Below are positions 1 through 64,000 of a DNA stretch of 64,000 bases, piece by piece. The notes beneath the pieces were generated by a model. The model saw only the letters and a list, made by a program, of their open reading frames with translations, was not told the DNA's origin and did no database searches. How positions within the stretch are numbered: the first letter of the stretch is position 1; each line of letters starts with the position of its first letter. The translations under genes were made by a program, and so were the position numbers. The stretch is taken from positions 110,138 through 174,137 of the forward strand of contig PEAK01000001.1 in assembly GCA_002753515.1 (NCBI GenBank), given 5' to 3'. This DNA comes from Magnetococcales bacterium. GTDB taxonomy: Bacteria; Pseudomonadota; Magnetococcia; Magnetococcales; UBA8363.

Positions 1-1
1 G

Positions 2-388
2 GAAATTGGTCGCAACCTTAATGAAACCCTGATGGGGATGAAAAAAACCGTCAACGCCCCGGTGATTCTTGATGCTGCCAAGGCGATGCGCGATGCCCTG
101 ACCGCTTTGAAGTCCACCATGGTTCGCATCGACGGCAAGGTCGATCCTTTGGGACATGATCTGGCTCAGGCGACCCAGGCGGCCACCAAGGCTTTGGCTT
201 CTACCGATCAGTTGATGGTTAATTTAAACGAATTTGTCGATCCGGATGCCCCGCTGAACTATCGAATCCTTGAATTGACCCGGGAATTGACTGCCACCTC
301 CCGTTCTATTCGCACCTTCGTCGAGATCATGAACCGTCAACCGGAAGCCCTGGTTTTCGGCAAAGAAAAGAAAAAGGAAGGACAATGA
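2..388 (+). CDS. MCE/PqiB-family transport protein, C-terminal fragment (gene begins upstream of window)
   Basis: The frame is open from the window edge to TGA at 386-388 and encodes a helical tail. An ATGA overlap (385-388) joins it to a PqiC-like lipoprotein gene, giving pqiB-pqiC-type synteny. The family call rests mostly on synteny. Confidence 0.5.
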   Translation, partial: EIGRNLNETLMGMKKTVNAPVILDAAKAMRDALTALKSTMVRIDGKVDPLGHDLAQATQAATKALASTDQLMVNLNEFVDPDAPLNYRILELTRELTATSRSIRTFVEIMNRQPEALVFGKEKKKEGQ

Positions 389-1029
389 GACGCTTGGCAT
401 GGATCGGTATGGTGTGTTTGTTGGTCTGGTCGGGGGGGATGGCGGGTTGTGCCTCTTTGATCAAGGGAGAAGGGTCGCCGACAACGCATTATTATTTGCT
501 TTCCAGCTTGGAGGCCAAACAGCCGGGTGACGAAAAATTGTTGCGTCATAATCTTCGCTTGGCGCTGGAACCGGTGGAAATACCCGATTATCTGGCACGT
601 CCTCAGATTGTCTATCGCCAGGGGGGACATCGATTGATCCTGGGGGAGATGGATCTTTGGGCTGAGGATCTTGATCAAGGGTTGGCACGGGTCGTCGTGG
701 AAAACATTGTCAAACTGACGGGATCGGACCAGGTGTGGCGTCTGCCGATGAAAAAAAATAAGGGAACCGATTTGCATCTGTGGATACAATGGCTCCGTTT
801 TGAATTGAATGCGGACGGACAGGTGGCCTTAATGGCACGATGGCAATTGCGCAACCGTGGCGACCGGGTTTATTCCGATGCTGCTGAAGTTGTCGGCGAC
901 AAGGTGGATCCTTACGACAAGGAAGCCTATGTGGCTGGACTCAGTCGGGCGGTGGCCGACTTGTGTCGGAAAATTGTGGCTACGATTCCCGGTGATTATC
1001 AATCAGTTGGCCATGCGACCAATCCTTGA
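385..1029 (+). CDS. pqiC: PqiC-like transport-auxiliary lipoprotein
   Basis: 214 aa with a signal peptide and lipobox (LVWSGGMAGCAS). HYYLLSS and VEIPDYLARPQIVYR...DLWAEDLDQGL parallel E. coli PqiC/YmbA by eye. Confidence 0.75.
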   Translation: MRRLAWIGMVCLLVWSGGMAGCASLIKGEGSPTTHYYLLSSLEAKQPGDEKLLRHNLRLALEPVEIPDYLARPQIVYRQGGHRLILGEMDLWAEDLDQGLARVVVENIVKLTGSDQVWRLPMKKNKGTDLHLWIQWLRFELNADGQVALMARWQLRNRGDRVYSDAAEVVGDKVDPYDKEAYVAGLSRAVADLCRKIVATIPGDYQSVGHATNP

Positions 1030-1269
1030 GGGGTGATTCCGACTCATTGTTATTATTATACACTGGAAACATCCTTGTTTTCGGTGTATTGTCGTAAAAA
1101 ATTTCCCCCTTTACCGGTTGCAATGTGCTATCATGATGGGGTTAACAAGGTGGATGCTGATTTCTTGTTTTAAGACACGGGTTGCGTGCCTTGCGGGTTG
1201 ACTTCAGTCGCGTTTAAACTGGGAGCGGGTTTGGCTTCATCCCCGTTTCTATCGGGATAATGGCTCAAG

Positions 1270-3927
1270 GTGAATCAAAAATCCGACATTGGCCTCGCTG
1301 TTGATGAGCTCTTTGTTGATGAAGGATTGTTCAACGAAGATCGGTTGTCGACACGCTTGGCGACAGATCGTACCGACTGGAAAATTTTGGTCGTTGACGA
1401 TGAACCCGATGTCCACCAACTGACCAGGATGGTTTTGCGCGGGTTGCGATTCGATGGCTGCGGCATTGAGGTGATCAGCGGCTATTCGGGCAGGGAAGCC
1501 CGTGATCTTCTCGCCCAACACGATGATATCGCAGTTCTGTTGCTCGATGTGGTCATGGAAACCGATCAGGCTGGTCTGGAAGTGGTGCATCATGTCCGGC
1601 AGGCGCTGAAAAATGGTTTCGTACGGATTATTTTGCGTACTGGCCAAGCCGGTCAAGCTCCGGAACCCGAGGTGATTTCCCAGTATGATATCAATGATTA
1701 TCGGGAAAAAACCGAACTTACCAGTCAAAAATTAATTACAGCCATCACTTCCGCCCTGCGCGCTTACCGCGATTTGCGGACCATCGAGCATTTGGCCACG
1801 CACCTGAAGAAAGATCGGGAAAGCCTGAAACGGGCGCAGGCCATCGCCCATTTTGGCAACTGGGAATGGAACCAGGAAACCGGTCGCATCGATTTCTCTG
1901 ACGAAATGTTTGCCATTCTTGGCCTGCGAAAAAGGGCGGAAGCCATCGATGTGAATGTGTTTTTTGATAGGATTCACACCGAGGATCGCAAGCGGATGGA
2001 GTCCGTTTTGAACCGGTTGGCGGTCACTGAGCAGCGTGCGAACCTGGAATGCCGCATCATGCGCATCGACGGAAAGGTTCGTGTGGTCCACGTCCTTTGT
2101 GAAAGCAGTCGTGATCCCGGCAATGGTGCCCGCGTGATTGTGGGAACGGTTCATGACATCACCGACACCCGAGCTGCGGAAGATCGATTGAAAACAGCCA
2201 CCTCGGTATTTGATGAGGCCATGAACGAGGTGCATGAGCATATGCGCATCGCCACCAAAGTTCTGGAAAATGCCGTCGAGGGGGTGATTGTCACCGATGA
2301 CAAGGGGGTGATTCGCAATGTCAACCCCGCTTTTACCCGGATCACCGGACATGAGCCCATCGAGGTGATCGGCAATCCCATGAAAAGTTTGCGGGGTAGC
2401 GAAGAGGATCTTGAGTTTCACGATCAATTGTGGGAATCCCTGATGAAAGAAGGGATATGGCGGGGTGAAGTTTGGAATCGCAAAAAAAGTGGCGAGGCCT
2501 ATCCCCAGTGGGAAACCATCATCGTTATCCGCAATCGTGCCGGGGAAATCACCAATTTCATTTCCATCTTCCACGATTTAACTGAAATTCGCGCCAGTCA
2601 GAAGGAACTGCATTTCAAGACCTATCACGATACGCTGACCGGGTTGCCCAATCGCGATTTGTTCATGGACCGCCTCAATCAAGCCGTCCTGAATGCCCAA
2701 CGTAACGATGGCAAGGTATTAATTATTTTCCTCGGATTGGACCATTTTAAAAAAATCAACAATTCCCTCGGACATCAGTTGGGCGATCGGTTGCTGAAAG
2801 AGGTCTCCTCCCGCCTGAAGACGTTCATACGCGAAGGCGATACCCTGAGTCGGCTGGCGGGGGATTCGTTTGGCTTCATCATGCGTGAAATACGTAACAA
2901 TCAAGATGCGGTCCTGGTGGCACGCAAGATCAACAGCGCCCTGGTGGAACCGTTCATCATCGAAGAACACAAACTGTTTTTGACGGCCAGTACGGGTATT
3001 ACCTTGTTTCCGGATGATGGCGAGGATGCCGTAACCCTGATCAAGAATGCCGACATGGCCTTGAACCGCGCCAAGATTACCGGACGGGACACCTGTACGT
3101 TTTACCAGGCCACCATGGGTGAGCAAGCCAACCGTCGCTTGAAGTTGGAAAGAAACATGCGCCTGGCTTTGGAGCGGGAGGAGTTCGTTTTGTATTACCA
3201 GCCCAAGGTCTCTTTGGTGACGGGGCAGGTGGTGGGTATGGAAGCGTTGGTACGCTGGCTGCCACCCGATGGGGGTATGGTGTCACCCGGGGAATTCATT
3301 CCCGTTGCCGAAGAGACCGGTCTGATCCTGCCTTTGGGCGAATGGATCTTGAAAACCGCCTGCATGCAAAACCGTGTCTGGCGGGACGCCGGTTTTGATC
3401 GGTTGCGTATGGCGGTCAATCTGTCGGTGCGACAATTTCGTCAGCGAGACCTGTTCGATCGGGTACGGATGATTCTCCAGCAAACCGGGTTGACGCCGCA
3501 GCTCCTGGAATTGGAAATCACCGAAAGTATGGTGATGGATAATGTGGAATCGGTCATCGTCACGATGACCCGTCTGCGTTCTCTGGGACTGTTTATCGCG
3601 GTGGATGATTTTGGAACCGGCTATTCCTCCCTCAGCTACTTGAAACGATTTCCCATCCATACCTTAAAAATTGATCAATCTTTTGTGCGTGATTTAACCT
3701 TTGATTCCGATGATGCTTCAATCATCAACGCCATCATCGCCATGGCCAAAAGTTTAAAGTTGACTGTGGTTGCGGAAGGGGTGGAGACTGCGGAACAACT
3801 GAATTTTTTGCGTATGGAGGGATGCGATGAAATGCAGGGCTATTATTTCAGCAAACCGTTGTCCGCCGAGGAATTCACCGCACTGCTTGTCAGTGGTAGG
3901 AAATTGGCCGATTTCCTGACGGATTGA
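1270..3927 (+). CDS. Response regulator REC-PAS-PAS-GGDEF(degenerate)-EAL, probable c-di-GMP phosphodiesterase
   Basis: 885 aa with a GTG start. Receiver: KILVVDDEPDV...LLLDVVM. PAS segments: FGNWEWN and IVTDDKGVIRNVNPAFTRITGH. The GGDEF position reads AGDSF (2857-2871). EAL signatures are intact: EALVRW (3241-3249), DDFGTGYSSL, KIDQSFV, EGVET. Confidence 0.88.
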   Translation: MNQKSDIGLAVDELFVDEGLFNEDRLSTRLATDRTDWKILVVDDEPDVHQLTRMVLRGLRFDGCGIEVISGYSGREARDLLAQHDDIAVLLLDVVMETDQAGLEVVHHVRQALKNGFVRIILRTGQAGQAPEPEVISQYDINDYREKTELTSQKLITAITSALRAYRDLRTIEHLATHLKKDRESLKRAQAIAHFGNWEWNQETGRIDFSDEMFAILGLRKRAEAIDVNVFFDRIHTEDRKRMESVLNRLAVTEQRANLECRIMRIDGKVRVVHVLCESSRDPGNGARVIVGTVHDITDTRAAEDRLKTATSVFDEAMNEVHEHMRIATKVLENAVEGVIVTDDKGVIRNVNPAFTRITGHEPIEVIGNPMKSLRGSEEDLEFHDQLWESLMKEGIWRGEVWNRKKSGEAYPQWETIIVIRNRAGEITNFISIFHDLTEIRASQKELHFKTYHDTLTGLPNRDLFMDRLNQAVLNAQRNDGKVLIIFLGLDHFKKINNSLGHQLGDRLLKEVSSRLKTFIREGDTLSRLAGDSFGFIMREIRNNQDAVLVARKINSALVEPFIIEEHKLFLTASTGITLFPDDGEDAVTLIKNADMALNRAKITGRDTCTFYQATMGEQANRRLKLERNMRLALEREEFVLYYQPKVSLVTGQVVGMEALVRWLPPDGGMVSPGEFIPVAEETGLILPLGEWILKTACMQNRVWRDAGFDRLRMAVNLSVRQFRQRDLFDRVRMILQQTGLTPQLLELEITESMVMDNVESVIVTMTRLRSLGLFIAVDDFGTGYSSLSYLKRFPIHTLKIDQSFVRDLTFDSDDASIINAIIAMAKSLKLTVVAEGVETAEQLNFLRMEGCDEMQGYYFSKPLSAEEFTALLVSGRKLADFLTD

Positions 3928-3946
3928 CAATTGGGAGTATACCACC

Positions 3947-4204
3947 ATGGGGCCGTGCGTTGTATCGAGCGAAGAAGAAATGGACGAAAATTATGCCGCC
4001 TTCATGGACATGCTACCCGAGCTGCTCAAGGAACATGCCGGGCGTTGGGTGATTTTGCGTCGCGGGGAATTGATTGAGTTCCACGATTCCATGGAAGCGG
4101 CATTGCAGGCGGGTGAAGCCCGTTTTGCCGACAAAAATTTTGGTATTCAGCAGGTTTCCGGCTCCATTCTGGCTTTGAACTGGATGACGTGCTGCGGAAG
4201 TTGA
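3947..4204 (+). CDS. Small hypothetical protein
   Basis: 85-aa ORF lying 20 nt after the EAL gene, with a GGGAG-like SD upstream. No recognisable domain. The start could instead be the internal M of EEEMDENY. Confidence 0.35.
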   Translation: MGPCVVSSEEEMDENYAAFMDMLPELLKEHAGRWVILRRGELIEFHDSMEAALQAGEARFADKNFGIQQVSGSILALNWMTCCGS

Positions 4205-4226
4205 GGGAATATCTCAAGCAAAAAAA

Positions 4227-5117
4227 TCATGCAGTTTTCGCCTGCAGCTTTTTTTGGTACAGGGCGTGGATCAAACCATCTGACAGACCGATTTGCGGCA
4301 CGAAAATTTGCTGAATATTGCTCCATTGCATAATATTGGTATAGACCTGCCCGGCGGGGACGATGACATCGGCGCGGTCGGGTTTCAGTCCCAGTTTCAC
4401 CATGCGCTCCTCGATGCTCAACTGGGACAACTCCTGGTGCAGTTGCAAGATCCGTTTCAAGGAGACGGGTTTATCCGGCCTGCTGTTGCTCAGGGAAAAC
4501 AATTTGTTGATATTACCTCCCGAGCCGATGGCGGAGATGGGGGTGAGGGTGAGGCAATTTTCTTCGATCCATTGCTTCATGGTGAGCCATCTTTTTTCCG
4601 AAACCAAACCTTCTTTGATGCGAATGGTGCCGATCTTGAAAGATTTCGATGCTTTGAGTTTGCCATCCTGGTAGAGCGTCAGTTCGGTACTGCCGCCACC
4701 GACATCAATGTACAAAAAATTTCCTGTCAAAAAACGACCGTCCAGGCGGTTGAGGGCGATGAGTTCCGCCTCCTTGGACCCATCGATGATCTGGATATCC
4801 AATCCGACTTCGTGTCGGACCTGTTTGACCAGATCGTGGCCGTTTTCGGCGGTGCGCATGGCTGAGGTGGCGCATGCCAGATAATCGTCCACATGACAGG
4901 CGGCCATGAGGGCTTTGAATGCGGTCATGGCATGGATGAAATCTTTTATTCTTTCCTTGGAGATCATACCGCGCACAAAGGCGTCTTCACCCAGGCGTAC
5001 CGGAACCCGGTAAAGGTCAGCTTTGCGGATGAACGGCTGCCATTCCCCAACTTCAAAGACGTTGGAGATCAAAAGACGGACGGCGTTGGAACCGCAATCG
5101 ATGGCGGCCAGTTTCAT
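4227..5117 (-). CDS. Ppx/GppA-family phosphatase (short, N-terminal-domains-only form)
   Basis: 296 aa. MKLAAIDCGSNAVRLLI and YIDVGGGSTEL are the ASKHA-fold phosphate-binding motifs typical of Ppx/GppA. Confidence 0.8.
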   Translation of the reverse strand: MKLAAIDCGSNAVRLLISNVFEVGEWQPFIRKADLYRVPVRLGEDAFVRGMISKERIKDFIHAMTAFKALMAACHVDDYLACATSAMRTAENGHDLVKQVRHEVGLDIQIIDGSKEAELIALNRLDGRFLTGNFLYIDVGGGSTELTLYQDGKLKASKSFKIGTIRIKEGLVSEKRWLTMKQWIEENCLTLTPISAIGSGGNINKLFSLSNSRPDKPVSLKRILQLHQELSQLSIEERMVKLGLKPDRADVIVPAGQVYTNIMQWSNIQQIFVPQIGLSDGLIHALYQKKLQAKTA

Positions 5118-5479
5118 AAGCGATCCTTGCTGGGGGGATGTGAATGGGAAGAATGGGATGCAAGGTCATCGACTGGGAGGGTGGCATGTCCCAGGCGCAC
5201 ATTCTTTTCATGGGTGGCTTGTTTCAATTGCTCCTGCAACGGCGTTGCCAGGGAACGCAACTCCTGGAGGCGTTGTTGTAATCTGGATCTTTCCCCCTCG
5301 GACACAGACGCTTTCAACTGGTTTTTAATATCCTTGGCCTGGCTCGACAGGTGGCGGATTTGCGCCATGAGGGCCAATTCTTCCTCCGAAACGGCGTCCA
5401 AAGTGGAACAAAAGCTGCCAACAACGCGCCCGCTTTGGGATTCGACGATGGGGATGGTGGGAAAGCGTCCAGGCTTCAT
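5114..5479 (-). CDS. Hypothetical coiled-coil protein
   Basis: The start was moved to ATG 5479 (MKPGRF), just after the ppiD stop (5484-5486). Its stop overlaps the ppx start (ATGA at 5114-5117). The middle is Q/L/E-rich and helical. No domain recognised. Confidence 0.4.
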   Translation of the reverse strand: MKPGRFPTIPIVESQSGRVVGSFCSTLDAVSEEELALMAQIRHLSSQAKDIKNQLKASVSEGERSRLQQRLQELRSLATPLQEQLKQATHEKNVRLGHATLPVDDLASHSSHSHPPSKDRL

Positions 5480-5483
5480 AGGT

Positions 5484-7388
5484 TTAGAACGAATCCAGCA
5501 TTTTATAGTTGATGCGGATGGCCGATGTCTGCCAAAGGCCATCAAGATAGGCGGTCAATTGTTCCACTCCCAGGACCTCTTTGAAATGGAGTGCTATCTT
5601 TTTCCGTTCCTGTTCCGTCAATTTGCCGCTATCCGCTTTTTCAATGTTGGTGAGACGCATCAGCGACAGACCCGTGGGGGTTTCGATGATGGTACGAAAC
5701 ACGGGGTTTTCCAAGGTGAGTTTGAAAGCGGCGGTGCGTACAGCCGGGTCCATCTTCGGCGTTTGCCCAACGCGTTGAAACGCTGTCACGGTTTCTTTCT
5801 TCAGGGCGGGGTGGGCAGTGATCGCCTTGTCCCAGGGGGTTCCTTGCGCCAGGTCTTTTTTGATGGTCTCCATCTGTTCCTGTGCCATGGCGGTAGACTT
5901 TTCCTGCCTGTAATTCTTGAGGAGTTGTTCTTTGGCTTCGGCCAACGTTAACGGACGTGGTTCATTGCGGTCAAGAACCTTGAGGACGCAAAAACGTCCT
6001 TCTGGCAATTCAATGACCGGACTCAATTCCCCCTTGGCGGTGGCAAAGGCGGCATCGAGGAATTTACTTTCTTGTTCAATGGCTTCCATCTTGTCGGCAT
6101 CATTGCGGCTGAAAAGTTCCGTTTCCTTGTAGCGCAGATTCAAGTCTTGAGCGATAGCCTTCAGGTCACCCGATGAGAAAACTTGATCTTCCAGAACGGA
6201 GGAGCGCTCATAAACCAAGTCCATGGCTTTTTTGTCGGTGAGTAGGGTTTTGATTTCCGTTTTGACCTCTTGTTCGGGGCGCATTGCAGCGGGAAAAATG
6301 GCATCAACCCGAATCAGGTGGATGCCAAAGGGGGTCAATACCGGGGGTGAAATGCTGTTGGCGGGTTGAGCAAAAACGGCGTCCTCAAACGGTTTGATCA
6401 TCATCCCCTTGACAATGATCCCCAGATCGCCACCCTGGGAGGCCGACACATCCTCGGAGAGTTCGCGTGCAACCGCTTCAAAGGATTCCCCCTTTTCAAT
6501 ACGACCCTGGGCCGCTTTGGCCTTTTCCCGGGCCTGATCTTCCGTGACGCCGCTGCCGATCTTGAACAAGATATGCCGTGCCTGGCGCTTTTCCTCCTGA
6601 CGGTATTCCTCTTTGTGTTCGTTGTAATATTCGTCACTCTCGGCATCGGCAACGCTGACCGATCCTTTGAGGCTGTCGGCACTGAGCACGACATAAGCCA
6701 ACCGTACCTGGACGGGGGAGAGATAGTGATCGCGATTTTTTTCCAGGTAGGCGGTCAATTCGTCATCGCTGGGCTGGATGCTGGCGTGAAACGCCTCGAA
6801 AGGAAGGGTCAGAACATCGATGCTCCGCTTTTCATTTTCAAGGTCGTAGACATCCTCAATGAGCAGATTGGGGATGAACAATGGTTCCGAGAGCATCTCC
6901 TTGATTTGGGCCGCAACCAGATCCGTCTTTAATTTCTGCTCATAATCACGCGGGGACATGCGATTATTTTGCAAAACCAATTCATAGCGTTGCGGATCAA
7001 ATTTGCCATCGTTTTGGAAGGCCTCGGTGTTGGCAATGATTGTGCGCAGGGATTCGTTGGAGACGGTCAAACGCCACTCCCGGCTTTTGGCCAAAAGAAG
7101 GTTGCGATTGATCATGGCGTTGAGGGTCTTTTGTTTCAGGCCCATGCTTTCAGCCGCTTTTTTATCCAGGGCGTTGCCAAAGCGCTGGCGCAGCCGCTGG
7201 AATTCATTGTCGTAGGCAACGGCGAATTCCCTGGGGCCGATGGACCAGCGTTTGGCTTCAACGAAGGGTTCATTGCTGCGTTTGTTGACGTAATCGCCGA
7301 CCCCCCAGACCATGAAGCTCAAGGCGATGAAAGCCAGTAGCAGTTTGACAATGAAGGTATTGGCGCCTTTGCGCAAAACGTTGAGCAT
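5484..7388 (-). CDS. ppiD: Periplasmic chaperone / peptidyl-prolyl isomerase PpiD
   Basis: The start was trimmed to ATG 7388 (MLNVLRKGANTFIVKLLLAFIALSFMVWGVGDYV, the classic PpiD membrane anchor). A parvulin segment is present (ARHILFKIG...GGDLGII...PFEDAVF). 634 aa. Confidence 0.82.
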   Translation of the reverse strand: MLNVLRKGANTFIVKLLLAFIALSFMVWGVGDYVNKRSNEPFVEAKRWSIGPREFAVAYDNEFQRLRQRFGNALDKKAAESMGLKQKTLNAMINRNLLLAKSREWRLTVSNESLRTIIANTEAFQNDGKFDPQRYELVLQNNRMSPRDYEQKLKTDLVAAQIKEMLSEPLFIPNLLIEDVYDLENEKRSIDVLTLPFEAFHASIQPSDDELTAYLEKNRDHYLSPVQVRLAYVVLSADSLKGSVSVADAESDEYYNEHKEEYRQEEKRQARHILFKIGSGVTEDQAREKAKAAQGRIEKGESFEAVARELSEDVSASQGGDLGIIVKGMMIKPFEDAVFAQPANSISPPVLTPFGIHLIRVDAIFPAAMRPEQEVKTEIKTLLTDKKAMDLVYERSSVLEDQVFSSGDLKAIAQDLNLRYKETELFSRNDADKMEAIEQESKFLDAAFATAKGELSPVIELPEGRFCVLKVLDRNEPRPLTLAEAKEQLLKNYRQEKSTAMAQEQMETIKKDLAQGTPWDKAITAHPALKKETVTAFQRVGQTPKMDPAVRTAAFKLTLENPVFRTIIETPTGLSLMRLTNIEKADSGKLTEQERKKIALHFKEVLGVEQLTAYLDGLWQTSAIRINYKMLDSF

Positions 7389-7650
7389 GGTACAAATCTC
7401 CGCGCAGTGTGGAGGGGGGACTCGAAAGAGATCATCCCTTTGAAACCGTGAAGGATAGAGACACGAGACGGGAATTTCCAGTTTTTTGACCGATTCCCGT
7501 ATGAAAAGCTCATTTTGGGCCATTGATCGCGAGTTGACGGCAACCTTGGCATCCGGTAGCTTTCTTTCAGGTTTTCCAAGTGTCAAGGTTGCCGGGGCTT
7601 GCCGCAGGCGACTTTCTAAAGTATCCGGCTTTGAGTTGGTATGGGGATCG

Positions 7651-8589
7651 ATGTACATCATCCGCGGAAAGGTCAATATCATTCCAAGGTTTACCAATGC
7701 TGTGGTAACCATTGGCAATTTTGACGGTGTTCATTCCGGTCACCAGGCCATTTTCGCCCGGCTGGAATTGTTATCGCGCCAACATCGGGATGCCCCCAGG
7801 GTGGTGATCACCTTTGAACCCCATCCCAGACAGTTCTTGGGTACCGGTGAGCGATTGGCGCGCATCACCACCCTTCGGGCCAAGGCACGCCAGTTGCGGG
7901 AATTGGGGGTGGACGCAGTCTGTGTGCTGCGTTTTAACCGCGAGCTGGCCATGTTGCCGGCGGCGACATTTGTCGAACGCTATCTGGTTCAGGGTCTCGG
8001 CGTATGCGAAGTGTTGGTGGGGGAAAATTTTCGTTTTGGCGCAGGGGGTGCAGGTAACCTGGAAACGTTGCGTCATCTGGGTGATCGGTATGGCTTTGGC
8101 GTTCATGGACAACCTTTGGAACGAATGGGCGATACGGTTATATCCTCCTCGAAAATAAGAGAAGCCGTCCAACGAGGGGATATGGAGCAGGCAGGTACCA
8201 TGCTGGGGCGACCCTTCGAGATGGAAGGACGGGTGCTGCCCGGGGCCAAACGGGGCCGGGTCTTGGGCTTTCCCACCGCCAATATCCGCGTCAACAACAT
8301 GTTACACCCCTTGAAGGGGGTTTGGGTGGTCCAGTGCCGGGTGGCGGGTCGCTGGATGCCGGGGGTGGCCAATTTGGGCCATAATCCCACTTTTGGGCAA
8401 AGTTGGGTCAGTTTGGAAACCCATTTGTTCGACTACCAGGGCGATTTGTACCGCCAATGGTTGCGGGTCAAATTTTTAAAATATCTCCGTCCCGAACAAA
8501 AATTTGCCAGTTTGGACGCCCTGAAAAATCAAATCGCCCAAGATTGCCAGGTTGCTTTGGACCATTTTTCCGCCCCAAACCTTTTGTAA
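7651..8589 (+). CDS. ribF: Bifunctional riboflavin kinase / FMN adenylyltransferase
   Basis: The start was trimmed to ATG 7651. Motifs: VVTIGNFDGVHSGHQ, GFPTANI, and a C-terminal kinase part (ETHLFDYQGDLY). ribF-ileS-lspA synteny supports the call. Confidence 0.9.
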   Translation: MYIIRGKVNIIPRFTNAVVTIGNFDGVHSGHQAIFARLELLSRQHRDAPRVVITFEPHPRQFLGTGERLARITTLRAKARQLRELGVDAVCVLRFNRELAMLPAATFVERYLVQGLGVCEVLVGENFRFGAGGAGNLETLRHLGDRYGFGVHGQPLERMGDTVISSSKIREAVQRGDMEQAGTMLGRPFEMEGRVLPGAKRGRVLGFPTANIRVNNMLHPLKGVWVVQCRVAGRWMPGVANLGHNPTFGQSWVSLETHLFDYQGDLYRQWLRVKFLKYLRPEQKFASLDALKNQIAQDCQVALDHFSAPNLL

Positions 8590-8611
8590 GGCTTAAGGAG
8601 CCTGATGAGCC

Positions 8612-11461
8612 GTGGATTACAAGGATACGGTATTTCTACCCCAGACCGGATTTGCCATGCGGGCCAACCTGCCGGCGCGGGAGCCGGACATGTTGCAACG
8701 GTGGCAGGAGATGGATCTTTATCAGCGGCTTCGACAGCAGGCGGCTGGCCGACCTACGTTCATTCTGCATGACGGTCCCCCCTATGCCAACGGCCATCTG
8801 CACATGGGGCACGCCATCAACAAGGTGCTGAAGGATATCATCGTCAAATCGCGGCAAATGATGGGGTTTGACGCCAACTATATCCCGGGTTGGGATTGCC
8901 ACGGATTGCCCATCGAAACCAAGGTGGAGCAAGAGTTGAAAGGGGAGGGGATCGCCAGGGATTCGGTGGATACCGTAACCTTTCGCCGGCGGTGTCGCGA
9001 CTATGCGCACCATTGGGTCGAGGTGCAGAAAAAAGAATTCGTCCGTCTCGGGGTGATCGGTCATTGGGACAAGCCCTATCGCACCATGGATTATGCCTTT
9101 GAGGCCGATATCGTTCGGGAATTGGGGAAATTTCTGGCCAATGGCGGGTTGTATAAAGGGTTGAAGCCGGTCTATTGGTGCGTCCATGACGTGACGGCAT
9201 TGGCGGAAGCGGAGGTGGAATACCAGGACCATACTTCCCAGGCGATATATGTTGCCTTTCAACTGGCGGCGGGAGTCTCTTTGGCGGATGTGGCACCGGA
9301 ACTTGAGGGTCGGTCAAACATTGCCGTGGTGATTTGGACGACGACAGCCTGGACTTTGCCCGCCAATCTGGCGGTGGCGGTGCATCCCCAGTTGATGTAC
9401 GTCGCATTGGAAATTTTGGATCCCTGCGGTCATGACAATCTGAAGCGGGGGGAGGTTGTCATCGTCGCCGAAGGATTGTGGGAGGGGGTGGTGGATGCCA
9501 TCGGTGTCGCGCGGGAACACGTGGCGGTATTGGCCCGCTTTCCCGGTGCCTCGTTGGAAGGGCGACGTTTCCGCCATCCCTGGCTCGATCAGGATGCCCC
9601 GATCGTTTTGGGTGATCATGTCACCTTGGAGGCGGGTTCGGGGTGTGTCCACATCGCCCCGGGTCATGGGCACGAAGATCATGATGTGGGTTTGCGCTAT
9701 GGTTTGCCCGTCTTCAACCCTGTGGATGATCGGGGGCGTTTTAAACCCGAGACGCCACTGTTCGCCGGAGAGTTTATCTTTGCCGCCAACGAACATATCA
9801 TCGACCATTTGCGACAGATTGGCGGTTTGTTGCAGCGTGCCCCCCTGCAACACAGTTATCCCCATTGTTGGCGCTGCCACAACCCGGTGATCATCCGTGC
9901 CACGCCCCAATGGTTCATTTCCATGGAGACGAACGATTTACGGCAGCGCGCCTTGCAGGCCATACGAGCCACCCGTTGGATACCCACCTGGGGTGAGGAT
10001 CGTATCTTCAACATGGTTCACAACCGTCCCGACTGGTGCGTCTCCCGGCAGCGGGCCTGGGGTGTTCCGATCACGGTGATCACCTGTGGCGGCTGCGGTG
10101 CCATGGTGACCACGCCTGAGGTGATTGCGACCATAGCGGCGGCGGTGGAGCAGGGGAGCGCCGATGTCTGGTTTGAAAAGAGTGCGGAAGAGTTCCTGCC
10201 CAAGGGATTCTCCTGCCCCAAGTGCGGTGGTCAAACCCTGCATAAAGAATCGGATATTCTCGATGTTTGGTTCGATTCGGGGGTGACCCAGGCGGCGGTG
10301 CTGGATAATCCGCGCCAGGACGCCTGGGGTCTTCGGTGGCCAGCGGATCTTTATCTGGAAGGATCGGACCAGCACCGTGGCTGGTTTCATTCCAGTCTGC
10401 TCGCCAGTGTGGGAACGCGTGGGGCAGCGCCCTACAAGGCGGTTTTGACCCACGGATTCGTGGTCGATGGTCGTGGGCGCAAAATGTCCAAATCATTGGG
10501 CAATGTGATCGCACCCGACAAGGTGATCAAACAATACGGCGCCGACATCCTGAGAATGTGGGTGAGCGCCGAAGATTATGCCGGTGATATTCGCATCTCC
10601 GACGAAATTCTCAAAGGGTTGGCCGATAGTTATCGACGTATTCGCAACACCATGCGTTACTTGTTGGGTAATCTCCACGGATTCTCTCCCGAAAGGCATG
10701 GCGTCTCTGTGGAGCAAATGGCCGAGCTGGATCGGTGGGCGCTGGACCGTCTGGCAGTGTTGATACAGCAAGTTAAAACGGCTTACAACGATTATGCATT
10801 TCACCGGGTTTACCAGGATTTGCATTATTTTTGCGCCGTGGATATGGGGGCCTTTTACCTGGATATCCTGAAAGATCGTTTGTATTGCGATGCTCCCGAT
10901 TCCGTGTCGCGGCGTTCGGCGCAAATGGTTTTATGGCACGTATTGCAGGCTCTGGTTCGTTTGATGGCACCGATCTTATCCTTTACCGCCGACGAAATCT
11001 GGCAACACATGGAGGAAAAAAAGGGCACATCGGTCCATCTGGAACCTTTCCCAGCCGATCATCCCGAATGGCGCAATGAGGAATTGGCGGAACGGTGGCG
11101 CAGGTTTCGCGAGGTGCGGACCGAGGTCTATCGCCTGTTGGAAGGTTTGCGCAATGATAAAGTGATCGGATCGTTCATGGAGGCTGGGGTGCGGTTCGTG
11201 GCCCATGGGGAATGGTTTGATTTCCTTAAATCTTTTAACGGACTGGCCAGATTGTTGCTCGTTGCCGGGGTTGAAATCGTCGTGCAGGATGATCCGGCAT
11301 CGCCCCGGGGTAACGGTTTGCAAGGGTTGCACGTGGAAGTGGCGCGCTCTGGCGGTTTGAAGTGTCAGCGGTGTTGGAATTGGGGTGATGATGTGATCGG
11401 GGAGGGTGGCCAAGAGTTGTGCCCCCGTTGTGCCCAGGTGATTCAAGGGTTGACTTCATGA
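8612..11461 (+). CDS. ileS: Isoleucine--tRNA ligase
   Basis: 949 aa with a GTG start. HIGH motif (PPYANGHLHMGHA), KMSKS motif (KMSKSLGN), and a C-terminal Zn finger (CQRCWNW...CPRC). Confidence 0.96.
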   Translation: MDYKDTVFLPQTGFAMRANLPAREPDMLQRWQEMDLYQRLRQQAAGRPTFILHDGPPYANGHLHMGHAINKVLKDIIVKSRQMMGFDANYIPGWDCHGLPIETKVEQELKGEGIARDSVDTVTFRRRCRDYAHHWVEVQKKEFVRLGVIGHWDKPYRTMDYAFEADIVRELGKFLANGGLYKGLKPVYWCVHDVTALAEAEVEYQDHTSQAIYVAFQLAAGVSLADVAPELEGRSNIAVVIWTTTAWTLPANLAVAVHPQLMYVALEILDPCGHDNLKRGEVVIVAEGLWEGVVDAIGVAREHVAVLARFPGASLEGRRFRHPWLDQDAPIVLGDHVTLEAGSGCVHIAPGHGHEDHDVGLRYGLPVFNPVDDRGRFKPETPLFAGEFIFAANEHIIDHLRQIGGLLQRAPLQHSYPHCWRCHNPVIIRATPQWFISMETNDLRQRALQAIRATRWIPTWGEDRIFNMVHNRPDWCVSRQRAWGVPITVITCGGCGAMVTTPEVIATIAAAVEQGSADVWFEKSAEEFLPKGFSCPKCGGQTLHKESDILDVWFDSGVTQAAVLDNPRQDAWGLRWPADLYLEGSDQHRGWFHSSLLASVGTRGAAPYKAVLTHGFVVDGRGRKMSKSLGNVIAPDKVIKQYGADILRMWVSAEDYAGDIRISDEILKGLADSYRRIRNTMRYLLGNLHGFSPERHGVSVEQMAELDRWALDRLAVLIQQVKTAYNDYAFHRVYQDLHYFCAVDMGAFYLDILKDRLYCDAPDSVSRRSAQMVLWHVLQALVRLMAPILSFTADEIWQHMEEKKGTSVHLEPFPADHPEWRNEELAERWRRFREVRTEVYRLLEGLRNDKVIGSFMEAGVRFVAHGEWFDFLKSFNGLARLLLVAGVEIVVQDDPASPRGNGLQGLHVEVARSGGLKCQRCWNWGDDVIGEGGQELCPRCAQVIQGLTS

Positions 11462-11961
11462 TCTCCTGGGGCCGTAGCAAAAAAGGACTTTTTATCGGTA
11501 TCCCTCTGGCATTCGGGGTGCTGGTGTTGGATCAATGGTCCAAGTGGGTGGCGGTGCAACAACTGGCCTTTGGTCGGCGTGTTCTTGTGTGGGAGAATTT
11601 TTTCGATCTGGTTTTGGTCCATAACGTTGGTGCTGCTTTTGGCATGTTTCAAAACATGACCCCTTTGTGGCGGCACCTGATCCTTGGCGGGGTGGCTGTA
11701 ACAGCGGTGGTGGTCATTGTCGTCGCCCTCGGACGTACGGTAAATGGTTTGCTCATCGCCGGCATGGCCTTCATCCTGGGCGGGGCCTTGGGTAACCTTA
11801 TGGACCGGATTCGTCTGGGAAAGGTGGTCGATTTCATTTATGTCCATTGGTACGATTACTCCTTTCCGGTGTTCAACCTGGCGGATAGTGCCATATCGGT
11901 GGGGGTGGGTATGCTTCTCTTGGACTATTTTCTGAACCCTGAAGATAAGGAGGCGGCATGA
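11458..11961 (+). CDS. lspA: Lipoprotein signal peptidase II
   Basis: ATG 11458 overlaps the ileS stop (ATGA). Four TM segments. Motifs: HNVGAAFG and VFNLADSAISVG. Confidence 0.88.
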   Translation: MISWGRSKKGLFIGIPLAFGVLVLDQWSKWVAVQQLAFGRRVLVWENFFDLVLVHNVGAAFGMFQNMTPLWRHLILGGVAVTAVVVIVVALGRTVNGLLIAGMAFILGGALGNLMDRIRLGKVVDFIYVHWYDYSFPVFNLADSAISVGVGMLLLDYFLNPEDKEAA

Positions 11962-12356
11962 TTAGCGACCGATTGCTTCTGACGTTCGTGGTTGGATGTG
12001 GGTTGTTGAGCGGGTGTTCAAGTACCATTGCTTTGCCGTGGGAAAAGGATAACCTGGATCCAAGTCGGGTTGCTACTCGGGAACCATTGGAAATTCCACC
12101 TGATTTAAGCGAATTGCCCAATCCGGATGCCAAAAATGTCAAGCAGGACTCGGAACGGGCGGCGGATGCTTGGGTCAATCCCGATGCGGTTGGAAAAAAG
12201 GGGGGGGGGAAACCAGGGGGCAATGCCGCGAGGGAAGGGGGCGATCCCAAACTGCCTTTCTCCATCCCGAAGGTCCACCAGGACAATGAAGGTCTCTCCC
12301 GCAATGAAAAAGAAAATTTGCCAGGTTGGATGGAAGCGCCCGTCAAGGTGCGTTGA
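11958..12356 (+). CDS. Pro/Gly-rich lipoprotein of unknown function
   Basis: ATGA overlap with the lspA stop. Lipobox: VVGCGLLSGCSS. The lspA-lipoprotein-M16-M16 order matches a synteny I recall from Alphaproteobacteria, where the lipoprotein is annotated DUF3035-type; this is unverified. The gene contains an A6G10 homopolymer. Confidence 0.55.
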   Translation: MISDRLLLTFVVGCGLLSGCSSTIALPWEKDNLDPSRVATREPLEIPPDLSELPNPDAKNVKQDSERAADAWVNPDAVGKKGGGKPGGNAAREGGDPKLPFSIPKVHQDNEGLSRNEKENLPGWMEAPVKVR

Positions 12357-13683
12357 TGGTTTGACCGCACGCTTTATCGGTGTTCTCTTCCCCCTTCTCC
12401 TGCTCTGGGGGGGGGATGCACGGGCCTTGGAGGCTGAGGATTGGGTGTTGGATAACGGCTTGCGCGTTATCCTGGTCAACGAAGCCAAAGCCCCGGTGGT
12501 GGTGACCCAGGTGTGGTATCAGGTGGGGGGCATCGACGAAAAAGAAGGCAAAACCGGGCTGTCCCACATGCTGGAACACATGATGTTCCGCGGTACTCAG
12601 AACGTGCCAGCGGGTGAGTACAGCCGCATTATCGCCCGCAATGGCGGCGAGGACAATGCCTCCACATCCTGGGATTATACCGATTATTGGTCCAAGCTTT
12701 CTTCCGATCAACTGGATCTCGCCCTTAAACTGGAGGCGGATCGCATGCACAACCTGGTTTTAGACCCCGAAAAATTTCGTTCGGAAAACCTGGTGGTGCG
12801 TGAGGAGCGTCGCACCCGCTTTGAATCGAATCCCCAGGGACGTTTCTTTGAAAAATTCAAGCAACATCTCTTCCAGGATCATCCCTACGGTCGGTCCGTC
12901 ATCGGCTCGATGCGGGATATCGTAAACTATACGGTACAGGATCTGGAGGCTTGGTATCACACCCACTATACCCCGGATAATGCCGTTTTGCTGGTTGTCG
13001 GGGATGTGGATTTCGTTCGCGCCAGGGCATTGATCCAACGCTATTTCGGGGCGCTGCCATCGGGTGGCGTGAATAAAAGGGTACGGTTACCGAAGGATCA
13101 GAATGTGGTTGGGGGGCGTCGCCTGATGGAGCAGGACAAAGAGGCGATGGGATCGGTTTTGCATGTGGCCTGGTTGGTTCCATCCCTCACCTTTGGCCGT
13201 ACCGAGGACGTTTATCCTTTGGACGTATTGGCGGCAGTACTGGGTGGGGGGGGATCGGGCCGGTTGTATCGCCGAATTGTCGTGGAACAAAAAAAGGCGG
13301 TCTCGGTGCAGACGCAGTATGGGGGGACATCCTTGGGTCCGGAATCCTTTGAAATTTCTCTTGAGCCCCGTGATGGTCTGCCCGTGGCGGAATTGGAAGG
13401 GGCGGTTCTGTCGGAACTGGGTGCCATGATGGATGAAGTGGTCAGCGAATTGGAGTTGCAGCGGGCCAAGAATGGCCTATTGGCGGATCGGATTTATGCC
13501 ATGGATTCCGTTGACCATTTGGCTGGAATGATTGGCCGATTGGCGATCAACGGTCTCGATTGGCGGGCGGTTGTGGAACACTACCCGGAAAAGGTCCAGG
13601 AGGTGACCGGCTTGCAGATTCGTGATGTCATGCGGCGCTACCTGTCTCGGGAAAAAGCAGTTGTGGGGGTTTTAATGCCATGA
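12304..13683 (+). CDS. M16 (pitrilysin-family) zinc peptidase, active subunit
   Basis: HxxEH zinc motif (HMLEHMMFRG) plus the downstream E (ENASTS). Signal-like segment FIGVLFPLLLLWGGDARA. The start is uncertain: ATG 12304, ATG 12286 or TTG 12361. The 12127 start in the ORF track is very unlikely. Confidence 0.82.
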   Translation: MKKKICQVGWKRPSRCVDGLTARFIGVLFPLLLLWGGDARALEAEDWVLDNGLRVILVNEAKAPVVVTQVWYQVGGIDEKEGKTGLSHMLEHMMFRGTQNVPAGEYSRIIARNGGEDNASTSWDYTDYWSKLSSDQLDLALKLEADRMHNLVLDPEKFRSENLVVREERRTRFESNPQGRFFEKFKQHLFQDHPYGRSVIGSMRDIVNYTVQDLEAWYHTHYTPDNAVLLVVGDVDFVRARALIQRYFGALPSGGVNKRVRLPKDQNVVGGRRLMEQDKEAMGSVLHVAWLVPSLTFGRTEDVYPLDVLAAVLGGGGSGRLYRRIVVEQKKAVSVQTQYGGTSLGPESFEISLEPRDGLPVAELEGAVLSELGAMMDEVVSELELQRAKNGLLADRIYAMDSVDHLAGMIGRLAINGLDWRAVVEHYPEKVQEVTGLQIRDVMRRYLSREKAVVGVLMP

Positions 13684-15038
13684 AATGGTGGATCATTGTG
13701 GGGATGGCATGGCTGATGGGTTGGGCTCCGATTTCCGAGTCTGCGGCATTGACCGAGGCGCGTTTTTTCCAGACCAGGAATGGTATTCGGGTTTACCTGT
13801 TGGAAAATCATGCCCATCCCATGGTGGAAATGCGCTTGTTAACCCGGGGTGGATCCGTTTTTGATCCCGTGGGTAAAGAGGGTGTGGCCTTCATGACCGC
13901 CTGGATGTTCAATGAGGGCGCGGGGGATATGGACGCAGAGTCGTTTCGTGATCGACTCGATTATTTTGGCATTGTCATGAACGGTGATGCTAAAAGGGAT
14001 ACCCTGGAGGTCAGCCTGACAACGCTGGCGGGGCACGTCGAGGAAGCCGTACGTTTGCTGGCATTGCGGCTGACCCAGCCGCGTTTCGCGACCCATGATT
14101 TTGAACGTGGGCTCCAGGAGACTATTGTTAATCTGAAACAAAATCAGGAACATGCCAGTTGGCGTGCCGCAATGCGGCTGTACGATCTGATGTATCGGGG
14201 GCATCCATACAGCCACCCCCCATCGGGTACATTGGCGGGCATGGCGCGGGTCACACGCAATGATGTCAGACAGTTTCATGTCAAAAGTTTCCGGGCACCA
14301 CAAATGGTCTTGGCAGTGGCCGGGGACGTGACTGAGGAGACGCTGAAAACCATTTTGGAACGCTACCTGGGGGATGTGGATCCCCGCCCAACGCCGCATG
14401 GGGCGATTCCCCGGGTGTCGTCGGAGGGTCCGGGAAAAGTGGTTACGATCCCCATGACAATTCTCCAGACCGCCATTGAGATGGGGGTGGTCGCCATGGA
14501 CCGGGAGGACCCGGATTATTATCCCATGGTGGTGATGACGCAAGTCTTTGGTGGCCCGGGATTGACCAGTCGTTTACATGAAGAGATTCGCGAAAAACGG
14601 GGTTTGACCTATGGGGTCCACGCCACTTTCATGCCATTGGAAGCACGGGGACCTTTTGTGATCTCCATGAAAACCAAAACCGAATCGTCTACGGAAGCAA
14701 TCAGGTTGATCCGCAAGGAGATGACCCGTCTGGTCGAGGACGGCATCGGAGATGAAGAATTGGCTGATGTGAAGCGCTATCTGACCGGATCGTTCGCCCT
14801 TAACTTCGACACCCTGAAAAAGCAGGCATCCATCTGGGGTGCCATTGGTTATTATCGTCGGGGGCTGGACTATGTGCGTCGCTGGCCCGAGCGTATTCGC
14901 GGGGTGAGTGCTGCGGATGTCCAGCGGGTAGCCCGGCGTATCCTGGATCCAAAAAGTTATTTTTGTGTCACAGCAGGCAAACCTGTCAGCAGTGACAAAC
15001 ATGCGCCTTCAAGTTCGTTGCATCAGGAAACGAAATAG
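13680..15038 (+). CDS. M16-family peptidase, non-catalytic partner subunit
   Basis: 452 aa with an ATGA overlap to the preceding M16 gene. M16-type fold strings are present, but the HxxEH position reads AFMTAWMFNEG, so there is no zinc motif. Confidence 0.8.
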   Translation: MKWWIIVGMAWLMGWAPISESAALTEARFFQTRNGIRVYLLENHAHPMVEMRLLTRGGSVFDPVGKEGVAFMTAWMFNEGAGDMDAESFRDRLDYFGIVMNGDAKRDTLEVSLTTLAGHVEEAVRLLALRLTQPRFATHDFERGLQETIVNLKQNQEHASWRAAMRLYDLMYRGHPYSHPPSGTLAGMARVTRNDVRQFHVKSFRAPQMVLAVAGDVTEETLKTILERYLGDVDPRPTPHGAIPRVSSEGPGKVVTIPMTILQTAIEMGVVAMDREDPDYYPMVVMTQVFGGPGLTSRLHEEIREKRGLTYGVHATFMPLEARGPFVISMKTKTESSTEAIRLIRKEMTRLVEDGIGDEELADVKRYLTGSFALNFDTLKKQASIWGAIGYYRRGLDYVRRWPERIRGVSAADVQRVARRILDPKSYFCVTAGKPVSSDKHAPSSSLHQETK

Positions 15039-15070
15039 CCGAATCCGGTCATTTTATTGCGCTGCAAGTC

Positions 15071-15111
15071 AAAATGATCGTGGGATTACAATTCTATCCC
15101 ACGATCATTTT
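15071..15111. terminator. Bidirectional intrinsic terminator between the convergent M16 and flagellin genes
   Basis: Perfect 16-bp stem AAAATGATCGTGGGAT (15071-15086) / ATCCCACGATCATTTT (15096-15111) with a 9-nt loop. A/T runs at both stem ends give a U-tract in either direction. Confidence 0.75.
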
Positions 15112-15120
15112 GAGAATATT

Positions 15121-15966
15121 TTACGGATTTCTCAGGAGTTGGAGCAACGTTTGCGGCTGGAGATTGGCCTGAGCCAGCACAGCAATGCCCGCCTGTTGCA
15201 GGATGTTGTTGCGCGTTAAATTAGCGGTTTCCGAGGCAACATTGGCATCCATGATCGACGATTTGGCTGACGTGTAAGCGTCAGACATGCCATTGATTTG
15301 GTTGATGATGGACAAAAACCGGGTCTGCGCCCCACCCAGAGTTGCGCGTATGGACGAGACGCTGTCCAGCGCACTATCAACGAGCAGGATGGTTTTACTG
15401 GCATAAGTGGGTGCAGCGGCACCGCTGACCACAGCGGATGTTCCATTTGTGCCAAGCCCGAGCGTTCCCACACTGGCACCCTTGACGGTCATGAGCAGGG
15501 TGTTGCCTTGGTCGGGGCCAATTTGAAAAGAAAAATATCTCGTTGTCGAGCTGATAATCGTGTAGCCATTGAACTTGGTGGTGCTGGCGAGACGATTGAT
15601 TTCCGAGATCATCAGATTGACCTCGGTCTGCATGGAGGCGCGATCTCCTGAGCTGGCCGTTGAACTTTTAGCGGCCACGGCCAAGTCGCGAATCCTTTGC
15701 AGGGAGTTGACGGTTTCAGACAAAGCTGTATCGGCTATCTGCGTCAGTGAAATTCCATCATTTACATTTTTTGAAGCTTGAGCCAGACCTCCGATTTTGG
15801 CGGTCATACGTGCGGCTATGCCGATTCCTGACGGATCATCACCAGCAGAGTTGACACGCAGTCCCGTTGACAGGCGCAGGTAGCTTTGACCTAAGGCTTG
15901 GCTGGTTTTGTTGATACCGCGCTGTACTGCCAGGGAAATAATATTTGAGGCAAGGGTGAGTGGCAT
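15121..15966 (-). CDS. Flagellin
   Basis: The start was trimmed to ATG 15966. N-terminus MPLTLASNIISLAVQRGINKTSQALGQSYLRLSTGLRVNSAGDDPSG and C-terminus ETANLTRNNILQQAGIAVLAQANLQPQTLLQLL are the conserved flagellin D0/D1 ends. 281 aa. Confidence 0.92.
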   Translation of the reverse strand: MPLTLASNIISLAVQRGINKTSQALGQSYLRLSTGLRVNSAGDDPSGIGIAARMTAKIGGLAQASKNVNDGISLTQIADTALSETVNSLQRIRDLAVAAKSSTASSGDRASMQTEVNLMISEINRLASTTKFNGYTIISSTTRYFSFQIGPDQGNTLLMTVKGASVGTLGLGTNGTSAVVSGAAAPTYASKTILLVDSALDSVSSIRATLGGAQTRFLSIINQINGMSDAYTSAKSSIMDANVASETANLTRNNILQQAGIAVLAQANLQPQTLLQLLRNP

Positions 15967-16716
15967 GGGCCGGTTCCTCTCTCGACCTGGACCCCAGTAC
16001 GGTAGGCACGGACGCTCGGCCACCCCCTGGAGGGCCAAGTTTATTTTTATTTAAACCGTCAGATCATGCCGCTTTTGTGAGTCTGTTCGCCAAGGACCAT
16101 TTAAGGATAATCGGGTTGTTCAAGTCAAGACATTTTTTTTCCAAAATAAAAATCAACCAATTTAAGTCGAAGTTGGTTGATTGATTCGATGGTTGGTTGA
16201 TTTTTTGTTGGATATTGCAGGATGATTGACTGCGCGTGTTTGCAATAAGTAATTATAAATCAATATTCTATGAAAATATTGTTTGTGTTGGAATTCGATA
16301 ATACAGAGTTGATTTTGTTCTCATGTTTCATTGCGGAATGGACGATAGAACCCTCAGGACGCCATGACCGCCAAAGTTTGTTCTACCGCCAAAGAGTGTA
16401 TTTTTACGTATTTCTGCCCTTGCCCGCTCCATGGAAAACGACATGGAAGGGTGGTGATTGCTGATGCCTTTGCTAAGTGGAGGATTGCTATCGAATTGAC
16501 CTGCTACCAACCTTTCAGGTTTCTTTGCCTCGCTTTAGGAGGAGAAGACACCGTGATGCGCCCGCTGTTGGAACCGGATGCCAACTGCGGGCGCATGGTG
16601 CTGACGTGTAGATGGACGTAATACCCGAATAGACTCATGGATCCCGATAATTGGCGCGGGTTATGCATAACCTTGTTGGTCGGTTTGTTCCGTTCCGGTC
16701 GGTTAAGGAAGATCCT

Positions 16717-17853
16717 ATGTCGTCTGTCATGGGGAGGCGTCCCATCATTTTGGTCGTGGACGACACACCTGAAAATATCGATGTCCTGAAAGGGGCGTTG
16801 ATTCAGGAGTATACCGTTCGACCAGCCCCCAACGGTCAGATCGCCCTCAAAGCGGCTTTGGTTCCGCCGTATCCCGATTTGGTCCTCTTGGATATCATGA
16901 TGCCCGGAATGGATGGGTATGAAGTCTGTCGGCGGCTGAAAGCTAACAAAGAAACCAGTGATATTCCCGTCATTTTTGTTACCGCCAGGTCTGAGGAGGC
17001 GGACGAAATAGAGGGACTGAAACTCGGGGCCGTCGATTATATCACCAAGCCGTTCAGTATTCCCATCGTCCAGGCGCGGATCAAAACGCACCTGGAAATG
17101 CGATTCATGTCCAGGGCTCTGAAAAAAAACAATCAAGACCTGATGTATGAACGCGAATTGATAGAAAATATCATCATCAAAATGCGCGGCGCGGATGCGT
17201 TGGATGAACGGTTCCTGCGACACCTCATCGCCCCGGTGGAACAGACCGCCGGTGATATGCTTTTGTCTGTCTTTACGCCACAGGGACGACAGTTGGTCTT
17301 GCTGGGGGATTTTACGGGTCATGGTCTGCCAGCGGCCATCGGTGGCCCGTTGGTCACCTACATTTTACACGAGCAAGCCGCCCGAGAAGTCTCTGGGCTG
17401 GCCATCATCTCTATGATCAATGCCCAACTTTTTAACCGACTCCCCACAGGGATTTTCTTTGCGGCTTTATTGTTGGAAATTTCGGCAACACGTCAGAAAG
17501 TTACTTTGTGGAATGCGGCGATTCCCGAAGCTTTGCTGTTTCGAAGGGGGCAGGTGGTGGGCCGGTTTCCATCCCTGATGCCGCCTTTGGGGGTAACGAT
17601 TTCGTTGAATATTGCCGATGCAGAAACTGTCCATAGCTTGGAGCCGGGCGACCGTTTGTATGTTTATTCCGATGGTATTACCGAGGCTAAGGGCAGTCAC
17701 CAGGAGATGTTCGGTGGCGAAAGATTGGAGGCGTTCTTGAAGTCAGCGGCGATCGAAGAGGCCCCCCTGGAAGGGTTGCTCAAGCAGCTTGCGCTTCATA
17801 CCGGCTCCGACATTCAAAGTGATGATATCACCCTGGTCGAGATACGGGTTTGA
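16717..17853 (+). CDS. Response regulator fused to a PP2C/SpoIIE-type phosphatase
   Basis: ATG 16717 is preceded by AAGGAAG. Receiver: ILVVDDTPENI...LLDIMMPGMDGYEV...KP. The C-terminal half carries GDFTGHG...YVYSDGITEA...DDITLV, typical of RsbU/SpoIIE phosphatases. Confidence 0.85.
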   Translation: MSSVMGRRPIILVVDDTPENIDVLKGALIQEYTVRPAPNGQIALKAALVPPYPDLVLLDIMMPGMDGYEVCRRLKANKETSDIPVIFVTARSEEADEIEGLKLGAVDYITKPFSIPIVQARIKTHLEMRFMSRALKKNNQDLMYERELIENIIIKMRGADALDERFLRHLIAPVEQTAGDMLLSVFTPQGRQLVLLGDFTGHGLPAAIGGPLVTYILHEQAAREVSGLAIISMINAQLFNRLPTGIFFAALLLEISATRQKVTLWNAAIPEALLFRRGQVVGRFPSLMPPLGVTISLNIADAETVHSLEPGDRLYVYSDGITEAKGSHQEMFGGERLEAFLKSAAIEEAPLEGLLKQLALHTGSDIQSDDITLVEIRV

Positions 17854-17897
17854 TCCCTTGAAGCAGTACTGGCATGGTTGAAGTGTGTTGCCAATCA

Positions 17898-17982
17898 TGG
17901 TGCGAAAGGGGGGATTTGAACCCCCACGCCCGAAGGCACTGGATCCTAAGTCCAGGGCGTCTGCCAGTTCCGCCACTTTCGC
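17898..17982 (-). tRNA. tRNA-Leu (anticodon UAG)
   Basis: The reverse complement reads GCGAAAGTGGCGGAACTGGCAGACGCCCTGGACTTAGGATCCAGTGCCTTCGGGCGTGGGGGTTCAAATCCCCCCTTTCGCACCA (85 nt). The 7-bp acceptor stem pairs. The anticodon stem is CTGGA/TCCAG with loop CUUAGGA. It has a long variable arm, a GGTTCAAATCC T-arm and an encoded CCA. Confidence 0.92.
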
Positions 17983-18092
17983 GTTGATACTCCGGCTTGC
18001 TTGGTCCGATTCTGCCACCGCCGTATTGGCCAGGGCCATGAAAAAAATGATCACCAGTCACTTTGAAAGCCGAGTGTTGCCGGGCAAGGGGG

Positions 18093-19418
18093 CTACCCGA
18101 GCGATTCTAAAGCTTCGGTAATGCCATCCCAGGCGATATGCAGCTCTTCTTCGGTCAGGCAATACGGTGGCAACAGGTAAATGCAATCTCCCAGGGGGCG
18201 GATGAGCAGTCCCCGTTCCAGAAAGAAAGCCTTTAATTTTTGTCCGATGGCAGCGCTGTACCCCACGCCCCCGGTGCCGGTTACGTTCAGGGCGGCGATG
18301 ATCCCTGTACAACGCGGTTTGCTGACCCGGGGGTGGGTGCTGAGGGCCTGCAAACGCTGCCGGTGGATGGTTTCCAGGGTACGTGCCTGGTGCAAGGGTT
18401 GGCCGGTGGCAAAAAGATCCAAAGAGGCCAGAGCAGCGGCACAACCCAGTGGGTTTGCAGTAAAGGAGTGGCCATGGGCCAGGGCGCGGTCGAAGGTTTC
18501 ACCCAAGAAAGCCTCGTAAATAGCGTTCCGGCATACAGTGACGGCCATGGGCATGAATCCGCCGGTCAATCCTTTGGAGAGACAGATCAGATCGGGGGTG
18601 ACCCCGGCCTTCTCGCAGGCAAATAACGTCCCGGTACGCCCAAAGCCGGTCATGACCTCATCAAGAATAATCAGTCCCCCTGCTTGGCGTATCTTTTGTG
18701 TCAACCTTTGCAGGAAAAGGGGACGACACATGCGCATGCCAGCGGCTCCCTGGACCAACGGTTCCAGGATGATTCCCGCCAGCTCCGATCCAAAGTCATG
18801 CAAGTAGCTATCCACGGCTGCCAAGGCTTTTTCTTCGTTGGTCTCTACCAAGTCATCCCCTTCCCAGGTGGCCGGAAAGGGAAGGGTGTCCACCTGGAAC
18901 AGATAATCGTTGAAAGCATCGAAAAAACCTGAGGAACGGCCCAGGGACATGGCACCAACGGTATCCCCGTGGTACCCCCCTTCGAGAACCGCGATGCGCA
19001 GGCGTTTTTGACCTTGATTCCGGTGGTATTGGATGGCCATTTTCAGGGCAACCTCAACGGCGGTCGAACCATTGTCGGAATAAAAAACCCGGTTGAGGCC
19101 TTGGGGTAGTAGTTGGGTTAATCGTTGCGCCAGACGTACTGCGGGTTCGTGGGTGAAACCAGCGAAAATGACGTGTTCCAGCCTTTGCGCTTGCTCGGCT
19201 ATGGCCCGGGCAATATGGGGATGGGCATGTCCATGTACGGAAAGCCACCAGGATGAAATCAAATCCATGATACGTTTCCCATCGGCACCCTGCAACCAGA
19301 CTCCAGAAGCGGAAACAATGGGAACAGGGGGCGGAGAGGTGGCCTCCTGGGTGAACGGGTGCCATACATGCATCTGGTCAAGGCGGACCAACTCTTCGGC
19401 GAGATTTTCTTGAGACAT
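18093..19418 (-). CDS. bioA: Adenosylmethionine-8-amino-7-oxononanoate aminotransferase
   Basis: 441 aa. HVWHPFTQ near the N-terminus, a class-III aminotransferase core (DEVMTGFGRTG) and the PLP lysine context (LSKGLTGG). Confidence 0.85.
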   Translation of the reverse strand: MSQENLAEELVRLDQMHVWHPFTQEATSPPPVPIVSASGVWLQGADGKRIMDLISSWWLSVHGHAHPHIARAIAEQAQRLEHVIFAGFTHEPAVRLAQRLTQLLPQGLNRVFYSDNGSTAVEVALKMAIQYHRNQGQKRLRIAVLEGGYHGDTVGAMSLGRSSGFFDAFNDYLFQVDTLPFPATWEGDDLVETNEEKALAAVDSYLHDFGSELAGIILEPLVQGAAGMRMCRPLFLQRLTQKIRQAGGLIILDEVMTGFGRTGTLFACEKAGVTPDLICLSKGLTGGFMPMAVTVCRNAIYEAFLGETFDRALAHGHSFTANPLGCAAALASLDLFATGQPLHQARTLETIHRQRLQALSTHPRVSKPRCTGIIAALNVTGTGGVGYSAAIGQKLKAFFLERGLLIRPLGDCIYLLPPYCLTEEELHIAWDGITEALESLG

Positions 19419-19578
19419 GATCAGGACTCCAAAGGTTACTTGAGGTTATCCCCCGTTTCCCAGAATTTTCCACATCCATGCCCGATCCGGCTTGACATAT
19501 CGAAACTTAAAGTGACAAAAGGGTGGGCCGAGGCCAATAGGGTCGGGTCGTTGTCACCAATCGCCATGAAGGAATGCC

Positions 19579-20418
19579 ATGCTTCGATCGATTAAAAAAG
19601 TTGTCAGGCCCCTGTTGGAAAAGGTTGGATTGCTCACGCCATACGATCTGCCCAATTATCGCGAGGTCATATTTCAAGCCCTGACCCGTAAACTACCCAA
19701 CTTGCACGGTAAAAAAATACTGGAAATCGGACCCAAGGATGGCAAGGATACTTATCGCTTGGCTTCTCTGGCACCAGAATCTTTCCTCATCATAGATATT
19801 CCTTCGGATTATACGCTGAATGTTACGTCGTCTTTTCGAGCCCCACGGGAAAAACTGCCGGCCTGGTTCCATGAAATTGCCTGCCAGAAGAAAACCTACC
19901 GTGAAGGTAACCTGGTTTATCTTACTCCTCAGGAGGTGGCTGATCTGGGGCAATTCGATCTGATATGGTGTACCGGTGTGCTGTATCACAACCCGGAACA
20001 ATTGAGGTTTCTGAAACGCTTGTTCAACCTCCTCAGCCCTGGCGGTTTACTGGTTCTGGAAACATCCCTGACCAGGCATCCGCAGTTGAAACATCACAAT
20101 TGCGTAGAAATCTTATGGCCAAAATCGCAATTGTGTCTCCGAGTCGGGGAAGATGATAACCGTTTGATTCCAAGCTTGCTAGCTCCAGATCAGAATCAAT
20201 CTTTATCCATCCAAGCCAACGTGTCCCATTTGCCGTCTCGGAAGGCGGTACTCAGTTGGATGGAAATGTGTGGGTTTCAAAACATGGAAGAGGTTGAGAT
20301 CCCCTTAGCCGCCCAATCCCGCATGGCTCTCTTCGCCACCAAAGGTCACTTCATGGGATATACCTACTCCAATCGCGGACCCTCGCCCTCGCCCTATGCC
20401 ATCGGCGGTTCACTGTAA
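19579..20418 (+). CDS. Class I SAM-dependent methyltransferase (CmoB/DUF1698-like)
   Basis: 279 aa. GKKILEIGPKDGKDT (degenerate motif I) and DLIWCTGVLYHNPEQLRFLKRLFNLLSPGGLLVLETS closely parallel the CmoB-type GVLYH...GGELVLETL block. A spot count gives about 43% GC, lower than the neighbours. Confidence 0.7.
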   Translation: MLRSIKKVVRPLLEKVGLLTPYDLPNYREVIFQALTRKLPNLHGKKILEIGPKDGKDTYRLASLAPESFLIIDIPSDYTLNVTSSFRAPREKLPAWFHEIACQKKTYREGNLVYLTPQEVADLGQFDLIWCTGVLYHNPEQLRFLKRLFNLLSPGGLLVLETSLTRHPQLKHHNCVEILWPKSQLCLRVGEDDNRLIPSLLAPDQNQSLSIQANVSHLPSRKAVLSWMEMCGFQNMEEVEIPLAAQSRMALFATKGHFMGYTYSNRGPSPSPYAIGGSL

Positions 20419-20791
20419 TAGACGACTCGGAAGATTAAGGCGTACTTACGAAGCTTTTGCGGGGGACCGGGGGGAGGGGAACTGAGGTGGACCCCATTGC
20501 AAGGACAATTTTTCGGAAGAATTAAGCGACACTTTCCTCTCAATTTCGTCTTCTGTTTTACAAACCTTGACATGTCATCCAAAATGGCAAAGTTGGTGGT
20601 GCCGGATGAAACAGAGGCAGGCTCTGCTGAGGAGCAACCTGCCAAGGGATAGTCCGGTCAAGACTTACCAAAATGGTGATTGGGGTACGGAAAAAATGAA
20701 TCCGTACCCCAACATACCAGATGGTAGAACTTGTCATGCCTAAAAAACCTTTCGCATGGATCTGTAAGGGGTTTTGGTCGCCATATGTTGA

Positions 20792-21432
20792 TCATGCCAC
20801 TTCCCGATTGAGGTGGATTCCTGCATCAATTTGGTCAGGCGTTCGGTAACCCAGTGACTCGTGAAGCCGTATGGCATTGTATTCCTGAACCATTCCCCGA
20901 TCCCGTGTCTGGCCTCAGAACCGGTGGCATAGGCATTCAGGTAAACATTTTCATACTTCAAACTGCGCCAGAGACGTTCCACGAAAATAGTGTCCACGAA
21001 CCGACCACGACCATCCATGCTGATTTTGACATCGTGGGACTTCAAAACCCCCGTGAATGCCTCACTCGTAAACTGGCTGCCCTGATCGGTATTGAAGATT
21101 TCCGGTTGACCGTACTTTGCCAATGCATCCTCCAAAGCTTCGATGCAAAAACCCGTTTCCATTGTGTTGGAAAGCCTCCAGGAAAGAACTTTCCTGCTGT
21201 ACCAATCCATGATGGCCACCAGATATAGAAACCCTCTGGGCATTGGAATATAGCTGATGTCCGTCGCCCATACCTGATTGGGCCAACCAATCGTAACCCC
21301 ACGAAGAAGATAGGGATATATCCTGTGTTCAGGATGCGGCTTGCTGGTATTTGGCTTCTGGTAAATGGTCTCAATGCCCATCAACCGCATTAGCCGCTGC
21401 ACCCGCTTTCTGTTCCATTCTTTGGGTATGGC
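20792..21432 (-). pseudogene. IS3-family transposase OrfB (DDE/rve), N-terminally deleted and frameshifted
   Basis: The DDE core is intact (VWATDISYIPM, FNTDQGSQFTS, FVERLWRSLKYE). About 65 aa that normally precede KRVQRLMRLMGI are missing. The conserved tail (E)YNAIRLHESLGYRTPDQ is found only in another frame (20881 down to TGA 20792-20794), implying a 1-nt loss near 20889. Confidence 0.72.
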
Positions 21433-21717
21433 TCATGGACCGAGCCTTCTGGACAAAAAATCTTTCTCCACAGTGAGTTGCCCAATCTGTTTGTACAACT
21501 CCGAGATGAACGATTCCTGAACTTTGTTAGCCTTTTTTCCCTTCTCGAATAATTCTGCCGCCCCTTCCTGCAACATCTTTTTCCACGTGTGAATCATGGC
21601 TGGATGGATTCCATACCGACTGGCCAACTGAGCCACGGTTTCCTCATTCTTCAGTGCATCCATAGCCACCTTGGCTTTGAAGCCCGCATTATGTTGACGT
21701 CGTTTCGCTGTACTCAT
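21433..21717 (-). CDS. IS3-family transposase OrfA (HTH + leucine zipper)
   Basis: 94 aa. MSTAKRRQHNAGFKAKVAMDAL...VAQLASRYGIHPAMIHTWKK...LYKQIGQLTVEKDFL. The SD AAAGGAGG precedes ATG 21717. Its TGA (21433-21435) is in the same frame as the orfB remnant. Confidence 0.78.
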   Translation of the reverse strand: MSTAKRRQHNAGFKAKVAMDALKNEETVAQLASRYGIHPAMIHTWKKMLQEGAAELFEKGKKANKVQESFISELYKQIGQLTVEKDFLSRRLGP

Positions 21718-21943
21718 TTTCCGCCTCCTTTGTTGAATTTAGGAGAGGCAATTGTACTTAACCAACTGTCGCATTCTTGGGGTCCACCATACATCTTCGA
21801 CGCCCAGTCCCTGGATGAAGTTTTTTCGGACACGGAGTGACACAAATTTCCAAGAACAATTTGTGTATTCCGGTGAGCGGAGATGGTGAAATCCTGAACA
21901 ATCTGACTGTGGAAGAGTTGTTTCACCGTGTTCCAATACTTCG

Positions 21944-23170
21944 TCAGGGAGGATTTGGACAGATTTTTTTGACCATCAACGCTTCTTCCGAACTGGCCCG
22001 TACGTGCTGGGCGAGGTCGGCGTCTATGGTTTGCCAGGACACCGATGCGGCAATTTTGCCATAGAGCCAGTTCATAACCGGGTTTTTATGGCGGTTGTAG
22101 TTGGTCAGGGGGAGCAGACGATGCCCGGTCAATATTTTCGGGCCATAGCCCGTCTGGCCACTCTGGATGGACCGGATCCCATGACCCAGGGCCCAATCCA
22201 CCGCCGCTTCCCACAGGCGGAAATAGAGCAACCATTCCGTCGGTCGATGATAATCGATGCCGATGAATTTGTTAATCATGGTGTTGGAAAAAACGAAACA
22301 GAGCATGAAAGCAACGATTTTATCGCTTTTCGGTTCTTTCAGCACAATGAAATGAGTAGACGATTCTTCGGCGAGAAGCTCGAAAAAACGGCGCGTGAGT
22401 CGTTCAAATTTGACCTGGGCCTTTTCATAGGTCTGGGAAAACAAGGCAAAGATCGTGTCTAGTGTTGCTTGATCGGGGTGCTGGAGGATTTCGCAGTCCA
22501 ACGCGACTGCTTGGGCACTGCGCAGCCATTTCTTTTTAAGGTTGTGTCGCCGGCTTCCCTTCAAAGATGCCAGATAGTCCATTTTGCCGGGTCCGGGCAG
22601 ATCGCACAGCGTTCCCGGAAAACAGACCACCGGAAACAGACCATACCTGTGCTGCAATCCTTGCAAGATAGAAATGTCCCGGGGGGGGAAATCTTTCCAG
22701 GAAAGCCATGTGGCTTTGAATCGTGCGACGCGTTCCGGCAAGGCTTCCTGGATGGTGATGAATACGGCCATGCGATCCACCCCGGGCAGGATGCCCACGT
22801 GTCCTTCATCCGAGCATGGCGAACCGACGAATACGGTGCGGTGGAACTGCAAGGAAGGGGCGATTCCTTTGAGTGCATGGATCACGGAACACAACCAGGG
22901 CGGTGCCAGAATGGTGATGGGGACATCCATGATGAAAACCGGGGCGATGGCAATCGCCCGGTCGGTATGGCTGACCACCCCATATTGGAATTGAAATTGA
23001 GCATCAAGGCCGCTCATTTCCAGGGCTTTGTACCACCATCGCCCTTCCAGGGGGGGTGGGAAACACATGTCCCACATGGACTCAGGGATATCGTCCGCAG
23101 CATCCAGCCAGGTAATTTTCCATGCCTTTGACATTTCAGGGGGGCGCTGTTTATTGATCGGGAACATCAT
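21944..23170 (-). CDS. FemAB/BioF2-like GNAT-superfamily acyltransferase (family assignment tentative)
   Basis: ATG 23170 overlaps the upstream stop (ATGA). 408 aa. The N-terminal W..L......W..ALE.SGL pattern and the KGSRRHNLKKK block resemble FemAB-like / Acetyltransf_6-type proteins, judged by eye only. Confidence 0.5.
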   Translation of the reverse strand: MMFPINKQRPPEMSKAWKITWLDAADDIPESMWDMCFPPPLEGRWWYKALEMSGLDAQFQFQYGVVSHTDRAIAIAPVFIMDVPITILAPPWLCSVIHALKGIAPSLQFHRTVFVGSPCSDEGHVGILPGVDRMAVFITIQEALPERVARFKATWLSWKDFPPRDISILQGLQHRYGLFPVVCFPGTLCDLPGPGKMDYLASLKGSRRHNLKKKWLRSAQAVALDCEILQHPDQATLDTIFALFSQTYEKAQVKFERLTRRFFELLAEESSTHFIVLKEPKSDKIVAFMLCFVFSNTMINKFIGIDYHRPTEWLLYFRLWEAAVDWALGHGIRSIQSGQTGYGPKILTGHRLLPLTNYNRHKNPVMNWLYGKIAASVSWQTIDADLAQHVRASSEEALMVKKICPNPP

Positions 23171-23493
23171 ACGGCGACCAAACTGCAACCTACCACGATC
23201 AGGACCAAGCCCAGCCAACGGCGTCGATCCATCCGTTCCCGTAACAACCACCAGGAGAGCAGAGAGGTCGTGACATATGTTAGGGCGCCCAACGTGTAGG
23301 CGGTGCTGACATCGAGCCAATGCAGCCCGAATGTATACAGAATGGCCTCACAGGCAAAAAAAGTAACGCCCAGGCCCATCCACAACCAGCGATTTTCCCG
23401 GGGGAGAACCGATTTTTTGAAGCAAATATGGGCAATGCCTTCGAGGGTGGCTGCCGCTATCACCAGCCAAATGCCAACGATGATTGAACTCAC
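23167..23493 (-). CDS. ArnE-like small EamA/SMR-type membrane protein (4 TM)
   Basis: GTG 23493 overlaps the upstream stop (GTGA). 108 aa. LEGIAHICFKKS...WLWMGLGVTFFACEAILYTFGLHWLDVSTAYTLGALTYV...RRRWLGLVLIVVGCSLV tracks E. coli ArnE along its length by eye. Confidence 0.6.
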   Translation of the reverse strand: MSSIIVGIWLVIAAATLEGIAHICFKKSVLPRENRWLWMGLGVTFFACEAILYTFGLHWLDVSTAYTLGALTYVTTSLLSWWLLRERMDRRRWLGLVLIVVGCSLVAV

Positions 23494-23900
23494 GGGATCA
23501 TGTCTGCGGTGGGATTTTGCTGCGGCTCTCCCGACCCGATCAGGGCAACACCGGCCAGAACACAGGCGATACCCACCACCTTGGCGGTCCCCAGGGGTTC
23601 TCCCAACCACAGGTGCGACAAACCAGCGACCGTGACATAACTCAACGAGGTAATGGGCAGGGCAAAGCTCAGATCAGACTTTTCAAGGACTTCAAGCCAG
23701 TTGAACAATTGCAATAGTAAAACGCCTACCACCAGCAGAAACAAGGGTTGGTGCAGAATCGTATCGACGGCCTGCCACGGCGATTGCCAATCGGGGAGGT
23801 TTCCGACAGCAAACTTCCATAACAATTGCCCGGCGGTATCCAGTACAACGACCAATCCCAAGCCAATGGCGAGCTTTCGTTTCACGTTCTGCAAACTCAT
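23490..23900 (-). CDS. ArnF-like small EamA-type membrane protein (4 TM)
   Basis: ATG 23900, 136 aa. EamA half-domain strings: SFALPITSLSYVTVAGLSHLWLGEPLGTAKVVGIACVLAGVALIG. It is paired with the ArnE-like gene, as arnE/arnF are. Confidence 0.55.
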   Translation of the reverse strand: MSLQNVKRKLAIGLGLVVVLDTAGQLLWKFAVGNLPDWQSPWQAVDTILHQPLFLLVVGVLLLQLFNWLEVLEKSDLSFALPITSLSYVTVAGLSHLWLGEPLGTAKVVGIACVLAGVALIGSGEPQQNPTADMIP

Positions 23901-24359
23901 AATCAGACCAGGATCCAAAGGGCATGCGGATTGCTGTCAGGAAATGTGCTGAATATTTGGGCAAGTTTCATTAATTTATGCCCTGTTTTTCAGCATCCAG
24001 CATGCCATCAGTCCTCCGTGGCCCGCAAGGCCACGTTCAAAAAATCAGATCGATTTTTTCGTATTCCACCACAATACGTTTGCGCTTGGTTTTGTTCAGC
24101 ATCCAGCCAAAAACCTTCATGACGGCCTTTTTTCCGTATACGGCCCAATAAAAATGCCTGGACATAATGCCCTCTCTTCCTCGTTGTCAGCCGGCGCATG
24201 GCGGCAAAAATTGCACTGCCCGTTACCCTTGGATTTGGTCTTAAGGCGCTATGGACCCTGGGTTTCAAGCCTGTTTGCCTGGATGTTCCATAGGGCGCTG
24301 AAGGATATAGCGCATGATACGTGCCAACCTTGAACGGGATTGCACCGGCACCAAGGGGG

Positions 24360-26702
24360 CTAGGGTCGCTTGATCGCTTTGGAGAAAGCAGCCGCCATGG
24401 CATTGTCCGACAAGTCGGATTCGGAAACTTTTGGGCTCTGAGGGCGATAGGGGGCATCTCGTTTGGGCTGGGTGGATGGTTCCATGGGATCGTGCAAACG
24501 CATGCTGAGGGCGATGCGACGGCGCTTCACGTCAATCTCGACGACTCGAACCTTGACGATCTCCCCGGCGCGGACAACGGTGTGGGGGTTCTTGACGAAA
24601 TGATCAGCCATGACAGAGATATGCACCAGTCCATCCTGGTGGACGCCAATGTCGACAAAGGCACCAAAGTTGGTCACATTGCTGACCACGCCCTCCAATA
24701 TCATCCCGGGTTGCAAATCCTTCAAATCTTCGACCCCCTCTTTGAACGTCGCGGTTTGAAAGACCGGTCGGGGATCCCGACCCGGTTTTTCCAATTCTTG
24801 CAAAATATCTTTGACCGTGGGTTCGCCAAAGCGGGCATCAATTACTTTGGTGGCGGGAAAGCTTTTTAATACTTTTTGATTTCCGATAAGCTGCGTTAAA
24901 GGAAGGCCGGTGATCTGCAAAATTTTTTCGACCAGTTCGTAAGATTCTGGATGGACCGCCGAATTGTCCAGGGGGGTGTCCCCGTTGTGGATGCGCAGGA
25001 AACCGGCAGCCAGTTCAAATGTTTTGTTGCCAAAGCGTGGTACTTTGTTCAAGGAGCGTCGATTGGGAAAGGGGCCATTTTTTTCCCGGTAACTGACAAT
25101 GTTTTCAGCCAGGGTGGTGTTGAGGCCGGAAACACGCTGTAGCAGGGGTGGCGAAGCGGTATTGACATCCACACCCACCGCATTGACCGCATCTTCGACC
25201 ACACCATCCAGGCTGACAGACAAACGTTTGGGGTCCACGTCATGTTGATACTGCCCCACGCCGATCGATTTGGGATCGATTTTGACCAATTCGGCCAAAG
25301 GATCTTGCAGCCGTCGGGCGATGGAAACCGCCCCACGCAGGGATACATCCATCTCCGGCAATTCTTTGGACGCATAGGCCGAAGCGGAATATACCGAGGC
25401 CCCCGCTTCACTCACCAGTACCCCTTCCATGTTGAGTTCGGGATGCTCTTTTTTCGCTTCAGCGACCAGGCGAGCCGTTTCTCTCGACCCAGTGCCATTG
25501 CCGATGGCAATCAAGCGTACGTTAAACTTTTTGGCCAAAAGGGCCAGGTTACGTTTGGCTTCCTGCCATTGGTTTTTCGGGGGGTGGGGGTAGAGTGTGG
25601 TGGTTATCTCCACCTTGCCTGTTTTGTCCACCACCGCCACCTTGACCCCGGTACGCAAACCGGGATCCAGACCAATCACCCCCACCATTCCCGCCGGTGC
25701 TGCCAACAATAAATCCCGTAAATTGGCGGAAAAAACCCGGACTGCTTCGTCCTGAGCTTTTTCTTCGAGTTGTTTGATCAGGTCGGTCACCGTATGGGGC
25801 TTGAGCTTTTTCAACCACGTGTCATGAACGACATCCAGAAGCCATGCATCTCCAGGACGCCCCTTATTCTGAATGGAAAAATAGTGACATATCAGGGATT
25901 CACCAAAGGTGAGGGTTTTACCTGAAGATGCCAGATCCTGCGCATGTTCCAACCCCAAGCGCAACACTCCGGCGTTTTTTCCGCGTAACAAAGCCAATAT
26001 GCGGTGGGCAGGGAGCTTTTTCACCGGTTGATCAAACGCGAAATAGTCAGAAAATTTTTCTCCTTCCTCCTCTTTTCCTTTGACCAGCCGCGATTGCATG
26101 ACGCCATACTCCCACAACGCTGTCCTGACCTGGCCGATCAGGGTGGCCTCCTCGGAGAGGAATTCGGCCAGGATATGTTTGGCCCCTTCCAATGCCGCTT
26201 CGCCATCCGCAACCCCCTTATCCGCGCTTGCGAAGGGGAGGGCTGCCTTTTCCGGGACCAAAGTTGGATCACCCAAGAGCATCATTGCCAAAGGTTCCAG
26301 CCCCGCTTCCCGCGCTTTCGCAGCCTTGGTACTGCGTTTGGGGCGATAGGGGAGGTAAAGATCTTCAAGCCGGGTTCGGGTATCGGCTTCCAGTATGGCT
26401 GTTTCCAACTCCGATGTTAGCTTGCCCTGCTGGCGAATGCTGTTGAGAACCGAAATTCGGCGTTCGGCCAATTCGCGCAACTGTACCAGCCGTTCGGACA
26501 ACGTGCGAAGATGATCGTCGGTCAATCCCCCGGTAATTTCCTTGCGGTATCTGGCAATGAAGGGAACGGTCGCCCCTTCGTCCAACAACTGTACCGCCGC
26601 AGCAACCTGGTTTTCGTGAACGCCAAGCTCTTCGGCCAAGCGATGGTTGACCTTTCGCGTGGCCAAGGCATCCGACGAGGATAAGGTTTCGTGTGTTGTC
26701 AT
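24360..26702 (-). CDS. tex: Tex-family RNA-binding transcription accessory protein
   Basis: 780 aa. LLDEGATVPFIARYRKE near the N-terminus, a YqgF/HhH middle, and a C-terminal S1 domain (GMILEGVVSNVTNFGAFVDIGVHQDGLVHIS). Confidence 0.92.
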   Translation of the reverse strand: MTTHETLSSSDALATRKVNHRLAEELGVHENQVAAAVQLLDEGATVPFIARYRKEITGGLTDDHLRTLSERLVQLRELAERRISVLNSIRQQGKLTSELETAILEADTRTRLEDLYLPYRPKRSTKAAKAREAGLEPLAMMLLGDPTLVPEKAALPFASADKGVADGEAALEGAKHILAEFLSEEATLIGQVRTALWEYGVMQSRLVKGKEEEGEKFSDYFAFDQPVKKLPAHRILALLRGKNAGVLRLGLEHAQDLASSGKTLTFGESLICHYFSIQNKGRPGDAWLLDVVHDTWLKKLKPHTVTDLIKQLEEKAQDEAVRVFSANLRDLLLAAPAGMVGVIGLDPGLRTGVKVAVVDKTGKVEITTTLYPHPPKNQWQEAKRNLALLAKKFNVRLIAIGNGTGSRETARLVAEAKKEHPELNMEGVLVSEAGASVYSASAYASKELPEMDVSLRGAVSIARRLQDPLAELVKIDPKSIGVGQYQHDVDPKRLSVSLDGVVEDAVNAVGVDVNTASPPLLQRVSGLNTTLAENIVSYREKNGPFPNRRSLNKVPRFGNKTFELAAGFLRIHNGDTPLDNSAVHPESYELVEKILQITGLPLTQLIGNQKVLKSFPATKVIDARFGEPTVKDILQELEKPGRDPRPVFQTATFKEGVEDLKDLQPGMILEGVVSNVTNFGAFVDIGVHQDGLVHISVMADHFVKNPHTVVRAGEIVKVRVVEIDVKRRRIALSMRLHDPMEPSTQPKRDAPYRPQSPKVSESDLSDNAMAAAFSKAIKRP

Positions 26703-26940
26703 GGTAGGTTGTTTCTCCCGAATGATGACCGGAAATCAATATTTTAACCCTTGTGTATCCGTGTTTGTGCCAGGAATGCAAGCAATTTCAGCATGCGCTC
26801 ACCCCGATTTTTTTGGTCGTCTGCGACCGGATGCCGTTTCCTTTTATTCGGTAAAAAGGTAACATCGCCGACCGTGCCAGAACGAAATGACATAGCAAAT
26901 CCTTAATGGTCGTTTTCCTCCTTAACCCGGGAATATCCTC

Positions 26941-27336
26941 GTGAAGATTCTTCGGTTTGGTATGCCGCTGTTAATGGGCAAGGTGCGCCGTTACCTGATG
27001 GTTCGATTTCGCCCGGACACCATTGCCCGACGGACAGCAATGCGTCGGGGGGAATGCCATCGTTGCGCCATTTGTTGCCAGCTCCTTTACCGTTGTCCCA
27101 TGCTGTCCAAGGACAATCTGTGTTCGATTTATCATTCCGCATTGCGTCCAGCGGTGTGTCAGCATTTTCCCCTGGATGACCGGGATGTTCGTGATGTGGC
27201 GCGTCTGGGTGTTGGTTGTGGTTATGTGTTTCCGTGCCACGCCGAAGAACATGTTCCCAACAAGGAATTGGCCAACCTGACGCAGTGTCCGCAAACCAAC
27301 CCGGCATTGGTTGAACTTGAGCCCCGGTGTCCTTGA
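26941..27336 (+). CDS. YkgJ-family (CxxCxxCC) zinc/iron-chelating domain protein
   Basis: 131 aa with a GTG start. Cysteine cluster: CHRCAICCQLLYRCPML...NLCSIYHSALRPAVCQHFP. Confidence 0.7.
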   Translation: MKILRFGMPLLMGKVRRYLMVRFRPDTIARRTAMRRGECHRCAICCQLLYRCPMLSKDNLCSIYHSALRPAVCQHFPLDDRDVRDVARLGVGCGYVFPCHAEEHVPNKELANLTQCPQTNPALVELEPRCP

Positions 27337-27367
27337 TGACCAGTGCCCCGGCATCGTCAATTGACGA

Positions 27368-27898
27368 TCACTTCCCGTGCTGATGATGGTGGTGATGTAA
27401 AATGGCCCGATGAATCTCGTGGCGACCGATATCGATGGTCGCACACAAAATCAGCAGGCGCTCCCGGTACAGGAAAGACAACAGGACATGGAGAACTCTG
27501 CACCATGTTGTCCCCGATCGGGGGAGCGTTTGCCCGGGGCTCAGGACCAAAATAACGGCGGGCAGTAGCAAACCTATCCAGCCACGGGTAATTTCGACCC
27601 CGACAATGTCCTGCCATGGGACGGCATGCTCACTCAGACGAAAATCGGTGACCCCGCCATGGTTAATCCTGAGGATCATTTTGCATCCGGGGCGCAGGAG
27701 TCGCCGTACGGCGACAACAGCGCAGGCGATGCCGGGCAGGGTCAACAGCAGGGTCCATAACCCGCTGAAGCCAAAAAATGGTCCGGGAAAAAACGTCCAA
27801 ACGCCATAAACGATCGCAATACCTACAAGCAACAAAAAACCTATCCGGTTGTCATCCGATTGGGCCGTTACATTGGGTGGGGGGGTGGGGGTTGTCAT
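27368..27898 (-). CDS. Hypothetical membrane protein (2 N-terminal TM segments + small soluble domain, His-rich tail)
   Basis: Start trimmed to ATG 27898 (MTTPTPPP). TM segments: IGFLLLVGIAIVYGVWTFF and LWTLLLTLPGIACAVVAV. C-terminus: AILHHHHHQHGK. Confidence 0.45.
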   Translation of the reverse strand: MTTPTPPPNVTAQSDDNRIGFLLLVGIAIVYGVWTFFPGPFFGFSGLWTLLLTLPGIACAVVAVRRLLRPGCKMILRINHGGVTDFRLSEHAVPWQDIVGVEITRGWIGLLLPAVILVLSPGQTLPRSGTTWCRVLHVLLSFLYRERLLILCATIDIGRHEIHRAILHHHHHQHGK

Positions 27899-27934
27899 GG
27901 TTTCACCGTGGGCAAGGGCCAAATGACCCCGATA

Positions 27935-28945
27935 TCAGGATTCTCTTTTAAGATCACGTTCCATCAAGGCTGCTACCACCGACCGGGGTACTCGATGTTC
28001 ATAGAGGATTTGGTAAACAGCGGTGGAAATGGGCATGTCGATCGCATGTTTGCCAGCCAGTTGGTAGACGGCTTCGGCTGTTCGCACCCCTTCAGCCACT
28101 TCACCGGATCCGATCCGTATGGCTTCCAAGGATTGGCCCTGGCCCAGATAAAAACCAACCTTGCGATTGCGGGAATTTTCGGAAGTGGCGGTCAACAACA
28201 AATCTCCCAAACCTGACAGCCCCGCAAATGTCCCCGGTTCGGCTCCCAGACACTCCCCCAGGCGAATCATTTCCGCCAATCCCCGGGTGATCAAGGCGGC
28301 ACGGGCACTGTGACCAAAGCCAAGGCCATCGCTGATGCCCGCCGCCAGGGCAATGACGTTCTTCAAGGCACCACCCAGTTCCAGGCCAACCACATCATGG
28401 GTACGATAGATGCGGAAAAAAGAGTTGGAACAAAAATGTTGCAAGGATTGTACAAGGTCAGGACGATAACCCGCCAAGGCTACTGCTGTGGGCAATCCAG
28501 CCAAAACATCCCGCGCAAATGAGGGGCCGGATAAAAAACAGGTCCGGTCCAGGAAATCCTGGCCGAACACCTGCTGGTAGATGGTGGAAATCAGCGTCAA
28601 CGTGGCACCTTCGATCCCCTTGGAGGCGGAAATAGCAACACAATCGTCGCCAACGTGGGGTTTCAAGGATTGCAACACGGTGCGGGTGAATTGGGTGGGG
28701 ACTACGACGACAATCAGCTGACTGTCCGCAACATCCCGCATATGCGTTGTTGCCCGTATGTTGGCGGGCAAGGCATATTCGGAGACGAACAGGGGATTGC
28801 GGCGCTGTTGATTAATCCCTTGGGCGACCTGGGTTTCGTAACACCATAACGTTATGTTTTTGGCTTTTTCGGCCAGCAAAGCCGCCAGTGCTGTTCCCCA
28901 AGAACCGGCACCGATCACCGAAACATGCTGAAAATCCATGATCAC
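27935..28945 (-). CDS. gpsA: NAD(P)H-dependent glycerol-3-phosphate dehydrogenase
   Basis: 336 aa. VIGAGSWGTALA Rossmann motif, plus LKNVIALAAGISDGLGFG. Confidence 0.93.
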   Translation of the reverse strand: MIMDFQHVSVIGAGSWGTALAALLAEKAKNITLWCYETQVAQGINQQRRNPLFVSEYALPANIRATTHMRDVADSQLIVVVVPTQFTRTVLQSLKPHVGDDCVAISASKGIEGATLTLISTIYQQVFGQDFLDRTCFLSGPSFARDVLAGLPTAVALAGYRPDLVQSLQHFCSNSFFRIYRTHDVVGLELGGALKNVIALAAGISDGLGFGHSARAALITRGLAEMIRLGECLGAEPGTFAGLSGLGDLLLTATSENSRNRKVGFYLGQGQSLEAIRIGSGEVAEGVRTAEAVYQLAGKHAIDMPISTAVYQILYEHRVPRSVVAALMERDLKRES

Positions 28946-29007
28946 TACGTTCCTTAATAAGAATCAACCCCAATTGTTGAGCATTTTGTTATTCCATAGG
29001 ACCTTCC

Positions 29008-30060
29008 TCAGGAACAAAGGTCGATGATCGGCCAACGGGCGCGGGCATCCATTGTTTCCCAAGGGGGGAGTGTGGATGGTTCTTTCAAATGTACCCATCC
29101 CGCCAAGGCAATCATGGCGGCATTGTCAGTACACAGGGAAAGGGGCGGAAAATGCAGCATGATGTCCTCTTTCCCCAATTCGGCCAATCGTTCCCGCAAC
29201 CTTTGGTTGGCTCCCACACCTCCGGCCACCAACAAACGTTGGCAGCCGACATGGCGGCAGGCGGCAATGGCCTTCAAAGCCAGGGTGTCCACGATGGCCT
29301 CCTGATAGGAAGCGGCCACATCGGCCAGTGTTTGTCCGGGGGTTTGACCACCCCGATGGGGTTGGATGTGAATTTTAAGGGCAGTTTTCAAGCCGGAAAA
29401 GGAAAAGTCAAATTTTTTTTTGTCGAGTAATATTCTGGGGAAGGCGATCCGATGGCGATCCCCCCCCCGTGCGGCGTGTTCAATGGCTGGTCCCCCTGGA
29501 TATCCAAGGCCCAACAGCCTGGCTCCTTTATCGAAGGCTTCGCCAACGGCATCATCACGGGTTTGCCCCAAAAAAACATAATTCTGTAATCCACGGACGT
29601 GGAGCAGAATCGTATGTCCCCCCGACACCAGGAGGGCGACAAACGGAAAATCCAGGGGGGTGGCGGCAGTTCCGGCCAGAAAGGGGCTCAGCAAGTGACC
29701 TTCCATGTGGTGTACCCCCACCAGGGGGACGCGTGCCGCCAGGGCGATCCCTTTGGCGACTGCCAGTCCCACCAAAAGGCCACCAACCAGTCCAGGTCCT
29801 TGGGTGACTGCGACACCATCCAGATTTTTTGGTTCCAATGCGGCTTTCTGGAAGGCTTCTGTCAGGACGGAGCCAATATGGCGAATGTGTGATCGGCTGG
29901 CCAACTCCGGGACCACGCCACCATATTGGGCATGTTCCGCCAATTGGCTGACAACCACATTGGCCAATACCTTGGCCGCACCGGGATCGTCACCATCAAC
30001 CATCTCGATAACGGCTGCTGCCGTTTCGTCGCAACTGGATTCCACTCCTAAAATAATCAT
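29008..30060 (-). CDS. tsaD: tRNA N6-adenosine threonylcarbamoyltransferase
   Basis: 350 aa. MIILGVESSCDETAAAV, VHHMEGHL and LLVSGGHT are the Kae1/TsaD signatures. Confidence 0.94.
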   Translation of the reverse strand: MIILGVESSCDETAAAVIEMVDGDDPGAAKVLANVVVSQLAEHAQYGGVVPELASRSHIRHIGSVLTEAFQKAALEPKNLDGVAVTQGPGLVGGLLVGLAVAKGIALAARVPLVGVHHMEGHLLSPFLAGTAATPLDFPFVALLVSGGHTILLHVRGLQNYVFLGQTRDDAVGEAFDKGARLLGLGYPGGPAIEHAARGGDRHRIAFPRILLDKKKFDFSFSGLKTALKIHIQPHRGGQTPGQTLADVAASYQEAIVDTLALKAIAACRHVGCQRLLVAGGVGANQRLRERLAELGKEDIMLHFPPLSLCTDNAAMIALAGWVHLKEPSTLPPWETMDARARWPIIDLCS

Positions 30061-30453
30061 CCCACGATCCTAAATAGATTTTCACAGCTTGTAAATTGTC
30101 GTCCGACAGTCGCGTAGAGGAATTGCATTTGGATTTTGTTAATTACTTCATAACAGCGTGCATCTACCAAATCTGGTAAAGATAGGCAGCGTACTGTACA
30201 ATCGACTGCGGTCGGGGGTGTTCTCAAAATGTCCAACCGAGATGTGGTTCGATTCAGGGCTCGATCCCTGACCAGAAAACTGTCTTCGGAATTCCGATCC
30301 GACTACACCTTGAAATCGACGGGCTCATCCGCTCCTGTTATCGAGGGGCAGCGTAGCTGTTTTCCAAAGGTTGATCAAAGTGTTAAGATCTCACAAAATA
30401 TAGCCTGGAACTTGCTCGCCTATACGTGATAGCCCTAAGAAGGAATTCACTAT

Positions 30454-31638
30454 ATGGATTTTCTGAAAAATTTCATTCGATTGGAATCCGCTGGCGGCAT
30501 CGTACTGGTCATTGCGGCCGCCTTGGCCCTTGTTGTGGTCAATTCACCTCTGGAACCGTTCTACGCCGTCTTGCTCGACACGCCCGTGGCGGTTCAGGTC
30601 GGTGGTCTGGTTGTGGCCAAACCCCTTCTTTTGTGGATTAATGACGGCCTGATGGCGGTCTTTTTTCTGCTGGTGGGCCTGGAGATCAAACGGGAAATTC
30701 TTGAGGGGCACCTCTCCACCCCCTCGCAGATCGCGCTGCCGGCACTGGGGGCTCTGGGGGGTATGTCGGTTCCGGCGTTGATCTATATGCTCGTGAATTA
30801 CGGTGATGAACAGGCCCTCAATGGTTGGGCCATTCCTACCGCCACGGACATTGCATTCTCTTTGGGTATCCTTTCTCTCCTGGGCACCCGGGTACCCACG
30901 AGCATGAAGATTTTTCTGATGACCTTGGCGGTGTTGGACGACCTTGCGGGCATTGTCATCATCGCCCTGTTCTACAGTGCCGATGTCTCCACCATGGCCC
31001 TGTCTCTGGCCGGTGCGGGGATCATTGCCCTGGTCATTCTCAATCTTCGCAAGGTGACCAGCATTGCCGCCTATGGCGTGGTTGGTCTTTTCCTGTGGAT
31101 TTGCGTACTCAAATCTGGCGTGCATGCTACCTTGGCCGGCGTGGTGGTGGCCCTGGTGATTCCCTTGCGGGTCAAAATGGACGAGGGCAAACCGCCACTC
31201 AAGCAACTGGAACACGATCTGCATGGCGTGGTGGCCTTCGGCGTGTTGCCGGTATTCGCCTTTGCCAACGCCGGCGTGCCGCTCGGCGGGCTGAAACTGG
31301 ACGACTTTTTCACCCCCATTCCCCTGGGCATCGCCCTGGGCCTGTTCGTCGGTAAACAGATCGGTGTATTCAGTTTCGTTTGGAGTGCCGTCAAGTTGGG
31401 GCTGGCGAAACTGCCGGAAGGCATGACCTGGGGACGACTCTATGGCATCACCATGCTGTGTGGCGTTGGTTTCACCATGAGCCTGTTCATTGGCTCCTTG
31501 GCATTCGAGCATGCCAGAGTTGCCGGAGGTAGCGTGGTCATGACCCATCGCCTGGGCATTCTGGTCGGCTCCCTGATCTCGGCATTGTGCGGTTATTTCC
31601 TGCTGCGCGGCCTGTTGAAGGACGAATCCTCCTCTTGA
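30454..31638 (+). CDS. nhaA: Na+/H+ antiporter NhaA
   Basis: 394 aa. FIRLESAGGIVLVIAAALAL, WINDGLMAVFFLLVGLEIKRE and LAVLDDLGAI-type (LAVLDDLAGIVIIALFY) motifs. Confidence 0.94.
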   Translation: MDFLKNFIRLESAGGIVLVIAAALALVVVNSPLEPFYAVLLDTPVAVQVGGLVVAKPLLLWINDGLMAVFFLLVGLEIKREILEGHLSTPSQIALPALGALGGMSVPALIYMLVNYGDEQALNGWAIPTATDIAFSLGILSLLGTRVPTSMKIFLMTLAVLDDLAGIVIIALFYSADVSTMALSLAGAGIIALVILNLRKVTSIAAYGVVGLFLWICVLKSGVHATLAGVVVALVIPLRVKMDEGKPPLKQLEHDLHGVVAFGVLPVFAFANAGVPLGGLKLDDFFTPIPLGIALGLFVGKQIGVFSFVWSAVKLGLAKLPEGMTWGRLYGITMLCGVGFTMSLFIGSLAFEHARVAGGSVVMTHRLGILVGSLISALCGYFLLRGLLKDESSS

Positions 31639-31753
31639 GCATCCCCACTTCAGCCAGTATCCTTGGACATGGGGTTGTGTTGATCAACGCGTGCCCATCC
31701 TATAGTCTGCTTACCAAGAATGACGGAAAAATAGTTGCCGGAGGTGATCGATC

Positions 31754-32692
31754 ATGGCCGTGGGAAAAATAAAAATAGGTACCCGATCCAGTCCCCTGGC
31801 CATGTGGCAAGCCCATCTGGTGCAGTCCAAAATGCAATCCCTTCATCCCGGCCTGCATGTCGAACTGGTTCCCATGAAAACCCGGGGCGATCACATCCTC
31901 GATGTCCCGCTGGCCAAGGTGGGCGGTAAAGGATTGTTCGTCAAGGAATTGGAAGACGCCTTGCTGGATGGCCGTTGTGACCTGGCGGTTCATTCCATGA
32001 AGGATGTTCCGGCGGAATTTCCGAACGGATTGATGTTGGGTCCCGTGTTATGCCGGGAAGATCCGCGTGATGCGTTGTTGTCCTTGTCATGGCCCGGTTT
32101 CAGTGCTTTACCCATCGGGGCCAGGGTGGGTTCGTCATCTCTCAGGCGTCAGAGCCAATTGTTGGCCTTGCGCCCCGATTTGCATGTCATTCCCCTGCGT
32201 GGCAACGTGAACACCCGTATTAATAAATTGATCGATGGCTATTTTGATGCCATCGTCCTGGCTGCTGCGGGTGTCAAACGGCTCGGGGTGACCCAGCATG
32301 TCGTCGAATATTTCGATTTCGTGCGGATGCTTCCGGCCAACGGACAAGGGGCCATCGGTATTGAACTGCGCTCGGACGATCTGGAAACATCCGCTTTGTT
32401 GCAACCTCTCGACGATCTCGCGACCCGGCAGTGCGTCCGTGCCGAACGGGCTTTTTTGGGTACCCTGCAAGGGGGGTGTCAGACACCTATCGCCGGCCAT
32501 GCGGTGCTGGACGGCGACCATCTGAAACTGGAGGGTCGGGTATTATCCCTGGATGGTCAAACCTGTTTTGCCGGCAGCATCGCAGGTCTGCTGCACGAAG
32601 CGGAAAGTTTGGGGGAACAATTGGCCAAACGTCTCCTGGATGCCGGGGCTGCGCAACTGTTACATGATTTACTGTTGCAGGCGCATGGGTGA
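31754..32692 (+). CDS. hemC: Hydroxymethylbilane synthase (porphobilinogen deaminase)
   Basis: 312 aa. KIGTRSSPLAMWQA, GGKGLFVKELE, and the C-terminal cofactor cysteine context (GGCQTPIAGHA). Confidence 0.94.
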   Translation: MAVGKIKIGTRSSPLAMWQAHLVQSKMQSLHPGLHVELVPMKTRGDHILDVPLAKVGGKGLFVKELEDALLDGRCDLAVHSMKDVPAEFPNGLMLGPVLCREDPRDALLSLSWPGFSALPIGARVGSSSLRRQSQLLALRPDLHVIPLRGNVNTRINKLIDGYFDAIVLAAAGVKRLGVTQHVVEYFDFVRMLPANGQGAIGIELRSDDLETSALLQPLDDLATRQCVRAERAFLGTLQGGCQTPIAGHAVLDGDHLKLEGRVLSLDGQTCFAGSIAGLLHEAESLGEQLAKRLLDAGAAQLLHDLLLQAHG

Positions 32693-33494
32693 TGATGGGC
32701 GGATCGGTATGGGAGATGTGAGCGATTTGTCCGGCCTTGATGGCAAGCGGGTGCTGATCACCCGTCCCCTTCCAGAGGGTGAAACCACGGCCCGCCTGAT
32801 ACAACAACATGGTGGCGTGGTCCAACTGACTCCGGTGATGCGGGTTGCGCCTCCCGATGATCCCCAGCCGTTTTTCACGGGGCTTGCCAATCTTGGGCAC
32901 TACCAGGGGATTGTTTTCACCAGTGCCCATGGCGCACGTGCCTTTCTCGAGCATGTCCCAACACCTTGTCAGATCGCGAAAATATACGCTGTGGGGGAAA
33001 AAACGGCTGTTCCACTGCTTCATGCCGGGTTGACCCCTGCCATTCCCGATCATCCTGTGGGGAGCTTGGAGTTGGCCCAGGATATTCTCCAGGGGAGTGT
33101 TCCGGGTGACCGGTTTTTGTTTGTCCGTGCCCAGGAGGGGCGGGACGATCTCATAACAATTCTTGTCAGGGAGGGGTGCCTGGTTGACAGGGTCGCGGCT
33201 TATAAAATGGCTCCGATCCCATTCCTCGACCAGCAAACCCTCGATCTTTTGCTCGAAGGGCGCATCGATGCCATCCCATTTTTCAGCGGTCGCTCGGCCC
33301 AGGTGTTTTTTAACCTGCTGCCAGCAGACCAAAGAGAATCCCTATTGAAAAAAACCGTGCTGGCGGCTCTTTCCCCTGCGACTGCCCGGGCCATGCAGTC
33401 CGTGGGAATGCGCGTCGATGTGATCAGCCCACGACCTCACGTCGAAGCTATGCTGGTTTCCCTGGCGCAAACCTTGGCAGCTTTAACCGGTTAA
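32685..33494 (+). CDS. hemD: Uroporphyrinogen-III synthase
   Basis: ATG 32685 overlaps the hemC end. GKRVLITRPLPEGETTARLI is a HemD-type opening. hemC-hemD synteny supports the call. An alternative start is at 32709. Confidence 0.78.
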   Translation: MGDDGRIGMGDVSDLSGLDGKRVLITRPLPEGETTARLIQQHGGVVQLTPVMRVAPPDDPQPFFTGLANLGHYQGIVFTSAHGARAFLEHVPTPCQIAKIYAVGEKTAVPLLHAGLTPAIPDHPVGSLELAQDILQGSVPGDRFLFVRAQEGRDDLITILVREGCLVDRVAAYKMAPIPFLDQQTLDLLLEGRIDAIPFFSGRSAQVFFNLLPADQRESLLKKTVLAALSPATARAMQSVGMRVDVISPRPHVEAMLVSLAQTLAALTG

Positions 33495-33530
33495 AAAGCT
33501 TTTTTGTTGAATTTCTATTGACTCTTCCCC

Positions 33531-33950
33531 ATGAAACCACAAAAATCCCTATTGAGGCGGGGTCCGGTTGCAACTCCATCGGTGCTGCGGGCTGTTCCAT
33601 CGAATTGTGTCGATTTGTCCTGTTATTTTTCGGAGCCTACTGTGGACGCAAAGGCCAAGCTTGTCATCAAAGTGGACAGGGATCTTGAGGATATTGCTCC
33701 AGGATATCTTGAGAACAGGCGGAAAGATGCGGAAATGATTTCCGTAGCCCTGGAGCGTAGCGATTTTGAGGCGCTTAAAATGATTGGTCACCGCATGAAG
33801 GGATCGGGGGCCGGTTATGGGTTTCAGCGTATTACGGACATTGGTACCCAACTTGAACAGGCCGCTACCCTCCAGAACCGGCAGACCGCCCGCGACAGTT
33901 TGGATCAACTTGTCGATTATCTTGACGCAATCGAAGTAGTTTACGTATGA
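33531..33950 (+). CDS. Hpt (histidine phosphotransfer) domain protein
   Basis: FEALKMIGHRMKGSGAGYGF is the HxxKG Hpt signature. An alternative start, GTG 33642, is preceded by GGAG, would give 102 aa, and may be the real one. Confidence 0.62.
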   Translation: MKPQKSLLRRGPVATPSVLRAVPSNCVDLSCYFSEPTVDAKAKLVIKVDRDLEDIAPGYLENRRKDAEMISVALERSDFEALKMIGHRMKGSGAGYGFQRITDIGTQLEQAATLQNRQTARDSLDQLVDYLDAIEVVYV

Positions 33951-33992
33951 TGTGCGTTACTTGCTTGATGTTTCCGTTGTCCTTGAGGTGCC

Positions 33993-34727
33993 ATGACAAC
34001 CAGTGATCATATCCTTGTCATCGACGACGACCCGGAAATCTGTCAGCTTGTTAACGATTTTTTCCAGAAAAATGGCTTTCAGGTTACGTCGATCCCCAGC
34101 AGCAAGGGTTTGCAGGACGCCCTTGATCGTCAGAAGGTTGATCTCATCGTTCTTGATCTGATGCTTCCTGATGAGGACGGGCTCGTCGTTTGCCGTAACC
34201 TGCGTTCCCGCTCCAATATTCCCGTTATTATCCTGAGTGCCCGCGGTGAGGAGATGGATCGTATTATCGGTCTGGAGATGGGAGCGGATGATTATCTCCC
34301 CAAACCATTCCATCCCCGGGAGCTTTTGGCGCGGGTGAAAAGTGTCCTCAGGCGTACCAGGGCCGCACCCGAAGAGGTTGATGAGGATGATTCCCACGCC
34401 TTCTACCGTTTTGCCGGATGGACCCTCGATGTGGCAACGCGACAGCTCTATACCTCACGCAACGAAAAAATTTTTCTCAGTGGTGGTGAGTTCTCCTTGT
34501 TGCGTGTGTTTCTCAATCATCCCAACAGGGTCTTGACGCGAGACCAGCTATTGGCTTTTTCCCACGGTCGTGAGATTGAGCCTTACGACCGGACTATCGA
34601 CATGCAAATCAGTCGGTTACGCCGTCGGCTCAACGATGATCCCAAAAGCCCTGAATTAATTAAGACCGTGCGTAGCCTCGGATACGTATTCTCCGCCCGT
34701 GTCGAAAGAACCGATTCCAAATCCTGA
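33993..34727 (+). CDS. OmpR-family DNA-binding response regulator
   Basis: 244 aa. ILVIDDDPEI...DLIVLDLMLPDEDGL...YLPKPF receiver plus a winged-helix C-terminus (LTRDQLL...DRTIDMQISRLRRRL...IKTVRSLGYVF). Confidence 0.9.
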   Translation: MTTSDHILVIDDDPEICQLVNDFFQKNGFQVTSIPSSKGLQDALDRQKVDLIVLDLMLPDEDGLVVCRNLRSRSNIPVIILSARGEEMDRIIGLEMGADDYLPKPFHPRELLARVKSVLRRTRAAPEEVDEDDSHAFYRFAGWTLDVATRQLYTSRNEKIFLSGGEFSLLRVFLNHPNRVLTRDQLLAFSHGREIEPYDRTIDMQISRLRRRLNDDPKSPELIKTVRSLGYVFSARVERTDSKS

Positions 34728-34750
34728 TCCAGGCCAAGGAGCCAATTGCC

Positions 34751-35245
34751 ATGGTTATGTCCCGATTTGATCACAGCGAAGGGGAGACGGCGGCCTTTGT
34801 TACGGGCACATTCCTGGACCTGAAAGAATTTGATAGCATGGCTGAGAACGAAAAGGAGTCAGCCCGCGTTTTCATCAAGGAGACCGTTCACTCGCAGCTT
34901 TCCTGTGTTCGTCGTGGCATGTGGGAGCAACTGCAAGAATGGATTCCCGCACCTCTGCGTCGCATGGCGCAACGTCACATTCACCCCGTTGTCCCCGGTG
35001 TTTCCCACCAGGAATCTCCCTTGCCCGAAACGATTCGACATGAATTCGAGGTGCTTAACGAACTGGCGTGGCTATTAACCTGGAAACACAAGCGTGTCTC
35101 GTCGGACGTCTCGGAGGAAGAACGCCACATGACGGAAAAATTGGATGTCGAAAGGGTCCGCCGGATCAAGGAGACGATTTTCCCCTATTTGGAGGAGAAA
35201 ATGGCTCGTCTGGAAAAGGCGTCAACTCCCGGTGCGTCAACGTGA
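34751..35245 (+). CDS. Hypothetical soluble protein
   Basis: 164 aa. AAGGAG lies 9 nt upstream of ATG 34751, which is 23 nt after the OmpR-type gene. No TM segment or recognisable domain. Confidence 0.45.
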   Translation: MVMSRFDHSEGETAAFVTGTFLDLKEFDSMAENEKESARVFIKETVHSQLSCVRRGMWEQLQEWIPAPLRRMAQRHIHPVVPGVSHQESPLPETIRHEFEVLNELAWLLTWKHKRVSSDVSEEERHMTEKLDVERVRRIKETIFPYLEEKMARLEKASTPGAST

Positions 35246-35247
35246 TT

Positions 35248-35685
35248 TCATAGGTCCAACCACAGGGTGACGGGTCCGTCATTAATTAAATGTACCTGCA
35301 TGTCGGCACCAAAACGTCCTTCGGCAACCGTGAGTTTTTTTTGTCGCAATCCTTCACAAAAGGCGTTTACGGACGCTTCAGCTATGGACGGGGCGGCGGC
35401 GGCAAAAAACGATGGTCGGTTGCCTTTATGTAACTGCGCGGCCAATGTGAATTGCGATACGACCAGCACTGCTTTGCCCGTTTCCTGGACCGAACGGTTC
35501 ATTTTCCCTTCTGCGTCTGGGAAAATCCGTAAATCTGCAACCTTGTTGACCATTTTTCTGAGTTGTTCCTGAGTATCGTCTTGCATGATGGCCAAAAAGA
35601 CCAGGAGACCCTGGCCAATGCGTCCGGTCTCTTCGCCATCAATGTTGACCCATGCCTGTGTAACGCGTTGCACCAAAGCTCGCAT
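35248..35685 (-). CDS. dtd: D-aminoacyl-tRNA deacylase
   Basis: 145 aa. MRALVQRV..., SQFTLAA, and a NDGPVT C-terminal motif. Confidence 0.92.
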   Translation of the reverse strand: MRALVQRVTQAWVNIDGEETGRIGQGLLVFLAIMQDDTQEQLRKMVNKVADLRIFPDAEGKMNRSVQETGKAVLVVSQFTLAAQLHKGNRPSFFAAAAPSIAEASVNAFCEGLRQKKLTVAEGRFGADMQVHLINDGPVTLWLDL

Positions 35686-35817
35686 CCAAGCCCCTCCTTT
35701 ATGCAGTCGATGGCGGTGTGATTGACGACTGATATGTTATTATTGGTTCAATAATTGCAAAGACGCCTCCGTTTGGTGTAATCGTCATTGACCCAGTCCT
35801 GTCCTGAGAATTTTCCC

Positions 35818-38800
35818 ATGAAAAAAATGCTTCTAACTTTCGGAATTCTGACTCTCTGTTTTTCGATTGTCATGGGCTCAGATGCCTTGACTTTAAGTAA
35901 CTTATCCGGCCAATCACTTGCCAATATTAATGATCCAAAAACATTGAAAATGTTACAAGGTGCCAAACCCGGTCGCGTCAATCCCCAGGACTATCGCCAG
36001 GACAATCGGCGCAGGGATAAACCGGACACCGTCAAAAATCCAGAGGAAGTACCTGCAGAACTCTTGGAAACTCCAGAAAAAAAACCGGTACCGTTTTATG
36101 TTGAGACCTATCCGGAAGATTTGCCTATTTTCGGTCAGGATCTATTTGTTGACAAGTACAGAAATGCCCCAGTGAAAGACGTGACTGCCACGGTTCCAGG
36201 TGATTACGTCATTGGTCCGGGTGATACGTTTCGCCTGTTGTTTTCCGGCAAGGACTTTAAGGAAGTTGAGGTTGCCGTGGATGGTGAGGGGATGGTTTTT
36301 GTTCCCGATATGGGGATGATTCCCGTGACTGGCTTGCGGTTTAACGAATTTAAAACCTTGTTGGCCAGTCAAACCAAACAAAAATTGATTGGTTATGAAT
36401 TGACGCACGTTGCACTTTCTTCCCTACGTACCATGAGAATTTTCCTGCTCGGCAACGTAAAAAATCCGGGAACGCATCAAGTTCCCTCCCTGACATCCCT
36501 GATGCAATTGTTGATTGAAACAGGGGGCATTCTTCCCGTTGGTTCTTTGCGTAATGTACAGATCAAACGCAACGGTGTGCCCGATAAAACAGTCGATCTT
36601 TATAATGTTTTGTTGAGTGGTAAAGGAGATGGCGAGGTTCGCCTTCAGGATGGTGATACGGTGTTCGTGCCAATGATCGGCAATACCATCGCCTTGACCG
36701 GTACTGTCAAAAAACCGGCTATTTATGAAATCGCCAAGGAAGAAACGATTGCTGATATTGCCCAGCTTGCTGGAGGTTTGCTACCCAACGCCCAGTTTAT
36801 CAAAATAGAGCGTATTGATGATAATAAAAATCGTACCATCGTCGATCTACATTTAGCGAAAAAAGAGAGTTTGCGTACCGCTATCAGATCGGGTGATATC
36901 GTCCACGTTTTACCATCGTCCGACTCCAGAAAAGAGACGGTCACTTTGACGGGCTATATTGATCGCGGCGGGGTGTTCCAGTGGTATAAAGGGATGAGGT
37001 TGTCCGATATCATTCCCAGTCCCGATATTTTGTTGCCCCAGACCGACCTGTCGCACTACCTGGTCGTTCGCACCAATATGAAGAATCGTCAACTGGAACC
37101 TCTCTCAGCCAATCTGGAGCGTGCCCTGAGCGATCGGGCTTCGGCAGATAACATTCTTCTCCAACCCAATGATCAAATTCAATTGTTCAGCATCAGCGCC
37201 GATCATTCCAAAAATTTGCAGTCTGTTGTGGAAAAATTACGTAATCAGGGGAGATTCAACAATACCGACAAGCTCGTGTCCATTGAGGGTAATGTTCGTT
37301 TTCCAGGGGAATACCCTTACGTTCCCAATATGAGTTTGAAACAGTTGGTAATGGCTTCTGGGGATATTCGTTCCAATACCGATATGGACTATTGTCTGAT
37401 CGTCCGCTCCGATTATATGGGGCGCATCCAACCCTTTTCGGTGCGTTTGCGCGAAGTGTTTGGTATGGAAGGTGTTGCCAAGACCATAGCTCTGAAACCA
37501 AAAGATCAAGTTTTGGTTTTTACCCTTGATGAAAAACAAAAAACAAAAAACTCAGACAAAAATAATGAGAAGGGTGCCCCAGCGGAAGAACCGGAAGAGA
37601 GGAACGCAATTTTTTCCGGAACATCAAAAGAGAACGCTCGTAAGATTCCGGGACAAAATGTGCAGGGGTTAGACGTCGATCAATGGTCGATCGATGCCTT
37701 GAAGAAGGCCAAGGACAAAAAAGGGAATATCCAGGAACAGAACGAGGAGCGTGAGGAAGCGGATGGACAAAAACTACCCAAGCAACCAGGTGGCGCAAAA
37801 GGTGTTGATATTGCCCTGGAAAATGAAGAGATGGAAAATGTACTGGTTGGGTTCCTCCTGAAAAATTCCACCTCCGATCCCGTCGAAAACCGCAGCAATG
37901 AGGCCTATCGCAATCAATTGGTTGATCCAGCATTGCATGAGAATCAAAGTCGACTTTTGCAATTGCTGCTGAAAAAACGGGACCTGCGGCAAATGGTGCG
38001 AGAGGAGTTGCAACCCGTTAAAGAGAAACCGGTCAAATCGCGCCAGGCTTTGTTAAAACCCGTTTTGGAAAAATTGCAAGATCAGGCCACCAAAGAATTT
38101 CCAGCGCAGATCATTCAAATTGGTGGTGCGATACGCTATCCCGGCAAATATCCCCTGGAGCCTGGTATGCGTGTCAGCAACCTATTATTGGCTGGTGGGG
38201 GATTGGCAGAACCGGCTTATCATCTTGAAGCCGAAATCAACCATTTTGAGGTGGATGACAATCAATTCACCAGAATGCATCATGCCAGCGTCAACCTGTT
38301 CAAGATTACGCAGGGTGATCCCACCATGGACCAGGCGTTACGGCCCTATGATATAGTTATTGTTAAACAAAATCCAAAATGGGGCGACATTAATTCGGTG
38401 ATGCTGGAGGGCAATGTGCGCTTTCCCGGAATTTATCCGATTCAAGCTGGGGAAAGATTGACTCAGGTGTTAAAAAGGGCCGGTGGCCTTACAGAATTGG
38501 CTTATCCCGAGGCCGCTGTATTTACCAGAACAAAGCTTATTGAAAAAGAGAAGCGGGAGAACGACAGTCTGATCGCCCGCATGGAGACCCAATTGGTTCA
38601 GACCCAGTATATGAAGCAGACTGAGAAGGAATCGGATACCCTTAATCCCAACTCGGCCATGATCCACGAGCTTATTGCCAAACTTAAAACAGCAAAACCG
38701 ATAGGTCGATTGGCGATTGATCTGAACCAAGTCATGAGCAATCCCGGTGGGCAATACGATGTCATGCTTCAAGATGGTGACCATCTCATCATTCCGCAAC

Positions 38801-39162
38801 GGACTGATGAGGTCACTGTCATGGGCGAGGTTTATTTTCCCACTTCCCACCAATTCATTGGTGACAAGGATCTGGAAGCCTATATTCAGGCCAGTGGTGG
38901 CTATACCAGCAATGCAGATGATAGTCGGGTTTATGTCGTCCGGGCTGATGGCCGGGTGACATCGAAAAAACAACCCGGTAAATTTCCTGTTGTCGGCTGG
39001 TTTTCGTCCAGCAACGCCATTACCATCGGACCGGGGGATACCGTTGTTGTCCCCATGAATGTCGAAAAAGTGGCCCCCATGGTACTCTGGAAAGATATCA
39101 CCCAAATTTTGTATAATTTGGCTGTCACTTCCTCTGCTCTGAAGTCGGCTGGTGCCCTGTAA
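35818..39162 (+). CDS. Giant outer-membrane polysaccharide export (OPX/Wza-KpsD-like) protein with about 7 SLBB repeats
   Basis: ATG 35818 (MKKMLLTFGILTLCFSIVMGSDA signal peptide). Poly_export-like opening: GDYVIGPGDTFRLLFSGK...VAVDGEGMVFVPDMGMIPVTGL. It has repeated V.L.G.V..PG.Y modules, e.g. VSIEGNVRFPGEYP, IQIGGAIRYPGKYP, VMLEGNVRFPGIYP and VTVMGEVYFP. 1114 aa. Confidence 0.75.
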   Translation: MKKMLLTFGILTLCFSIVMGSDALTLSNLSGQSLANINDPKTLKMLQGAKPGRVNPQDYRQDNRRRDKPDTVKNPEEVPAELLETPEKKPVPFYVETYPEDLPIFGQDLFVDKYRNAPVKDVTATVPGDYVIGPGDTFRLLFSGKDFKEVEVAVDGEGMVFVPDMGMIPVTGLRFNEFKTLLASQTKQKLIGYELTHVALSSLRTMRIFLLGNVKNPGTHQVPSLTSLMQLLIETGGILPVGSLRNVQIKRNGVPDKTVDLYNVLLSGKGDGEVRLQDGDTVFVPMIGNTIALTGTVKKPAIYEIAKEETIADIAQLAGGLLPNAQFIKIERIDDNKNRTIVDLHLAKKESLRTAIRSGDIVHVLPSSDSRKETVTLTGYIDRGGVFQWYKGMRLSDIIPSPDILLPQTDLSHYLVVRTNMKNRQLEPLSANLERALSDRASADNILLQPNDQIQLFSISADHSKNLQSVVEKLRNQGRFNNTDKLVSIEGNVRFPGEYPYVPNMSLKQLVMASGDIRSNTDMDYCLIVRSDYMGRIQPFSVRLREVFGMEGVAKTIALKPKDQVLVFTLDEKQKTKNSDKNNEKGAPAEEPEERNAIFSGTSKENARKIPGQNVQGLDVDQWSIDALKKAKDKKGNIQEQNEEREEADGQKLPKQPGGAKGVDIALENEEMENVLVGFLLKNSTSDPVENRSNEAYRNQLVDPALHENQSRLLQLLLKKRDLRQMVREELQPVKEKPVKSRQALLKPVLEKLQDQATKEFPAQIIQIGGAIRYPGKYPLEPGMRVSNLLLAGGGLAEPAYHLEAEINHFEVDDNQFTRMHHASVNLFKITQGDPTMDQALRPYDIVIVKQNPKWGDINSVMLEGNVRFPGIYPIQAGERLTQVLKRAGGLTELAYPEAAVFTRTKLIEKEKRENDSLIARMETQLVQTQYMKQTEKESDTLNPNSAMIHELIAKLKTAKPIGRLAIDLNQVMSNPGGQYDVMLQDGDHLIIPQRTDEVTVMGEVYFPTSHQFIGDKDLEAYIQASGGYTSNADDSRVYVVRADGRVTSKKQPGKFPVVGWFSSSNAITIGPGDTVVVPMNVEKVAPMVLWKDITQILYNLAVTSSALKSAGAL

Positions 39163-39211
39163 CCGTGGGTGCGTCGTTTCTCTGGGCTCTCCTGCCGCCA
39201 AATCCTGGTAA

Positions 39212-39254
39212 CCCCGTTAAGCCTCTTTAGTTCCCTGTTCGGGGCTTAACGGGG
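39212..39254 (+). terminator. Hairpin downstream of the export gene (weak terminator candidate)
   Basis: 12-bp stem CCCCGTTAAGCC (39212-39223) / GGCTTAACGGGG (39243-39254), 50 nt after the stop. No clean U-tract follows. Confidence 0.4.
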
Positions 39255-39386
39255 AAGACCAGTTGATCCGTCAAAATATCGTTGTCCGAACGCACAAAAT
39301 CCCTCCAGTTGCGTATCCTGTTTGTGATACCATCTCCCTGAGATTCGTTAATAAGGTGGCCGTTCATCGTGAAATAGGATATTGCA

Positions 39387-41450
39387 ATGAAAAATTTGTG
39401 GTCGGAGGAAGCGGCGCAACAATGGGTAGATCAATACGCACCTCGTTGGGGTGAACCTCTGGCCCTGAGAACCTACTCAAGCAGACTGTTGGGCAGTCAT
39501 CCCGAATTGGTACTTCATGGCGGTGGCAATACCTCGGTCAAAGGGGATGTCACTGATATTTTTGGTCAAACCATAGCCGGTGTTTTTATCAAGGCTTCCG
39601 GGGTCAATCTGGCGCAAAGCTTGCCAACCGATCACCCGGCACTTAACCTGAATGCCTTGCAGAGGCTCACATTGTTGAACACTCTGTCGCCCTCTGCCAT
39701 GGTGAATCAATTACGTTTAAACCTGTTTGATTCGAGCGCTCCGACTCCTTCGATTGAAGCGTTACTGCATGCTTTTCTGCCCCCGATTTTCATTGATCAC
39801 ACCCACCCTGACGCTCTCCTGACACTGGGCAATCAACCGGACGGTCGTCAGCGCCTCAAAGATGCTTTGGGGGCCGAATGTATCATTCTGGACTATATCC
39901 ACCCTGGATTTGAATTGGCCAAAGCGGTTCTTGCCGCCTGGGAGGCCCAACCCAACGCCATTGGGATGGTTTTGCTGCATCATGGTCTGTTGACCTGGGG
40001 CGATTCGGTGCGGAAATCCTATGAAGCGACGTTGACGCTGGTGAATCGTGCCGAACAAGCCATTAACGCCGTTGCCAAAAAAGTTTTGCCGGTTCCAACA
40101 CCGGCAGCCCCCTGGTGGGAATTGGCTCCTGTCCTTCGCGGTGCCTTGGCCGAACATGATGAAGATTCTGATCGTTCGTACAAGCGTTTCATCGTACGTT
40201 CTTTGGATGATTCGGAAACATTGAGTTTGTTGCACCAACCGGATGCCGCTAAGCTTTTTGTCAGTGCCCCATTGACATCGGACCATCTGATTCGTTGTAA
40301 GCCATGGCCATTGTGGATTGATAATCCCGGGGAAATCAGGGAGGCGGTACAACGTTACCGAGAAGACTACCGCAATTATTTCCAGCGCCATGCCGCATCG
40401 TTGGAAGGTTCGGTGCAGCCATTGGATTCATCGCCCCGGGTGGTATTGATTCCTGGTGTTGGTGGGTTCGTTGCGGGGGAAAGTGCCCATTTGGCCGATG
40501 TCGCCCGGGACATTACCCGACAAACCCTCAGGGTCAAAACCGATATCGCCCGCATGGGGAGTTATTGCGGTCTTGAGGAACAACACCTGTTTGCCATGGA
40601 ATATTTTTCGTTGCAGCATGCCAAGCTTGTCCGCCACGTAACTTCAGGACTTCAGGGGTGCGTGGCCATCGTGACCGGGGCTGCCGGGGCGATTGGTTCC
40701 GGGATTTGTCGCAGGTTGCTCCAGGAAGGGGCGCATGTTGCCGCAACCGATTTACCGGGGGATGCCCTGGACACTCTGGTGCAGGGGCTTGCCGAGGGGG
40801 CGCCCGGTCGCATCATGGGCGTGGCCATGGATGTGACGGATGAAGACTCAGTGACCCAAGGGATCCAAAAAATTGTCCAAACGTGGGGGGGAATCGATTG
40901 TGTGATTATCAATGCGGGACTCGCCCATGTGGCTCCTCTCGCATCCTTGGGATTGGAAACATTTCGTAAGCTGTATCGCGTCAATGTCGAAGGAACCTTG
41001 TTGTTGTTATCGCATATGGCCAGGCTGTTTGAACGGCAGCGAACCGGGGGGGATGTCGTGGTGATCTCGACAAAAAATGTTTTTGCCCCGGGAGCCAGCT
41101 TTGGCGCTTACAGCGCCACCAAGGCGGCATCGCACCAACTGGCTCGCATTGCGTCTCTGGAACTGGCTCCCCTGGATGTTCGGGTCAACATGGTGGCCCC
41201 GGATGCCGTCTTTTCGGATGGTGCCCGTAAATCGGGGCTGTGGGCTGAAGTCGGTCCCGACCGGATGCGCGCCCGCGGTCTGGATGAAGCGGGGTTGGAA
41301 AATTATTATCGCAATCGTAATCTTTTGAAAGCCCGGGTGACTGCTGACCATGTTGCCAATGCGGTGCTGTTTTTTGTGACCCGGAAAACCCCCACGACGG
41401 GTGCGACCATCCCGGTGGATGGGGGGTTGCCCGATGCCACGCCACGATAA
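39387..41450 (+). CDS. Bifunctional class II aldolase / short-chain dehydrogenase (rhamnulose-1-phosphate-aldolase/SDR type)
   Basis: 687 aa. N-terminus: RTYSSRLLGSHPELVLHGGGNTSVK (aldolase-II-like). C-terminal SDR: VAIVTGAAGAIGSGICRRL (TGxxxGxG), NAG, YSATKAA (YxxxK). Confidence 0.8.
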   Translation: MKNLWSEEAAQQWVDQYAPRWGEPLALRTYSSRLLGSHPELVLHGGGNTSVKGDVTDIFGQTIAGVFIKASGVNLAQSLPTDHPALNLNALQRLTLLNTLSPSAMVNQLRLNLFDSSAPTPSIEALLHAFLPPIFIDHTHPDALLTLGNQPDGRQRLKDALGAECIILDYIHPGFELAKAVLAAWEAQPNAIGMVLLHHGLLTWGDSVRKSYEATLTLVNRAEQAINAVAKKVLPVPTPAAPWWELAPVLRGALAEHDEDSDRSYKRFIVRSLDDSETLSLLHQPDAAKLFVSAPLTSDHLIRCKPWPLWIDNPGEIREAVQRYREDYRNYFQRHAASLEGSVQPLDSSPRVVLIPGVGGFVAGESAHLADVARDITRQTLRVKTDIARMGSYCGLEEQHLFAMEYFSLQHAKLVRHVTSGLQGCVAIVTGAAGAIGSGICRRLLQEGAHVAATDLPGDALDTLVQGLAEGAPGRIMGVAMDVTDEDSVTQGIQKIVQTWGGIDCVIINAGLAHVAPLASLGLETFRKLYRVNVEGTLLLLSHMARLFERQRTGGDVVVISTKNVFAPGASFGAYSATKAASHQLARIASLELAPLDVRVNMVAPDAVFSDGARKSGLWAEVGPDRMRARGLDEAGLENYYRNRNLLKARVTADHVANAVLFFVTRKTPTTGATIPVDGGLPDATPR

Positions 41451-41465
41451 CGGCATTTTGCTCAA

Positions 41466-44400
41466 ATGTTTTCGCCCCGTCGCGACAAAATCAGATTATT
41501 GGATGAAGAATTGTTTCACAATCTGACCTCGTTTTCCGAACTTGAGGCCAGAATTTTCAGTTTGGATGATCCTGAACGGCGGAAAAGTGCTTTTGCCATG
41601 TTTGCCGAAGGTTATTTGGCCTTGCGTTCCATGCCAAGGAGCGCGGAAATATTGCCAACCCATCGGTTGCATGAAAATCATTATCATAACCTCTGCATTC
41701 CCAAGACCTTGACCGGGGTTGATGGGCTTTTGTTCATGGCCGAGAGTGGTTGTCATCCCTACCATCTCCTGTTGCATGATCCACGATCGGAAGTGTCTGC
41801 GGAAACAATGGCCCCGTTTGCGCGTCTTTTGGAGCAAAGCCATTGGCCCCTGCTGTTTACCAATCTGCGCCAACTTCCCATGCAATGGTTGGAACGTGAA
41901 GGTTTCCAACACATTTCCGGAAACCAACTGGATGGATTAACCATTTCATGGTTTTCCTATTTTTTGCGTTGGTTGCAAAGTGGTACGCCATCCCGGCGCC
42001 CCACCTTGCCATCCGAACCCATGGGCGAAATGATGCAACGCGTTCGCGCAATGGCCCCGGGTGTGGCCACGGTAACCTTACCGGATGGACCCATTCAGGA
42101 TGAGTGGTTGTTTCACTTGGCGGTGAGCCCTGGACCCAAACGAATGACCTTGATCTTGACCCCGGGGGCGGGCCGCATCCTCGATCTGTTGCACCACTGG
42201 CGCAGACTGACGCCTCCAGTCCCATTATCATGCCTTTGGGTTGTTTCGGGAAAGGAATGGGATAAAAGTGAAAATCTTCTTCCCGGGGAGTTGGATTTTC
42301 TTCGGGTCCAGGATGTTGCAGGCATCCGTCACTTTTTGACCAGTCGTGACGGCAATCCCAGGATTCTCTGGGCGACTTTTGCCGCTATTCCCATGTTGAA
42401 AAAGGCACAATTGGGATTATCCCCCTTTGAGCTGACAGTGGTACTCGACAGTCATGTGCTGGCCCAACAGAGCAAATTGTATGAAACACTTTTGGCGCAG
42501 GAATTTCCCGTATCGCGGTTGCGCCTGCATGTGACCTCATTGCCACGCTGCACGACCCCATTTAAAAAAAATCGCCAGGAGCAGCCCGTTACCCTGTTCG
42601 CCATGGAAGACGATCAGCGGTTTGGTATTCCCGTTCGCTTCAGCATTGCGCCGAAACTCCGCGAATCCTTTGCGGGACGGGATTGGAAATTGGTTGTGGT
42701 ACCTGTCCAAAGCGACATGTTGCATCATCCAGAAACCTGTGTGGTCCATGCCTTGTCGCGTTCTCTCACAATTCATCCCAACATCCATCATGTTCATATT
42801 CCGTTGGAATGGAATGTTTCCGATACGGTTTCGGTTTCGGGCATTGGGGAGTTCGTTACGAGAACCAGTAATACAGCATGGGATGTCCTGACCTGGTCGA
42901 AAGAGGTGCGCCATTTTTCCCGGTTGGATCGGGCACTCCTGCGTATTGCTTCAATTCCTGGCCATGTTCGCCATCTGGCAACGTGCGATTTGGCTTTGTT
43001 ATCGTTTGATCCCGGTCAGGTCACTGCCTCGATTTACGAACGTCTGAGCGCCATCATGCGTCCCCATGCGGAGACAAGAACGGGGATTGCCGCTTCCTTG
43101 GTGGTGATTGATCCCATGTTTGCAGATGCCGAATCTTCCATGCGTCCCGACCTCGCTGCCCTTTGTCTGGTGGTGCAAGCGTTGCGTGACATGGATCCCG
43201 AGTTTGATCAGGCATTTTTTGAGGCGCGCCGGCATCGAGGTCGTACCGGTTCGTTCAACCTGGAACCCTTGCGGCGTTGGTTGCACGTTGCCGACCCCGG
43301 CACCAATGACGGTGCGAACACATTATTGGAATGGTTGTTAACCACCCTGACTTCTCCATGGGATCACTATTTGGGAGAACTCATGCGCTTCCATGAACAA
43401 TGGGGTTCTGCCGAGGTTGCGGAAGCGGGGGATGAGCATTCCCAACTTGCGGCTTGGGTGGAAGTGCAACGCCGGGCGCGGGTCAAAGGCTGGCTGACTC
43501 GGGAACACATCACGCAACTGGATGCGTTGGGATTTGTCTGGGATCCGAAAAAATTGGCCTGGGAACGCATGCTGGCGGCGTTGAAAATCTTTCAGGCTCG
43601 TCATCGGCATTGCAATGTCCCTGATCCCTATCCCGAAGTGGATACGTTGCCCTTGTGGGTCAAGCAACAGCGCCGGGATCTCCTTCAGGGACGCTTGCTC
43701 CCAGCTCAGATGGAACAATTGGATGCCCTGGGATTCATTTGGGATCTGGAGGCCTGGGAATGGGAACAGTGTTATACCCGATTGCTCCGATTGAAACCTG
43801 TGACCGACCCTGCCAGGATCACCGTGCCATGTCACCAGGATCCTGAGTTGGGGGAATGGGCTGATCGTCAGCGTCAGTTATGGCAAAAACAACGTTTGGA
43901 TGAAAGTCGACGCCAGCGCCTGGAGGCCGTTGGTTTTGTTTGGGATCTGGAGGCGACCGAATGGCAAGAGCGATTTCAACAATTCCGGATGATCGTGGTA
44001 ACGTTGGGTCGATGGCCGGGCATTGATCATCCGCTTTTGGATGAATTGCGTTCATGGCTGGAAGAGCAGCGACAATTAAGGGCTAAAAATCGCTTGCATC
44101 CCACCCGTTGTAATCGACTCAATGCATTGGGTTTCATCTGGTCAACACGACAAGAACAGTGGCAACGGTTTTTTGATCGCTTTGTCTCTTTCAAACGGCT
44201 CCACGGCCATGGCCTCGTTCCTGAGCGGTATTCCGAGGATCCGGAGCTCTCTTCCTGGGTCCAGGATCAACGGAGGGACTATCGGCGTGGGGTCATGGTG
44301 GAAGAGATCCATGCTCGATTGGCCATGGTGGGCTTCGTTTTTGATCCACAAGCCTATCATTGGGACAGGATGCTGGCTCTCTTTGAACGTTACCAACGTC

Positions 44401-45569
44401 ACCACGGTGATGATGATCCCGTGGCTGTGAATCCGCAGTTCGCCCCACTGAAAGATTGGATGGCCAGTCAACGGCGCATGCAGATGTCGGGTCGATTGCC
44501 GGAAATAGAGAGGGACAAACTGACCCGGTTGGGTTTTGTTTGGGATCCAGCGGCCAAACAGGAACAAACAATGCTCCGCGCCTTGCGCCGGTTCATGGAA
44601 CAATACGGTCATTGTAACATTCCTGCCGATTTCAACCACCCCCCCACCTTGTCGAGCTGGGTCCGAAAACTGCGGACCCGCAGGATAACGGGCGGATTGT
44701 CCCAGGAATTGATGGACCATCTTGACCGGATGGGGTTCATCTGGGACGCAGGGGAGGCCGAATGGCAGGAAATGTTCCATGCCCTGAAGCAATTCAATCA
44801 GGAACGCCTCCATTGTATTGTCCCCGATCCCTACCCGGTTCATCCCAGACTGCCGGCTTGGGTCAAAAATATTCGTAAAATTTATAAAAACAATGCCTTG
44901 GATAAGAAAAAAACGGAAAGCCTCAACCAATTGGAGTTCGTTTGGGACGAAAAGGCCGTTTTTTGGGAGGAAATGTTTGTCGCCCTGGCGGCGTATCACG
45001 ATCGATTTGGACACAGTTTGGTGCCGGAAAATGATAGCCAACATGCGCGATTGGCCTGGTGGGTTGCGGCGCAGCGTAAGGCCAGGATCGGTGGGCAGTT
45101 GGATGAAAAACAAATCCAACGCTTGGATCGGCTCCATTTCGTCTGGGACATCCATAGTGCCCAATGGTTGGAAATGTACCGGGAATTGTTCTTTTTCCAC
45201 CAACGTCACGGCCATTGCCTGATCAAAAATGATTCCCCACATCACACCCGCTTGAATGATTGGTGTGCCATTCAGCGCAAGGCCAGAATGATGGGAAATC
45301 TTTCCGAGGAAAAACAGGCACGTCTCAACACTTTGGGGTTCATTTGGGATGCCAGGGAGATGGTCGCGGCCGAAATGCTGATGTACCTGGAACAGTATAA
45401 GGAACGTTTTGGTCATTGTAATGTTCCGGCACAGTGGCCAGAAAATCCTCAATTGGGATTATGGCTACAGTTCCAGCGCCAGTCCTTTCAGAAAGGTCAA
45501 CTGGATCCGGAACGGCGGACCAAATTGGAAGAGATGGGAATCCTTTGGGATGAAGGAGATAAACGGTGA
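41466..45569 (+). CDS. Helicase-shaped protein lacking a P-loop, with 11 C-terminal HA (helicase-associated domain) repeats
   Basis: 1367-aa intact ORF starting 15 nt after the aldolase/SDR stop. The N-terminus resembles an Mrr-like module. Motif-I/II/III-like strings are degenerate (TPGAGRI, VVLDSH, VTSLPR). There is no GK[ST] anywhere in the protein. The C-terminal 736 aa are HA-type repeats. Confidence 0.7.
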   Translation: MFSPRRDKIRLLDEELFHNLTSFSELEARIFSLDDPERRKSAFAMFAEGYLALRSMPRSAEILPTHRLHENHYHNLCIPKTLTGVDGLLFMAESGCHPYHLLLHDPRSEVSAETMAPFARLLEQSHWPLLFTNLRQLPMQWLEREGFQHISGNQLDGLTISWFSYFLRWLQSGTPSRRPTLPSEPMGEMMQRVRAMAPGVATVTLPDGPIQDEWLFHLAVSPGPKRMTLILTPGAGRILDLLHHWRRLTPPVPLSCLWVVSGKEWDKSENLLPGELDFLRVQDVAGIRHFLTSRDGNPRILWATFAAIPMLKKAQLGLSPFELTVVLDSHVLAQQSKLYETLLAQEFPVSRLRLHVTSLPRCTTPFKKNRQEQPVTLFAMEDDQRFGIPVRFSIAPKLRESFAGRDWKLVVVPVQSDMLHHPETCVVHALSRSLTIHPNIHHVHIPLEWNVSDTVSVSGIGEFVTRTSNTAWDVLTWSKEVRHFSRLDRALLRIASIPGHVRHLATCDLALLSFDPGQVTASIYERLSAIMRPHAETRTGIAASLVVIDPMFADAESSMRPDLAALCLVVQALRDMDPEFDQAFFEARRHRGRTGSFNLEPLRRWLHVADPGTNDGANTLLEWLLTTLTSPWDHYLGELMRFHEQWGSAEVAEAGDEHSQLAAWVEVQRRARVKGWLTREHITQLDALGFVWDPKKLAWERMLAALKIFQARHRHCNVPDPYPEVDTLPLWVKQQRRDLLQGRLLPAQMEQLDALGFIWDLEAWEWEQCYTRLLRLKPVTDPARITVPCHQDPELGEWADRQRQLWQKQRLDESRRQRLEAVGFVWDLEATEWQERFQQFRMIVVTLGRWPGIDHPLLDELRSWLEEQRQLRAKNRLHPTRCNRLNALGFIWSTRQEQWQRFFDRFVSFKRLHGHGLVPERYSEDPELSSWVQDQRRDYRRGVMVEEIHARLAMVGFVFDPQAYHWDRMLALFERYQRHHGDDDPVAVNPQFAPLKDWMASQRRMQMSGRLPEIERDKLTRLGFVWDPAAKQEQTMLRALRRFMEQYGHCNIPADFNHPPTLSSWVRKLRTRRITGGLSQELMDHLDRMGFIWDAGEAEWQEMFHALKQFNQERLHCIVPDPYPVHPRLPAWVKNIRKIYKNNALDKKKTESLNQLEFVWDEKAVFWEEMFVALAAYHDRFGHSLVPENDSQHARLAWWVAAQRKARIGGQLDEKQIQRLDRLHFVWDIHSAQWLEMYRELFFFHQRHGHCLIKNDSPHHTRLNDWCAIQRKARMMGNLSEEKQARLNTLGFIWDAREMVAAEMLMYLEQYKERFGHCNVPAQWPENPQLGLWLQFQRQSFQKGQLDPERRTKLEEMGILWDEGDKR
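43359..45566 (+). repeat. Tandem array of 11 diverged ~66-aa (~200-bp) HA-domain coding repeats
   Basis: Each unit follows W..(M/F)...L..(F/Y)....GH..VP.......L..WV..QR.....G.L.......L..LGF.W. Examples: WERMLAALKIFQARHRHCNVP...LPLWVKQQRRDLLQGRL...LDALGFIWD, and the last unit FGHCNVP...LGLWLQFQRQSFQKGQL...LEEMGILWD. Confidence 0.8.
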
Positions 45570-46606
45570 AACAGGTGGAACCAATCTGTGGCCGGGTAAC
45601 TGATCAGACCACAATAATCTCGATGATTCTTCATGCGTGTGATGAAACCCAACAAATTCGTCTGCACATGGATCAACAATTCTTAGAATATATAACCCAT
45701 TTTAAAACTGGCCCTGAACCAGATAAATTTTTATATCTCTATATCGGTGGTTTGGTGCCACCGGTCGGTAATATTAAAATTCGTAAAAGCCATGTTATTG
45801 AAATAACTTTCCAGACTAATACTCGCGTTGTGGAAACCAAGGTGCGCTTCCTGCGAGCTGTGACCAACGAGTTGTTTCGTTTATCCTTTCCCAAGTATGT
45901 GAAAATAATGGCGCAAAAACGTTCAGCAATCCGGGTTGCGCCCGTGGCCGCCATGAAAATTTCACTTGGTATCATTCGGCCCGATGGATTGGAATTGCCT
46001 GCCCAAATAGTCGATATCAGTGCCGAAGGTTTGTCATTCCTCTTTGAGAAATCAGAGTACTACCTCCCCAAGGAAGCATCCATTCAGATCGTGCTATCAT
46101 GGGGGGGTGGATGCCATCACACAATAGTGGATGCCCAGGTTGTTGGTCATGTGACGCGGGATTTGGTGGAAGGACATCGTGCCAAATTTGTTTTCTCTAC
46201 AGTCGAGCAATCCATGCGGATCGGGGAATTGGTTGCCAGTATTCAATGCGATATCCTGCAACACCGCGTCCAGGTATCCAGTGAGGAAAAGATCAAAACC
46301 TGGGAGGTGAAACCATTGGCAAAAGTGGATATTCCGACATCAAGCCTTGAGGATTGGCATGATCGATATTACAGCCAATGGATGGATAAGTCTTATTTTG
46401 TCGCATGGACTGGAAACATCCTGGGTATGTGCGCGGGGTTCTTGATTGCCTTGAATCTTTATATTCATTGGGCGTATCCCCTTTTAATCGTGGCCTCATT
46501 GGTGATGGGAGTGGGATTATCAGCGCGTCATCGCTCGCTTCCCCTATTGCTTATTGGTTTCATCCTGTTATTAGGCGTCATTGGAACCTTGCGTGTGTGG
46601 TGGTAA
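45566..46606 (+). CDS. PilZ-domain protein with about 3 C-terminal transmembrane helices
   Basis: GTG 45566 overlaps the upstream stop (GTGA) and is preceded by AAGGAG at a 7-nt spacing. PilZ motifs: RSAIR (45920-45934) and DISAEG (46013-46030). C-terminal TM segments: ILGMCAGFLIALNLYIHW, LLIVASLVMGVGL, LLLIGFILLLGVIGTL. Confidence 0.75.
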   Translation: MKQVEPICGRVTDQTTIISMILHACDETQQIRLHMDQQFLEYITHFKTGPEPDKFLYLYIGGLVPPVGNIKIRKSHVIEITFQTNTRVVETKVRFLRAVTNELFRLSFPKYVKIMAQKRSAIRVAPVAAMKISLGIIRPDGLELPAQIVDISAEGLSFLFEKSEYYLPKEASIQIVLSWGGGCHHTIVDAQVVGHVTRDLVEGHRAKFVFSTVEQSMRIGELVASIQCDILQHRVQVSSEEKIKTWEVKPLAKVDIPTSSLEDWHDRYYSQWMDKSYFVAWTGNILGMCAGFLIALNLYIHWAYPLLIVASLVMGVGLSARHRSLPLLLIGFILLLGVIGTLRVWW

Positions 46607-46740
46607 TCCGTGCTGCTCACAGGATGCGAATTGCAACATGTTTGTATCTTTGGTTGGCTCGTCATCAGTGGTATGATTCGGCCCATGGAATCGTTTGATT
46701 GATCCTGCCTTGTTGACCCTTACTGCTGACGGAGAGTCGG

Positions 46741-47487
46741 ATGACCCAGAAACATGTTCTTGTTACCGGTGGTATTGGTGGTATTGGTACCGCTATCGTC
46801 AAATATTTTGCACGGGATGGCTACAAAACCGCCGCAACCTATGCCCCCTTTGAAAGGGAAAAAGTCAAACCATGGCTGGAGATGATTGAAAAGGAGGTGT
46901 TGGAAGTCCATTTGTTTGAAGTGGATGTTGCCGATTTTGAATCCTGTCACGCCCTGTCCCACAAGGTGGCGGCAGAATTTGGCGCTGTGGATGTATTGGT
47001 CAATTGCGCCGGTATCATCCGCGATTCGGTGTTCAAAAAAATGCCCTTCGAAAACTGGGATCAGGTGATGAAAGTTAACCTGTATAGCATTTTTAACGTG
47101 ACTCGGCATTTCTTTGAAGCCATGCTGATTCGCAAATGGGGACGGGTGATCAACATCACCTCAGTCAATGGTCAAAAGGGTCAGTTTGGCCAAGCCAACT
47201 ATTCGGCAACCAAAGCGGGTGCCCACGGTCTGACCATGGCTTTGGCACAGGAAGGGGCCAAACATGGTGTTACCGTCAACTCCGTCGCTCCGGGGTATAC
47301 AGCTACGGAAATGATGCTTCAGGTCCCCGAGGCTGTTTTGGACGATATCAAAAAACATATTCCAATGGGTCGATTGGCCAAGCCTGAGGAAATTGCCGCC
47401 GCAGTGTTGTTCCTGGCTTCTGAAGATGCCGCATTCATAACCGGTGTGAATCTGGATGTTAACGGCGGTCAGTGGATGCACCATTGA
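46741..47487 (+). CDS. phaB: Acetoacetyl-CoA reductase
   Basis: 248 aa, collinear with Cupriavidus PhaB by eye: VTGGIGGIGTAI, VLVNCAGIIRDSVFKKM, INITSVNGQKGQFGQANYSATKAGAHGLTMALAQE, VNSVAPGY. Confidence 0.88.
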   Translation: MTQKHVLVTGGIGGIGTAIVKYFARDGYKTAATYAPFEREKVKPWLEMIEKEVLEVHLFEVDVADFESCHALSHKVAAEFGAVDVLVNCAGIIRDSVFKKMPFENWDQVMKVNLYSIFNVTRHFFEAMLIRKWGRVINITSVNGQKGQFGQANYSATKAGAHGLTMALAQEGAKHGVTVNSVAPGYTATEMMLQVPEAVLDDIKKHIPMGRLAKPEEIAAAVLFLASEDAAFITGVNLDVNGGQWMHH

Positions 47488-47548
47488 TCGTTCAGTTGAT
47501 GGAAGGTTTTTTGTTCGACCGGGAGCATCCCAGCGCCTCAAAAACAAA

Positions 47549-47578
47549 CAAGCCCTGGATTAACAAATCCAGGGCTTG
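47549..47578 (-). terminator. Intrinsic terminator of the atp operon
   Basis: 13-bp stem CAAGCCCTGGATT / AATCCAGGGCTTG with a 4-nt loop. On the minus strand it is followed by TTTGTTTTTG. It lies 62 nt after the atpC stop and is shared with the convergent phaB. Confidence 0.78.
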
Positions 47579-47640
47579 CTGGGTGCAAAATCACGCTAAT
47601 GAGGCATACTGCCGTCCATGAAGGACGGAGCCGGCGAAAA

Positions 47641-48060
47641 CTACAGTCTCTTCAATAGTTTTGAAATCGATGCAATCTGTTCGGCCATGGCAGCGAATTC
47701 GCCTTGAGCCCGTGCAAAGTTGATATCGCTCTTAACATTGACCACGGCTTCCTGGGCTTCTCGCCTTGCATCCGCAGCCATGGCAGCATCCAGGTCAGCG
47801 GCACGAACTATGGAATCGGCCAACACAGTAACAGCATTGGGATGGATCTCAAGGATACCCCCCGCAACGTAGAAAATCTCTTCTGGGCCAACATTTTCCA
47901 CCTTGATGCGTACCGTGCCGGGTTTAATGCGCGTGATCAACGGTGCATGTTTGGGATAAATGCCAAGTTGCCCCACATCCCCAGACAAGATTAAATATTC
48001 AGCCTTGCCGGAAAATATGGATTCCTCAGCACTGACGACATAGACTTGCATGGAGCTCAT
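47641..48060 (-). CDS. atpC: F1 ATP synthase epsilon subunit
   Basis: Start trimmed to ATG 48060. [18 protein letters not shown]...[12 protein letters not shown] aligns with E. coli AtpC MAMTYHLDVVSAEQQMFSG...LGIYPGHAPLLT. Confidence 0.9.
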
Positions 48061-48139
48061 AGCGGCTGACCTTGTCGCAGATAGGGGGCTCGGCATCTGG
48101 CGGCGTCAACCACCACCAGAACCACCGACCACACGCGCA

Positions 48140-49549
<1,410 letters not shown>

Positions 49550-49606
49550 TTAATTTATATCATCTATGGTTTGTGACAATACGAACACCGATGCGAAAAA
49601 CAGATC

Positions 49607-50479
49607 TTATGCGATGGCGGCCGCGCCTCCGACAATTTCCGAGAGTTCCTTGGTAATCGCCGCTTGCCGCGCTTTGTTGTAACTCAACTGCAATAGCTCA
49701 ATAACCGATTTGGCATTGTCAGAAGCCGCCTGCATGGCCACCATACGTGCGGATTGTTCGGAAGCCATGCTCTCGGTCACTGCCTGGTAGACCAAGGCTT
49801 CAATATAACGTACCAACAGCTCATCCAAAACGAGTTTAGAATCCGGCTCATAGATATAATCCCAACTATACCCGGAATCCTTTTTCACCGTATCGGGGGG
49901 AAGAGGCAACAGTTGGAGCAATCGTGTTTTTTGCACCATGGTGTTGATGAACTGCGAATAAGCCAAGTAAACTACATCGACTTGGCCATCCATATATGCG
50001 TCCAATTGAACTTTGATAGCCCCGATAAACTTATGCATATGCGGGACATCGCCCATATGAACAACATGCGATATTATCTTGACGCCAAGTCGATTAAGAA
50101 AGTTAAAACCTTTTTGGCCAATGGCCGTGGCCTGGAGGGTAATTCCAGCCTGTTCCAACTCCTGCATTTTTGATGTCACGGAACGCAGAACGTTGGTATT
50201 CAAGCCACCACATAAACCCTTATCGGTGGTTACCACAATAAATCCCGCCCCTTTGACCTCCTTGCGTCGCACTAAAAAGGGGTGGCGATATTCTGGGTTA
50301 GCACTGGCCAAATGCGCAGCAATGCGGCGTACCCGTTCTTCGTAAGGACGTGCGGCACGCATGCGATCCTGAGCACGACGCATTTTAGAAGCCGCAACCA
50401 TTTCCATGGCTTTGGTAATCCGGCGCGTACTCTGCACACTCTTGATTTTGGAGCGGATCTCTTTTGAACCGGCCATCAC
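49607..50479 (-). CDS. atpG: F1 ATP synthase gamma subunit
   Basis: 290 aa. [29 protein letters not shown] and a C-terminal [14 protein letters not shown]. Confidence 0.94.
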
Positions 50480-50549
50480 CTTCTTCCCTTGGACTCTCGA
50501 CTATCCGAGCTACCTGTTCGCTTCAGGCCAACAGGGGTACATGCAAGCC

Positions 50550-52091
50550 CTAGTAGACCCCTGTTTCTTTGAATTCCTTGACCGCAGCATGCAAAGCAGC
50601 CGTTGAACTTTCTGTCAGTTCTTTATCGCGCTCTATGACTGTGATCAGCTCCATGTGCTTATTTTCCATGAAGGCACGCATGGATTTCTCACAGGCTTGG
50701 GCTTTTTTGACATCAACATCGTCATAGTAGCCATTGTTGACGGCAAACAACACCAGCGCCATCTCCCAGACCTGCAAAGGTTGGTACCGTGGTTGCTTCA
50801 TCAACTCGGTGACCATCCGTCCACGCTCAAGCTGCTTGCGGGTTGCCTCATCAAGGTCGGAGGCGAACTGGGCAAAGGCGGCCAGCTCCCGATATTGCGC
50901 CATGGCGAGACGGACGCCACCACCCAGACTCTTGATGATTTTCGTCTGTGCGGCACCACCCACGCGGGAGACCGAAATACCCGCATTAATTGCCGGGCGA
51001 ATACCCGCATTGAACAGATCGGTTTCCAAAAAGATCTGTCCATCGGTAATGGAAATGACGTTTGTCGGCACGAATGCGGTCACGTCACCCGCTTGCGTTT
51101 CAATGACCGGCAAAGCCGTCAGTGAACCGGTCTTACCCTTGACCTCACCCTTGGTGAATCTTTCAACATACTCGGCATTCACCCGTGCGGCACGTTCCAG
51201 CAAGCGACTATGGAGATAAAATACGTCACCAGGGTAAGCCTCACGTCCTGGGGGACGGCGCAGCAGCAAAGAAATTTGCCGATAAGCCACAGCCTGTTTG
51301 GATAAATCGTCATAAACGATCAGGGCGTCTTGACCACGATCCCGAAAATATTCCCCCATGGTACAACCGGAGTACGGGGCCAAGTATTGCAGGGCGGGAG
51401 CTTCAGAAGCAGAAGCCACGACAATGATGGTATAGGCCATGGCACCGCTTTCTTCCAGTTTGCGGACCACGCTCCTGATTGATGAAGCCTTCTGACCAAT
51501 CGCCACGTAAATACAAATGAGATCTTTCCCAGCCTGGTTGATGATCGCGTCCACAGCAACGGCCGTCTTACCCGTTTGCCGGTCACCGATGATCAACTCG
51601 CGCTGGCCACGTCCAATGGGCACCATGGAATCAATGGCTTTCAAGCCGGTCTGCACGGGCTGCGAAACCGATTTACGCTCAATCACACCCGGTGCCACCT
51701 TTTCGATAACATCCGTCATCTCAGCATTGATCGGCCCCTTGCCATCCGTTGGCCGGCCCAGGGCATCGACAACGCGTCCAATCAACTCAGGTCCAACGGG
51801 CACTTCCAGAATACGTCCGGTGCAACGGACCACGTCCCCTTCGGTGATATGCTCATATTCGCCCAAAATAACCGCACCAACCGAGTCACGCTCCAGATTG
51901 AGCGCCAAGCCGAACACATTACCCGGGAACTCCAGCATCTCGCCCTGCATGACATCTTCCAAGCCGTAGATGCGGCAAATGCCATCGGACACCGAAACAA
52001 CGGTCCCCTGCGTTCTCGCCTCGGTCGTCACCCCCAATTTTTGTATTTTCTCTTGCAGCAGATCGCTGACTTCGGAAGGATTCAGTTGCAT
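50550..52091 (-). CDS. atpA: F1 ATP synthase alpha subunit
   Basis: 513 aa. P-loop GDRQTGKT, plus [20 protein letters not shown]. Confidence 0.96.
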
Positions 52092-52251
52092 AGGTACACC
52101 TGGTTGACAGTCCAGTTAATAAGCGATTTATCGCCAATGGATTATTTCGGACACACTCCGAGAAAAATCAACCCAATGCGATGTTCATTAAACGTCGATC
52201 TCCTGCAATCAATCCGCGTACTCGTTCCCATCCGACCGGCCAAAATGTGCA

Positions 52252-52788
52252 TCATGCGGTCAGACTGGCGTAGAGCGCCTCCAGCTTGGCCTGAACCGAA
52301 CCATTCATCACTTGGTCACCAACGATAACTTTGACACCGCCAATCAACGCGGCATCAACGACCACCTGGACCTGAACCGACCGACCAAACTTTTTTGTCA
52401 AACGCTGGGTCAAAGTTTTCAACTGTTTGTCAGCAACCGGCAATGCCGAGTAAACAGTGGCCTCAACTGTCTGTTCACGCTCATTCTTCAAGGCTTCAAA
52501 CTGAGCGGAAATGGCCGGCAGAAGGGCTATTTTTTTGGCATCGACGAGCATGCGAAGGAAATAGTTGGCTTCTGTGGAGAGATCGACAGAGATCAACGAG
52601 GTCAGCAAGGTCACCCGCTGCGTTGCACTCAAGTGGGGGTTGCCCAAGGCGCGACGGATACCTTCGTGGCTCGCTAATTCCGCCAATGCCGTTAACGCCT
52701 GGGACCACTCGACTAATTTGCCATTTGCCTCAGCCGCTGCGAAAGCAGCTTTTGAGTAGGGCCGTGCGACTGTCGCCAACTCAGCCAT
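52252..52788 (-). CDS. atpH: F1 ATP synthase delta subunit
   Basis: 178 aa. MAELATVARPYSKAAF is an OSCP-type opening. The gene sits between atpF and atpA. Confidence 0.88.
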   Translation of the reverse strand: MAELATVARPYSKAAFAAAEANGKLVEWSQALTALAELASHEGIRRALGNPHLSATQRVTLLTSLISVDLSTEANYFLRMLVDAKKIALLPAISAQFEALKNEREQTVEATVYSALPVADKQLKTLTQRLTKKFGRSVQVQVVVDAALIGGVKVIVGDQVMNGSVQAKLEALYASLTA

Positions 52789-53258
52789 TACAGTTCATCC
52801 CGGAGCTGATTCAGAAGTTCAGTATGGGCTTTCGAGTCGATTTCCCGCCGTAAAATCCGTTCGGCACCCAGGACGGCCAGTCGACCAACTTCTCGACGCA
52901 GGGCATCTTTGGCTTTGGCGGTCTCGATTTCCGCCGTTTCCCGTGCGTGGGTGATAATGCGTTCGGCTTCGACTTTGGCACGTTCCTTGGCGTTGTCAAT
53001 GATCTGAGCGGCACGTTTTTCGTGCGCCGTAATGATATCAACAGCCTTGCTACGTGCCTCTGCCTCAATGACGCCAACGCGATCCTGAGCTTGATCAAGG
53101 CTTTTCCTGCCCTCATCAGCCGCAGCAAGCCCTTCTGCGATGTATTTCTGGCGGTCTTCTATGGCCTTGAGCAAGGGCGGCCAAACAAACTTCACCGTGA
53201 ACCAGATGAAGATCCCGAAGGCGAAGGCCTGCGAAAACAGAGTGAGATTGATATTCAT
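52788..53258 (-). CDS. atpF: Fo ATP synthase b subunit
   Basis: 156 aa. One N-terminal TM segment (FAFGIFIWFTVKFVWPPL) followed by a long charged helix. Confidence 0.88.
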   Translation of the reverse strand: MNINLTLFSQAFAFGIFIWFTVKFVWPPLLKAIEDRQKYIAEGLAAADEGRKSLDQAQDRVGVIEAEARSKAVDIITAHEKRAAQIIDNAKERAKVEAERIITHARETAEIETAKAKDALRREVGRLAVLGAERILRREIDSKAHTELLNQLRDEL

Positions 53259-53297
53259 GTCAGCACCCTAGCGAGGGATAATCCATTAGGCCAGTGG

Positions 53298-53612
<315 letters not shown>

Positions 53613-54422
53613 TCAATGGCTCTCATGGGCCATCGCGATATAGACGACGGTCAGCATCATAAAGATGAATGCTTGCAGTGCAACGATCAGGATGTGGAAA
53701 ATGGCCCATCCGGCACCCAGAACAATGCCAAAAAATGTCCCAACCATACCCGTTGCCGCCCACATTCCGAGTAAGAGAAATATTATTTCCCCGGCATACA
53801 TGTTTCCATACAACCGCAGCGAATGCGACAAGGGCTTGGAAACCAGCTCCACGACATTGAACAGGAAATTGAGAACCCACAATGCCGGATGTTCACCAAA
53901 AGGGGTGCAGAAGAGTTCATGCACCCAACCGCCAAGGCCCTTCACGGCGATGTTGAAGTATATCATGACCATCCAGATCGTCAATGCCAGTGCAAAGGTG
54001 GTATTGACATCGGCTGTGGGCACGCCACGGAAATGATGCACATGCAGCAGGCGTTCGTAAAAACGCGACATGATGTCGACTGGCAGGAAATCCATGGAGT
54101 TCATCAGAAAGACCCAGACGAATACGGTCAGGGCCGTTGGTGCGACAAACTTATGCTGATCACCATGAAAAATACTGCGTACTTGATTGTCGACGAATTC
54201 AAAGGCGAGCTCAACAAATGCCTGGCGTTTGCTCGGCACGCCGCTGGTCGCACCATTCACGACCGTATACAGGAAACCGAGGCCGACAATTCCCAATAGC
54301 ACTGCAATCAAGAGGGAATCCACGTGAACAACCCAGAAGGGGCTGTCACCCAGTGGCTTGGCCAACTGTGTCAGGTGGTGGTCTATATAAGACGTGGGTG
54401 TAAGCATTTGCTCTGTATTCAC
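53613..54422 (-). CDS. atpB: Fo ATP synthase a subunit
   Basis: 269 aa. Essential Arg context: [15 protein letters not shown]. Confidence 0.93.
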
Positions 54423-54427
54423 GTTGC

Positions 54428-54814
54428 TTAAGTACCCTGTTCGTGGGGTTGTTTAATGAAAAACAACGCCAAGCTGAAAACGACGACCGACAGGATGAAG
54501 GTCGAAATGAGTCCGACCATTTCCACATCTCTGTAGGCGACAACGACCAAACCCAGAAGCGCAAACATGACAACGAGCTTGATGACCTCGGCGATAAGGG
54601 CAGCCGTAAGGGCCTCAAAGGCAGTGGCAGTGTGCTTTCTTTTGTGTGCAACCATCAAGAAAGCAATATCTCCGATGATGCCTACACCACCTCCCAGAGT
54701 TGCGGAGATAGCGCTGCTTGCACCAGAAAGCCATGCCGCTACAATTGCTGCCAAGAGAACGGACAACAATTGCAGCCCTATCACTGGGCTGTACCCGTAT
54801 AACGTGGCCTTCAT
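54428..54814 (-). CDS. atpI: ATP synthase protein I
   Basis: 128-aa, 4-TM small protein immediately upstream of atpB. The call is by position and topology. Confidence 0.7.
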
Positions 54815-54859
54815 GGCCCTCTGCGCACCTTTTCGCGCCTGTCATTTAAAACAGGCGCA

Positions 54860-54888
54860 ATCGTAGGAGAGTGCGTAATCATTGTCAA
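54860..54888 (-). promoter_or_regulatory. Sigma70-type promoter candidate for the atp operon
   Basis: The minus strand reads GTAAAAAAATTCG TTGACA (54888-54883), a 17-nt spacer, then TACGAT (54865-54860). An A-rich UP-like tract lies upstream. An 8-bp hairpin GCGCCTGT/ACAGGCGC (54835-54858) sits at the predicted 5' end of the transcript, about 20 nt before atpI. Confidence 0.45.
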
Positions 54889-54994
54889 CGAATTTTTTTA
54901 CTGCACAATGAGAAAAACGGCAAACATTTGCATAGCGTTTTTATTTCTACATCGTGGATAGTCATAATTGAATTTTTGTCTAGTAAAGTTTATT

Positions 54995-55393
54995 TTAACT
55001 TCCGGAGTGATCATTGGCTTTCACATCACTGAGGAGATCGGTTACTGCTTCTAATATTTCTTTGCGTGAGAATGGTTTGGCCAGGACGCGAACGGCACCG
55101 CACATTTTGGCGACATCCAGGGCGAATTGCGCTTTTTGCCCTGGTGCCCCCCCCGATATGGCGATGATGGGCAGATGGGGGTTCTGAGAAATCAGTTCTT
55201 CGATGGTTTCCAGACCGTCCTTGTTGGGCATGATGATATCGGTGATGACGATGTCTGCGGGAAGTTTGCGGAAAAGCTCCAGTCCACGGCGTCCATCCTC
55301 TGCGAGTTCCACTTCATAGTCCGACTTTTCAAGAATTTGTTTCAAAACCTCACGAATCTGGCGCTCATCCTCTATGACGAGAATTCGAGTCAT
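54995..55393 (-). CDS. CheY-like single-domain response regulator
   Basis: 132 aa. RILVIEDERQI...DIVITDIIMPNKDGLE...AKPF. 4-nt overlap with the upstream kinase gene. Confidence 0.88.
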   Translation of the reverse strand: MTRILVIEDERQIREVLKQILEKSDYEVELAEDGRRGLELFRKLPADIVITDIIMPNKDGLETIEELISQNPHLPIIAISGGAPGQKAQFALDVAKMCGAVRVLAKPFSRKEILEAVTDLLSDVKANDHSGS

Positions 55394-57198
55394 GGCTCGT
55401 CCTCCCTTTCTGCATTGGTCCTTGCTGCGGTCTTGCCCTGTATGATTGGTAGATAGACCTGAAAGGTGGCACCCATGCCTGAGCTGCTCTCCACCTTGAT
55501 GGCCCCTTCATGATTATGCACGATTCCATGGACTACCGACAGACCCAAACCGGAACCCTTGCCAATGTCCTTGGTGGTAAAAAAAGGTTCGTAGAGGTGA
55601 TCCAAAATGGAAGGTTCGATGCCCGGTCCCTGGTCTTTAACGGATAGTACCATGTGGGGGCCGGGTTGGAGCCGCGACAGGGAGGCATGGTTGAGAATCA
55701 TTTCCTCATCAACCCGGACTTTTTCCAGACTGACGCTTATGGTCCCACCCAGGTTCTCCATGGCTTCCACGGCATTGGTGCACAGGTTCATGACGACCTG
55801 ATGAATTTGTAAGGGATCGATTAATACCAGGTCTTCAATCGCAGGGAGAATTGTTTCCAATACAATCTTGTCGGGAAGGGCTGTTTTAAGCAAGGATAGT
55901 GGTTCTTTGATTTCAGGTGATATCGGCAGGGGGACGCGCTGCTGTTTGTTGCGGCGGCTGAATGTCAGGAGTTGTTTGACCAGCTCTTTGGCACGGACAG
56001 CGGCTACCATGACTTCGTTTAGGTTGTGGTATTCCAGACTGGAGGCCTCCAGCTCATCCATGGTCAATTCTGTGTAGGAGAGAATGGCTGTTAGAATGTT
56101 ATTGAAGTCATGGGCAATCCCCCCTGCCAATGTCCCGATGGATTCCAGTTGTCGTGATTTCAATAATTGTCGTCCGAGTTCCAATTCCCGGGTAACGTCT
56201 CGACCTATGATGACGTGGCTGGTGATCTGTTTTTTGGGGTCCTTGACTGGCGACCAGGTTAAATCCGCATGAAAATGGGAACCGTTCTTTTTCTGCGCTA
56301 AAAATCGTTGTTTGAAAGGAATGCCTTGGGATAAGGCCTGGGAAAGTTTGTCGTTCCAGGATTGTTTCCATTGCGTGATGGGAAAATGCGTCATGGCCGC
56401 TCCCAGGACTTCGTTGAGGCCATATCCTGTTATGGTTTCAAAGGCTGGGTTGGCATAGAGGATATGTCCATCGGGGTCGGTGATCAGGATCATTTCGGCG
56501 GTTTGATTGACGGCGGCGGCCAACCGGTTACGTTCCGCTTCTGTTTCCAGGCGTTGGCTGATATCTCGAAACGTGACGACCACACCGGTCTGATGGTGGT
56601 TGGGATCCAATGGCGTTGAGCTGTATTCCACCGGGAAAGGGCTGCCATCCTGACGATAAAAAAATTCCTGGGCAAATAAGTGAATCTGACCATTGGCCAA
56701 GGTTTTCTCCAAGGCACTGGTTGCGGTATGGGTTGTCTCACCCGGTGGTGCTTGCAGAATGGCGCTGACAGGTTTTTCCCACAGATTGTCGGGAGTCGTC
56801 CCCAACATGCGTGCTGCGGAATGGTTGATGAAGGTGATCTGACCGGAACCATTCACCCCGAATATCCCATCGCCAACCGCTTGCAGGATCCCTTCATTGC
56901 GTTGGTGCAGGCGGCGAATCGTCTCTTCATCCACCTGGAGGGCGTGGTTGAGCTGAAACAGGCGTAAGCTCAGATAAGTTAAAAACGGCAACACCAGAAG
57001 TAAAAGTAGAGAGGTCAGTTTATTCGGAAACCAGACATTGTCGTCCAATAGCCAAGTCGAATAAATGGAAAATATTCCATAAATTTCACTAATAAATTGC
57101 GACCCGATGGCAATAAATATCAGGACGGCTCCATAGATTATTTTATTTCGTTGTGGAATGATCCTGGAGTGTCGTGACTGTGATCGGCTTGCGACCAT
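55390..57198 (-). CDS. Membrane-anchored PAS-PAS sensor histidine kinase
   Basis: 602 aa. Two N-terminal TM segments, PAS strings (GDGIFGVNGSGQITFINHSAARMLG; MILITDPDGHILYANPAFETITGY), H-box (GGIAHDFNNILTAI), and ATPase G-boxes (DQGPGI, GSGLGLSVV). Confidence 0.9.
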   Translation of the reverse strand: MVASRSQSRHSRIIPQRNKIIYGAVLIFIAIGSQFISEIYGIFSIYSTWLLDDNVWFPNKLTSLLLLLVLPFLTYLSLRLFQLNHALQVDEETIRRLHQRNEGILQAVGDGIFGVNGSGQITFINHSAARMLGTTPDNLWEKPVSAILQAPPGETTHTATSALEKTLANGQIHLFAQEFFYRQDGSPFPVEYSSTPLDPNHHQTGVVVTFRDISQRLETEAERNRLAAAVNQTAEMILITDPDGHILYANPAFETITGYGLNEVLGAAMTHFPITQWKQSWNDKLSQALSQGIPFKQRFLAQKKNGSHFHADLTWSPVKDPKKQITSHVIIGRDVTRELELGRQLLKSRQLESIGTLAGGIAHDFNNILTAILSYTELTMDELEASSLEYHNLNEVMVAAVRAKELVKQLLTFSRRNKQQRVPLPISPEIKEPLSLLKTALPDKIVLETILPAIEDLVLIDPLQIHQVVMNLCTNAVEAMENLGGTISVSLEKVRVDEEMILNHASLSRLQPGPHMVLSVKDQGPGIEPSILDHLYEPFFTTKDIGKGSGLGLSVVHGIVHNHEGAIKVESSSGMGATFQVYLPIIQGKTAARTNAEREDEP

Positions 57199-57432
57199 GG
57201 TCGGAACCTTAAGAGGGGATGAGAAAGCAGGCCATAGGGTGGATCGAATCGCGCAAGTCTCGCACCTTTAAGGGGTTTGGTCCAGATGTTGTTTGCGTTA
57301 CGGGAAAATGGAAGATCCTCGACAGCATCAGGCCATTTTCAGTATCTTTGATAGCGGTCGCAGGTGGCGTCAATGCCGGGAGGCTGCGTCATCGATGCAA
57401 TGGCAGTTGGCTTGCGTGGGATTGGAAAAAAA

Positions 57433-58719
57433 ATGGGCTTGAAAGTCATGTTGATTGGTGGCGGCGGTCGCGAGCATGCTTTGGCATGGAAAATCGCCAG
57501 CTCACCCTTGGTCGAAAAATTGGTTTGTGTCCCCGGTAATCCAGGCATGGCACAGGTTGCAGAGTGCGTCTCCATGGGGACTTCGGATCTGGAGGCCCTG
57601 AAATCATGGGCTGTTTCCAACCGAATCGATCTGACGGTGATCGGTCCCGAAGCCCCCCTGGTCGCAGGTTTGGCGGATCATTTTCGCGCATCTGGATTGG
57701 CGGTTTTCGGTCCTTCGCAGGTGGCGGCGGCTCTTGAGGGCTCCAAGGCCTTTATGAAGGATCTCCTGAAACGGTATCACATTCCCACTGCCGGATATCA
57801 GGTGTTCACCGATGCAACGGCTGCGTTGGATCATATCCGCAGACAGGGGGCTCCCATCGTCGTCAAGGCTTCCGGATTGGCAGCAGGCAAGGGGGCCATG
57901 GTGTGCCATACCCTTGAAGAGGCGGAACAGGCCGTGCATCGTGCCATGGTTCAGCGCGAATTCGGTGCGGCGGGCCATGAGGTGGTGGTGGAGGAATTTT
58001 TAACGGGTGAAGAGGTATCCTTCATGGCATTCGCCGATGGGGAACGCCTCCTTCCCATGGCTAGTGCCCAGGACCACAAGGCGGTGGGAGAGGGGGATAC
58101 CGGACCCAATACGGGGGGTATGGGAGCTTATTCCCCGGCACCCATCCTGACGCCCCGCCTGCATGATCGCATCATGGTTGAAATCATGCAGCCGGTTATC
58201 GATGCCATGGCGGCGGAAGGTCGACCTTATCGTGGCGTGTTGTACGCCGGTTTGATGATTGATGGTGATGTGCTGAAAGTTTTGGAGTTCAACGCCCGTT
58301 TTGGCGATCCTGAGACCCAGCCCCTGTTGATGCGTATGCGGAGTGATATCGTTCCATTTCTCATGGCCTCAGCCGTTGGATCCCTCGCGGGTATGACCAT
58401 CGATTGGGATCCCCGGCCTGCCGTGTGTGTGGTGATGGCGGCGGGTGGTTATCCAGGGAGTTATACGAAGGATCATCTTATTTTTGGTTTGCAGACAGCG
58501 GCACGATTGGCGGATGTGCAAATTTTTCACGCCGGAACCCGTCGTTTGGGACAGAAACTTGTGACTGCGGGTGGTCGTGTGTTGGGCGTGACGGGTTTGG
58601 GGGATACCGTTACTCAAGCTCGCAAGGTGACCTATGCGGCAGTAGATCATATTCATTGGCAGGACGCCTATTTTCGCAGAGATATCGCCCACCGTGCCAT
58701 ATCCAGGGAGGCCCCATGA
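57433..58719 (+). CDS. purD: Phosphoribosylamine--glycine ligase
   Basis: Start trimmed to ATG 57433 (MGLKVMLIGGGGREHALAWKIA). ATP-grasp core; EFNARFGDPE. Confidence 0.94.
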   Translation: MGLKVMLIGGGGREHALAWKIASSPLVEKLVCVPGNPGMAQVAECVSMGTSDLEALKSWAVSNRIDLTVIGPEAPLVAGLADHFRASGLAVFGPSQVAAALEGSKAFMKDLLKRYHIPTAGYQVFTDATAALDHIRRQGAPIVVKASGLAAGKGAMVCHTLEEAEQAVHRAMVQREFGAAGHEVVVEEFLTGEEVSFMAFADGERLLPMASAQDHKAVGEGDTGPNTGGMGAYSPAPILTPRLHDRIMVEIMQPVIDAMAAEGRPYRGVLYAGLMIDGDVLKVLEFNARFGDPETQPLLMRMRSDIVPFLMASAVGSLAGMTIDWDPRPAVCVVMAAGGYPGSYTKDHLIFGLQTAARLADVQIFHAGTRRLGQKLVTAGGRVLGVTGLGDTVTQARKVTYAAVDHIHWQDAYFRRDIAHRAISREAP

Positions 58720-59228
58720 ACGCATCTCCAGTCGTAGGAATTTTAATGGGTTCCGATTCTGACTTTGAAATCATGCGCGAAGCGGGGCGGGTCCTTAAAG
58801 ATTTTGCCATCCCTTTCGAGATGCTGGTTACTTCGGCGCATCGTACCCCGGAACGAACCCACGATTACGCGACACGGGCGGCACAGCGTGGCCTGAAGGT
58901 GCTTATCGTCGGCGCGGGCGCGGCGGCGCATCTGGCAGGGGTGGTCGCAGCGGTTACCCCGTTGCCGGTCATTGGTGTCCCTTTGTCGGCAACCGACCTC
59001 AAAGGCATGGACGCCTTGTTGGCAACGGTGCAGATGCCTGGAGGGATCCCGGTGGCCACCATGGCCATAGGCAAGGCCGGGGCTATCAATGCGGCCTTGT
59101 TCGCAGCAAAAATTTTGGCGTTGACCCAGATTGGGCTTATGGAAAAGTTGCAAGCCTATCGCGATGCAATGGCTCAAGGGGTGGAAAAAAAGAATCAAGC
59201 CCTCCAGGAACAATTGGCGCGTTTATGA
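58716..59228 (+). CDS. purE: N5-carboxyaminoimidazole ribonucleotide mutase
   Basis: ATG 58716 overlaps the purD stop (ATGA). [16 protein letters not shown] and AGGAAHLAG-type ([11 protein letters not shown]) motifs. 170 aa. Confidence 0.94.
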
Positions 59229-59265
59229 ACATTGCGCTGTCAGGAATCGCTCCCGAAAGCGTTGG

Positions 59266-59631
59266 TCAGGAGGGGAGGATGGACTCTACGACACTCGTGA
59301 TGTTTTTGCCATCCACAGGCTTGGCCAGAAAGCCGTTGGCACCGGCTTTGGCCCCGAGGCGTGCGTTTTGACTGGAGTGGTTCGCCGTTACAATAATGAT
59401 TTTACCCGTGTATCCTTGTTTTCGAATGTTGGTGATCGCGGTAATCCCGTCCATTCCCGGCATGTTCAGATCCATGAAGATGAGATCCGGGTTCCACGAG
59501 GCTGCCAACTGGATGGCTTCCGCCCCGGATTCGCAGGATTTGGCATCATGCCTCTTGCCGGCCTCCACGAGAAATTTTTCTAATATCAGACAATTGATTG
59601 GTTCATCATCGACAATGAGTATCTTGGCCAT
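59266..59631 (-). CDS. CheY-like single-domain response regulator (orphan)
   Basis: Start trimmed to ATG 59631 (MAKILIVDDEPIN...DLIFMDLNMPGMDG...AKP). 121 aa. Confidence 0.86.
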   Translation of the reverse strand: MAKILIVDDEPINCLILEKFLVEAGKRHDAKSCESGAEAIQLAASWNPDLIFMDLNMPGMDGITAITNIRKQGYTGKIIIVTANHSSQNARLGAKAGANGFLAKPVDGKNITSVVESILPS

Positions 59632-59710
59632 GGATGTGTCTCCCCTTCTGACGACCACATTTTCCGAACCCAATTGGCGCGACGCTATAGTAACTTATTA
59701 AACATTACGA

Positions 59711-60496
59711 CTACCTTAGTCCAGCAAAAAAACTTCCCACCGCTTCGGCTCCCCGGGAGAGGTGGATTTCAATGGCGGCTGTTCCCACCACGGCGATTTC
59801 CACTTTGCCGCGAAGGCTTTGAACATCCTCGCGGGAACGGACACCAAATCCCAAAGCCAAGGGTGTACGCGTGGCGGAACGACACCGCTTGATAAAAGCC
59901 ATGACCTGGGGATCAAACTCGGTATGCCGCCCGGTGACACCCCGGCGCGCTACGCAATACACCAGACCGGAAGCTCCTTGACCCAGCAGTTCAAGTCGGG
60001 AGTCGGGGGTGGTGGGGGTGAACAGACGGATCCAATCGAGTTGATTGTTTCCATGGGTTTGACAGCTTTGGATGGCTTCACCCGCCTCCTCCAGGGGGAG
60101 GTCGGGGACGATCAATCCGCGGACGCCCATGGCAGCAGCCCGTTGGATGAATGCATCCATCCCCTGTGCCATGAGAATGTTGGTGTAGGTCATGATGATG
60201 ATGGGGATGGGATAGCGCTGGACGCTTTCGGCGATAAAATTCAAGCCGGTTTCAACCCGAAAGCCATTGGCGAGGGATTCTTGATTGGCGCGAGCGATGA
60301 CGGGGCCATCGGCGATCGGCTCGGAAAAAGGGATTTGCAACTCGATGATAGGGACGCCAGCGGCTACCATGGCATCCATCACCTTGCGGTTTTCTTCCAG
60401 CGATGGATATCCCAGAACCAGATGGGACATGAGCAGTATGGGATCCGGGGAGTTGCGAATACAGGTTTCAAGGAGACTGGGGGTCACGGCATGCAT
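59711..60496 (-). CDS. trpA: Tryptophan synthase alpha chain
   Basis: Start trimmed to ATG 60496. ELQIPFSEPIADGPVI, plus GFGV (LALGFGVRS) near the C-terminus. Confidence 0.9.
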   Translation of the reverse strand: MHAVTPSLLETCIRNSPDPILLMSHLVLGYPSLEENRKVMDAMVAAGVPIIELQIPFSEPIADGPVIARANQESLANGFRVETGLNFIAESVQRYPIPIIIMTYTNILMAQGMDAFIQRAAAMGVRGLIVPDLPLEEAGEAIQSCQTHGNNQLDWIRLFTPTTPDSRLELLGQGASGLVYCVARRGVTGRHTEFDPQVMAFIKRCRSATRTPLALGFGVRSREDVQSLRGKVEIAVVGTAAIEIHLSRGAEAVGSFFAGLR

Positions 60497-60558
60497 CGTA
60501 AGGATGTCCTGGTTTAAAATCTTGCCGAACAAACGAAGGATCGGAGCTGTCTTAATCT

Positions 60559-61785
60559 TTAAGATTTTTGATACTGGTGTGCCTTGTCCAGGATGAATGT
60601 ACGCCATCCCGGATCGCCGAGGGCATCGGCGATGGTGAAAATGTCTTTGTCGCCGCGACCGGAAAGGTTAATGATAATAACGGAGTCCTTGGGCATGAGG
60701 GGCATTTCCGCAAATGCGCGGGCAACGGCATGGGTTGACTCCAGGGCACCGATCAAACCCTCCTTTTGCATCAAAATCTTTAATGCCGCAACCACTTCCT
60801 GGTCGCTGGCGGATGCAAATCGGACGCGTCCGGTGTTGTGGAGATGGGCCAGAATGGGGGATACCCCGACATAATCGAGCCCGGCTGCTACCGAATGGGT
60901 CTCGCGCATCTGTCCGTCATCGTCCTGGAGAAACAGGGTGCGATAACCGTGGGCGATCCCCAGACGACCGGCGTTGGAAGCCAGACGTGAGGCGTGGCGT
61001 CCCGATGCGATGCCCTCACCACCCGCCTCCACACCGATGAGTTCGACCTGGGGGTCATCCAGGAATCCCTGGAAAATACCCATGGCATTGGAACCGCCAC
61101 CGACACAGGCATAAACCCGATGTGGCAGGCGTCCAGCCTGCTTTAAAATTTGTTGCCGGGCTTCGATGCCGATGATGGATTGAAACCAGGAGACCATTTC
61201 GGGAAAAGGATGTGCGCCACAGGCGGTTCCCAGGACATAATGGGTTTCATCCATGCTGCCGACCCAATCCCGCAAGGCTTCGTTGATGGCATCCTTGAGG
61301 ATGCAGGAACCCGAAGTGACCGGGACGACGGTGGCACCCAATTGTTGCATCCAGAAGACGTTGGGACGTTGGCGTTCCACATCTTTGGCACCCATGTAGA
61401 TCACGCATTCCAATCCCATTCTGGCGGCCATGGTGGCGGTGGCGACCCCGTGTTGCCCGGCACCGGTTTCGGCGATGACCCTTTTTTTGCCCATCCGCCG
61501 CACCAGGAGCCCTTGGCCCATGACATTGTTGGCCTTGTGAGCGCCGGTTTGATTCAGGTCTTCGCGTTTGATATAAACCTTGTGACCAAAGTGTGCGGAA
61601 AGATTTTCGGCGAAGGTCAAGGGGGTTGGCCGACCCGAATAATTTTCCATAAGATCCAGATATTCCTGCCAAAAATTGGGATCTTGACGCGCCTGTTCAT
61701 AGGCTAGGGTCAGGCGACGAAAGGTCTCATGCAGGATTTCCGGTATATAGGCCCCGCCAAAAATGCCAAAATAGCCTTTTTTCAT
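60559..61785 (-). CDS. trpB: Tryptophan synthase beta chain
   Basis: 408 aa. YIKREDLNQTGAHKANN (PLP lysine), GAGQHGVATA, VGGGSNAMG. Confidence 0.96.
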   Translation of the reverse strand: MKKGYFGIFGGAYIPEILHETFRRLTLAYEQARQDPNFWQEYLDLMENYSGRPTPLTFAENLSAHFGHKVYIKREDLNQTGAHKANNVMGQGLLVRRMGKKRVIAETGAGQHGVATATMAARMGLECVIYMGAKDVERQRPNVFWMQQLGATVVPVTSGSCILKDAINEALRDWVGSMDETHYVLGTACGAHPFPEMVSWFQSIIGIEARQQILKQAGRLPHRVYACVGGGSNAMGIFQGFLDDPQVELIGVEAGGEGIASGRHASRLASNAGRLGIAHGYRTLFLQDDDGQMRETHSVAAGLDYVGVSPILAHLHNTGRVRFASASDQEVVAALKILMQKEGLIGALESTHAVARAFAEMPLMPKDSVIIINLSGRGDKDIFTIADALGDPGWRTFILDKAHQYQKS

Positions 61786-61879
61786 GGTTGATCCCTGGTA
61801 GATTATTCTGGAATACGGGCCACTATAGCCCGTTACGGGCCATCAGGGAAAGAGAACGTTTGGGCCACTCGGGAATTGG

Positions 61880-63211
61880 ATGGTTATGGACACGATAGCA
61901 GCCTGGATTTGGAACCCTTTTTTCAGTTTGATCTATATTGAAATCGGCATTTTGTTCCTGCTGATCACTCGCGGGCTTTCCTTGCGGGAACCTTTCGTGA
62001 TGTTTTGGCGTATCCGGTCACAGAAAATCCAGCAAAGCGGCAACGAACACCACATTTCCCATATGACGGCTTTGGGTGCGGCCCTGGCTTCCAGTGTTGG
62101 GGTCGGCAATTTGGCGGGTGTGGGTACCGCCATTCACCTTGGCGGACCGGGGGCCATGTTCTGGTTGTGGGTTTCGGCCATTGTTGGCGGTTCTTTCCAA
62201 ATGTGTTCCGCCTATCTGGCTGTGCGCCATGGACCTAAAGACGTCCATTCCATCCATTATGCCACCCCCATGTCCTATCTGGTCAAATTTGTCGGTCATT
62301 CCTGGCCGATGCTGGCGCCGATCCTTGCGGGATTGATTTTGTTTTATGGCATGGTCAGCGCCAATTTGATCCAGGCCAATTCCGTATCCCGTGCCTTGGC
62401 CAACGAATTGGGTTCCTCCGATATTTGGGTGGCGATCACCCTGTTTGTTACGGTATCTGCCGTCATCGTTGGTGGCGTCAAATCCATTGTTCGCTTCAGT
62501 GCCATTATTGGTCCCTGGATCACCGCTCTTTTCGTGGCCTGTGGTTTGTTGATCCTCATCCTGAACCCGCTGGCCACTCTCAAGTCGTTGCAAACGATTT
62601 TCCAGGCGGCCTTTCACCCGTACGCCATCGGTGGCGGGGTGGCGGGATATACGGTCATGCAGGCGATGCAGTTTGGTGTGGCTCGTGGGGTTTTCACCCA
62701 TTTCTCCGGTTTGGGAATCGCCCCGTTCTACCAGAGCGCCAATGACGATCATCCCGCTGTCGGTGCCCATTTGGCGGCATTGGTGCCTTTGATCGACTCT
62801 TTGCTGGTTTGCAGTATTACCGGTCTGGTTGTTTTGGACTTGGGTGACTGGCAGCAATTCACCGGGGCCTATCTGACCGCCACCGCCTTCCAAACGGGAC
62901 TGGGTGACGGCGGTCGGTGGGTGTTGTTTTTGTGTCTGGGAGTCTTCGCCTATACCACCATCATCAGTTGGGCGCATTTTTCCGAGCGGTGTTATCATTA
63001 TTTGGGGGGGCGCCGTGTGATCGCTTTTCGCTGGACATTTGCCGGCGTCACCTTTTGCGGTCCATTCATGCCGGTGGGCTTTATTTGGTCCATGGCCGAT
63101 GTCGTTATTAGTTTAATGATCATGGTGCATCTTGTTCCAATGATCTATATTGTCATAAAAACATTGCCGGAGATGCTCGCCGATCTTCGATCACCTGTTT
63201 TCCGCCAATAA
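61880..63211 (+). CDS. Alanine/glycine:cation symporter (AGCS family)
   Basis: 443 aa and polytopic. HISHMTALGAALASSVGVGNLAGVGTAIHLGGPGAMFWLWVSAIVGG is the AGCS signature region. Confidence 0.85.
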   Translation: MVMDTIAAWIWNPFFSLIYIEIGILFLLITRGLSLREPFVMFWRIRSQKIQQSGNEHHISHMTALGAALASSVGVGNLAGVGTAIHLGGPGAMFWLWVSAIVGGSFQMCSAYLAVRHGPKDVHSIHYATPMSYLVKFVGHSWPMLAPILAGLILFYGMVSANLIQANSVSRALANELGSSDIWVAITLFVTVSAVIVGGVKSIVRFSAIIGPWITALFVACGLLILILNPLATLKSLQTIFQAAFHPYAIGGGVAGYTVMQAMQFGVARGVFTHFSGLGIAPFYQSANDDHPAVGAHLAALVPLIDSLLVCSITGLVVLDLGDWQQFTGAYLTATAFQTGLGDGGRWVLFLCLGVFAYTTIISWAHFSERCYHYLGGRRVIAFRWTFAGVTFCGPFMPVGFIWSMADVVISLMIMVHLVPMIYIVIKTLPEMLADLRSPVFRQ

Positions 63212-63267
63212 CTTGGTTACGAAAGACAGCACGGGCCAACCAACCATCGCAGGTGTTGCAACGCTCC

Positions 63268-64000
63268 ATGGAAGACCTCCTTTTTCTCAGCCATCGTATC
63301 CCCTATCCCCCCAACAAGGGGGATAAAGTGCGGTCTTATCACCTGCTGCGCTTTTTGGCTCGCCATTATCGGGTGCATGTCGGGGCTTTTATCGACACAC
63401 CTGAAGATTGGGCCCATGTCCCTGTATTGCAGGAATTGTGTCATGGCGAAACCCATTGGGCCGCTTTAAATCCCCGTTGGGCCAAGGTGAAAGCCTTGCG
63501 TGGTCTTTGGCGGGATCAATCCCTTACTTTCCATTATTATGCCAACCGGGGCATGCAACATTGGGTCAATGACCTCATGGGGCGCCTGAAGGTGCCGCGT
63601 ATCCTGGTTTATTCGGCGGCTCCCAGTCGTTTTGTCATGCATCCCTGGTCGCATCAGCCCAGGTGTGTGATTGATTTTGTCGATGTCGATTCGGTCAAAT
63701 GGTTGGAGTACGCCCGGAGCAGTCGAGGTTTCATGAGTCGCATCCATGCCCGGGAGTCCAGGACCCTTCAGGAAATGGAACGTGCCATTGCCAGTCGTTT
63801 TGCCGCCTCATTGTTCGTCAGTCATGCGGAGGCGGAATTGTTCCGGCAGGTGGCTCCCGAATCGGCGGCTCGGGTTCACTATTGGGAAAATGGGGTGGAC
63901 AGTGAGTTTTTCAATCCCCTGGAGGCCTATCCCAATCCCTATGGATCAGGTGAAACGTTGGTTTTTACCGGGGCCATGGACTATCGCCCGAATATTCAGG
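63268..64000 (+). CDS. Glycosyltransferase, N-terminal part (resembles the PEP-CTERM/EpsH1-associated sugar transferase family); continues past window end
   Basis: The frame is open from ATG 63268 to the window edge. MEDLLFLSHRIPYPPNKGDKVRSYHLLRFLA...VDVDSVKW...LFVSHAEAELF...VFTGAMDYRPN matches my recollection of that family's N-terminus. Confidence 0.65.
   Translation, partial: MEDLLFLSHRIPYPPNKGDKVRSYHLLRFLARHYRVHVGAFIDTPEDWAHVPVLQELCHGETHWAALNPRWAKVKALRGLWRDQSLTFHYYANRGMQHWVNDLMGRLKVPRILVYSAAPSRFVMHPWSHQPRCVIDFVDVDSVKWLEYARSSRGFMSRIHARESRTLQEMERAIASRFAASLFVSHAEAELFRQVAPESAARVHYWENGVDSEFFNPLEAYPNPYGSGETLVFTGAMDYRPNIQ

Follow-up and report, generated by a model that had tools for sequence, protein, structure and literature searches.

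Conserved linkage of an aldolase/dehydrogenase gene and a catalytically dead, restriction-enzyme-related HA-repeat gene in magnetotactic Magnetococcales, as read from comparative gene order

Comparison of gene order indicates that only two of four neighboring genes in the window (the whole 64-kb stretch of DNA analysed) stay together across magnetotactic Magnetococcales, namely, a gene for a bifunctional class II aldolase/short-chain dehydrogenase (aldolase/SDR) and the gene behind it, coding for a dead HA-repeat protein (HA protein). The other two, coding for an outer-membrane polysaccharide export protein (OPX) and a PilZ-domain membrane protein (PilZ-TM), appear to be local add-ons. The original prediction had joined all four in one candidate undescribed module. 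Its description of the block was accurate: all ORFs lie on the + strand at the positions given, the spacing is 224 nt, then 15 nt, then a 4-nt overlap (GTGA), and all four domain calls are correct. Of the module itself, a conserved, undescribed aldolase/SDR-HA linkage stands, whereas OPX and PilZ-TM are not members. The features of the region are as follows.

35818 to 39162, + strand: OPX, 1114 aa, with Poly_export, five SLBB stretches and SLBB_2
39205 to 39262, + strand: hairpin in the OPX-aldolase gap (-33.6 kcal/mol, z = -4.7 versus shuffles)
39387 to 41450, + strand: bifunctional aldolase/SDR, 687 aa, with Aldolase_II and adh_short (NF006194)
41466 to 45569, + strand: HA protein gene, made up of the next three segments
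41466 to 41975, + strand: degenerate Mrr-like PD-(D/E)xK domain, residues 1 to 170 (motif table and family profile)
41976 to 43358, + strand: dead SF2 helicase-like ATPase, residues ~171 to 631, a homolog of the Type ISP translocase module
43359 to 45569, + strand: array of 11 HA repeats, residues ~632 to 1367 (Pfam HA, 446.6 bits)
45566 to 46606, + strand: PilZ-TM, 346 aa, with PilZ at ~117 to 214 and a hydrophobic C terminus at ~278 to 346
46669 to 46677, + strand: extended -10 like element TGGTATGAT, a putative promoter upstream of the acetoacetyl-CoA reductase gene
46741 to 47487, + strand: acetoacetyl-CoA reductase (PhaB-type SDR), 248 aa (TIGR01829, 345 bits, cut-off 302)

In 8 of 10 Magnetococcales lineages, the aldolase/SDR gene was found directly upstream of the HA gene, on the same strand and with a spacing of -4 to +96 nt; the comparison set (11 distinct contigs with the HA gene) was picked via one protein search and consists entirely of MAGs or metagenome contigs. 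The gaps are 15 nt in the window and L001, -4 in L003, 36 in L004, 15 in L005, 83 in L006/7, 96 in L008, 21 in L011, 24 in L012 and 20 in L016, and the loci that carry the pair have seven different flanking contexts. No aldolase/SDR gene neighbors the dead HA gene at L009 and L010, thus indicating that the linkage is not obligatory, and none lies beside the active HA relative at L013. The conserved entity would be a two-gene operon, with an intact aldolase/SDR gene followed closely by the HA gene. Synteny of the aldolase/SDR-HA-PilZ trio, in contrast, was essentially not found beyond the lineage of the window. It recurs only in a sister MAG with 94.6% nucleotide identity, which is uninformative because synteny there extends to the ATP-synthase operon and dtd. 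The window itself falls in a housekeeping part of the chromosome of a Magnetococcales MAG (dtd, hemCD, ATP synthase, phaB), and a scan of the neighborhood found no mobile or defence genes around the block. A GGDEF-EAL protein is also encoded within the 64 kb.

The first gene of the pair codes for what is, by its profile scores and motifs, an intact sugar-phosphate enzyme with a wide distribution, placed in the RhaEW superfamily but in another subfamily than RhaEW. RhaEW (YuxG) is a bifunctional L-rhamnulose-1-phosphate aldolase/L-lactaldehyde dehydrogenase, a catabolic type of enzyme (PMC3870299). The window enzyme likewise fuses a class II aldolase domain to an SDR domain, with conserved catalytic residues (PSIE..H, HTH138, HHG, TGAAGAIG, NAG509 and YSATK575, all intact), but it reached 848 bits against NF006194, an equivalog model with a cut-off of 686, and only 428 against the RhaEW model TIGR02632, under the cut-off of 567.75. 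Also unlike RhaEW, it has no rha genes nearby. Homologs from other phyla are 55 to 59% identical, and there the gene pairs with one for an LsrF-type thiolase, sometimes also with Rpe.

The second gene codes for a protein with no Pfam match in its first ~630 aa. In a PDB profile search, the profile of its family matched LlaBIII/LlaGI with E = 1.8e-94, starting at LlaBIII residue 13 and covering residues 13 to 660, and a profile of dead-clade sequences alone matched both enzymes at E = 2e-26 (profile positions 198 to 592). The family profile also matched the HA NMR structure 2KTA, and Mrr_cat_2 matched 13 of 40 family members. By homology, the HA protein is thus related to the Type ISP enzymes LlaGI and LlaBIII in their Mrr-nuclease and SF2-ATPase part; with these enzymes it shares its N-terminal ~600 aa and the layout of a single polypeptide with a C-terminal module behind the motor. 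It differs from them in having no methyltransferase or target-recognition domain, eleven HA repeats of 67 aa each standing in the place of both, and in a chromosomal, apparently vertically inherited gene tied to a metabolic gene rather than to a plasmid or defence island. In addition, neither the QxK motif of the nuclease nor any of the ATPase motifs I, II, III and VI survives in it. The Mrr-like domain retains GVDG, while the catalytic triplet QVK has become HLL. The call of a dead helicase was confirmed by alignment with active relatives, since Walker A, DEAH and motifs III and VI have each been substituted (GTGKT by DGPIQ in Walker A, DEAH by LDSH, TATPR by TSLPR and GRAMRK by SAIMRP). The array keeps a strict 67-aa period with position-specific repeats and is net neutral. 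Two AlphaFold models were of low confidence (pLDDT 37 and 39).

The active relatives, Mrr_cat_2-ResIII/DEAD-Helicase_C-HA helicases such as P0012 and P0013, are homologous to the HA protein with E values down to 1e-32 and have the same architecture and 67-aa HA array. Unlike it, they retain MACGTGKT, FDEAHKTAG, TATPRHY and GRAMRK, their arrays are basic, and the one locus examined (L013) has no aldolase/SDR neighbor. These relatives score 283 to 293 bits on the PADLOC model REase_MTase_IIG; they carry the label "helicase associated domain proteins". The dead sequences are monophyletic in a neighbor-joining (NJ) tree without support values, and every named member belongs to the Magnetococcales, so that the clade that lost all nuclease and ATPase motifs is apparently confined to this order. 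The HA protein is of restriction-enzyme-like descent, with an HA array instead of methyltransferase and target recognition; one clade has lost all nuclease and ATPase motifs and, in its array, the net positive charge of the active relatives, the protein still being under purifying selection. We infer that the HA protein has been exapted, is non-catalytic and is produced along with the enzyme, most likely to act as its binding partner or scaffold or as a regulator. Even so, the position-specific HA repeats may have kept residual sequence-specific nucleic-acid binding.

OPX probably forms an independent, monocistronic unit outside the conserved pair. Among the HA-gene loci compared, an OPX ortholog adjoins only in L001/L002 and in one further lineage, L005, with a hairpin or terminator lying between OPX and the gene that follows. 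The hairpin in the 224-nt gap, taken as weak in the original prediction, is in fact strong, with an inner 14-bp stem at 39212 to 39254. It has no 3' U-tract and no Rfam match; its stem is kept in L001 through a compensatory G>U/C>A change, and the equivalent place in L005 is taken by a canonical intrinsic terminator. The hairpin thus probably acts in transcript ending or processing and parts OPX from the next operon, and OPX would be transcribed alone, ending at the hairpin here and at a canonical terminator in the relative. The L005 locus also has the same housekeeping flanks as the window. The protein itself resembles Wza-type OPX proteins in its Poly_export domain (46.8 bits), multiple SLBB domains (128 bits in 5 stretches, plus SLBB_2 at 81 bits) and signal-peptide-like N terminus. 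In contrast to these, it is ~3 times longer than Wza, has a charged low-complexity insert and, as had been claimed, lacks the usual partner genes, a lack that extends to the whole 64 kb: none of the 30 other large ORFs scanned has a Wzc/PCP, Wzx/Wzy (flippase, polymerase), ABC-transporter or glycosyltransferase domain. Its ATG is preceded by an in-frame TTG at 35788, and its dN/dS against L001 is 0.08.

PilZ-TM is known solely from the window and the sister MAG. Its homologs amount to one further cluster among 5.8 billion, and it is absent from all 8 other Magnetococcales lineages with the HA gene, as judged by a word-indexed search and pattern scans, both of which miss remote homologs. The GTG start agrees with the NCBI call (P0001, 100% identical), overlaps the HA stop by 4 nt and is preceded at 6 nt by a Shine-Dalgarno sequence, GAAGGAGA, at 45552 to 45559. 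Like PilZ c-di-GMP receptors, the protein carries RxxxR (RSAIR) and D/NxSxxG (DISAEG) at the canonical spacing, about 27 residues apart, with beta-strands at ~131 to 209 in a low-confidence AlphaFold model; since these binding motifs are present, it is probably a c-di-GMP receptor. Unlike them, its PilZ domain scores 19.1 bits, below the Pfam threshold of 22.5, only two clusters are known, and it adds ~115 N-terminal aa and a C-terminal hydrophobic anchor. Between the sister MAGs, the gene stands out as a divergence island (dS of 0.57 versus 0.12 to 0.25 for its neighbors), pointing to a history unlike theirs; its dN/dS of 0.19 shows that it is not under diversifying selection. It would be a recent addition in this species-level lineage only, inserted behind the HA stop codon and ahead of the putative phaB promoter and translationally coupled to the HA gene. 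Given a gap of only 15 nt, an overlap of 4 nt with its Shine-Dalgarno sequence and the lack of a convincing + strand terminator (weak consensus matches did not exceed shuffle expectation), aldolase/SDR, HA protein and PilZ-TM probably share one transcript in this genome, and nothing ties PilZ-TM to OPX. Judging operons and the enzyme-HA partnership from spacing and synteny, we consider the reading as a whole, three separate units side by side with the HA protein as an exapted partner of the enzyme, slightly better than an even bet.

Could the HA gene instead be a decaying restriction-like relic without present function, beside the enzyme gene by historical accident? All its catalytic motifs are lost, the branches of the dead clade are long compared to those of active relatives in the NJ tree, and N-terminal identity within the order drops to about 27%, while the enzyme holds about 58%. 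Against this, intact ORFs of 1284 to 1442 aa were found in all 11 distinct contigs, the dN/dS of the gene between close relatives is 0.135, in line with purifying selection, and 27 columns are invariant in an alignment of 8 dead-clade N-terminal regions. The 67-aa register is also kept, and the repeats are 1:1 orthologous to those of the L005 protein (46 to 79% on the diagonal versus 22 to 48% off it), leaving the relic highly improbable. More credible, though still unlikely, is that the HA protein is a sequence-specific DNA- or RNA-binding regulator or nucleoid protein that shares only a promoter with the enzyme and is linked to it neither physically nor functionally. The title of an NMR study (Mills 2013, as listed in PMC12191111) states that the HA domain binds DNA, the array takes the place of the Type ISP DNA-recognition module in active relatives (PMC4666363), and each repeat is conserved in its own right, as in an array that bears a code. 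The positive net charge is gone from the dead-clade arrays, however (median of 0 versus +3.7 per 100 aa in active relatives, phylogeny ignored), and the adjacency outlasted at least 7 flank rearrangements, suggesting selection beyond a borrowed promoter.

The two functions proposed in the original prediction were not supported. That the block is an accessory system for c-di-GMP-gated polysaccharide secretion, in which PilZ-TM controls the orphan OPX and aldolase/SDR supplies or modifies a sugar, would fit the RxxxR and DxSxxG motifs and membrane anchor of PilZ-TM, a genuine OPX without neighboring partners, the GGDEF-EAL protein in the window and the shared strand of the four genes. Comparative support is absent: OPX and PilZ-TM occur together only in two near-identical MAGs, OPX occurs without PilZ-TM in L005, and neither is found in L003, L004, L006, L008, L011, L012 and L016. 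Moreover, a strong hairpin or terminator cuts OPX off from the other genes, and the aldolase/SDR family is of a catabolic type, found in other phyla near LsrF-type thiolase and Rpe rather than polysaccharide genes, so that we give this proposal hardly any credence. A conflict system, in an updated form where the HA protein is a sensor or scaffold and its 3' effector can be swapped (PilZ-TM in the window versus a nucleotidyltransferase in L003), is very unlikely as well, even if the HA protein derives from a Type ISP-like restriction family, its stop is overlapped by 4 nt by different small genes in two lineages, and PilZ-TM is a divergence island. Contradicting it, a PADLOC defence scan gave no matches for the four window proteins, none for the dead-clade protein P0003 and weak residual ones for P0008 (37.8 and 23.4 bits). 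The catalytic motifs are all dead, PilZ-TM shows no diversifying selection, and the neighborhood is a housekeeping one without mobile or defence genes. Defence systems are patchy, whereas the HA gene is apparently vertical and linked to a metabolic enzyme order-wide, and no overlapping third gene was found in 7 of 9 contigs outside the lineage; L011 has an unassigned gene 288 nt downstream. Despite the lack of a defence match, the HA protein descends from a restriction-enzyme-like family.

The acetoacetyl-CoA reductase gene (phaB) downstream of the block is a housekeeping neighbor outside the pair. L004 and L005 also have it behind the HA gene, whereas the other HA loci (L003, L006/7, L008 to L012, L016) do not. 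In the alignment, both L004 and L005, in which phaB comes directly behind the HA gene, keep the extended -10 like element, which would thus mark phaB as a separate transcription unit. The reductase is 99% identical in amino acids to that of L001, with a dN/dS of 0.019.

All four open reading frames of the block that the original prediction had proposed as a module were found on the plus strand of the window, and their domain calls were supported, the PilZ domain at a sub-threshold score in Pfam.

35818-39162, plus strand, OPX gene
39387-41450, plus strand, aldolase/SDR gene
41466-45569, plus strand, HA-protein gene
45566-46606, plus strand, PilZ-TM gene

The predicted gene spacing of 224 nt, 15 nt and a 4-nt overlap was reproduced. 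The hairpin in the 224-nt gap between the OPX and aldolase/SDR genes, described beforehand as weak, is not, since it has a 14-bp stem with -33.6 kcal/mol and z = -4.7.

We then asked which of these genes stay together. Residues 1-650 of the HA protein, searched against 1.84 billion representatives, gave 218 relatives, and genomic context was retrieved for those devoid of catalytic motifs, hereafter the dead clade. A 3-sequence dead-clade alignment used as a locus query yielded 4 loci, while L016 was found in reverse, with a Magnetococcales aldolase/SDR as the query; the comparison sample amounted to 11 contigs, all from MAGs. All four genes occurred together elsewhere only in the sister MAG GCA_015228975.1 (loci L001 and L002), which shares 94.6% nucleotide identity with the window over 21 kb and in which dtd and the ATP-synthase operon are also syntenic. 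These genomes are too close for that synteny to be informative. In 8 of 10 lineages, counting the window and L001 as one lineage and L008 and L016 as another, the dead HA gene has the aldolase/SDR gene immediately 5' of it on its own strand.

Spacing between the aldolase/SDR and HA genes in the window and at Magnetococcales dead-clade loci
Window and L001: 15 nt
L003: -4 nt
L004: 36 nt
L005: 15 nt
L006/7: 83 nt
L008: 96 nt
L011: 21 nt
L012: 24 nt
L016: 20 nt

Seven different flanking contexts were found among the 8 lineages with the pair.

Contexts of the aldolase/SDR-HA pair (dots, the pair)
dtd, OPX...phaB
MFS...phaB, rpe
NUDIX...NTase, cytochrome
RR-HK, LsrF-type...
T2SSE x2...holC, leuA
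MCP-LsrF-type...
LsrF-type...M20 peptidase

The aldolase/SDR neighbour was absent at two dead-clade loci, L009 and L010, and at L013, the sole active-helicase relative whose context was fetched. Among the loci compared, PilZ-TM was confined to the window and L001, and OPX to these two and L005, which also has dtd and a response regulator. The predicted trio of aldolase/SDR, HA and PilZ genes was thus syntenic nowhere beyond the closely related sister MAG, and of the proposed module the aldolase/SDR-HA part held, while the membership of PilZ-TM and OPX did not. The aldolase/SDR-HA gene pair is conserved.

The HA protein (NCBI MBF0433764.1; the aldolase/SDR is MBF0433765.1) harbors 11 HA (PF03457) stretches totaling 446.6 bits. 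Its N-terminal ~630 aa have no Pfam match, and its C-terminal 736 aa consist of HA repeats only, methyltransferase and target-recognition domains being absent. In the consensus of a 40-sequence family alignment, a Mrr-like PD-(D/E)xK domain (GxDG...YQVKFR) is followed by an SF2 ATPase with active motifs (MACGTGKT, FDEAHKTAG, TATPRHY, CLTEGVDVPAVD and GRAMRK) and then by HA repeats. Every one of these nuclease and ATPase motifs is lost in the window protein and in the ten relatives nearest to it. The window protein displays HLL instead of QVK at the aligned nuclease catalytic position and LPDGPIQDEW, VLDSH and YERLSAIMRP at the Walker A, DEAH and motif VI positions, in line with the initial call of a dead helicase. 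A Pfam scan of 40 family members detected ResIII/DEAD in 29, Helicase_C in 32 and Mrr_cat_2 in 13, but none of the three in the window protein, which therefore shares the HA repeats of HA-domain SF2 helicases but not their detectable ResIII/DEAD and Helicase_C domains.

Type ISP enzymes unite a Mrr nuclease, an SF2 ATPase, a coupler, a methyltransferase and a recognition domain in a single chain (PMC4666363). The family profile (A4) matched two of them, LlaBIII (4XQK, residues 13-660; E = 1.8e-94) and LlaGI (5FFJ; E = 3.7e-85), and an N-terminal profile built from the dead clade only (A5) matched both with E = ~2e-26 each. They were reached by profiles alone, a PDB sequence search with the window HA N-terminus as single query giving no match. 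Active relatives scored 283-293 bits against the N-terminal ~650 positions of the PADLOC REase_MTase_IIG model. The nuclease and SF2 ATPase module of Type ISP enzymes is homologous to the N terminus of the HA protein, while an HA array stands in place of their methyltransferase and recognition domain. The dead clade was monophyletic in a quick NJ tree without support values, and its named members are all Magnetococcales. A tblastn search of plasmids with the HA N-terminus gave no match, and its single-sequence AlphaFold model had a pLDDT of 37. Judged by its sequence, the HA protein is related to Type ISP-like enzymes but motif-dead, an inactivated, metabolically linked derivative of this Mrr-SF2-HA/Type ISP-like family. 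It is apparently undescribed, a literature search having found no paper on the pair or on the dead clade.

The aldolase/SDR comprises Aldolase_II and adh_short domains and matched the NCBIfam equivalog NF006194 with 848 bits (cut-off 686). The motifs PSIE..H, HTH138, HHG, TGAAGAIG, NAG509 and YSATK575 are present, which we take to represent the Zn-ligand/metal histidines, the catalytic acid-base Glu, the SDR NAD motif, NAG and YxxxK, and the enzyme thus appears intact. Its strong homologs number more than 7,500, and its identity with proteins of Armatimonadota, Acidobacteriota and Latescibacterota is 55-59%. A DeoC-family gene, sometimes accompanied by Rpe, lies directly 5' of the aldolase/SDR gene in Latescibacterota, Armatimonadota and three Magnetococcales loci.

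DeoC-family gene with aldolase/SDR gene (L014 and L015, loci in other phyla; others, Magnetococcales)
L014: 6017-9109
L015: 5375-9109
L006: 4911-7917
L011: 4990-7979
L012: 4637-7976

At the two loci scored (L006 and L014), the DeoC-family protein reached 491-498 bits against the LsrF-type thiolase equivalog NF006081. The wide homology, the intact motifs and the thiolase pairing in other phyla indicate that the aldolase/SDR is an old, ordinary metabolic gene, which the HA gene joined in Magnetococcales. The comparison also exposes a widespread LsrF-type thiolase and aldolase/SDR pair across several phyla, of which no description was found in the literature. Identity with RhaEW was rejected, the score against TIGR02632 (RhaEW equivalog) being 428.3 bits, under the cut-off of 567.75, and rhamnose genes being absent from the window and all related loci. 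RhaEW orthologs always lie within rha loci (PMC3870299), a setting (rhaA/rhaB/transporter) that the window aldolase/SDR does not share. A Magnetococcales-specific docking insert was likewise discarded; the sole difference seen was a 9-aa interdomain linker deletion after residue 314, shared by 11/11 Magnetococcales aldolase/SDRs when compared with 11 homologs of other or unassigned taxonomy.

PilZ-TM matched PF07238 with 19.1 bits, under the Pfam gathering threshold of 22.5; P0002, an 80%-identical allele, has a precomputed PF07238 match. PilZ-TM shares with PilZ c-di-GMP receptors the RxxxR (RSAIR, residues 119-123) and D/NxSxxG (DISAEG, 150-155) motifs, but not an above-threshold score, and has a hydrophobic C terminus; these motifs make it a probable c-di-GMP receptor. 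Its GTG start is preceded, 6 nt upstream, by GAAGGAGA. The protein is 100% identical to one from a Magnetococcales MAG, and only one other cluster out of 5.8 billion corresponds to it, that of the 80%-identical sister-MAG allele. No match was obtained in a metagenome scan or, by tblastn, in plasmids, searches that remote homologs may escape, nor did a PDB sequence search give one; the AlphaFold model (2 sequences) had a pLDDT of 39.

The PilZ-TM gene forms an island of divergence (window 45566-46606 versus L001 10001-11041) between MAGs that are otherwise ~95% identical, most 60-nt bins showing 70-88% nucleotide identity within the ORF versus 92-100% outside. Its dS is 0.57 (neighbours, 0.12-0.25) and its dN/dS 0.19, values on which positive selection was rejected. 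Since the excess divergence is also synonymous, the allele seems to have a history different from that of its neighbours, for example through being swapped in by recombination. In addition, the 134 nt 3' of PilZ-TM are alignable with the spacer that separates HA from phaB in L004 and L005, a conserved TGGTATGAT element included, which places the insertion of PilZ-TM between the stop codon of HA and the leader of phaB. In L003 (Magnetococcales MAG C5_bin.1), a gene encoding a 193-aa Polbeta/MNT-like nucleotidyltransferase (12587-13168) occupies the same place, likewise with a 4-nt overlap of the HA stop codon. A compact same-strand block may thus be a mosaic, made of units with different histories.

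The HA gene is not decaying but under purifying selection. Its dN/dS is 0.135 (versus L001), its array follows a strict 67-aa period, and its repeats are position-specific and 1:1 orthologous with those of the L005 protein (46-79% identity in register versus 22-48% out), all of which conflicts with a decaying relic. The L005 protein is 52% identical to that of the window in the N-terminal region and 56% overall, with one extra repeat. A conserved pair, a dead but selected HA protein and an intact enzyme together imply that the HA protein most likely acts non-catalytically alongside the enzyme. In the mechanism we propose, the HA gene would be co-transcribed and often translationally coupled with the aldolase/SDR gene, its product would bind the enzyme, scaffold it or regulate it, and in this lineage the same transcript would carry the probable c-di-GMP receptor PilZ-TM.

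The main alternative is that the HA protein is a sequence-specific nucleic-acid binder, in line with the proposal that the HA domain binds DNA, made in an NMR study (Mills 2013) according to its title as listed in PMC12191111. However, the dead-clade arrays are net neutral (median charge per 100 aa of 0, n = 11) while those of active relatives are basic (+3.7, n = 24; Mann-Whitney p = 2.7e-4 over 35 members of the family alignment, phylogeny ignored). Comparative support was lacking for both readings offered originally, namely that the four genes form a c-di-GMP-gated secretion module or that the block is a conflict system. PADLOC-DB 2.0 gave no match for six proteins encoded in the block or beside it, its REase_MTase models being matched only by active relatives in other genomes. 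Returning to the non-catalytic partner, an extended and rather improbable version is that a Mrr nuclease/SF2 translocase/HA-array restriction-enzyme chassis was domesticated in the Magnetococcales ancestor, from immunity to metabolism, and now serves a central sugar-phosphate aldolase/dehydrogenase as a catalytically inert subunit or regulator. In this version, output genes that differ between lineages and are translationally coupled to the HA gene would dock at its 3' end (here a c-di-GMP-binding membrane protein, elsewhere a nucleotidyltransferase). It is rare, and poorly understood, for a defence enzyme to leave descendants that have lost all activity and yet persist through hundreds of millions of years of divergence, and a dead protein tied to a single metabolic gene across a magnetotactic order represents a concrete, testable case of exaptation. 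Streptomyces and some eukaryotic microbes commonly carry HA-repeat arrays, and the case may also help to reveal what these do.

The OPX gene starts with the ATG at 35818 and shares Poly_export and SLBB domains with Wza-like systems, but not their cognate PCP, Wzx-Wzy or ABC genes; as predicted, none of the ORFs scanned across the 64-kb window was a polysaccharide partner gene. SLBB domains are separated at residues ~570-760 (window 37500-38100) by a long insert of charged, low-complexity sequence. The sister MAG has the same 1114-aa OPX ORF, from which the gene caller omits 42 codons. The hairpin 3' of OPX (window 39205-39262; L001 3626-3706) is kept in L001 through a compensatory G>U/C>A change, and L005 has a canonical intrinsic terminator in the same place (~7600-7650). 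An Rfam scan of 35000-47700 detected no riboswitch or sRNA, and a promoter/terminator scan gave no more sites than in shuffled sequence.

The upstream flank is housekeeping in nature (tsaD, nhaA, hemC, hemD, an Hpt protein, an OmpR-type regulator and dtd), and downstream lie an acetoacetyl-CoA reductase gene (TIGR01829, 345 bits; cut-off 302) and then the ATP-synthase operon. A hairpin with a 15-bp stem at 47547-47580, between the convergent phaB and atpC, is likely a bidirectional terminator. About 32 kb 5' of the block, window 1270-3927 encodes a response-regulator-PAS-GGDEF-EAL protein (c-di-GMP turnover). Between the OmpR-type regulator and dtd, a 164-aa ORF (34751-35245) with zero Pfam or NCBIfam matches has a counterpart of 67% amino acid identity at the same position in L005 (3168-3644).

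What the first reader, a model, noticed from the sequence alone, without database searches (positions are those of the whole stretch)
41466..43358. Helicase scaffold with the chemistry removed: Mrr-like N-terminus plus an SF2-like core lacking a P-loop and a DExH box
The first ~630 aa of the 1367-aa ORF follow, by eye, the layout of SF2 helicases that carry an N-terminal restriction-endonuclease-like module. That module appears as SFSELEARI...KSAFAMFAEGYLAL...TGVDGLLF...HPYHLLLHD, and the position where such modules have Q.K reads LLL. Helicase-motif-like strings then follow in canonical order. GPIQDEW is Q-motif-like. LILTPGAGRILD (42159-42179) has GAGRI in place of GxGK[ST]. LTVVLDSHVL (42447-42455) has DSH in place of DE.H. 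LHVTSLPR (42531-42548) is TATP-like. No GK[ST] occurs anywhere in the 1367 aa. Even so, the ORF is long, uninterrupted and translationally coupled to the next gene, so it is not an obvious pseudogene. A maintained catalytically dead helicase would act as a scaffold or sensor, a role I do not know to be described for this family.
Basis: partly seen in the sequence, partly recalled or inferred. Interest (0 to 1): 0.7.

Follow-up and report, generated by a model that had tools for sequence, protein, structure and literature searches.

The report
Dead restriction-enzyme motor with HA repeats
This 1367-residue Magnetococcales protein is an evolutionarily maintained, catalytically dead copy of the nuclease-plus-motor module of Type ISP restriction enzymes, fused to eleven 'helicase-associated' repeats; such a dead form is not described for this family, and what it does is not known.

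Summary
ORF 41466-45569 (+) is intact. Every quoted string sits at the quoted coordinates, and there is no GK[ST] anywhere.

Residues 1-630 are truly homologous to an Mrr-nuclease + SF2-ATPase module:
- Exhaustive phmmer finds 218 relatives.
- A profile of the closest ones hits the Type ISP enzymes LlaBIII and LlaGI at about 1e-30.
- An AlphaFold model matches LlaBIII (Foldseek E 7e-19, TM 0.66).

Intact relatives from several phyla carry near-invariant YQVKF, CGTGKT, FDEAH, TATPR and QAxGRAMR. This protein and at least 14 relatives have lost all of them. Every one of those with a source name is from Magnetococcales.

One correction: the P-loop remnant is DGPIQD (aa 207-212). GAGRI lies in motif Ia.

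The gene is not decaying. dN/dS of the dead part is 0.14-0.20 (p as low as 1e-15). The ORF stays open across the clade. In nine of ten loci it directly follows an aldolase/short-chain-dehydrogenase fusion gene.

Constraint has moved to the 11-repeat HA array. In the dead clade the array is 41% identical and the N-terminus 26%. In intact relatives the figures are 27% and 43%.

The likely role is a non-catalytic DNA-binding or scaffold protein. That role is inferred, not shown. I rate it a new variant of a known kind (pseudohelicase).

The parts
41466..45569 (+). Whole gene, 1367 aa. It is identical to MBF0433764.1, annotated 'helicase associated domain-containing protein' from a Magnetococcales bacterium MAG.
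41466..42005 (+). Degenerate Mrr-type (PD-(D/E)xK) nuclease-like domain, aa 1-180. This is the best-conserved part of the dead N-terminus.
   Evidence: Alignment with the intact family and with LlaBIII. Mrr_cat_2 hit in intact homologue P0010. Model pLDDT is mostly 75-90.
41589..41603 (+). Mrr motif I remnant AFAMF (aa 42-46). A44 replaces the Glu equivalent to LlaGI E38.
   Evidence: PMC2790908
41709..41726 (+). Mrr motif II remnant LTGVDG (aa 82-87). L82 replaces the LlaGI D74 equivalent. D86, the D78 equivalent, is retained.
   Evidence: PMC2790908
41760..41774 (+). Mrr motif III remnant YHLLL (aa 99-103). H100 and L102 replace Q and K of QxK (LlaGI Q92 and K94).
   Evidence: PMC2790908
42006..42677 (+). 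RecA1-like lobe of the dead SF2 ATPase, aa 181-404 approximately.
   Evidence: Profile hit to LlaBIII and LlaGI, Foldseek, secondary structure of the model.
42081..42104 (+). Motif I (Walker A) remnant PDGPIQDE (aa 206-213), aligned with ACGTGKTF. Lys becomes Q211 and Thr becomes D212.
   Evidence: It lies between strand 199-204 and helix 209-220 of the model.
42156..42188 (+). Motif Ia remnant LTPGAGRILDL (aa 231-241), aligned with LLPSLALLxQT.
42444..42455 (+). Motif II (Walker B) remnant LDSH (aa 327-330), aligned with DEAH.
42531..42548 (+). Motif III remnant VTSLPR (aa 356-361), aligned with LTATPR. L359 stands at the position of LlaBIII T376.
   Evidence: PMC7049714
42678..43145 (+). RecA2-like lobe, aa 405-560 approximately.
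42945..42989 (+). Motif V remnant IASIPGHVRHLATCD (aa 494-508), aligned with NARCLTEGVDVPxVD. The Arg equivalent to LlaBIII R564 is S496.
   Evidence: PMC7049714
43032..43061 (+). Motif VI remnant IYERLSAIMR (aa 523-532), aligned with IVQAxGRAMR. The Gln and the first Arg are lost.
43146..43355 (+). Helical linker, aa 561-630. It aligns with the start of the LlaBIII region that follows the ATPase (the coupler side).
43356..45566 (+). Array of 11 HA (PF03457) repeats, aa 631-1367. The period is 67 aa and each repeat has three helices. Consensus: W..m..L..f....GHc.VP....L..WV..QR......L......L..lGFvWD.
   Evidence: Pfam E 5.5e-137 with 11 stretches. Repeat analysis. Model pLDDT 89.
39387..41450 (+). 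Upstream gene for a bifunctional aldolase/short-chain dehydrogenase (NF006194, 848 bits). It ends 15 nt before the HA gene. It is the conserved 5' neighbour of the dead clade.
   Evidence: synteny
45566..46606 (+). Downstream ORF of 346 aa with weak PilZ similarity and a hydrophobic C-terminus. It overlaps the HA gene by 4 nt. It is not conserved outside the closest strains.
47547..47580 (.). 15-bp-stem hairpin between the convergent SDR gene and atpC. It is the probable end of the + strand transcription unit that contains the HA gene.

Best explanation
The gene encodes a pseudoenzyme.

Origin (shown). Its ancestor was a single-chain Mrr nuclease + SF2 translocase of the kind found in Type ISP restriction enzymes, with an array of HA repeats in place of the methyltransferase and target-recognition domains. 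In the Magnetococcales lineage the nuclease triad and all ATPase motifs were lost. The two-lobed RecA-like fold, the nuclease-like fold and the HA array were kept under purifying selection.

Role (inferred). The protein can no longer hydrolyse ATP, translocate or cut. It works as a static nucleic-acid-binding or scaffold protein. The 11-repeat HA array is the working surface, and the dead N-terminal module serves as a structural platform or clamp. In this genome it is expressed from the 3' end of an operon that begins with an aldolase/SDR gene.
For: Homology:
- 218 phmmer relatives.
- Intact relatives have Mrr_cat_2 + ResIII/DEAD + Helicase_C + HA.
- Those intact relatives match LlaBIII at 1e-61 and the PADLOC model REase_MTase_IIG at 1e-89, over model positions 17-671 only.
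- The dead-clade profile hits LlaBIII at 6.7e-31 and LlaGI at 1.3e-30.
- The AF2 model (pLDDT 78.5, pTM 0.74) matches LlaBIII at E 7e-19, TM 0.66.

Loss of chemistry:
- The motif table covers 150 relatives. Intact ones carry CGTGKT, FDEAH, TATPR, LTEGVD, QAxGRAMR and YQVKF. The 16 sequences listed as dead, including this one, have none of these, and the replacement residues differ between members.
- Of 87 columns that are at least 90% conserved in intact proteins, only 22 are kept in the dead clade.
- Alanine substitutions at LlaGI D74, D78 or K94 abolish cleavage (PMC2790908). Here the equivalents are L82, D86 and L102.

Maintenance:
- dN/dS of aa 1-650 is 0.14-0.20 against two sister genomes, with p between 3e-11 and 1e-15 for fewer nonsynonymous changes than neutral.
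- The ORF is open at 1243-1434 aa in all eight distinct lineages examined.
- All dead-clade members that carry a source name are from Magnetococcales.
- The dead sequences form one bipartition in a neighbour-joining tree.

Shift of constraint:
- Dead clade: N-terminus 26% identical, HA array 41%; the HA array is higher in 100% of pairs.
- Intact family: N-terminus 43%, HA array 27%; the HA array is higher in 2% of pairs.

Operon:
- Gaps to the upstream aldolase/SDR gene are 14-24 nt in five loci and 83-237 nt in three more, while the other flanking genes differ.
- The two intact relatives examined have no such neighbour.

DNA binding by the HA domain rests on Mills et al. 2013, as cited in PMC12191111.
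Against: - No experiment or computation here shows DNA binding by this protein.
- The HA array has a net charge of about +1, so it is not strongly basic.
- The HA array model has no solved structural counterpart.
- Bootstrap support for a single origin of the dead clade is only 101/200, and long-branch attraction could group fast-evolving sequences.
- The conserved aldolase/SDR adjacency could be inherited gene order without a functional link. One clade member (P0014, L004) lacks it.
- dN/dS comes from only three closely related genomes.
Confidence: 0.6

Rival explanations
1. It is a non-catalytic partner subunit. The dead module acts mainly through protein-protein contacts. It would regulate or target another active machine, either an intact paralogue or an unrelated complex, in the way RecC serves RecBCD. 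It would not act as an autonomous DNA-binding protein.
For: - The folded but chemically empty two-lobed core is kept under selection.
- Three arginines are conserved specifically in the dead clade (R54, R168, R294), which may point to a new interface.
- Inactive helicase-like modules are established as scaffolds elsewhere (RecC and the Brr2 C-terminal cassette from my own knowledge; PriA of D. radiodurans, PMC4504706).
Against: - No candidate partner is conserved next to the gene. Only metabolic genes (aldolase/SDR, DeoC, Rpe) recur.
- No named Magnetococcales protein among those I looked up from the 150 best relatives is an intact paralogue. This covered only a subset.
Confidence: 0.2
2. It is a decaying relic. 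An inactivated defence gene is drifting towards loss, and its open frame is an accident of recent inactivation.
For: - The N-terminus evolves much faster than in intact relatives: 26% against 43% mean identity, although the dead clade sits in one order.
- The residues replacing the lost motifs are not conserved within the clade.
Against: - dN/dS is 0.14-0.20, with p down to 1e-15, similar to the neighbouring aldolase/SDR, hemC and hemD genes.
- Full-length ORFs are retained in every lineage examined, at 22-52% identity.
- The model is confident and compact.
Confidence: 0.04
3. It is still an NTPase that uses a non-canonical nucleotide site.
For: - The first glycine of the P-loop (G208) is nearly invariant.
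- An acidic residue persists at the position of the Walker B glutamate in many members (D328 here).
Against: - The P-loop Lys and Thr, the Walker B Asp, the motif III Thr, the motif V Arg, and the motif VI Gln and Arg are all replaced. The replacements differ between members, so no alternative site is conserved.
- There is no P-loop anywhere else in the protein.
Confidence: 0.04
4. The motif resemblance is coincidental and the N-terminus is unrelated to helicases.
For: Pfam, NCBIfam, PADLOC and single-sequence PDB searches of aa 1-650 are all empty.
Against: Searches show homology at E values from 1e-30 to 1e-200, and the fold matches.
Confidence: 0.01

Closest known systems
Intact Mrr-nuclease / SF2-helicase / HA-repeat proteins. 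They are annotated 'Helicase associated domain protein' or 'superfamily II DNA or RNA helicase', for example MEP2777532.1 from Luteolibacter and MDO9227910.1.
   Same: - Same domain order and length class.
- phmmer E values of 1e-32 to 1e-10 over aa 4-420.
- Same N-terminal helix, FAE, G.DG, DLDRL..F...WL and W245 landmarks.
- Same HA repeat unit.
   Different: - The intact proteins keep YQVKF, CGTGKT, FDEAH, TATPR, LTEGVD and QAxGRAMR almost invariantly. This protein has none of them.
- The intact proteins occur in several phyla, and the two examined lack an aldolase/SDR neighbour.
- In them the N-terminus is better conserved than the HA array. Here the order is reversed.
[quoted passage not shown]
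   Same: - The Mrr nuclease + SF2 ATPase + start of the coupler are homologous: profile E 6.7e-31 and Foldseek E 7e-19 with TM 0.66 over 699 columns.
- Both are single polypeptide chains.
   Different: - There is no methyltransferase and no target-recognition domain. HA repeats follow instead.
- Four of the five Mrr motif residues and all ATPase motifs are replaced.
- The locus is housekeeping, not a plasmid or defence locus.
Pseudohelicases: Deinococcus radiodurans PriA (PMC4504706), yeast Utp25 (PMC9539457), and, from my own knowledge, RecC of RecBCD
   Same: A helicase fold is kept under selection while the ATPase motifs are lost, and the presumed role is structural or binding.
   Different: - The helicase lineages are unrelated.
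- Here a nuclease domain is inactivated together with the motor.
- The module is fused to a long repeat array.
- No biochemical data exist for this protein.
HA domain (PF03457); NMR structure of BVU_0683(627-691), Mills et al. 2013, cited in PMC12191111
   Same: Eleven copies match the Pfam model (E 5.5e-137). The model gives three helices per repeat.
   Different: Only a single isolated domain has been solved. Nothing is known about an 11-unit array of strict 67-residue period. Foldseek finds no array-level match.

Membership tests
Type ISP restriction-modification enzymes | Mrr-family nuclease with the catalytic residues E, DxGxD and QxK (LlaGI E38, D74, D78, Q92, K94) | tested here: not met
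   The fold and the alignment are present, but only the D78 equivalent (D86) survives. The others are A44, L82, H100 and L102 (PMC2790908).
Type ISP restriction-modification enzymes | SF2 helicase-like ATPase with functional motifs I, II, III, V and VI | tested here: not met
   The two-lobed fold is homologous. Every motif is replaced.
Type ISP restriction-modification enzymes | Coupler domain followed by a gamma-class adenine methyltransferase and a target-recognition domain (PMC4666363) | tested here: not met
   There is no methyltransferase or TRD hit. Residues 631-1367 are 11 HA repeats. Intact relatives match only positions 17-671 of the 1646-position PADLOC model.
Mrr-SF2-HA helicase family (ResIII/DEAD + Helicase_C + HA architecture) | Sequence homology across the nuclease-like and helicase regions, followed by HA repeats | tested here: met
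   phmmer E of 6e-32 to P0010 and 8e-27 to P0017, both with Pfam ResIII, DEAD, Helicase_C and HA.
Mrr-SF2-HA helicase family (ResIII/DEAD + Helicase_C + HA architecture) | Conserved catalytic motifs (CGTGKT, FDEAH, QAxGRAMR, YQVKF); passes the Pfam ResIII and Helicase_C models | tested here: not met
   No Pfam helicase hit even at E<=1. The motifs are absent. It is therefore an inactive offshoot, not a functional member.
HA domain proteins (PF03457) | Match to the Pfam HA model above the gathering score | tested here: met
   446.6 bits against a cut-off of 28.4, with 11 stretches.
Pseudoenzymes / pseudohelicases (a functional category) | Fold retained, catalytic residues lost, gene under purifying selection | tested here: met
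Pseudoenzymes / pseudohelicases (a functional category) | Demonstrated absence of ATPase and nuclease activity | not testable with these tools
   Requires purified protein.
Anti-phage defence systems (PADLOC) | Match to a defence-system model, or location in a defence island | tested here: not met
   There are no PADLOC hits for the protein or its neighbours. The surrounding genes are hemC/D, wza, an aldolase/SDR, the atp operon, a tRNA synthetase and purD.

The most novel reading that the evidence does not exclude
In an ancestor of Magnetococcales, a restriction-type nuclease-translocase was disarmed and exapted into a static array-type DNA-binding protein. The protein is functionally tied to a sugar-phosphate aldolase/dehydrogenase operon (DeoC - Rpe - aldolase/SDR). 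It might act, for example, as a chromosome-organising or regulatory factor that links carbon metabolism to DNA. The 67-residue HA repeats would read DNA in a modular way.
Probability: 0.12. Interest if true: 0.75.

Novelty: new variant of a known kind. Interest (0 to 1): 0.5.

Why it matters
This is a clean, order-wide natural example of a defence-type motor nuclease that lost every catalytic residue yet was kept for a long time. Selective constraint measurably moved from the enzyme core to the attached HA repeat array.

It gives a handle on the function of the HA domain, which is widespread and essentially uncharacterised. In this clade the HA array is the only conserved functional candidate left. 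Binding targets found here would therefore report on HA function without interference from motor or nuclease activity.

It also corrects the public annotation. The 630 N-terminal residues are currently unannotated.

Tried and rejected
Searches that returned nothing:
- The search for homologous proteins gave no hits with the N-terminus or with the dead-clade alignment. The exhaustive search then found 218 relatives, so the word index fails for this family.
- Single-sequence searches of aa 1-650 against Pfam, NCBIfam, PADLOC and PDB were empty. Only profile, exhaustive or structural methods see the homology.
- The search for related loci with the alignment failed because no stretch was conserved enough. 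With the single protein it returned only the same species.
- The look-up of encoding contigs had no record for the window protein itself.
- The HA-domain NMR paper is not held.
- Literature searches for HA domain, and for Magnetococcales together with 'helicase associated', gave nothing relevant.
- Foldseek of the HA-array model found no significant PDB match.

Technical failures and weak results:
- The Biopython neighbour-joining run timed out and was replaced by a numpy implementation.
- The promoter and terminator scan was at chance level, apart from the 47547-47580 hairpin.

Readings considered and rejected:
- Pseudogene.
- Non-canonical ATPase.
- Coincidental resemblance.
- Defence-island context.
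Full report
**1. The observation**

ORF 41466-45569 (+) is an uninterrupted 1367-codon frame. GK[ST], [AG]xxxxGK and DExH are absent from the region in question. Codon-usage log-odds favour frame 1 in every 300-nt slice, at levels like those of neighbouring genes. The next ORF starts with GTG at 45566 and overlaps the stop codon by 4 nt. Pfam finds 11 HA (PF03457) repeats in the C-terminal half (E 5.5e-137). It finds nothing in aa 1-631, and NCBIfam, PADLOC and a single-sequence PDB search are also empty.

**2. Is the N-terminus really helicase- and nuclease-derived?**

Yes. An exhaustive phmmer search of aa 1-650 against 1.84 billion cluster representatives gives 218 hits at E<=1e-3 and 82 at E<=1e-10. 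Many hits are proteins of 1000-1700 residues whose Pfam architecture is Mrr_cat_2 + ResIII/DEAD + Helicase_C + 6-15 HA repeats, for example P0010 and P0017.

Those intact relatives are in turn clear sequence homologues of the Type ISP restriction-modification enzymes:
- LlaBIII at E 1.1e-61 and LlaGI at E 1e-54.
- The PADLOC model REase_MTase_IIG at E about 1e-89. The match covers only positions 17-671 of 1646, which is the nuclease, ATPase and coupler part.

A profile built only from the closest relatives of the window protein (alignment A1) hits LlaBIII at 6.7e-31 and LlaGI at 1.3e-30. An AlphaFold2 model of aa 1-650 has mean pLDDT 78.5 and pTM 0.74. Its best Foldseek match in the PDB is LlaBIII (E 7e-19, query TM 0.66 over 699 columns). 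LlaGI, UvrB, Chd1/ISWI remodellers, SauUSI and DEAD-box proteins follow.

**3. Is the chemistry gone?**

Yes. I aligned 150 relatives and read the motif columns. The table compares the near-invariant consensus of intact relatives with this protein.

| Motif | Intact relatives | This protein |
|---|---|---|
| Mrr I | AFE(V/I)F | AFAMF |
| Mrr II | DxG(V/I)DG | LTGVDG |
| Mrr III | YQVKF | YHLLL |
| Q motif | PxxHQxEA | SEPMGEM |
| Helicase I | CGTGKT | DGPIQD (aa 207-212) |
| Helicase Ia | LPSLAL | TPGAGR |
| Helicase II | FDEAH | VLDSH |
| Helicase III | TATPR | TSLPR |
| Helicase V | NARCLTEGVD | IASIPGHVRH |
| Helicase VI | QAxGRAMR | ERLSAIMR |

- In LlaGI numbering, E38, D74, Q92 and K94 are replaced by A44, L82, H100 and L102. 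Only the D78 equivalent (D86) remains.
- Alanine substitutions at LlaGI D74, D78 or K94 abolish cleavage (PMC2790908).
- The equivalents of LlaBIII T376 (motif III) and R564 (motif V), both shown to matter for ATPase and translocation (PMC7049714), are L359 and S496.
- Of 87 alignment columns that are at least 90% conserved in 73 intact proteins, 22 are kept in the dead clade. These are mostly aromatic, aliphatic or glycine core positions. Thirty-seven are lost, including every catalytic position.

The HMMER profile alignment to LlaBIII, the multiple alignments, and the strand(199-204)-loop-helix(209-220) position in the model all place the P-loop remnant at D207-D212.

**4. A clade, not a one-off**

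The same loss is shared by P0001, 2, 4, 5, 6, 7, 8, 12, 14, 15, 40, 43, 44, 85 and 142.
- Every one of these that carries a source name is from Magnetococcales. Examples are Magnetococcus sp. DMHC-6, Magnetococcus sp. PR-3 and Candidatus Magnetaquiglobus. The window protein itself equals MBF0433764.1 from a Magnetococcales MAG.
- Named intact relatives come from Luteolibacter, Babeliaceae and unclassified Pseudomonadota.
- In a neighbour-joining tree of 96 sequences the dead sequences form one bipartition. Bootstrap support is only 101/200, and long-branch attraction cannot be excluded.
- The replacement residues differ from member to member. Some members keep more of the old motifs, for example P0044 (LPSLPL, FPDAH, TATPR) and P0012 (SARCLAEG). 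This pattern fits an early loss of activity followed by gradual erosion.

**5. Maintained, not decaying**

- Three genomes of the same or a sister species carry the gene at about 95% protein identity with no indels.
- Nei-Gojobori dN/dS for aa 1-650 is 0.14-0.20, and for the helicase-like part 0.12-0.17. For the HA array it is 0.08-0.15. For comparison, the aldolase/SDR neighbour gives 0.12-0.18, hemC and hemD give 0.04-0.25, and the ATP synthase genes give 0.01-0.03.
- The deficit of nonsynonymous changes is significant, with p from 3e-11 to 1e-15 for aa 1-650.
- Across the clade the ORF stays open at 1243-1434 aa although N-terminal identity falls to 22-26%.

**6. Shift of constraint**

- Among 14 dead-clade proteins, mean identity is 26% in the N-terminal module and 41% in the HA array. 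The HA array is higher in 100% of 91 pairs.
- Among 32 intact proteins the values are 43% and 27%. The HA array is higher in 2% of 496 pairs.
- The array has 11 units with a strict 67-residue period. The units are about 25-30% identical to each other, so they are old and not homogenised.
- The array models confidently as three helices per unit (pLDDT 89.3) but with an uncertain global shape (pTM 0.44). No solved structure resembles it as an array.

**7. Genomic context**

The window is a housekeeping chromosomal region. It holds hemC/D, a response regulator, a Wza-like exporter, the atp operon, a tRNA synthetase, tex and purD. It is not a defence island.

The gene begins 15 nt after a 687-residue bifunctional aldolase/short-chain dehydrogenase gene (NF006194, 848 bits). 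The same adjacency is found in nine of the ten dead-clade loci examined, which represent seven of eight distinct lineages.
- Gaps are 14-24 nt in five of these loci and 83-237 nt in three.
- A DeoC-family aldolase often lies upstream, and once a ribulose-phosphate epimerase as well.
- Genes further out differ from locus to locus.
- The exception is P0014.
- Two intact relatives have no such neighbour.

The overlapping PilZ-like ORF downstream occurs only in the closest strains and is missing from the P0001 locus. A strong hairpin at 47547-47580 probably ends the + strand unit.

**8. Mechanism**

Shown: the descent from a Type ISP-like nuclease-motor, the loss of catalytic residues, the retention of fold, purifying selection, the clade distribution and the synteny.

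Inferred: the protein cannot hydrolyse ATP, translocate or cleave. The HA array is the main functional surface. The HA domain is reported to bind DNA (Mills et al. 2013, cited in PMC12191111). The dead module serves as a structural platform, either clamping nucleic acid passively or contacting partner proteins.

I put about 0.6 on the non-catalytic binding or scaffold account as a whole. I put about 0.2 on a variant in which the module chiefly serves as a partner subunit for another machine. Pseudogene, cryptic ATPase and coincidence are each at or below 0.04.

**9. Comparison and novelty**

Pseudohelicases are known: D. radiodurans PriA (PMC4504706), Utp25 (PMC9539457), and RecC from my own knowledge. 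Type ISP enzymes are well characterised (PMC4666363, PMC7049714). I found no description of a dead Type ISP-like or HA-family member, nor of the Magnetococcales clade. Public records call it only 'helicase associated domain-containing protein'. I therefore rate it a new variant of a known kind. It is of moderate interest: solidly documented, with an unexplained function and a useful angle on the uncharacterised HA domain.

Noticed in passing
window 45566-46606 (+): The PilZ-like membrane ORF overlapping the HA gene is only 84% identical in DNA to its counterpart in L006, while every neighbouring gene is 95-99% identical. Its dS is 0.55 against 0.04-0.21 for neighbours. It is absent from the orthologous locus L001. 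This suggests allele replacement or recombination at this one gene.
   Followed up: partly
window 47547-47580: A hairpin with a 15-bp stem lies between the convergent acetoacetyl-CoA-reductase-like SDR gene (ends 47487) and atpC (47641-48060, minus strand). It is probably a bidirectional terminator.
   Followed up: no
relatives P0024, P0072, P0094, P0114: Some family members keep all ATPase motifs but have lost the Mrr QxK lysine (YHSLF, FKIIL, FKIIY, YQVVF). Nuclease loss with a live motor has therefore happened independently elsewhere in the family.
   Followed up: no
loci L002, L005, L008, L009, L010: A recurrent gene string, DeoC-family aldolase - (ribulose-phosphate 3-epimerase) - aldolase/SDR fusion - dead helicase-HA gene, is conserved in Magnetococcales while the surrounding genes vary. 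In the window and in L001 the DeoC gene is not adjacent; a Wza-like exporter sits there instead.
   Followed up: partly
window 41466-43415, residues R54, R168, R294: Three arginines are conserved in at least 80% of dead-clade members but are rare at those columns in intact relatives. They may mark a newly acquired interface.
   Followed up: no
window 35788-39162 (+): The Wza-like polysaccharide exporter is unusually long (1072-1124 aa), has five SLBB repeats, and carries a K/E-rich low-complexity insert of about 130 residues in the middle.
   Followed up: no
tool behaviour: The word-indexed protein search returned nothing for this family, even with an alignment of members that are in its collection. 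The exhaustive search found 218 relatives, including one at 52% identity.
   Followed up: no
window 43356-45566 (HA array): The eleven HA units keep an exact 67-residue period (one unit has 66) although they are only about 25-30% identical to each other. No solved structure matches the array as a whole.
   Followed up: partly

Follow-up and report, generated by a model that had tools for sequence, protein, structure and literature searches.

A rare accessory gene in a Magnetococcales genome encodes a probable membrane-tethered YcgR-type c-di-GMP receptor

The gene described here occupies positions 45566..46606 on the forward strand of the window, by which we mean the whole 64,000-nucleotide stretch of Magnetococcales DNA that was analysed. 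It begins with GTG and encodes a protein of 346 aa, here called PilZ-3TM, which is predicted to be a YcgR-like c-di-GMP receptor anchored to the membrane at its C-terminal end. Immediately upstream on the same strand is the gene for an HA-repeat protein of 1367 aa (41466..45569, +), in which an N-terminal region of ~640 aa precedes 11 HA repeats (Pfam HA PF03457, E 5.5e-137). Downstream, beyond an intergenic region (46607..46740, +), is a short-chain dehydrogenase (SDR) gene of 248 aa (46741..47487, +; Pfam adh_short, E 2.3e-58). That intergenic region is almost identical in the sister genome G001, and its last ~80 nt (within 46607-46740) are conserved throughout the genus, even in genomes that lack the PilZ-3TM gene, and the region probably serves to control the SDR gene itself. 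The neighbours as a whole are OPX, aldolase/SDR, HA, SDR and ATP synthase genes, of which the OPX gene, encoding a giant Wza-like exporter with Poly_export and SLBB domains, lies on the same strand 6.4 kb upstream. No glycosyltransferase or polymerase genes were found near the PilZ-3TM gene.

The start of the gene is physically joined to the end of the HA gene. Its GTG (45566-45568) overlaps the TGA (45567-45569) that ends the 1367-aa HA-repeat ORF, forming a GTGA (45566..45569, +) that is the same in G001, and a Shine-Dalgarno sequence, AAGGAG (45553..45558, +), lies within the HA coding sequence 7 nt before the GTG, with GAGGGAG in the same place in the orthologue. Both the overlap and the spacing were correctly described in the initial annotation, which had left open an independent start at an internal ATG (45623). 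We place the start at 45566, since the overlap and the Shine-Dalgarno core (GGGAG) are retained in the orthologue, alignments with relatives of the protein begin at about residue 10, and the start of one relative, P0007, falls two residues ahead of the conserved VTD (positions 11-13); the orthologue has GGG where a second upstream GTG stands at codon 4. The position is thus suited to translational coupling with the HA gene, and the arrangement is kept in the sole orthologue found. No promoter- or terminator-like sites were seen between the two genes; counts from a promoter/terminator scan of 44800-47000 did not exceed shuffled expectation, and a search of 45000-47000 against Rfam returned nothing beyond chance. 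The PilZ-3TM gene is, through the GTGA overlap, wired into the predicted HA transcript.

This intimacy could mean that PilZ-3TM is a dedicated partner of the HA protein, kept in constant proportion to it by translational coupling, that either tethers it to the membrane or places it under c-di-GMP control. The overlap and the strong Shine-Dalgarno sequence inside the HA coding sequence, both retained in the orthologue, would be expected of such a pair, as would the lack of any promoter- or terminator-like site between the genes, and P0007, the sole other protein with the same tail, is also encoded after a helicase-type (UvrD-like) gene. However, the HA gene is matched in 37 of 41 Magnetococcales genomes, while HA followed by PilZ-3TM occurs in only two close genomes with near-identical loci, this one and G001, and in three genomes of the same genus (G002, G003 and G006) the HA gene is followed directly by the SDR gene. 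The two genes also have unlike histories (dS is ~0.16 in HA but 0.7-0.9 in the receptor part), the helicase gene upstream of P0007 ends 87 nt short of it and its product shows no resemblance to the HA protein, and a further relative, P0016, has no comparable neighbour. We therefore regard a dedicated partnership as improbable, and the conserved functional pair that the initial annotation had proposed fails on that annotation's own terms, the pair not being conserved elsewhere. Moreover, as the HA protein has no conserved PilZ partner, the OPX, aldolase/SDR, HA and PilZ-3TM genes do not constitute one four-gene unit. The direct succession of HA and SDR genes in G002, G003 and G006 identifies the PilZ-3TM gene as an insertion: it is a rare, lineage-specific and recent accessory gene placed between conserved HA and SDR genes. 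In a fourth genome, G007, an unrelated MNT-type nucleotidyltransferase gene follows the HA gene at the same spot.

Residues 1-240 of the protein are, as modelled, a complete YcgR-type PilZN+PilZ receptor. The first 116 residues (45566..45913, +) form a PilZN-like beta-domain, with AlphaFold strands and helices at 9-116 and support from Foldseek, and contain the family-invariant residues P65, G68 and N69 (PPVGN) of a P-x-x-G-N motif defined by the family alignment. This domain had not featured in the initial annotation. It is followed by residues 117-240 (45914..46285, +), comprising a PilZ beta-barrel (132-209) and a C-terminal helix (213-240). The RxxxR motif, R119-S-A-I-R123 (45920..45934, +), sits at the N-terminal edge of the barrel, and the [D/N]xSxxG motif, D150-I-S-A-E-G155 (46013..46030, +), lies within it, so that both motifs (RSAIR and DISAEG) are where they had been read from the sequence. 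Across the 16 sequences of a family alignment (A1), R119, R123, D150 and G155 do not vary; in a 7-row alignment (A4) the same holds for S152 and G155 but not for D150. When the PilZ HMM (PF07238) was applied, residues 117-214 matched at 19.1 bits (E 0.0017; 21.5 bits in the genome scan), a score below the gathering cut-off of 22.5 bits, although the same model recognises 14 of the 16 family members at E <= 0.1, the strongest of them at 8.4e-10. The Pfam PilZN HMM does not match PilZ-3TM, and matches one of 16 relatives (E 0.0047).

The fold model is moderate overall (mean pLDDT 67.7, pTM 0.40, from a 7-sequence alignment), but residues 131-210 are predicted at pLDDT 77-87 to form the six-stranded beta-barrel that defines the PilZ fold. 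When the model was compared with known structures using Foldseek, the best matches were two-domain YcgR-family receptors, aligned over about 233 columns (229-258) at E 2e-12 to 1e-6. These are led by 3kyf (2e-12) and 5y6f (1.6e-11), with MrkH, VCA0042, MotI and PlzA next; the two-domain structures matched are 3kyf, 5y6f, 5kgo, 2rde, 5vx6 and 7mie, and the isolated YcgR-N domain (5y6h) is matched too. PilZ domains of Alg44, BcsA, YcgR and PA0012 gave target TM-scores of 0.70-0.78. A phmmer search of PDB sequences with the single protein found no match, while the family profile recovered E. coli YcgR as its best, albeit weak, match (E 0.026), with both motifs aligned, RxxxR to QRRRYFR and [D/N]xSxxG to DLSLGG of YcgR. 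Given a PilZN-like domain at residues 1-116, the cytoplasmic part as predicted amounts to the full two-domain receptor.

The family to which these matches point includes E. coli YcgR (5y6f), the FlgZ-type protein PP4397 of P. putida (3kyf, 2gjg), V. cholerae VCA0042/PlzD, B. subtilis MotI/DgrA (5vx6), K. pneumoniae MrkH and B. burgdorferi PlzA. PilZ-3TM shares with them a PilZN-like beta-domain, a PilZ barrel, RxxxR at the domain junction, DxSxxG in the barrel and a C-terminal helix. Sequence identity to these structures is only 10-16%, and the N-terminal domain differs in its family-specific invariant P-x-x-G-N and in being unmatched by Pfam PilZN. All of these receptors are soluble, whereas PilZ-3TM carries ~105 additional residues comprising a disordered tether and three TM helices.

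The tether corresponds to residues 241-261 (46286..46348, +), within a low-confidence stretch (233-268) with pLDDT below 50 in the AlphaFold model, and is followed by a juxtamembrane helix and three TM helices at residues 262-345 (46349..46600, +). Hydropathy and AlphaFold agree in placing helices at 262-295, 300-322 and 325-345, with TM spans at about 275-297, 300-322 and 325-345. In the model the loops of the anchor are of 2-4 residues, and one residue follows TM3; the three or so C-terminal TM helices and the virtual lack of any extracytoplasmic domain noted initially are borne out. TM2 and TM3 are joined by a positively charged RHR loop (321-323) that is predicted to be cytoplasmic, which is consistent, on hydropathy and the positive-inside rule, with an N-in topology. 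Among 1.84 billion representative proteins just one further cluster, that of P0007, has this tail; the two are homologous (30% identity over an ungapped 84 aa, E 1e-9), and tblastn found no other copy in the same genome. The hydrophobic tail of P0016 has no detectable homology to that of PilZ-3TM (E 0.6), and the tree is compatible with a single or a separate origin of these two. Motifs and fold model together support the original description of a predicted PilZ-type c-di-GMP receptor that ends in a minimal module of three TM helices.

The order of cytoplasmic PilZ domain and membrane span recalls Alg44, the alginate co-polymerase of P. aeruginosa, whose PilZ domain has a target TM-score of 0.71-0.75 against PilZ-3TM in Foldseek. 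Alg44 and other PilZ-TM proteins are known activators of polysaccharide secretion, and an OPX gene (Poly_export, SLBB) is present 6.4 kb upstream on the same strand, which are grounds for supposing that PilZ-3TM gates the giant Wza-like exporter encoded there in response to c-di-GMP. Alg44, however, combines its one PilZ domain and one TM helix with a large periplasmic MFP-like domain and belongs to a polysaccharide synthase operon, and none of this applies to PilZ-3TM; loops of 2-4 residues leave no room for a periplasmic MFP/HlyD-like domain, and glycosyltransferase and polymerase genes are absent nearby. The OPX-aldolase/SDR-HA-SDR block exists without the PilZ-3TM gene in G002 (L021), while G003 (L022) keeps aldolase/SDR-HA-SDR without it, no OPX ORF having been seen in that locus. 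A gate of this kind, which the initial annotation had entertained, is very unlikely.

PilZ-3TM belongs to a small family, with 76 relatives at E <= 0.001 among the 1.84 billion representative proteins. In the genomes searched the family is mostly soluble and found mainly in Magnetococcales, with no more than eight matches per genome across the 41 Magnetococcales genomes, and the 3TM clade (P0004, P0005, P0007; support 98/98) branches from within the soluble members. Word-index homologue searches with the single protein and with a 16-sequence profile returned only the query, its 80% orthologue, P0016 and P0022; a search of genome contigs with a 3-sequence alignment returned the G001 orthologue alone, and a metagenome scan with the pattern [APG]L[DV]P[PR][IV]GNI[KR] yielded four loci only, all soluble relatives. 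An exact-sequence look-up of the relative at L027 found no match on record. The relatives occupy signalling neighbourhoods, not defence ones: one (L007) lies after a PAS-GGDEF gene, a paralogue in the same genome lies ~90 nt upstream of an open frame with a GGDEF match, and P0016 adjoins HD and RR-HD_5 genes. No flagellar or other membrane-complex genes were found near the PilZ-3TM gene or the relatives examined. The P0007 gene follows a UvrD-type helicase gene and not an HA gene; a recurrent pairing of a helicase-like gene with a PilZ-3TM gene was considered and rejected on the dissimilarity of that helicase and the HA protein.

The gene is compositionally distinct: its GC-content, 45.7%, ranks at the 4th percentile of the genome, whereas the genome as a whole has 53.3% and the HA gene 52.5%. 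The AT-rich 5' part remarked upon initially is real: GC falls to 42.5% in the first 400 nt (2.8th percentile of genome windows) and to 32-37% in three consecutive 60-nt lines (45640-45819). Sliding identity against G001 revealed a hyper-diverged segment (45570..46350, +) that spans the entire cytoplasmic receptor part and has ~80% nucleotide identity, compared with ~95% in its flanks; at the protein level, identity to G001 is 80% for PilZ-3TM and 95.5% for HA. Synonymous divergence is 0.69-0.90 over codons 2-240, 0.28 over the linker (codons 241-273) and 0.12-0.19 in the flanks, making the cytoplasmic part ~5x more diverged than the flanks. The dN/dS ratio against the orthologue is 0.19 overall (0.14-0.19 in the receptor, 0.28 in the TM part), which indicates a real gene under constraint. 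Since the receptor is far more diverged than its flanks and yet under purifying selection, the gene is a mosaic, in which receptor part and flanks have different evolutionary histories. The rarity of the gene, its low GC-content and its mosaic divergence are also compatible with an accessory or conflict-type gene.

The last point bears on a further reading, that PilZ-3TM is a cyclic-dinucleotide-gated effector of a defence or conflict system, Cap15-like and of CBASS type, in which the ligand oligomerises the TM helices and the membrane is depolarised. Cap15 likewise joins a cyclic-nucleotide-binding beta-barrel to a minimal TM module and is reported to disrupt the inner membrane upon ligand binding (PMC10442399), and both the architecture and that activity lend the comparison some weight. 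So do the patchy occurrence of the gene (76 matches in 1.84 billion representatives, the tail in two clusters), its low GC-content, its variable spot, occupied in G007 by the MNT-type nucleotidyltransferase gene, and allele replacement in the sensor part. The resemblance is nevertheless imperfect, for Cap15 has two N-terminal TM segments and a CD-NTase neighbour, whereas PilZ-3TM has the opposite domain order, with a C-terminal TM module, and canonical PilZ-type c-di-GMP motifs; no CD-NTase or dedicated cyclase adjoins the PilZ-3TM gene, whose neighbours are housekeeping genes. Cap15 structures are absent from the 50 best Foldseek matches, PADLOC assigned none of its families to the three TM-tailed proteins (P0001, P0007 and P0016), and the relatives keep signalling rather than defence company. 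The genome, with 43 GGDEF and 20 PilZ matches, uses c-di-GMP heavily, so that a lethal c-di-GMP-gated pore would fire constantly. The nucleotide-gated killing effector envisaged initially is accordingly an unlikely identity for this protein.

We consider it reasonably probable that PilZ-3TM is a membrane-tethered YcgR-type c-di-GMP receptor or adaptor, acquired as an accessory insertion, and neither an enzyme nor a pore. YcgR-type receptors are the textbook link from c-di-GMP to motility control. The flexible tether, ending at about residue 261, would run from the receptor to an inner-membrane anchor of three helices. By analogy with YcgR, PP4397 and MrkH, c-di-GMP would bind the RxxxR/DxSxxG site at the domain junction and may close the two domains upon one another. 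Anchored in the membrane, the receptor would presumably act, when ligand-bound, on a membrane-embedded or membrane-proximal partner, and the flagellar stator or rotor, by analogy with YcgR, MotI and FlgZ, is a first guess at the target. A C-terminal three-span anchor would restrict the signal's site of action and points to a membrane-embedded target. The family itself is uncharacterised and may bear on the control of multi-motor flagellar bundles in magnetotactic cocci.

A more speculative variant, to which we attach little probability, is that the protein is a c-di-GMP-gated membrane-active module, in which closure of the YcgR-like head upon ligand binding is transmitted through the tether to the three-helix bundle and alters either how permeable the membrane is or how active an ion-conducting partner is. 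Strains would then swap the sensor head as a cassette and retain the membrane module. If true, PilZ-3TM would be a housekeeping-messenger counterpart of phage-defence TM effectors.

To our knowledge, all characterised YcgR-type receptors are soluble. YcgR-type receptors held at the cytoplasmic membrane have been described as the T. denticola TDE1318 type, or 'YcgR-NpzN' (Galperin and Chou preprint, 10.1101/814665; PMC11800159), and share this location with PilZ-3TM. Those proteins are anchored by one N-terminal helix, with a helical NpzN subdomain behind it, whereas the anchor of PilZ-3TM is C-terminal, spans the membrane three times and stands behind a flexible linker, and the lineages concerned (spirochaetes, Aquificae and Fibrobacteres) differ from that of PilZ-3TM.

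PilZ-3TM, the ORF under study, is predicted to encode a YcgR-type c-di-GMP receptor in a new architecture, with a C-terminal anchor of three transmembrane helices; the gene is an accessory one, specific to its lineage and mosaic in its history. The gene (45566..46606, + strand; 346 aa) begins with a GTG placed on the TGA stop of the upstream 1367-aa HA-repeat ORF (HA), forming a GTGA overlap (45566-45569, + strand), and a Shine-Dalgarno sequence, AAGGAG (45553-45558, + strand), lies 7 nt 5' of this GTG; all three features, as described in the initial annotation, were confirmed in the sequence. An internal ATG at 45623 (M20) had been named there as a possible true start. However, the start at 45566 stands, because both the overlap and a Shine-Dalgarno sequence (GAGGGAG) are kept in the orthologue from the sister genome G001 (the MAG Magnetococcales bacterium nWRX3bin12, JADGCN010000002.1), because alignment to distant PilZ-family relatives begins at about residue 10, because initiation at M20 would cut a helix (residues 14-26, behind a strand at 9-11) in the structure model, and because the sole other upstream candidate, a GTG at codon 4, is GGG in G001. 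P0007, which represents the other cluster with the same membrane tail, starts two residues ahead of the conserved VTD (positions 11-13). The 5' part of the gene is indeed conspicuously AT-rich, as first remarked: three 60-nt lines at 45640-45819 have 32-37% GC, the first 400 nt have 42.5% (2.8th percentile) and the whole gene 45.7% (4th percentile of equal-sized genome windows), compared with 53.3% for the genome and 52.5% for HA. The lowest-GC stretch of the window is found at 16001-16300, where 300-nt windows have 34-39% GC and the mean is 52.6%.

Residues 1-240 are predicted to form a complete YcgR-type PilZN+PilZ receptor, rather than a lone PilZ domain, given motif conservation, the family profile, the structure model and its fold matches. 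The canonical PilZ motifs reported initially are present as RSAIR (R119..R123, the RxxxR motif; 45920-45934, + strand) and DISAEG (D150..G155, the DxSxxG motif; 46013-46030, + strand). R119, R123, D150 and G155 are invariant across a 16-sequence family alignment; S152 is invariant in a 7-row alignment, where D150 varies. The Pfam PilZ model scores below its gathering threshold of 22.5 bits, both on residues 117-214 (19.1 bits) and in a genome-wide scan (21.5 bits), and is matched by 14 of the 16 family sequences (best E 8.4e-10). When the family profile was compared with PDB sequences the top match was E. coli YcgR, in an alignment that pairs both motifs (QRRRYFR with QkRsavR, DLSLGG with DiSagG). 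The AlphaFold2 model, built from the 7-row alignment (mean pLDDT 67.7, 77-87 over the PilZ barrel), comprises an N-terminal beta-domain (residues 9-116), the barrel (132-209) and a long helix (213-240), with a low-confidence stretch at 233-268. Every one of its top Foldseek matches in the PDB is a two-domain c-di-GMP receptor of the YcgR family, over ~230-260 aligned columns, led by PP4397 (3kyf, 2e-12) and YcgR (5y6f, 1.6e-11), then MrkH, VCA0042/PlzD, MotI/DgrA and PlzA; next, at target-normalised TM-scores of 0.70-0.78, come isolated PilZ domains (Alg44, BcsA, PA0012) and the YcgR-N domain on its own. Within the N-domain, P65..G68-N69 is invariant family-wide (consensus LDPPIGNIKIR; residues 63-73, 45752-45784) in a predicted short helix, a motif not known from the described PilZN families.

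The proposal of about three C-terminal transmembrane helices with almost no extracytoplasmic domain was borne out by a single unbroken hydrophobic block (residues ~274 to 346) and by three model helices (262-295, 300-322 and 325-345) joined by loops of 2-4 residues and ending in a C-terminal tail of one residue. The loop between TM2 and TM3, RHR (321-323), is positively charged, which fits a predicted topology of N-in, three spans and C-out. In the PilZ-domain survey of Galperin and Chou (preprint 10.1101/814665) the only membrane anchor of YcgR-like proteins is an N-terminal hydrophobic helix, of the TDE1318 type, and likewise in a study of Leptospirales YcgR proteins (PMC11800159), of the NpzN type, whereas the one predicted for PilZ-3TM is C-terminal and multi-span. 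Within the literature searched, no YcgR-type receptor was described as carrying a C-terminal anchor of several spans.

Such proteins are rare. A phmmer search of 1.84 billion representative proteins returned just 76 matches (E up to 0.001); almost all of these are soluble proteins (~245-290 aa) and cover residues ~10-240. C-terminal hydrophobic tails were limited, in a hydropathy scan of these matches, to the query cluster, P0007 and a further relative, P0016. Full-length alignment is seen for P0007 alone (345 aa, 36% identity), and its tail is homologous to that of PilZ-3TM (30% identity, ungapped, 84 aa, E 1e-9); homology was not detected between the P0016 and PilZ-3TM tails (E 0.6). In a tree made from the soluble parts, P0004, P0005 and P0007 form a clade (support 98/98) nested within the soluble family, while P0016 has no supported placement. 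At least one family member occurs in 37 of 41 Magnetococcales genomes searched, with up to eight matches in some; the genome of the window has one soluble paralogue, on C107.

Gene order in G001 is identical: a Wza-like exporter (OPX, 1124 aa), aldolase/SDR (687 aa), HA (1367 aa), PilZ-3TM (346 aa) and SDR (248 aa). The initial annotation had proposed looking in other genomes for co-occurrence of the HA/PilZ-3TM pair; among the genomes searched we found it in these two alone. In three genomes of the same genus (G002, G003, G006) HA is followed directly by SDR, and between them lies a genus-conserved SDR upstream region of ~80 nt (…ATCA[A/G]TG[G/A]TATGATT…CCATG[G/A]AA…). In a fourth, G007, an MNT-type nucleotidyltransferase gene (Polbeta/NTP_transf_2; L019, G007:C12, 12587-13168) follows the HA stop, after which synteny is lost, so that the 3' side of HA appears to be a site of variable insertion; the G005 contig stops at this point. 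The long ORF of the nucleotidyltransferase begins in an ATGA shared with the HA stop, its true start being likely an internal M, and cytochrome c and NHL-repeat genes come next in place of SDR. Upstream of P0007, at a distance of 87 nt, is a gene for a UvrD-type helicase with no similarity to HA, and P0016 neighbours MBL/cNMP-binding/hemerythrin, HD-domain, RR-HD_5 and large PAS histidine kinase genes. From these layouts, the pair is restricted to one shallow lineage. HA itself is matched in 37 of the 41 genomes, but the pair is confined to that lineage, and a role for PilZ-3TM as the partner of HA is therefore unlikely. The simplest history is that PilZ-3TM was inserted downstream of HA and ahead of the control region of SDR, an event that would have created both the C-terminal tail of HA and the GTGA overlap. 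No promoter-like or terminator-like signals were found between the two genes and translational coupling may well operate; it reflects how PilZ-3TM was wired in rather than an old partnership. The intergenic region before SDR (46607-46740) is almost identical in G001, with 0 mismatches over 46650-46749, and its last ~80 nt hold a TATGATT box and CCATGGAA, found genus-wide with or without the PilZ gene (L021, L022, L030). It is probably the promoter or leader of SDR itself; Rfam gave no match to it.

An Alg44-like c-di-GMP gate for the export protein, also suggested initially, is hardly credible: PilZ-3TM is without a periplasmic domain, the OPX-aldolase/SDR-HA-SDR block is present without it in G002, and G003 keeps aldolase/SDR-HA-SDR without it, no OPX ORF being seen at that locus.

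Nucleotide identity to G001 drops from ~95% to ~80% at the PilZ-3TM start codon and recovers near 46350, a diverged segment (45570-46350) that runs from the start codon to where the juxtamembrane helix begins. Nei-Gojobori estimates give dS 0.119 (dN/dS 0.18) for aldolase/SDR, 0.157 (0.13) for HA and 0.188 (0.02) for SDR; within PilZ-3TM they are 0.90 (0.14) for codons 2-116, 0.69 (0.19) for codons 117-240, 0.28 (0.33) for the linker (codons 241-273) and 0.22 (0.28) for the transmembrane part. The receptor part is thus under purifying selection and about five times more diverged than its surroundings, including its own membrane tail. It looks as if recombination had put a diverged allele in place of the receptor part; alternatively, the alleles may have been maintained for a long time, and strain mixtures could contribute, both genomes being metagenome-assembled.

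Rarity, low GC, the variable insertion spot and allele replacement would also suit a defence-type, nucleotide-gated membrane effector. However, no PADLOC model matched P0001, P0007 or P0016, Cap15 structures are absent from the 50 best Foldseek matches, and no cyclase adjoins PilZ-3TM, whose neighbours are hemCD, an Hpt/OmpR-type regulator, OPX, aldolase/SDR, HA, SDR and ATP synthase genes. The genome carries 43 GGDEF and 20 PilZ matches, so c-di-GMP is a standing messenger in it, and we judge the effector role decidedly improbable. Of the initial interpretation, the PilZ-type receptor with its C-terminal three-helix module is retained, while the conserved HA pair, the export gate and the defence effector are disfavoured.

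PilZ-family relatives adjoin signalling genes. One in G011 (L007) directly follows a PAS-GGDEF gene; the soluble paralogue on C107 lies ~90 nt before an open frame of ~690 aa holding a GGDEF match (G000:C107:109100-112022), its other neighbour being a 289-aa ORF; and P0022 is flanked by a response regulator gene and, directly upstream, a gene for an Apyc1-like hydrolase of the MBL fold. No flagellar neighbours were seen at the loci examined here. Separately, a paper on Magnetofaba australis (PMC5088516) notes that IT-1 and MC-1 have a PilZ protein close to the mamAB cluster, and speculates about flagellar control. Relatives repeatedly adjoin MBL-fold hydrolase genes matching Anti-Pycsar Apyc1 or Lactamase_B models (Logan contigs L028 and L029; L012), which may represent a pairing of cyclic-nucleotide phosphodiesterase and receptor, and P0016 is divergent from its MBL/cNMP-binding/hemerythrin fusion gene.
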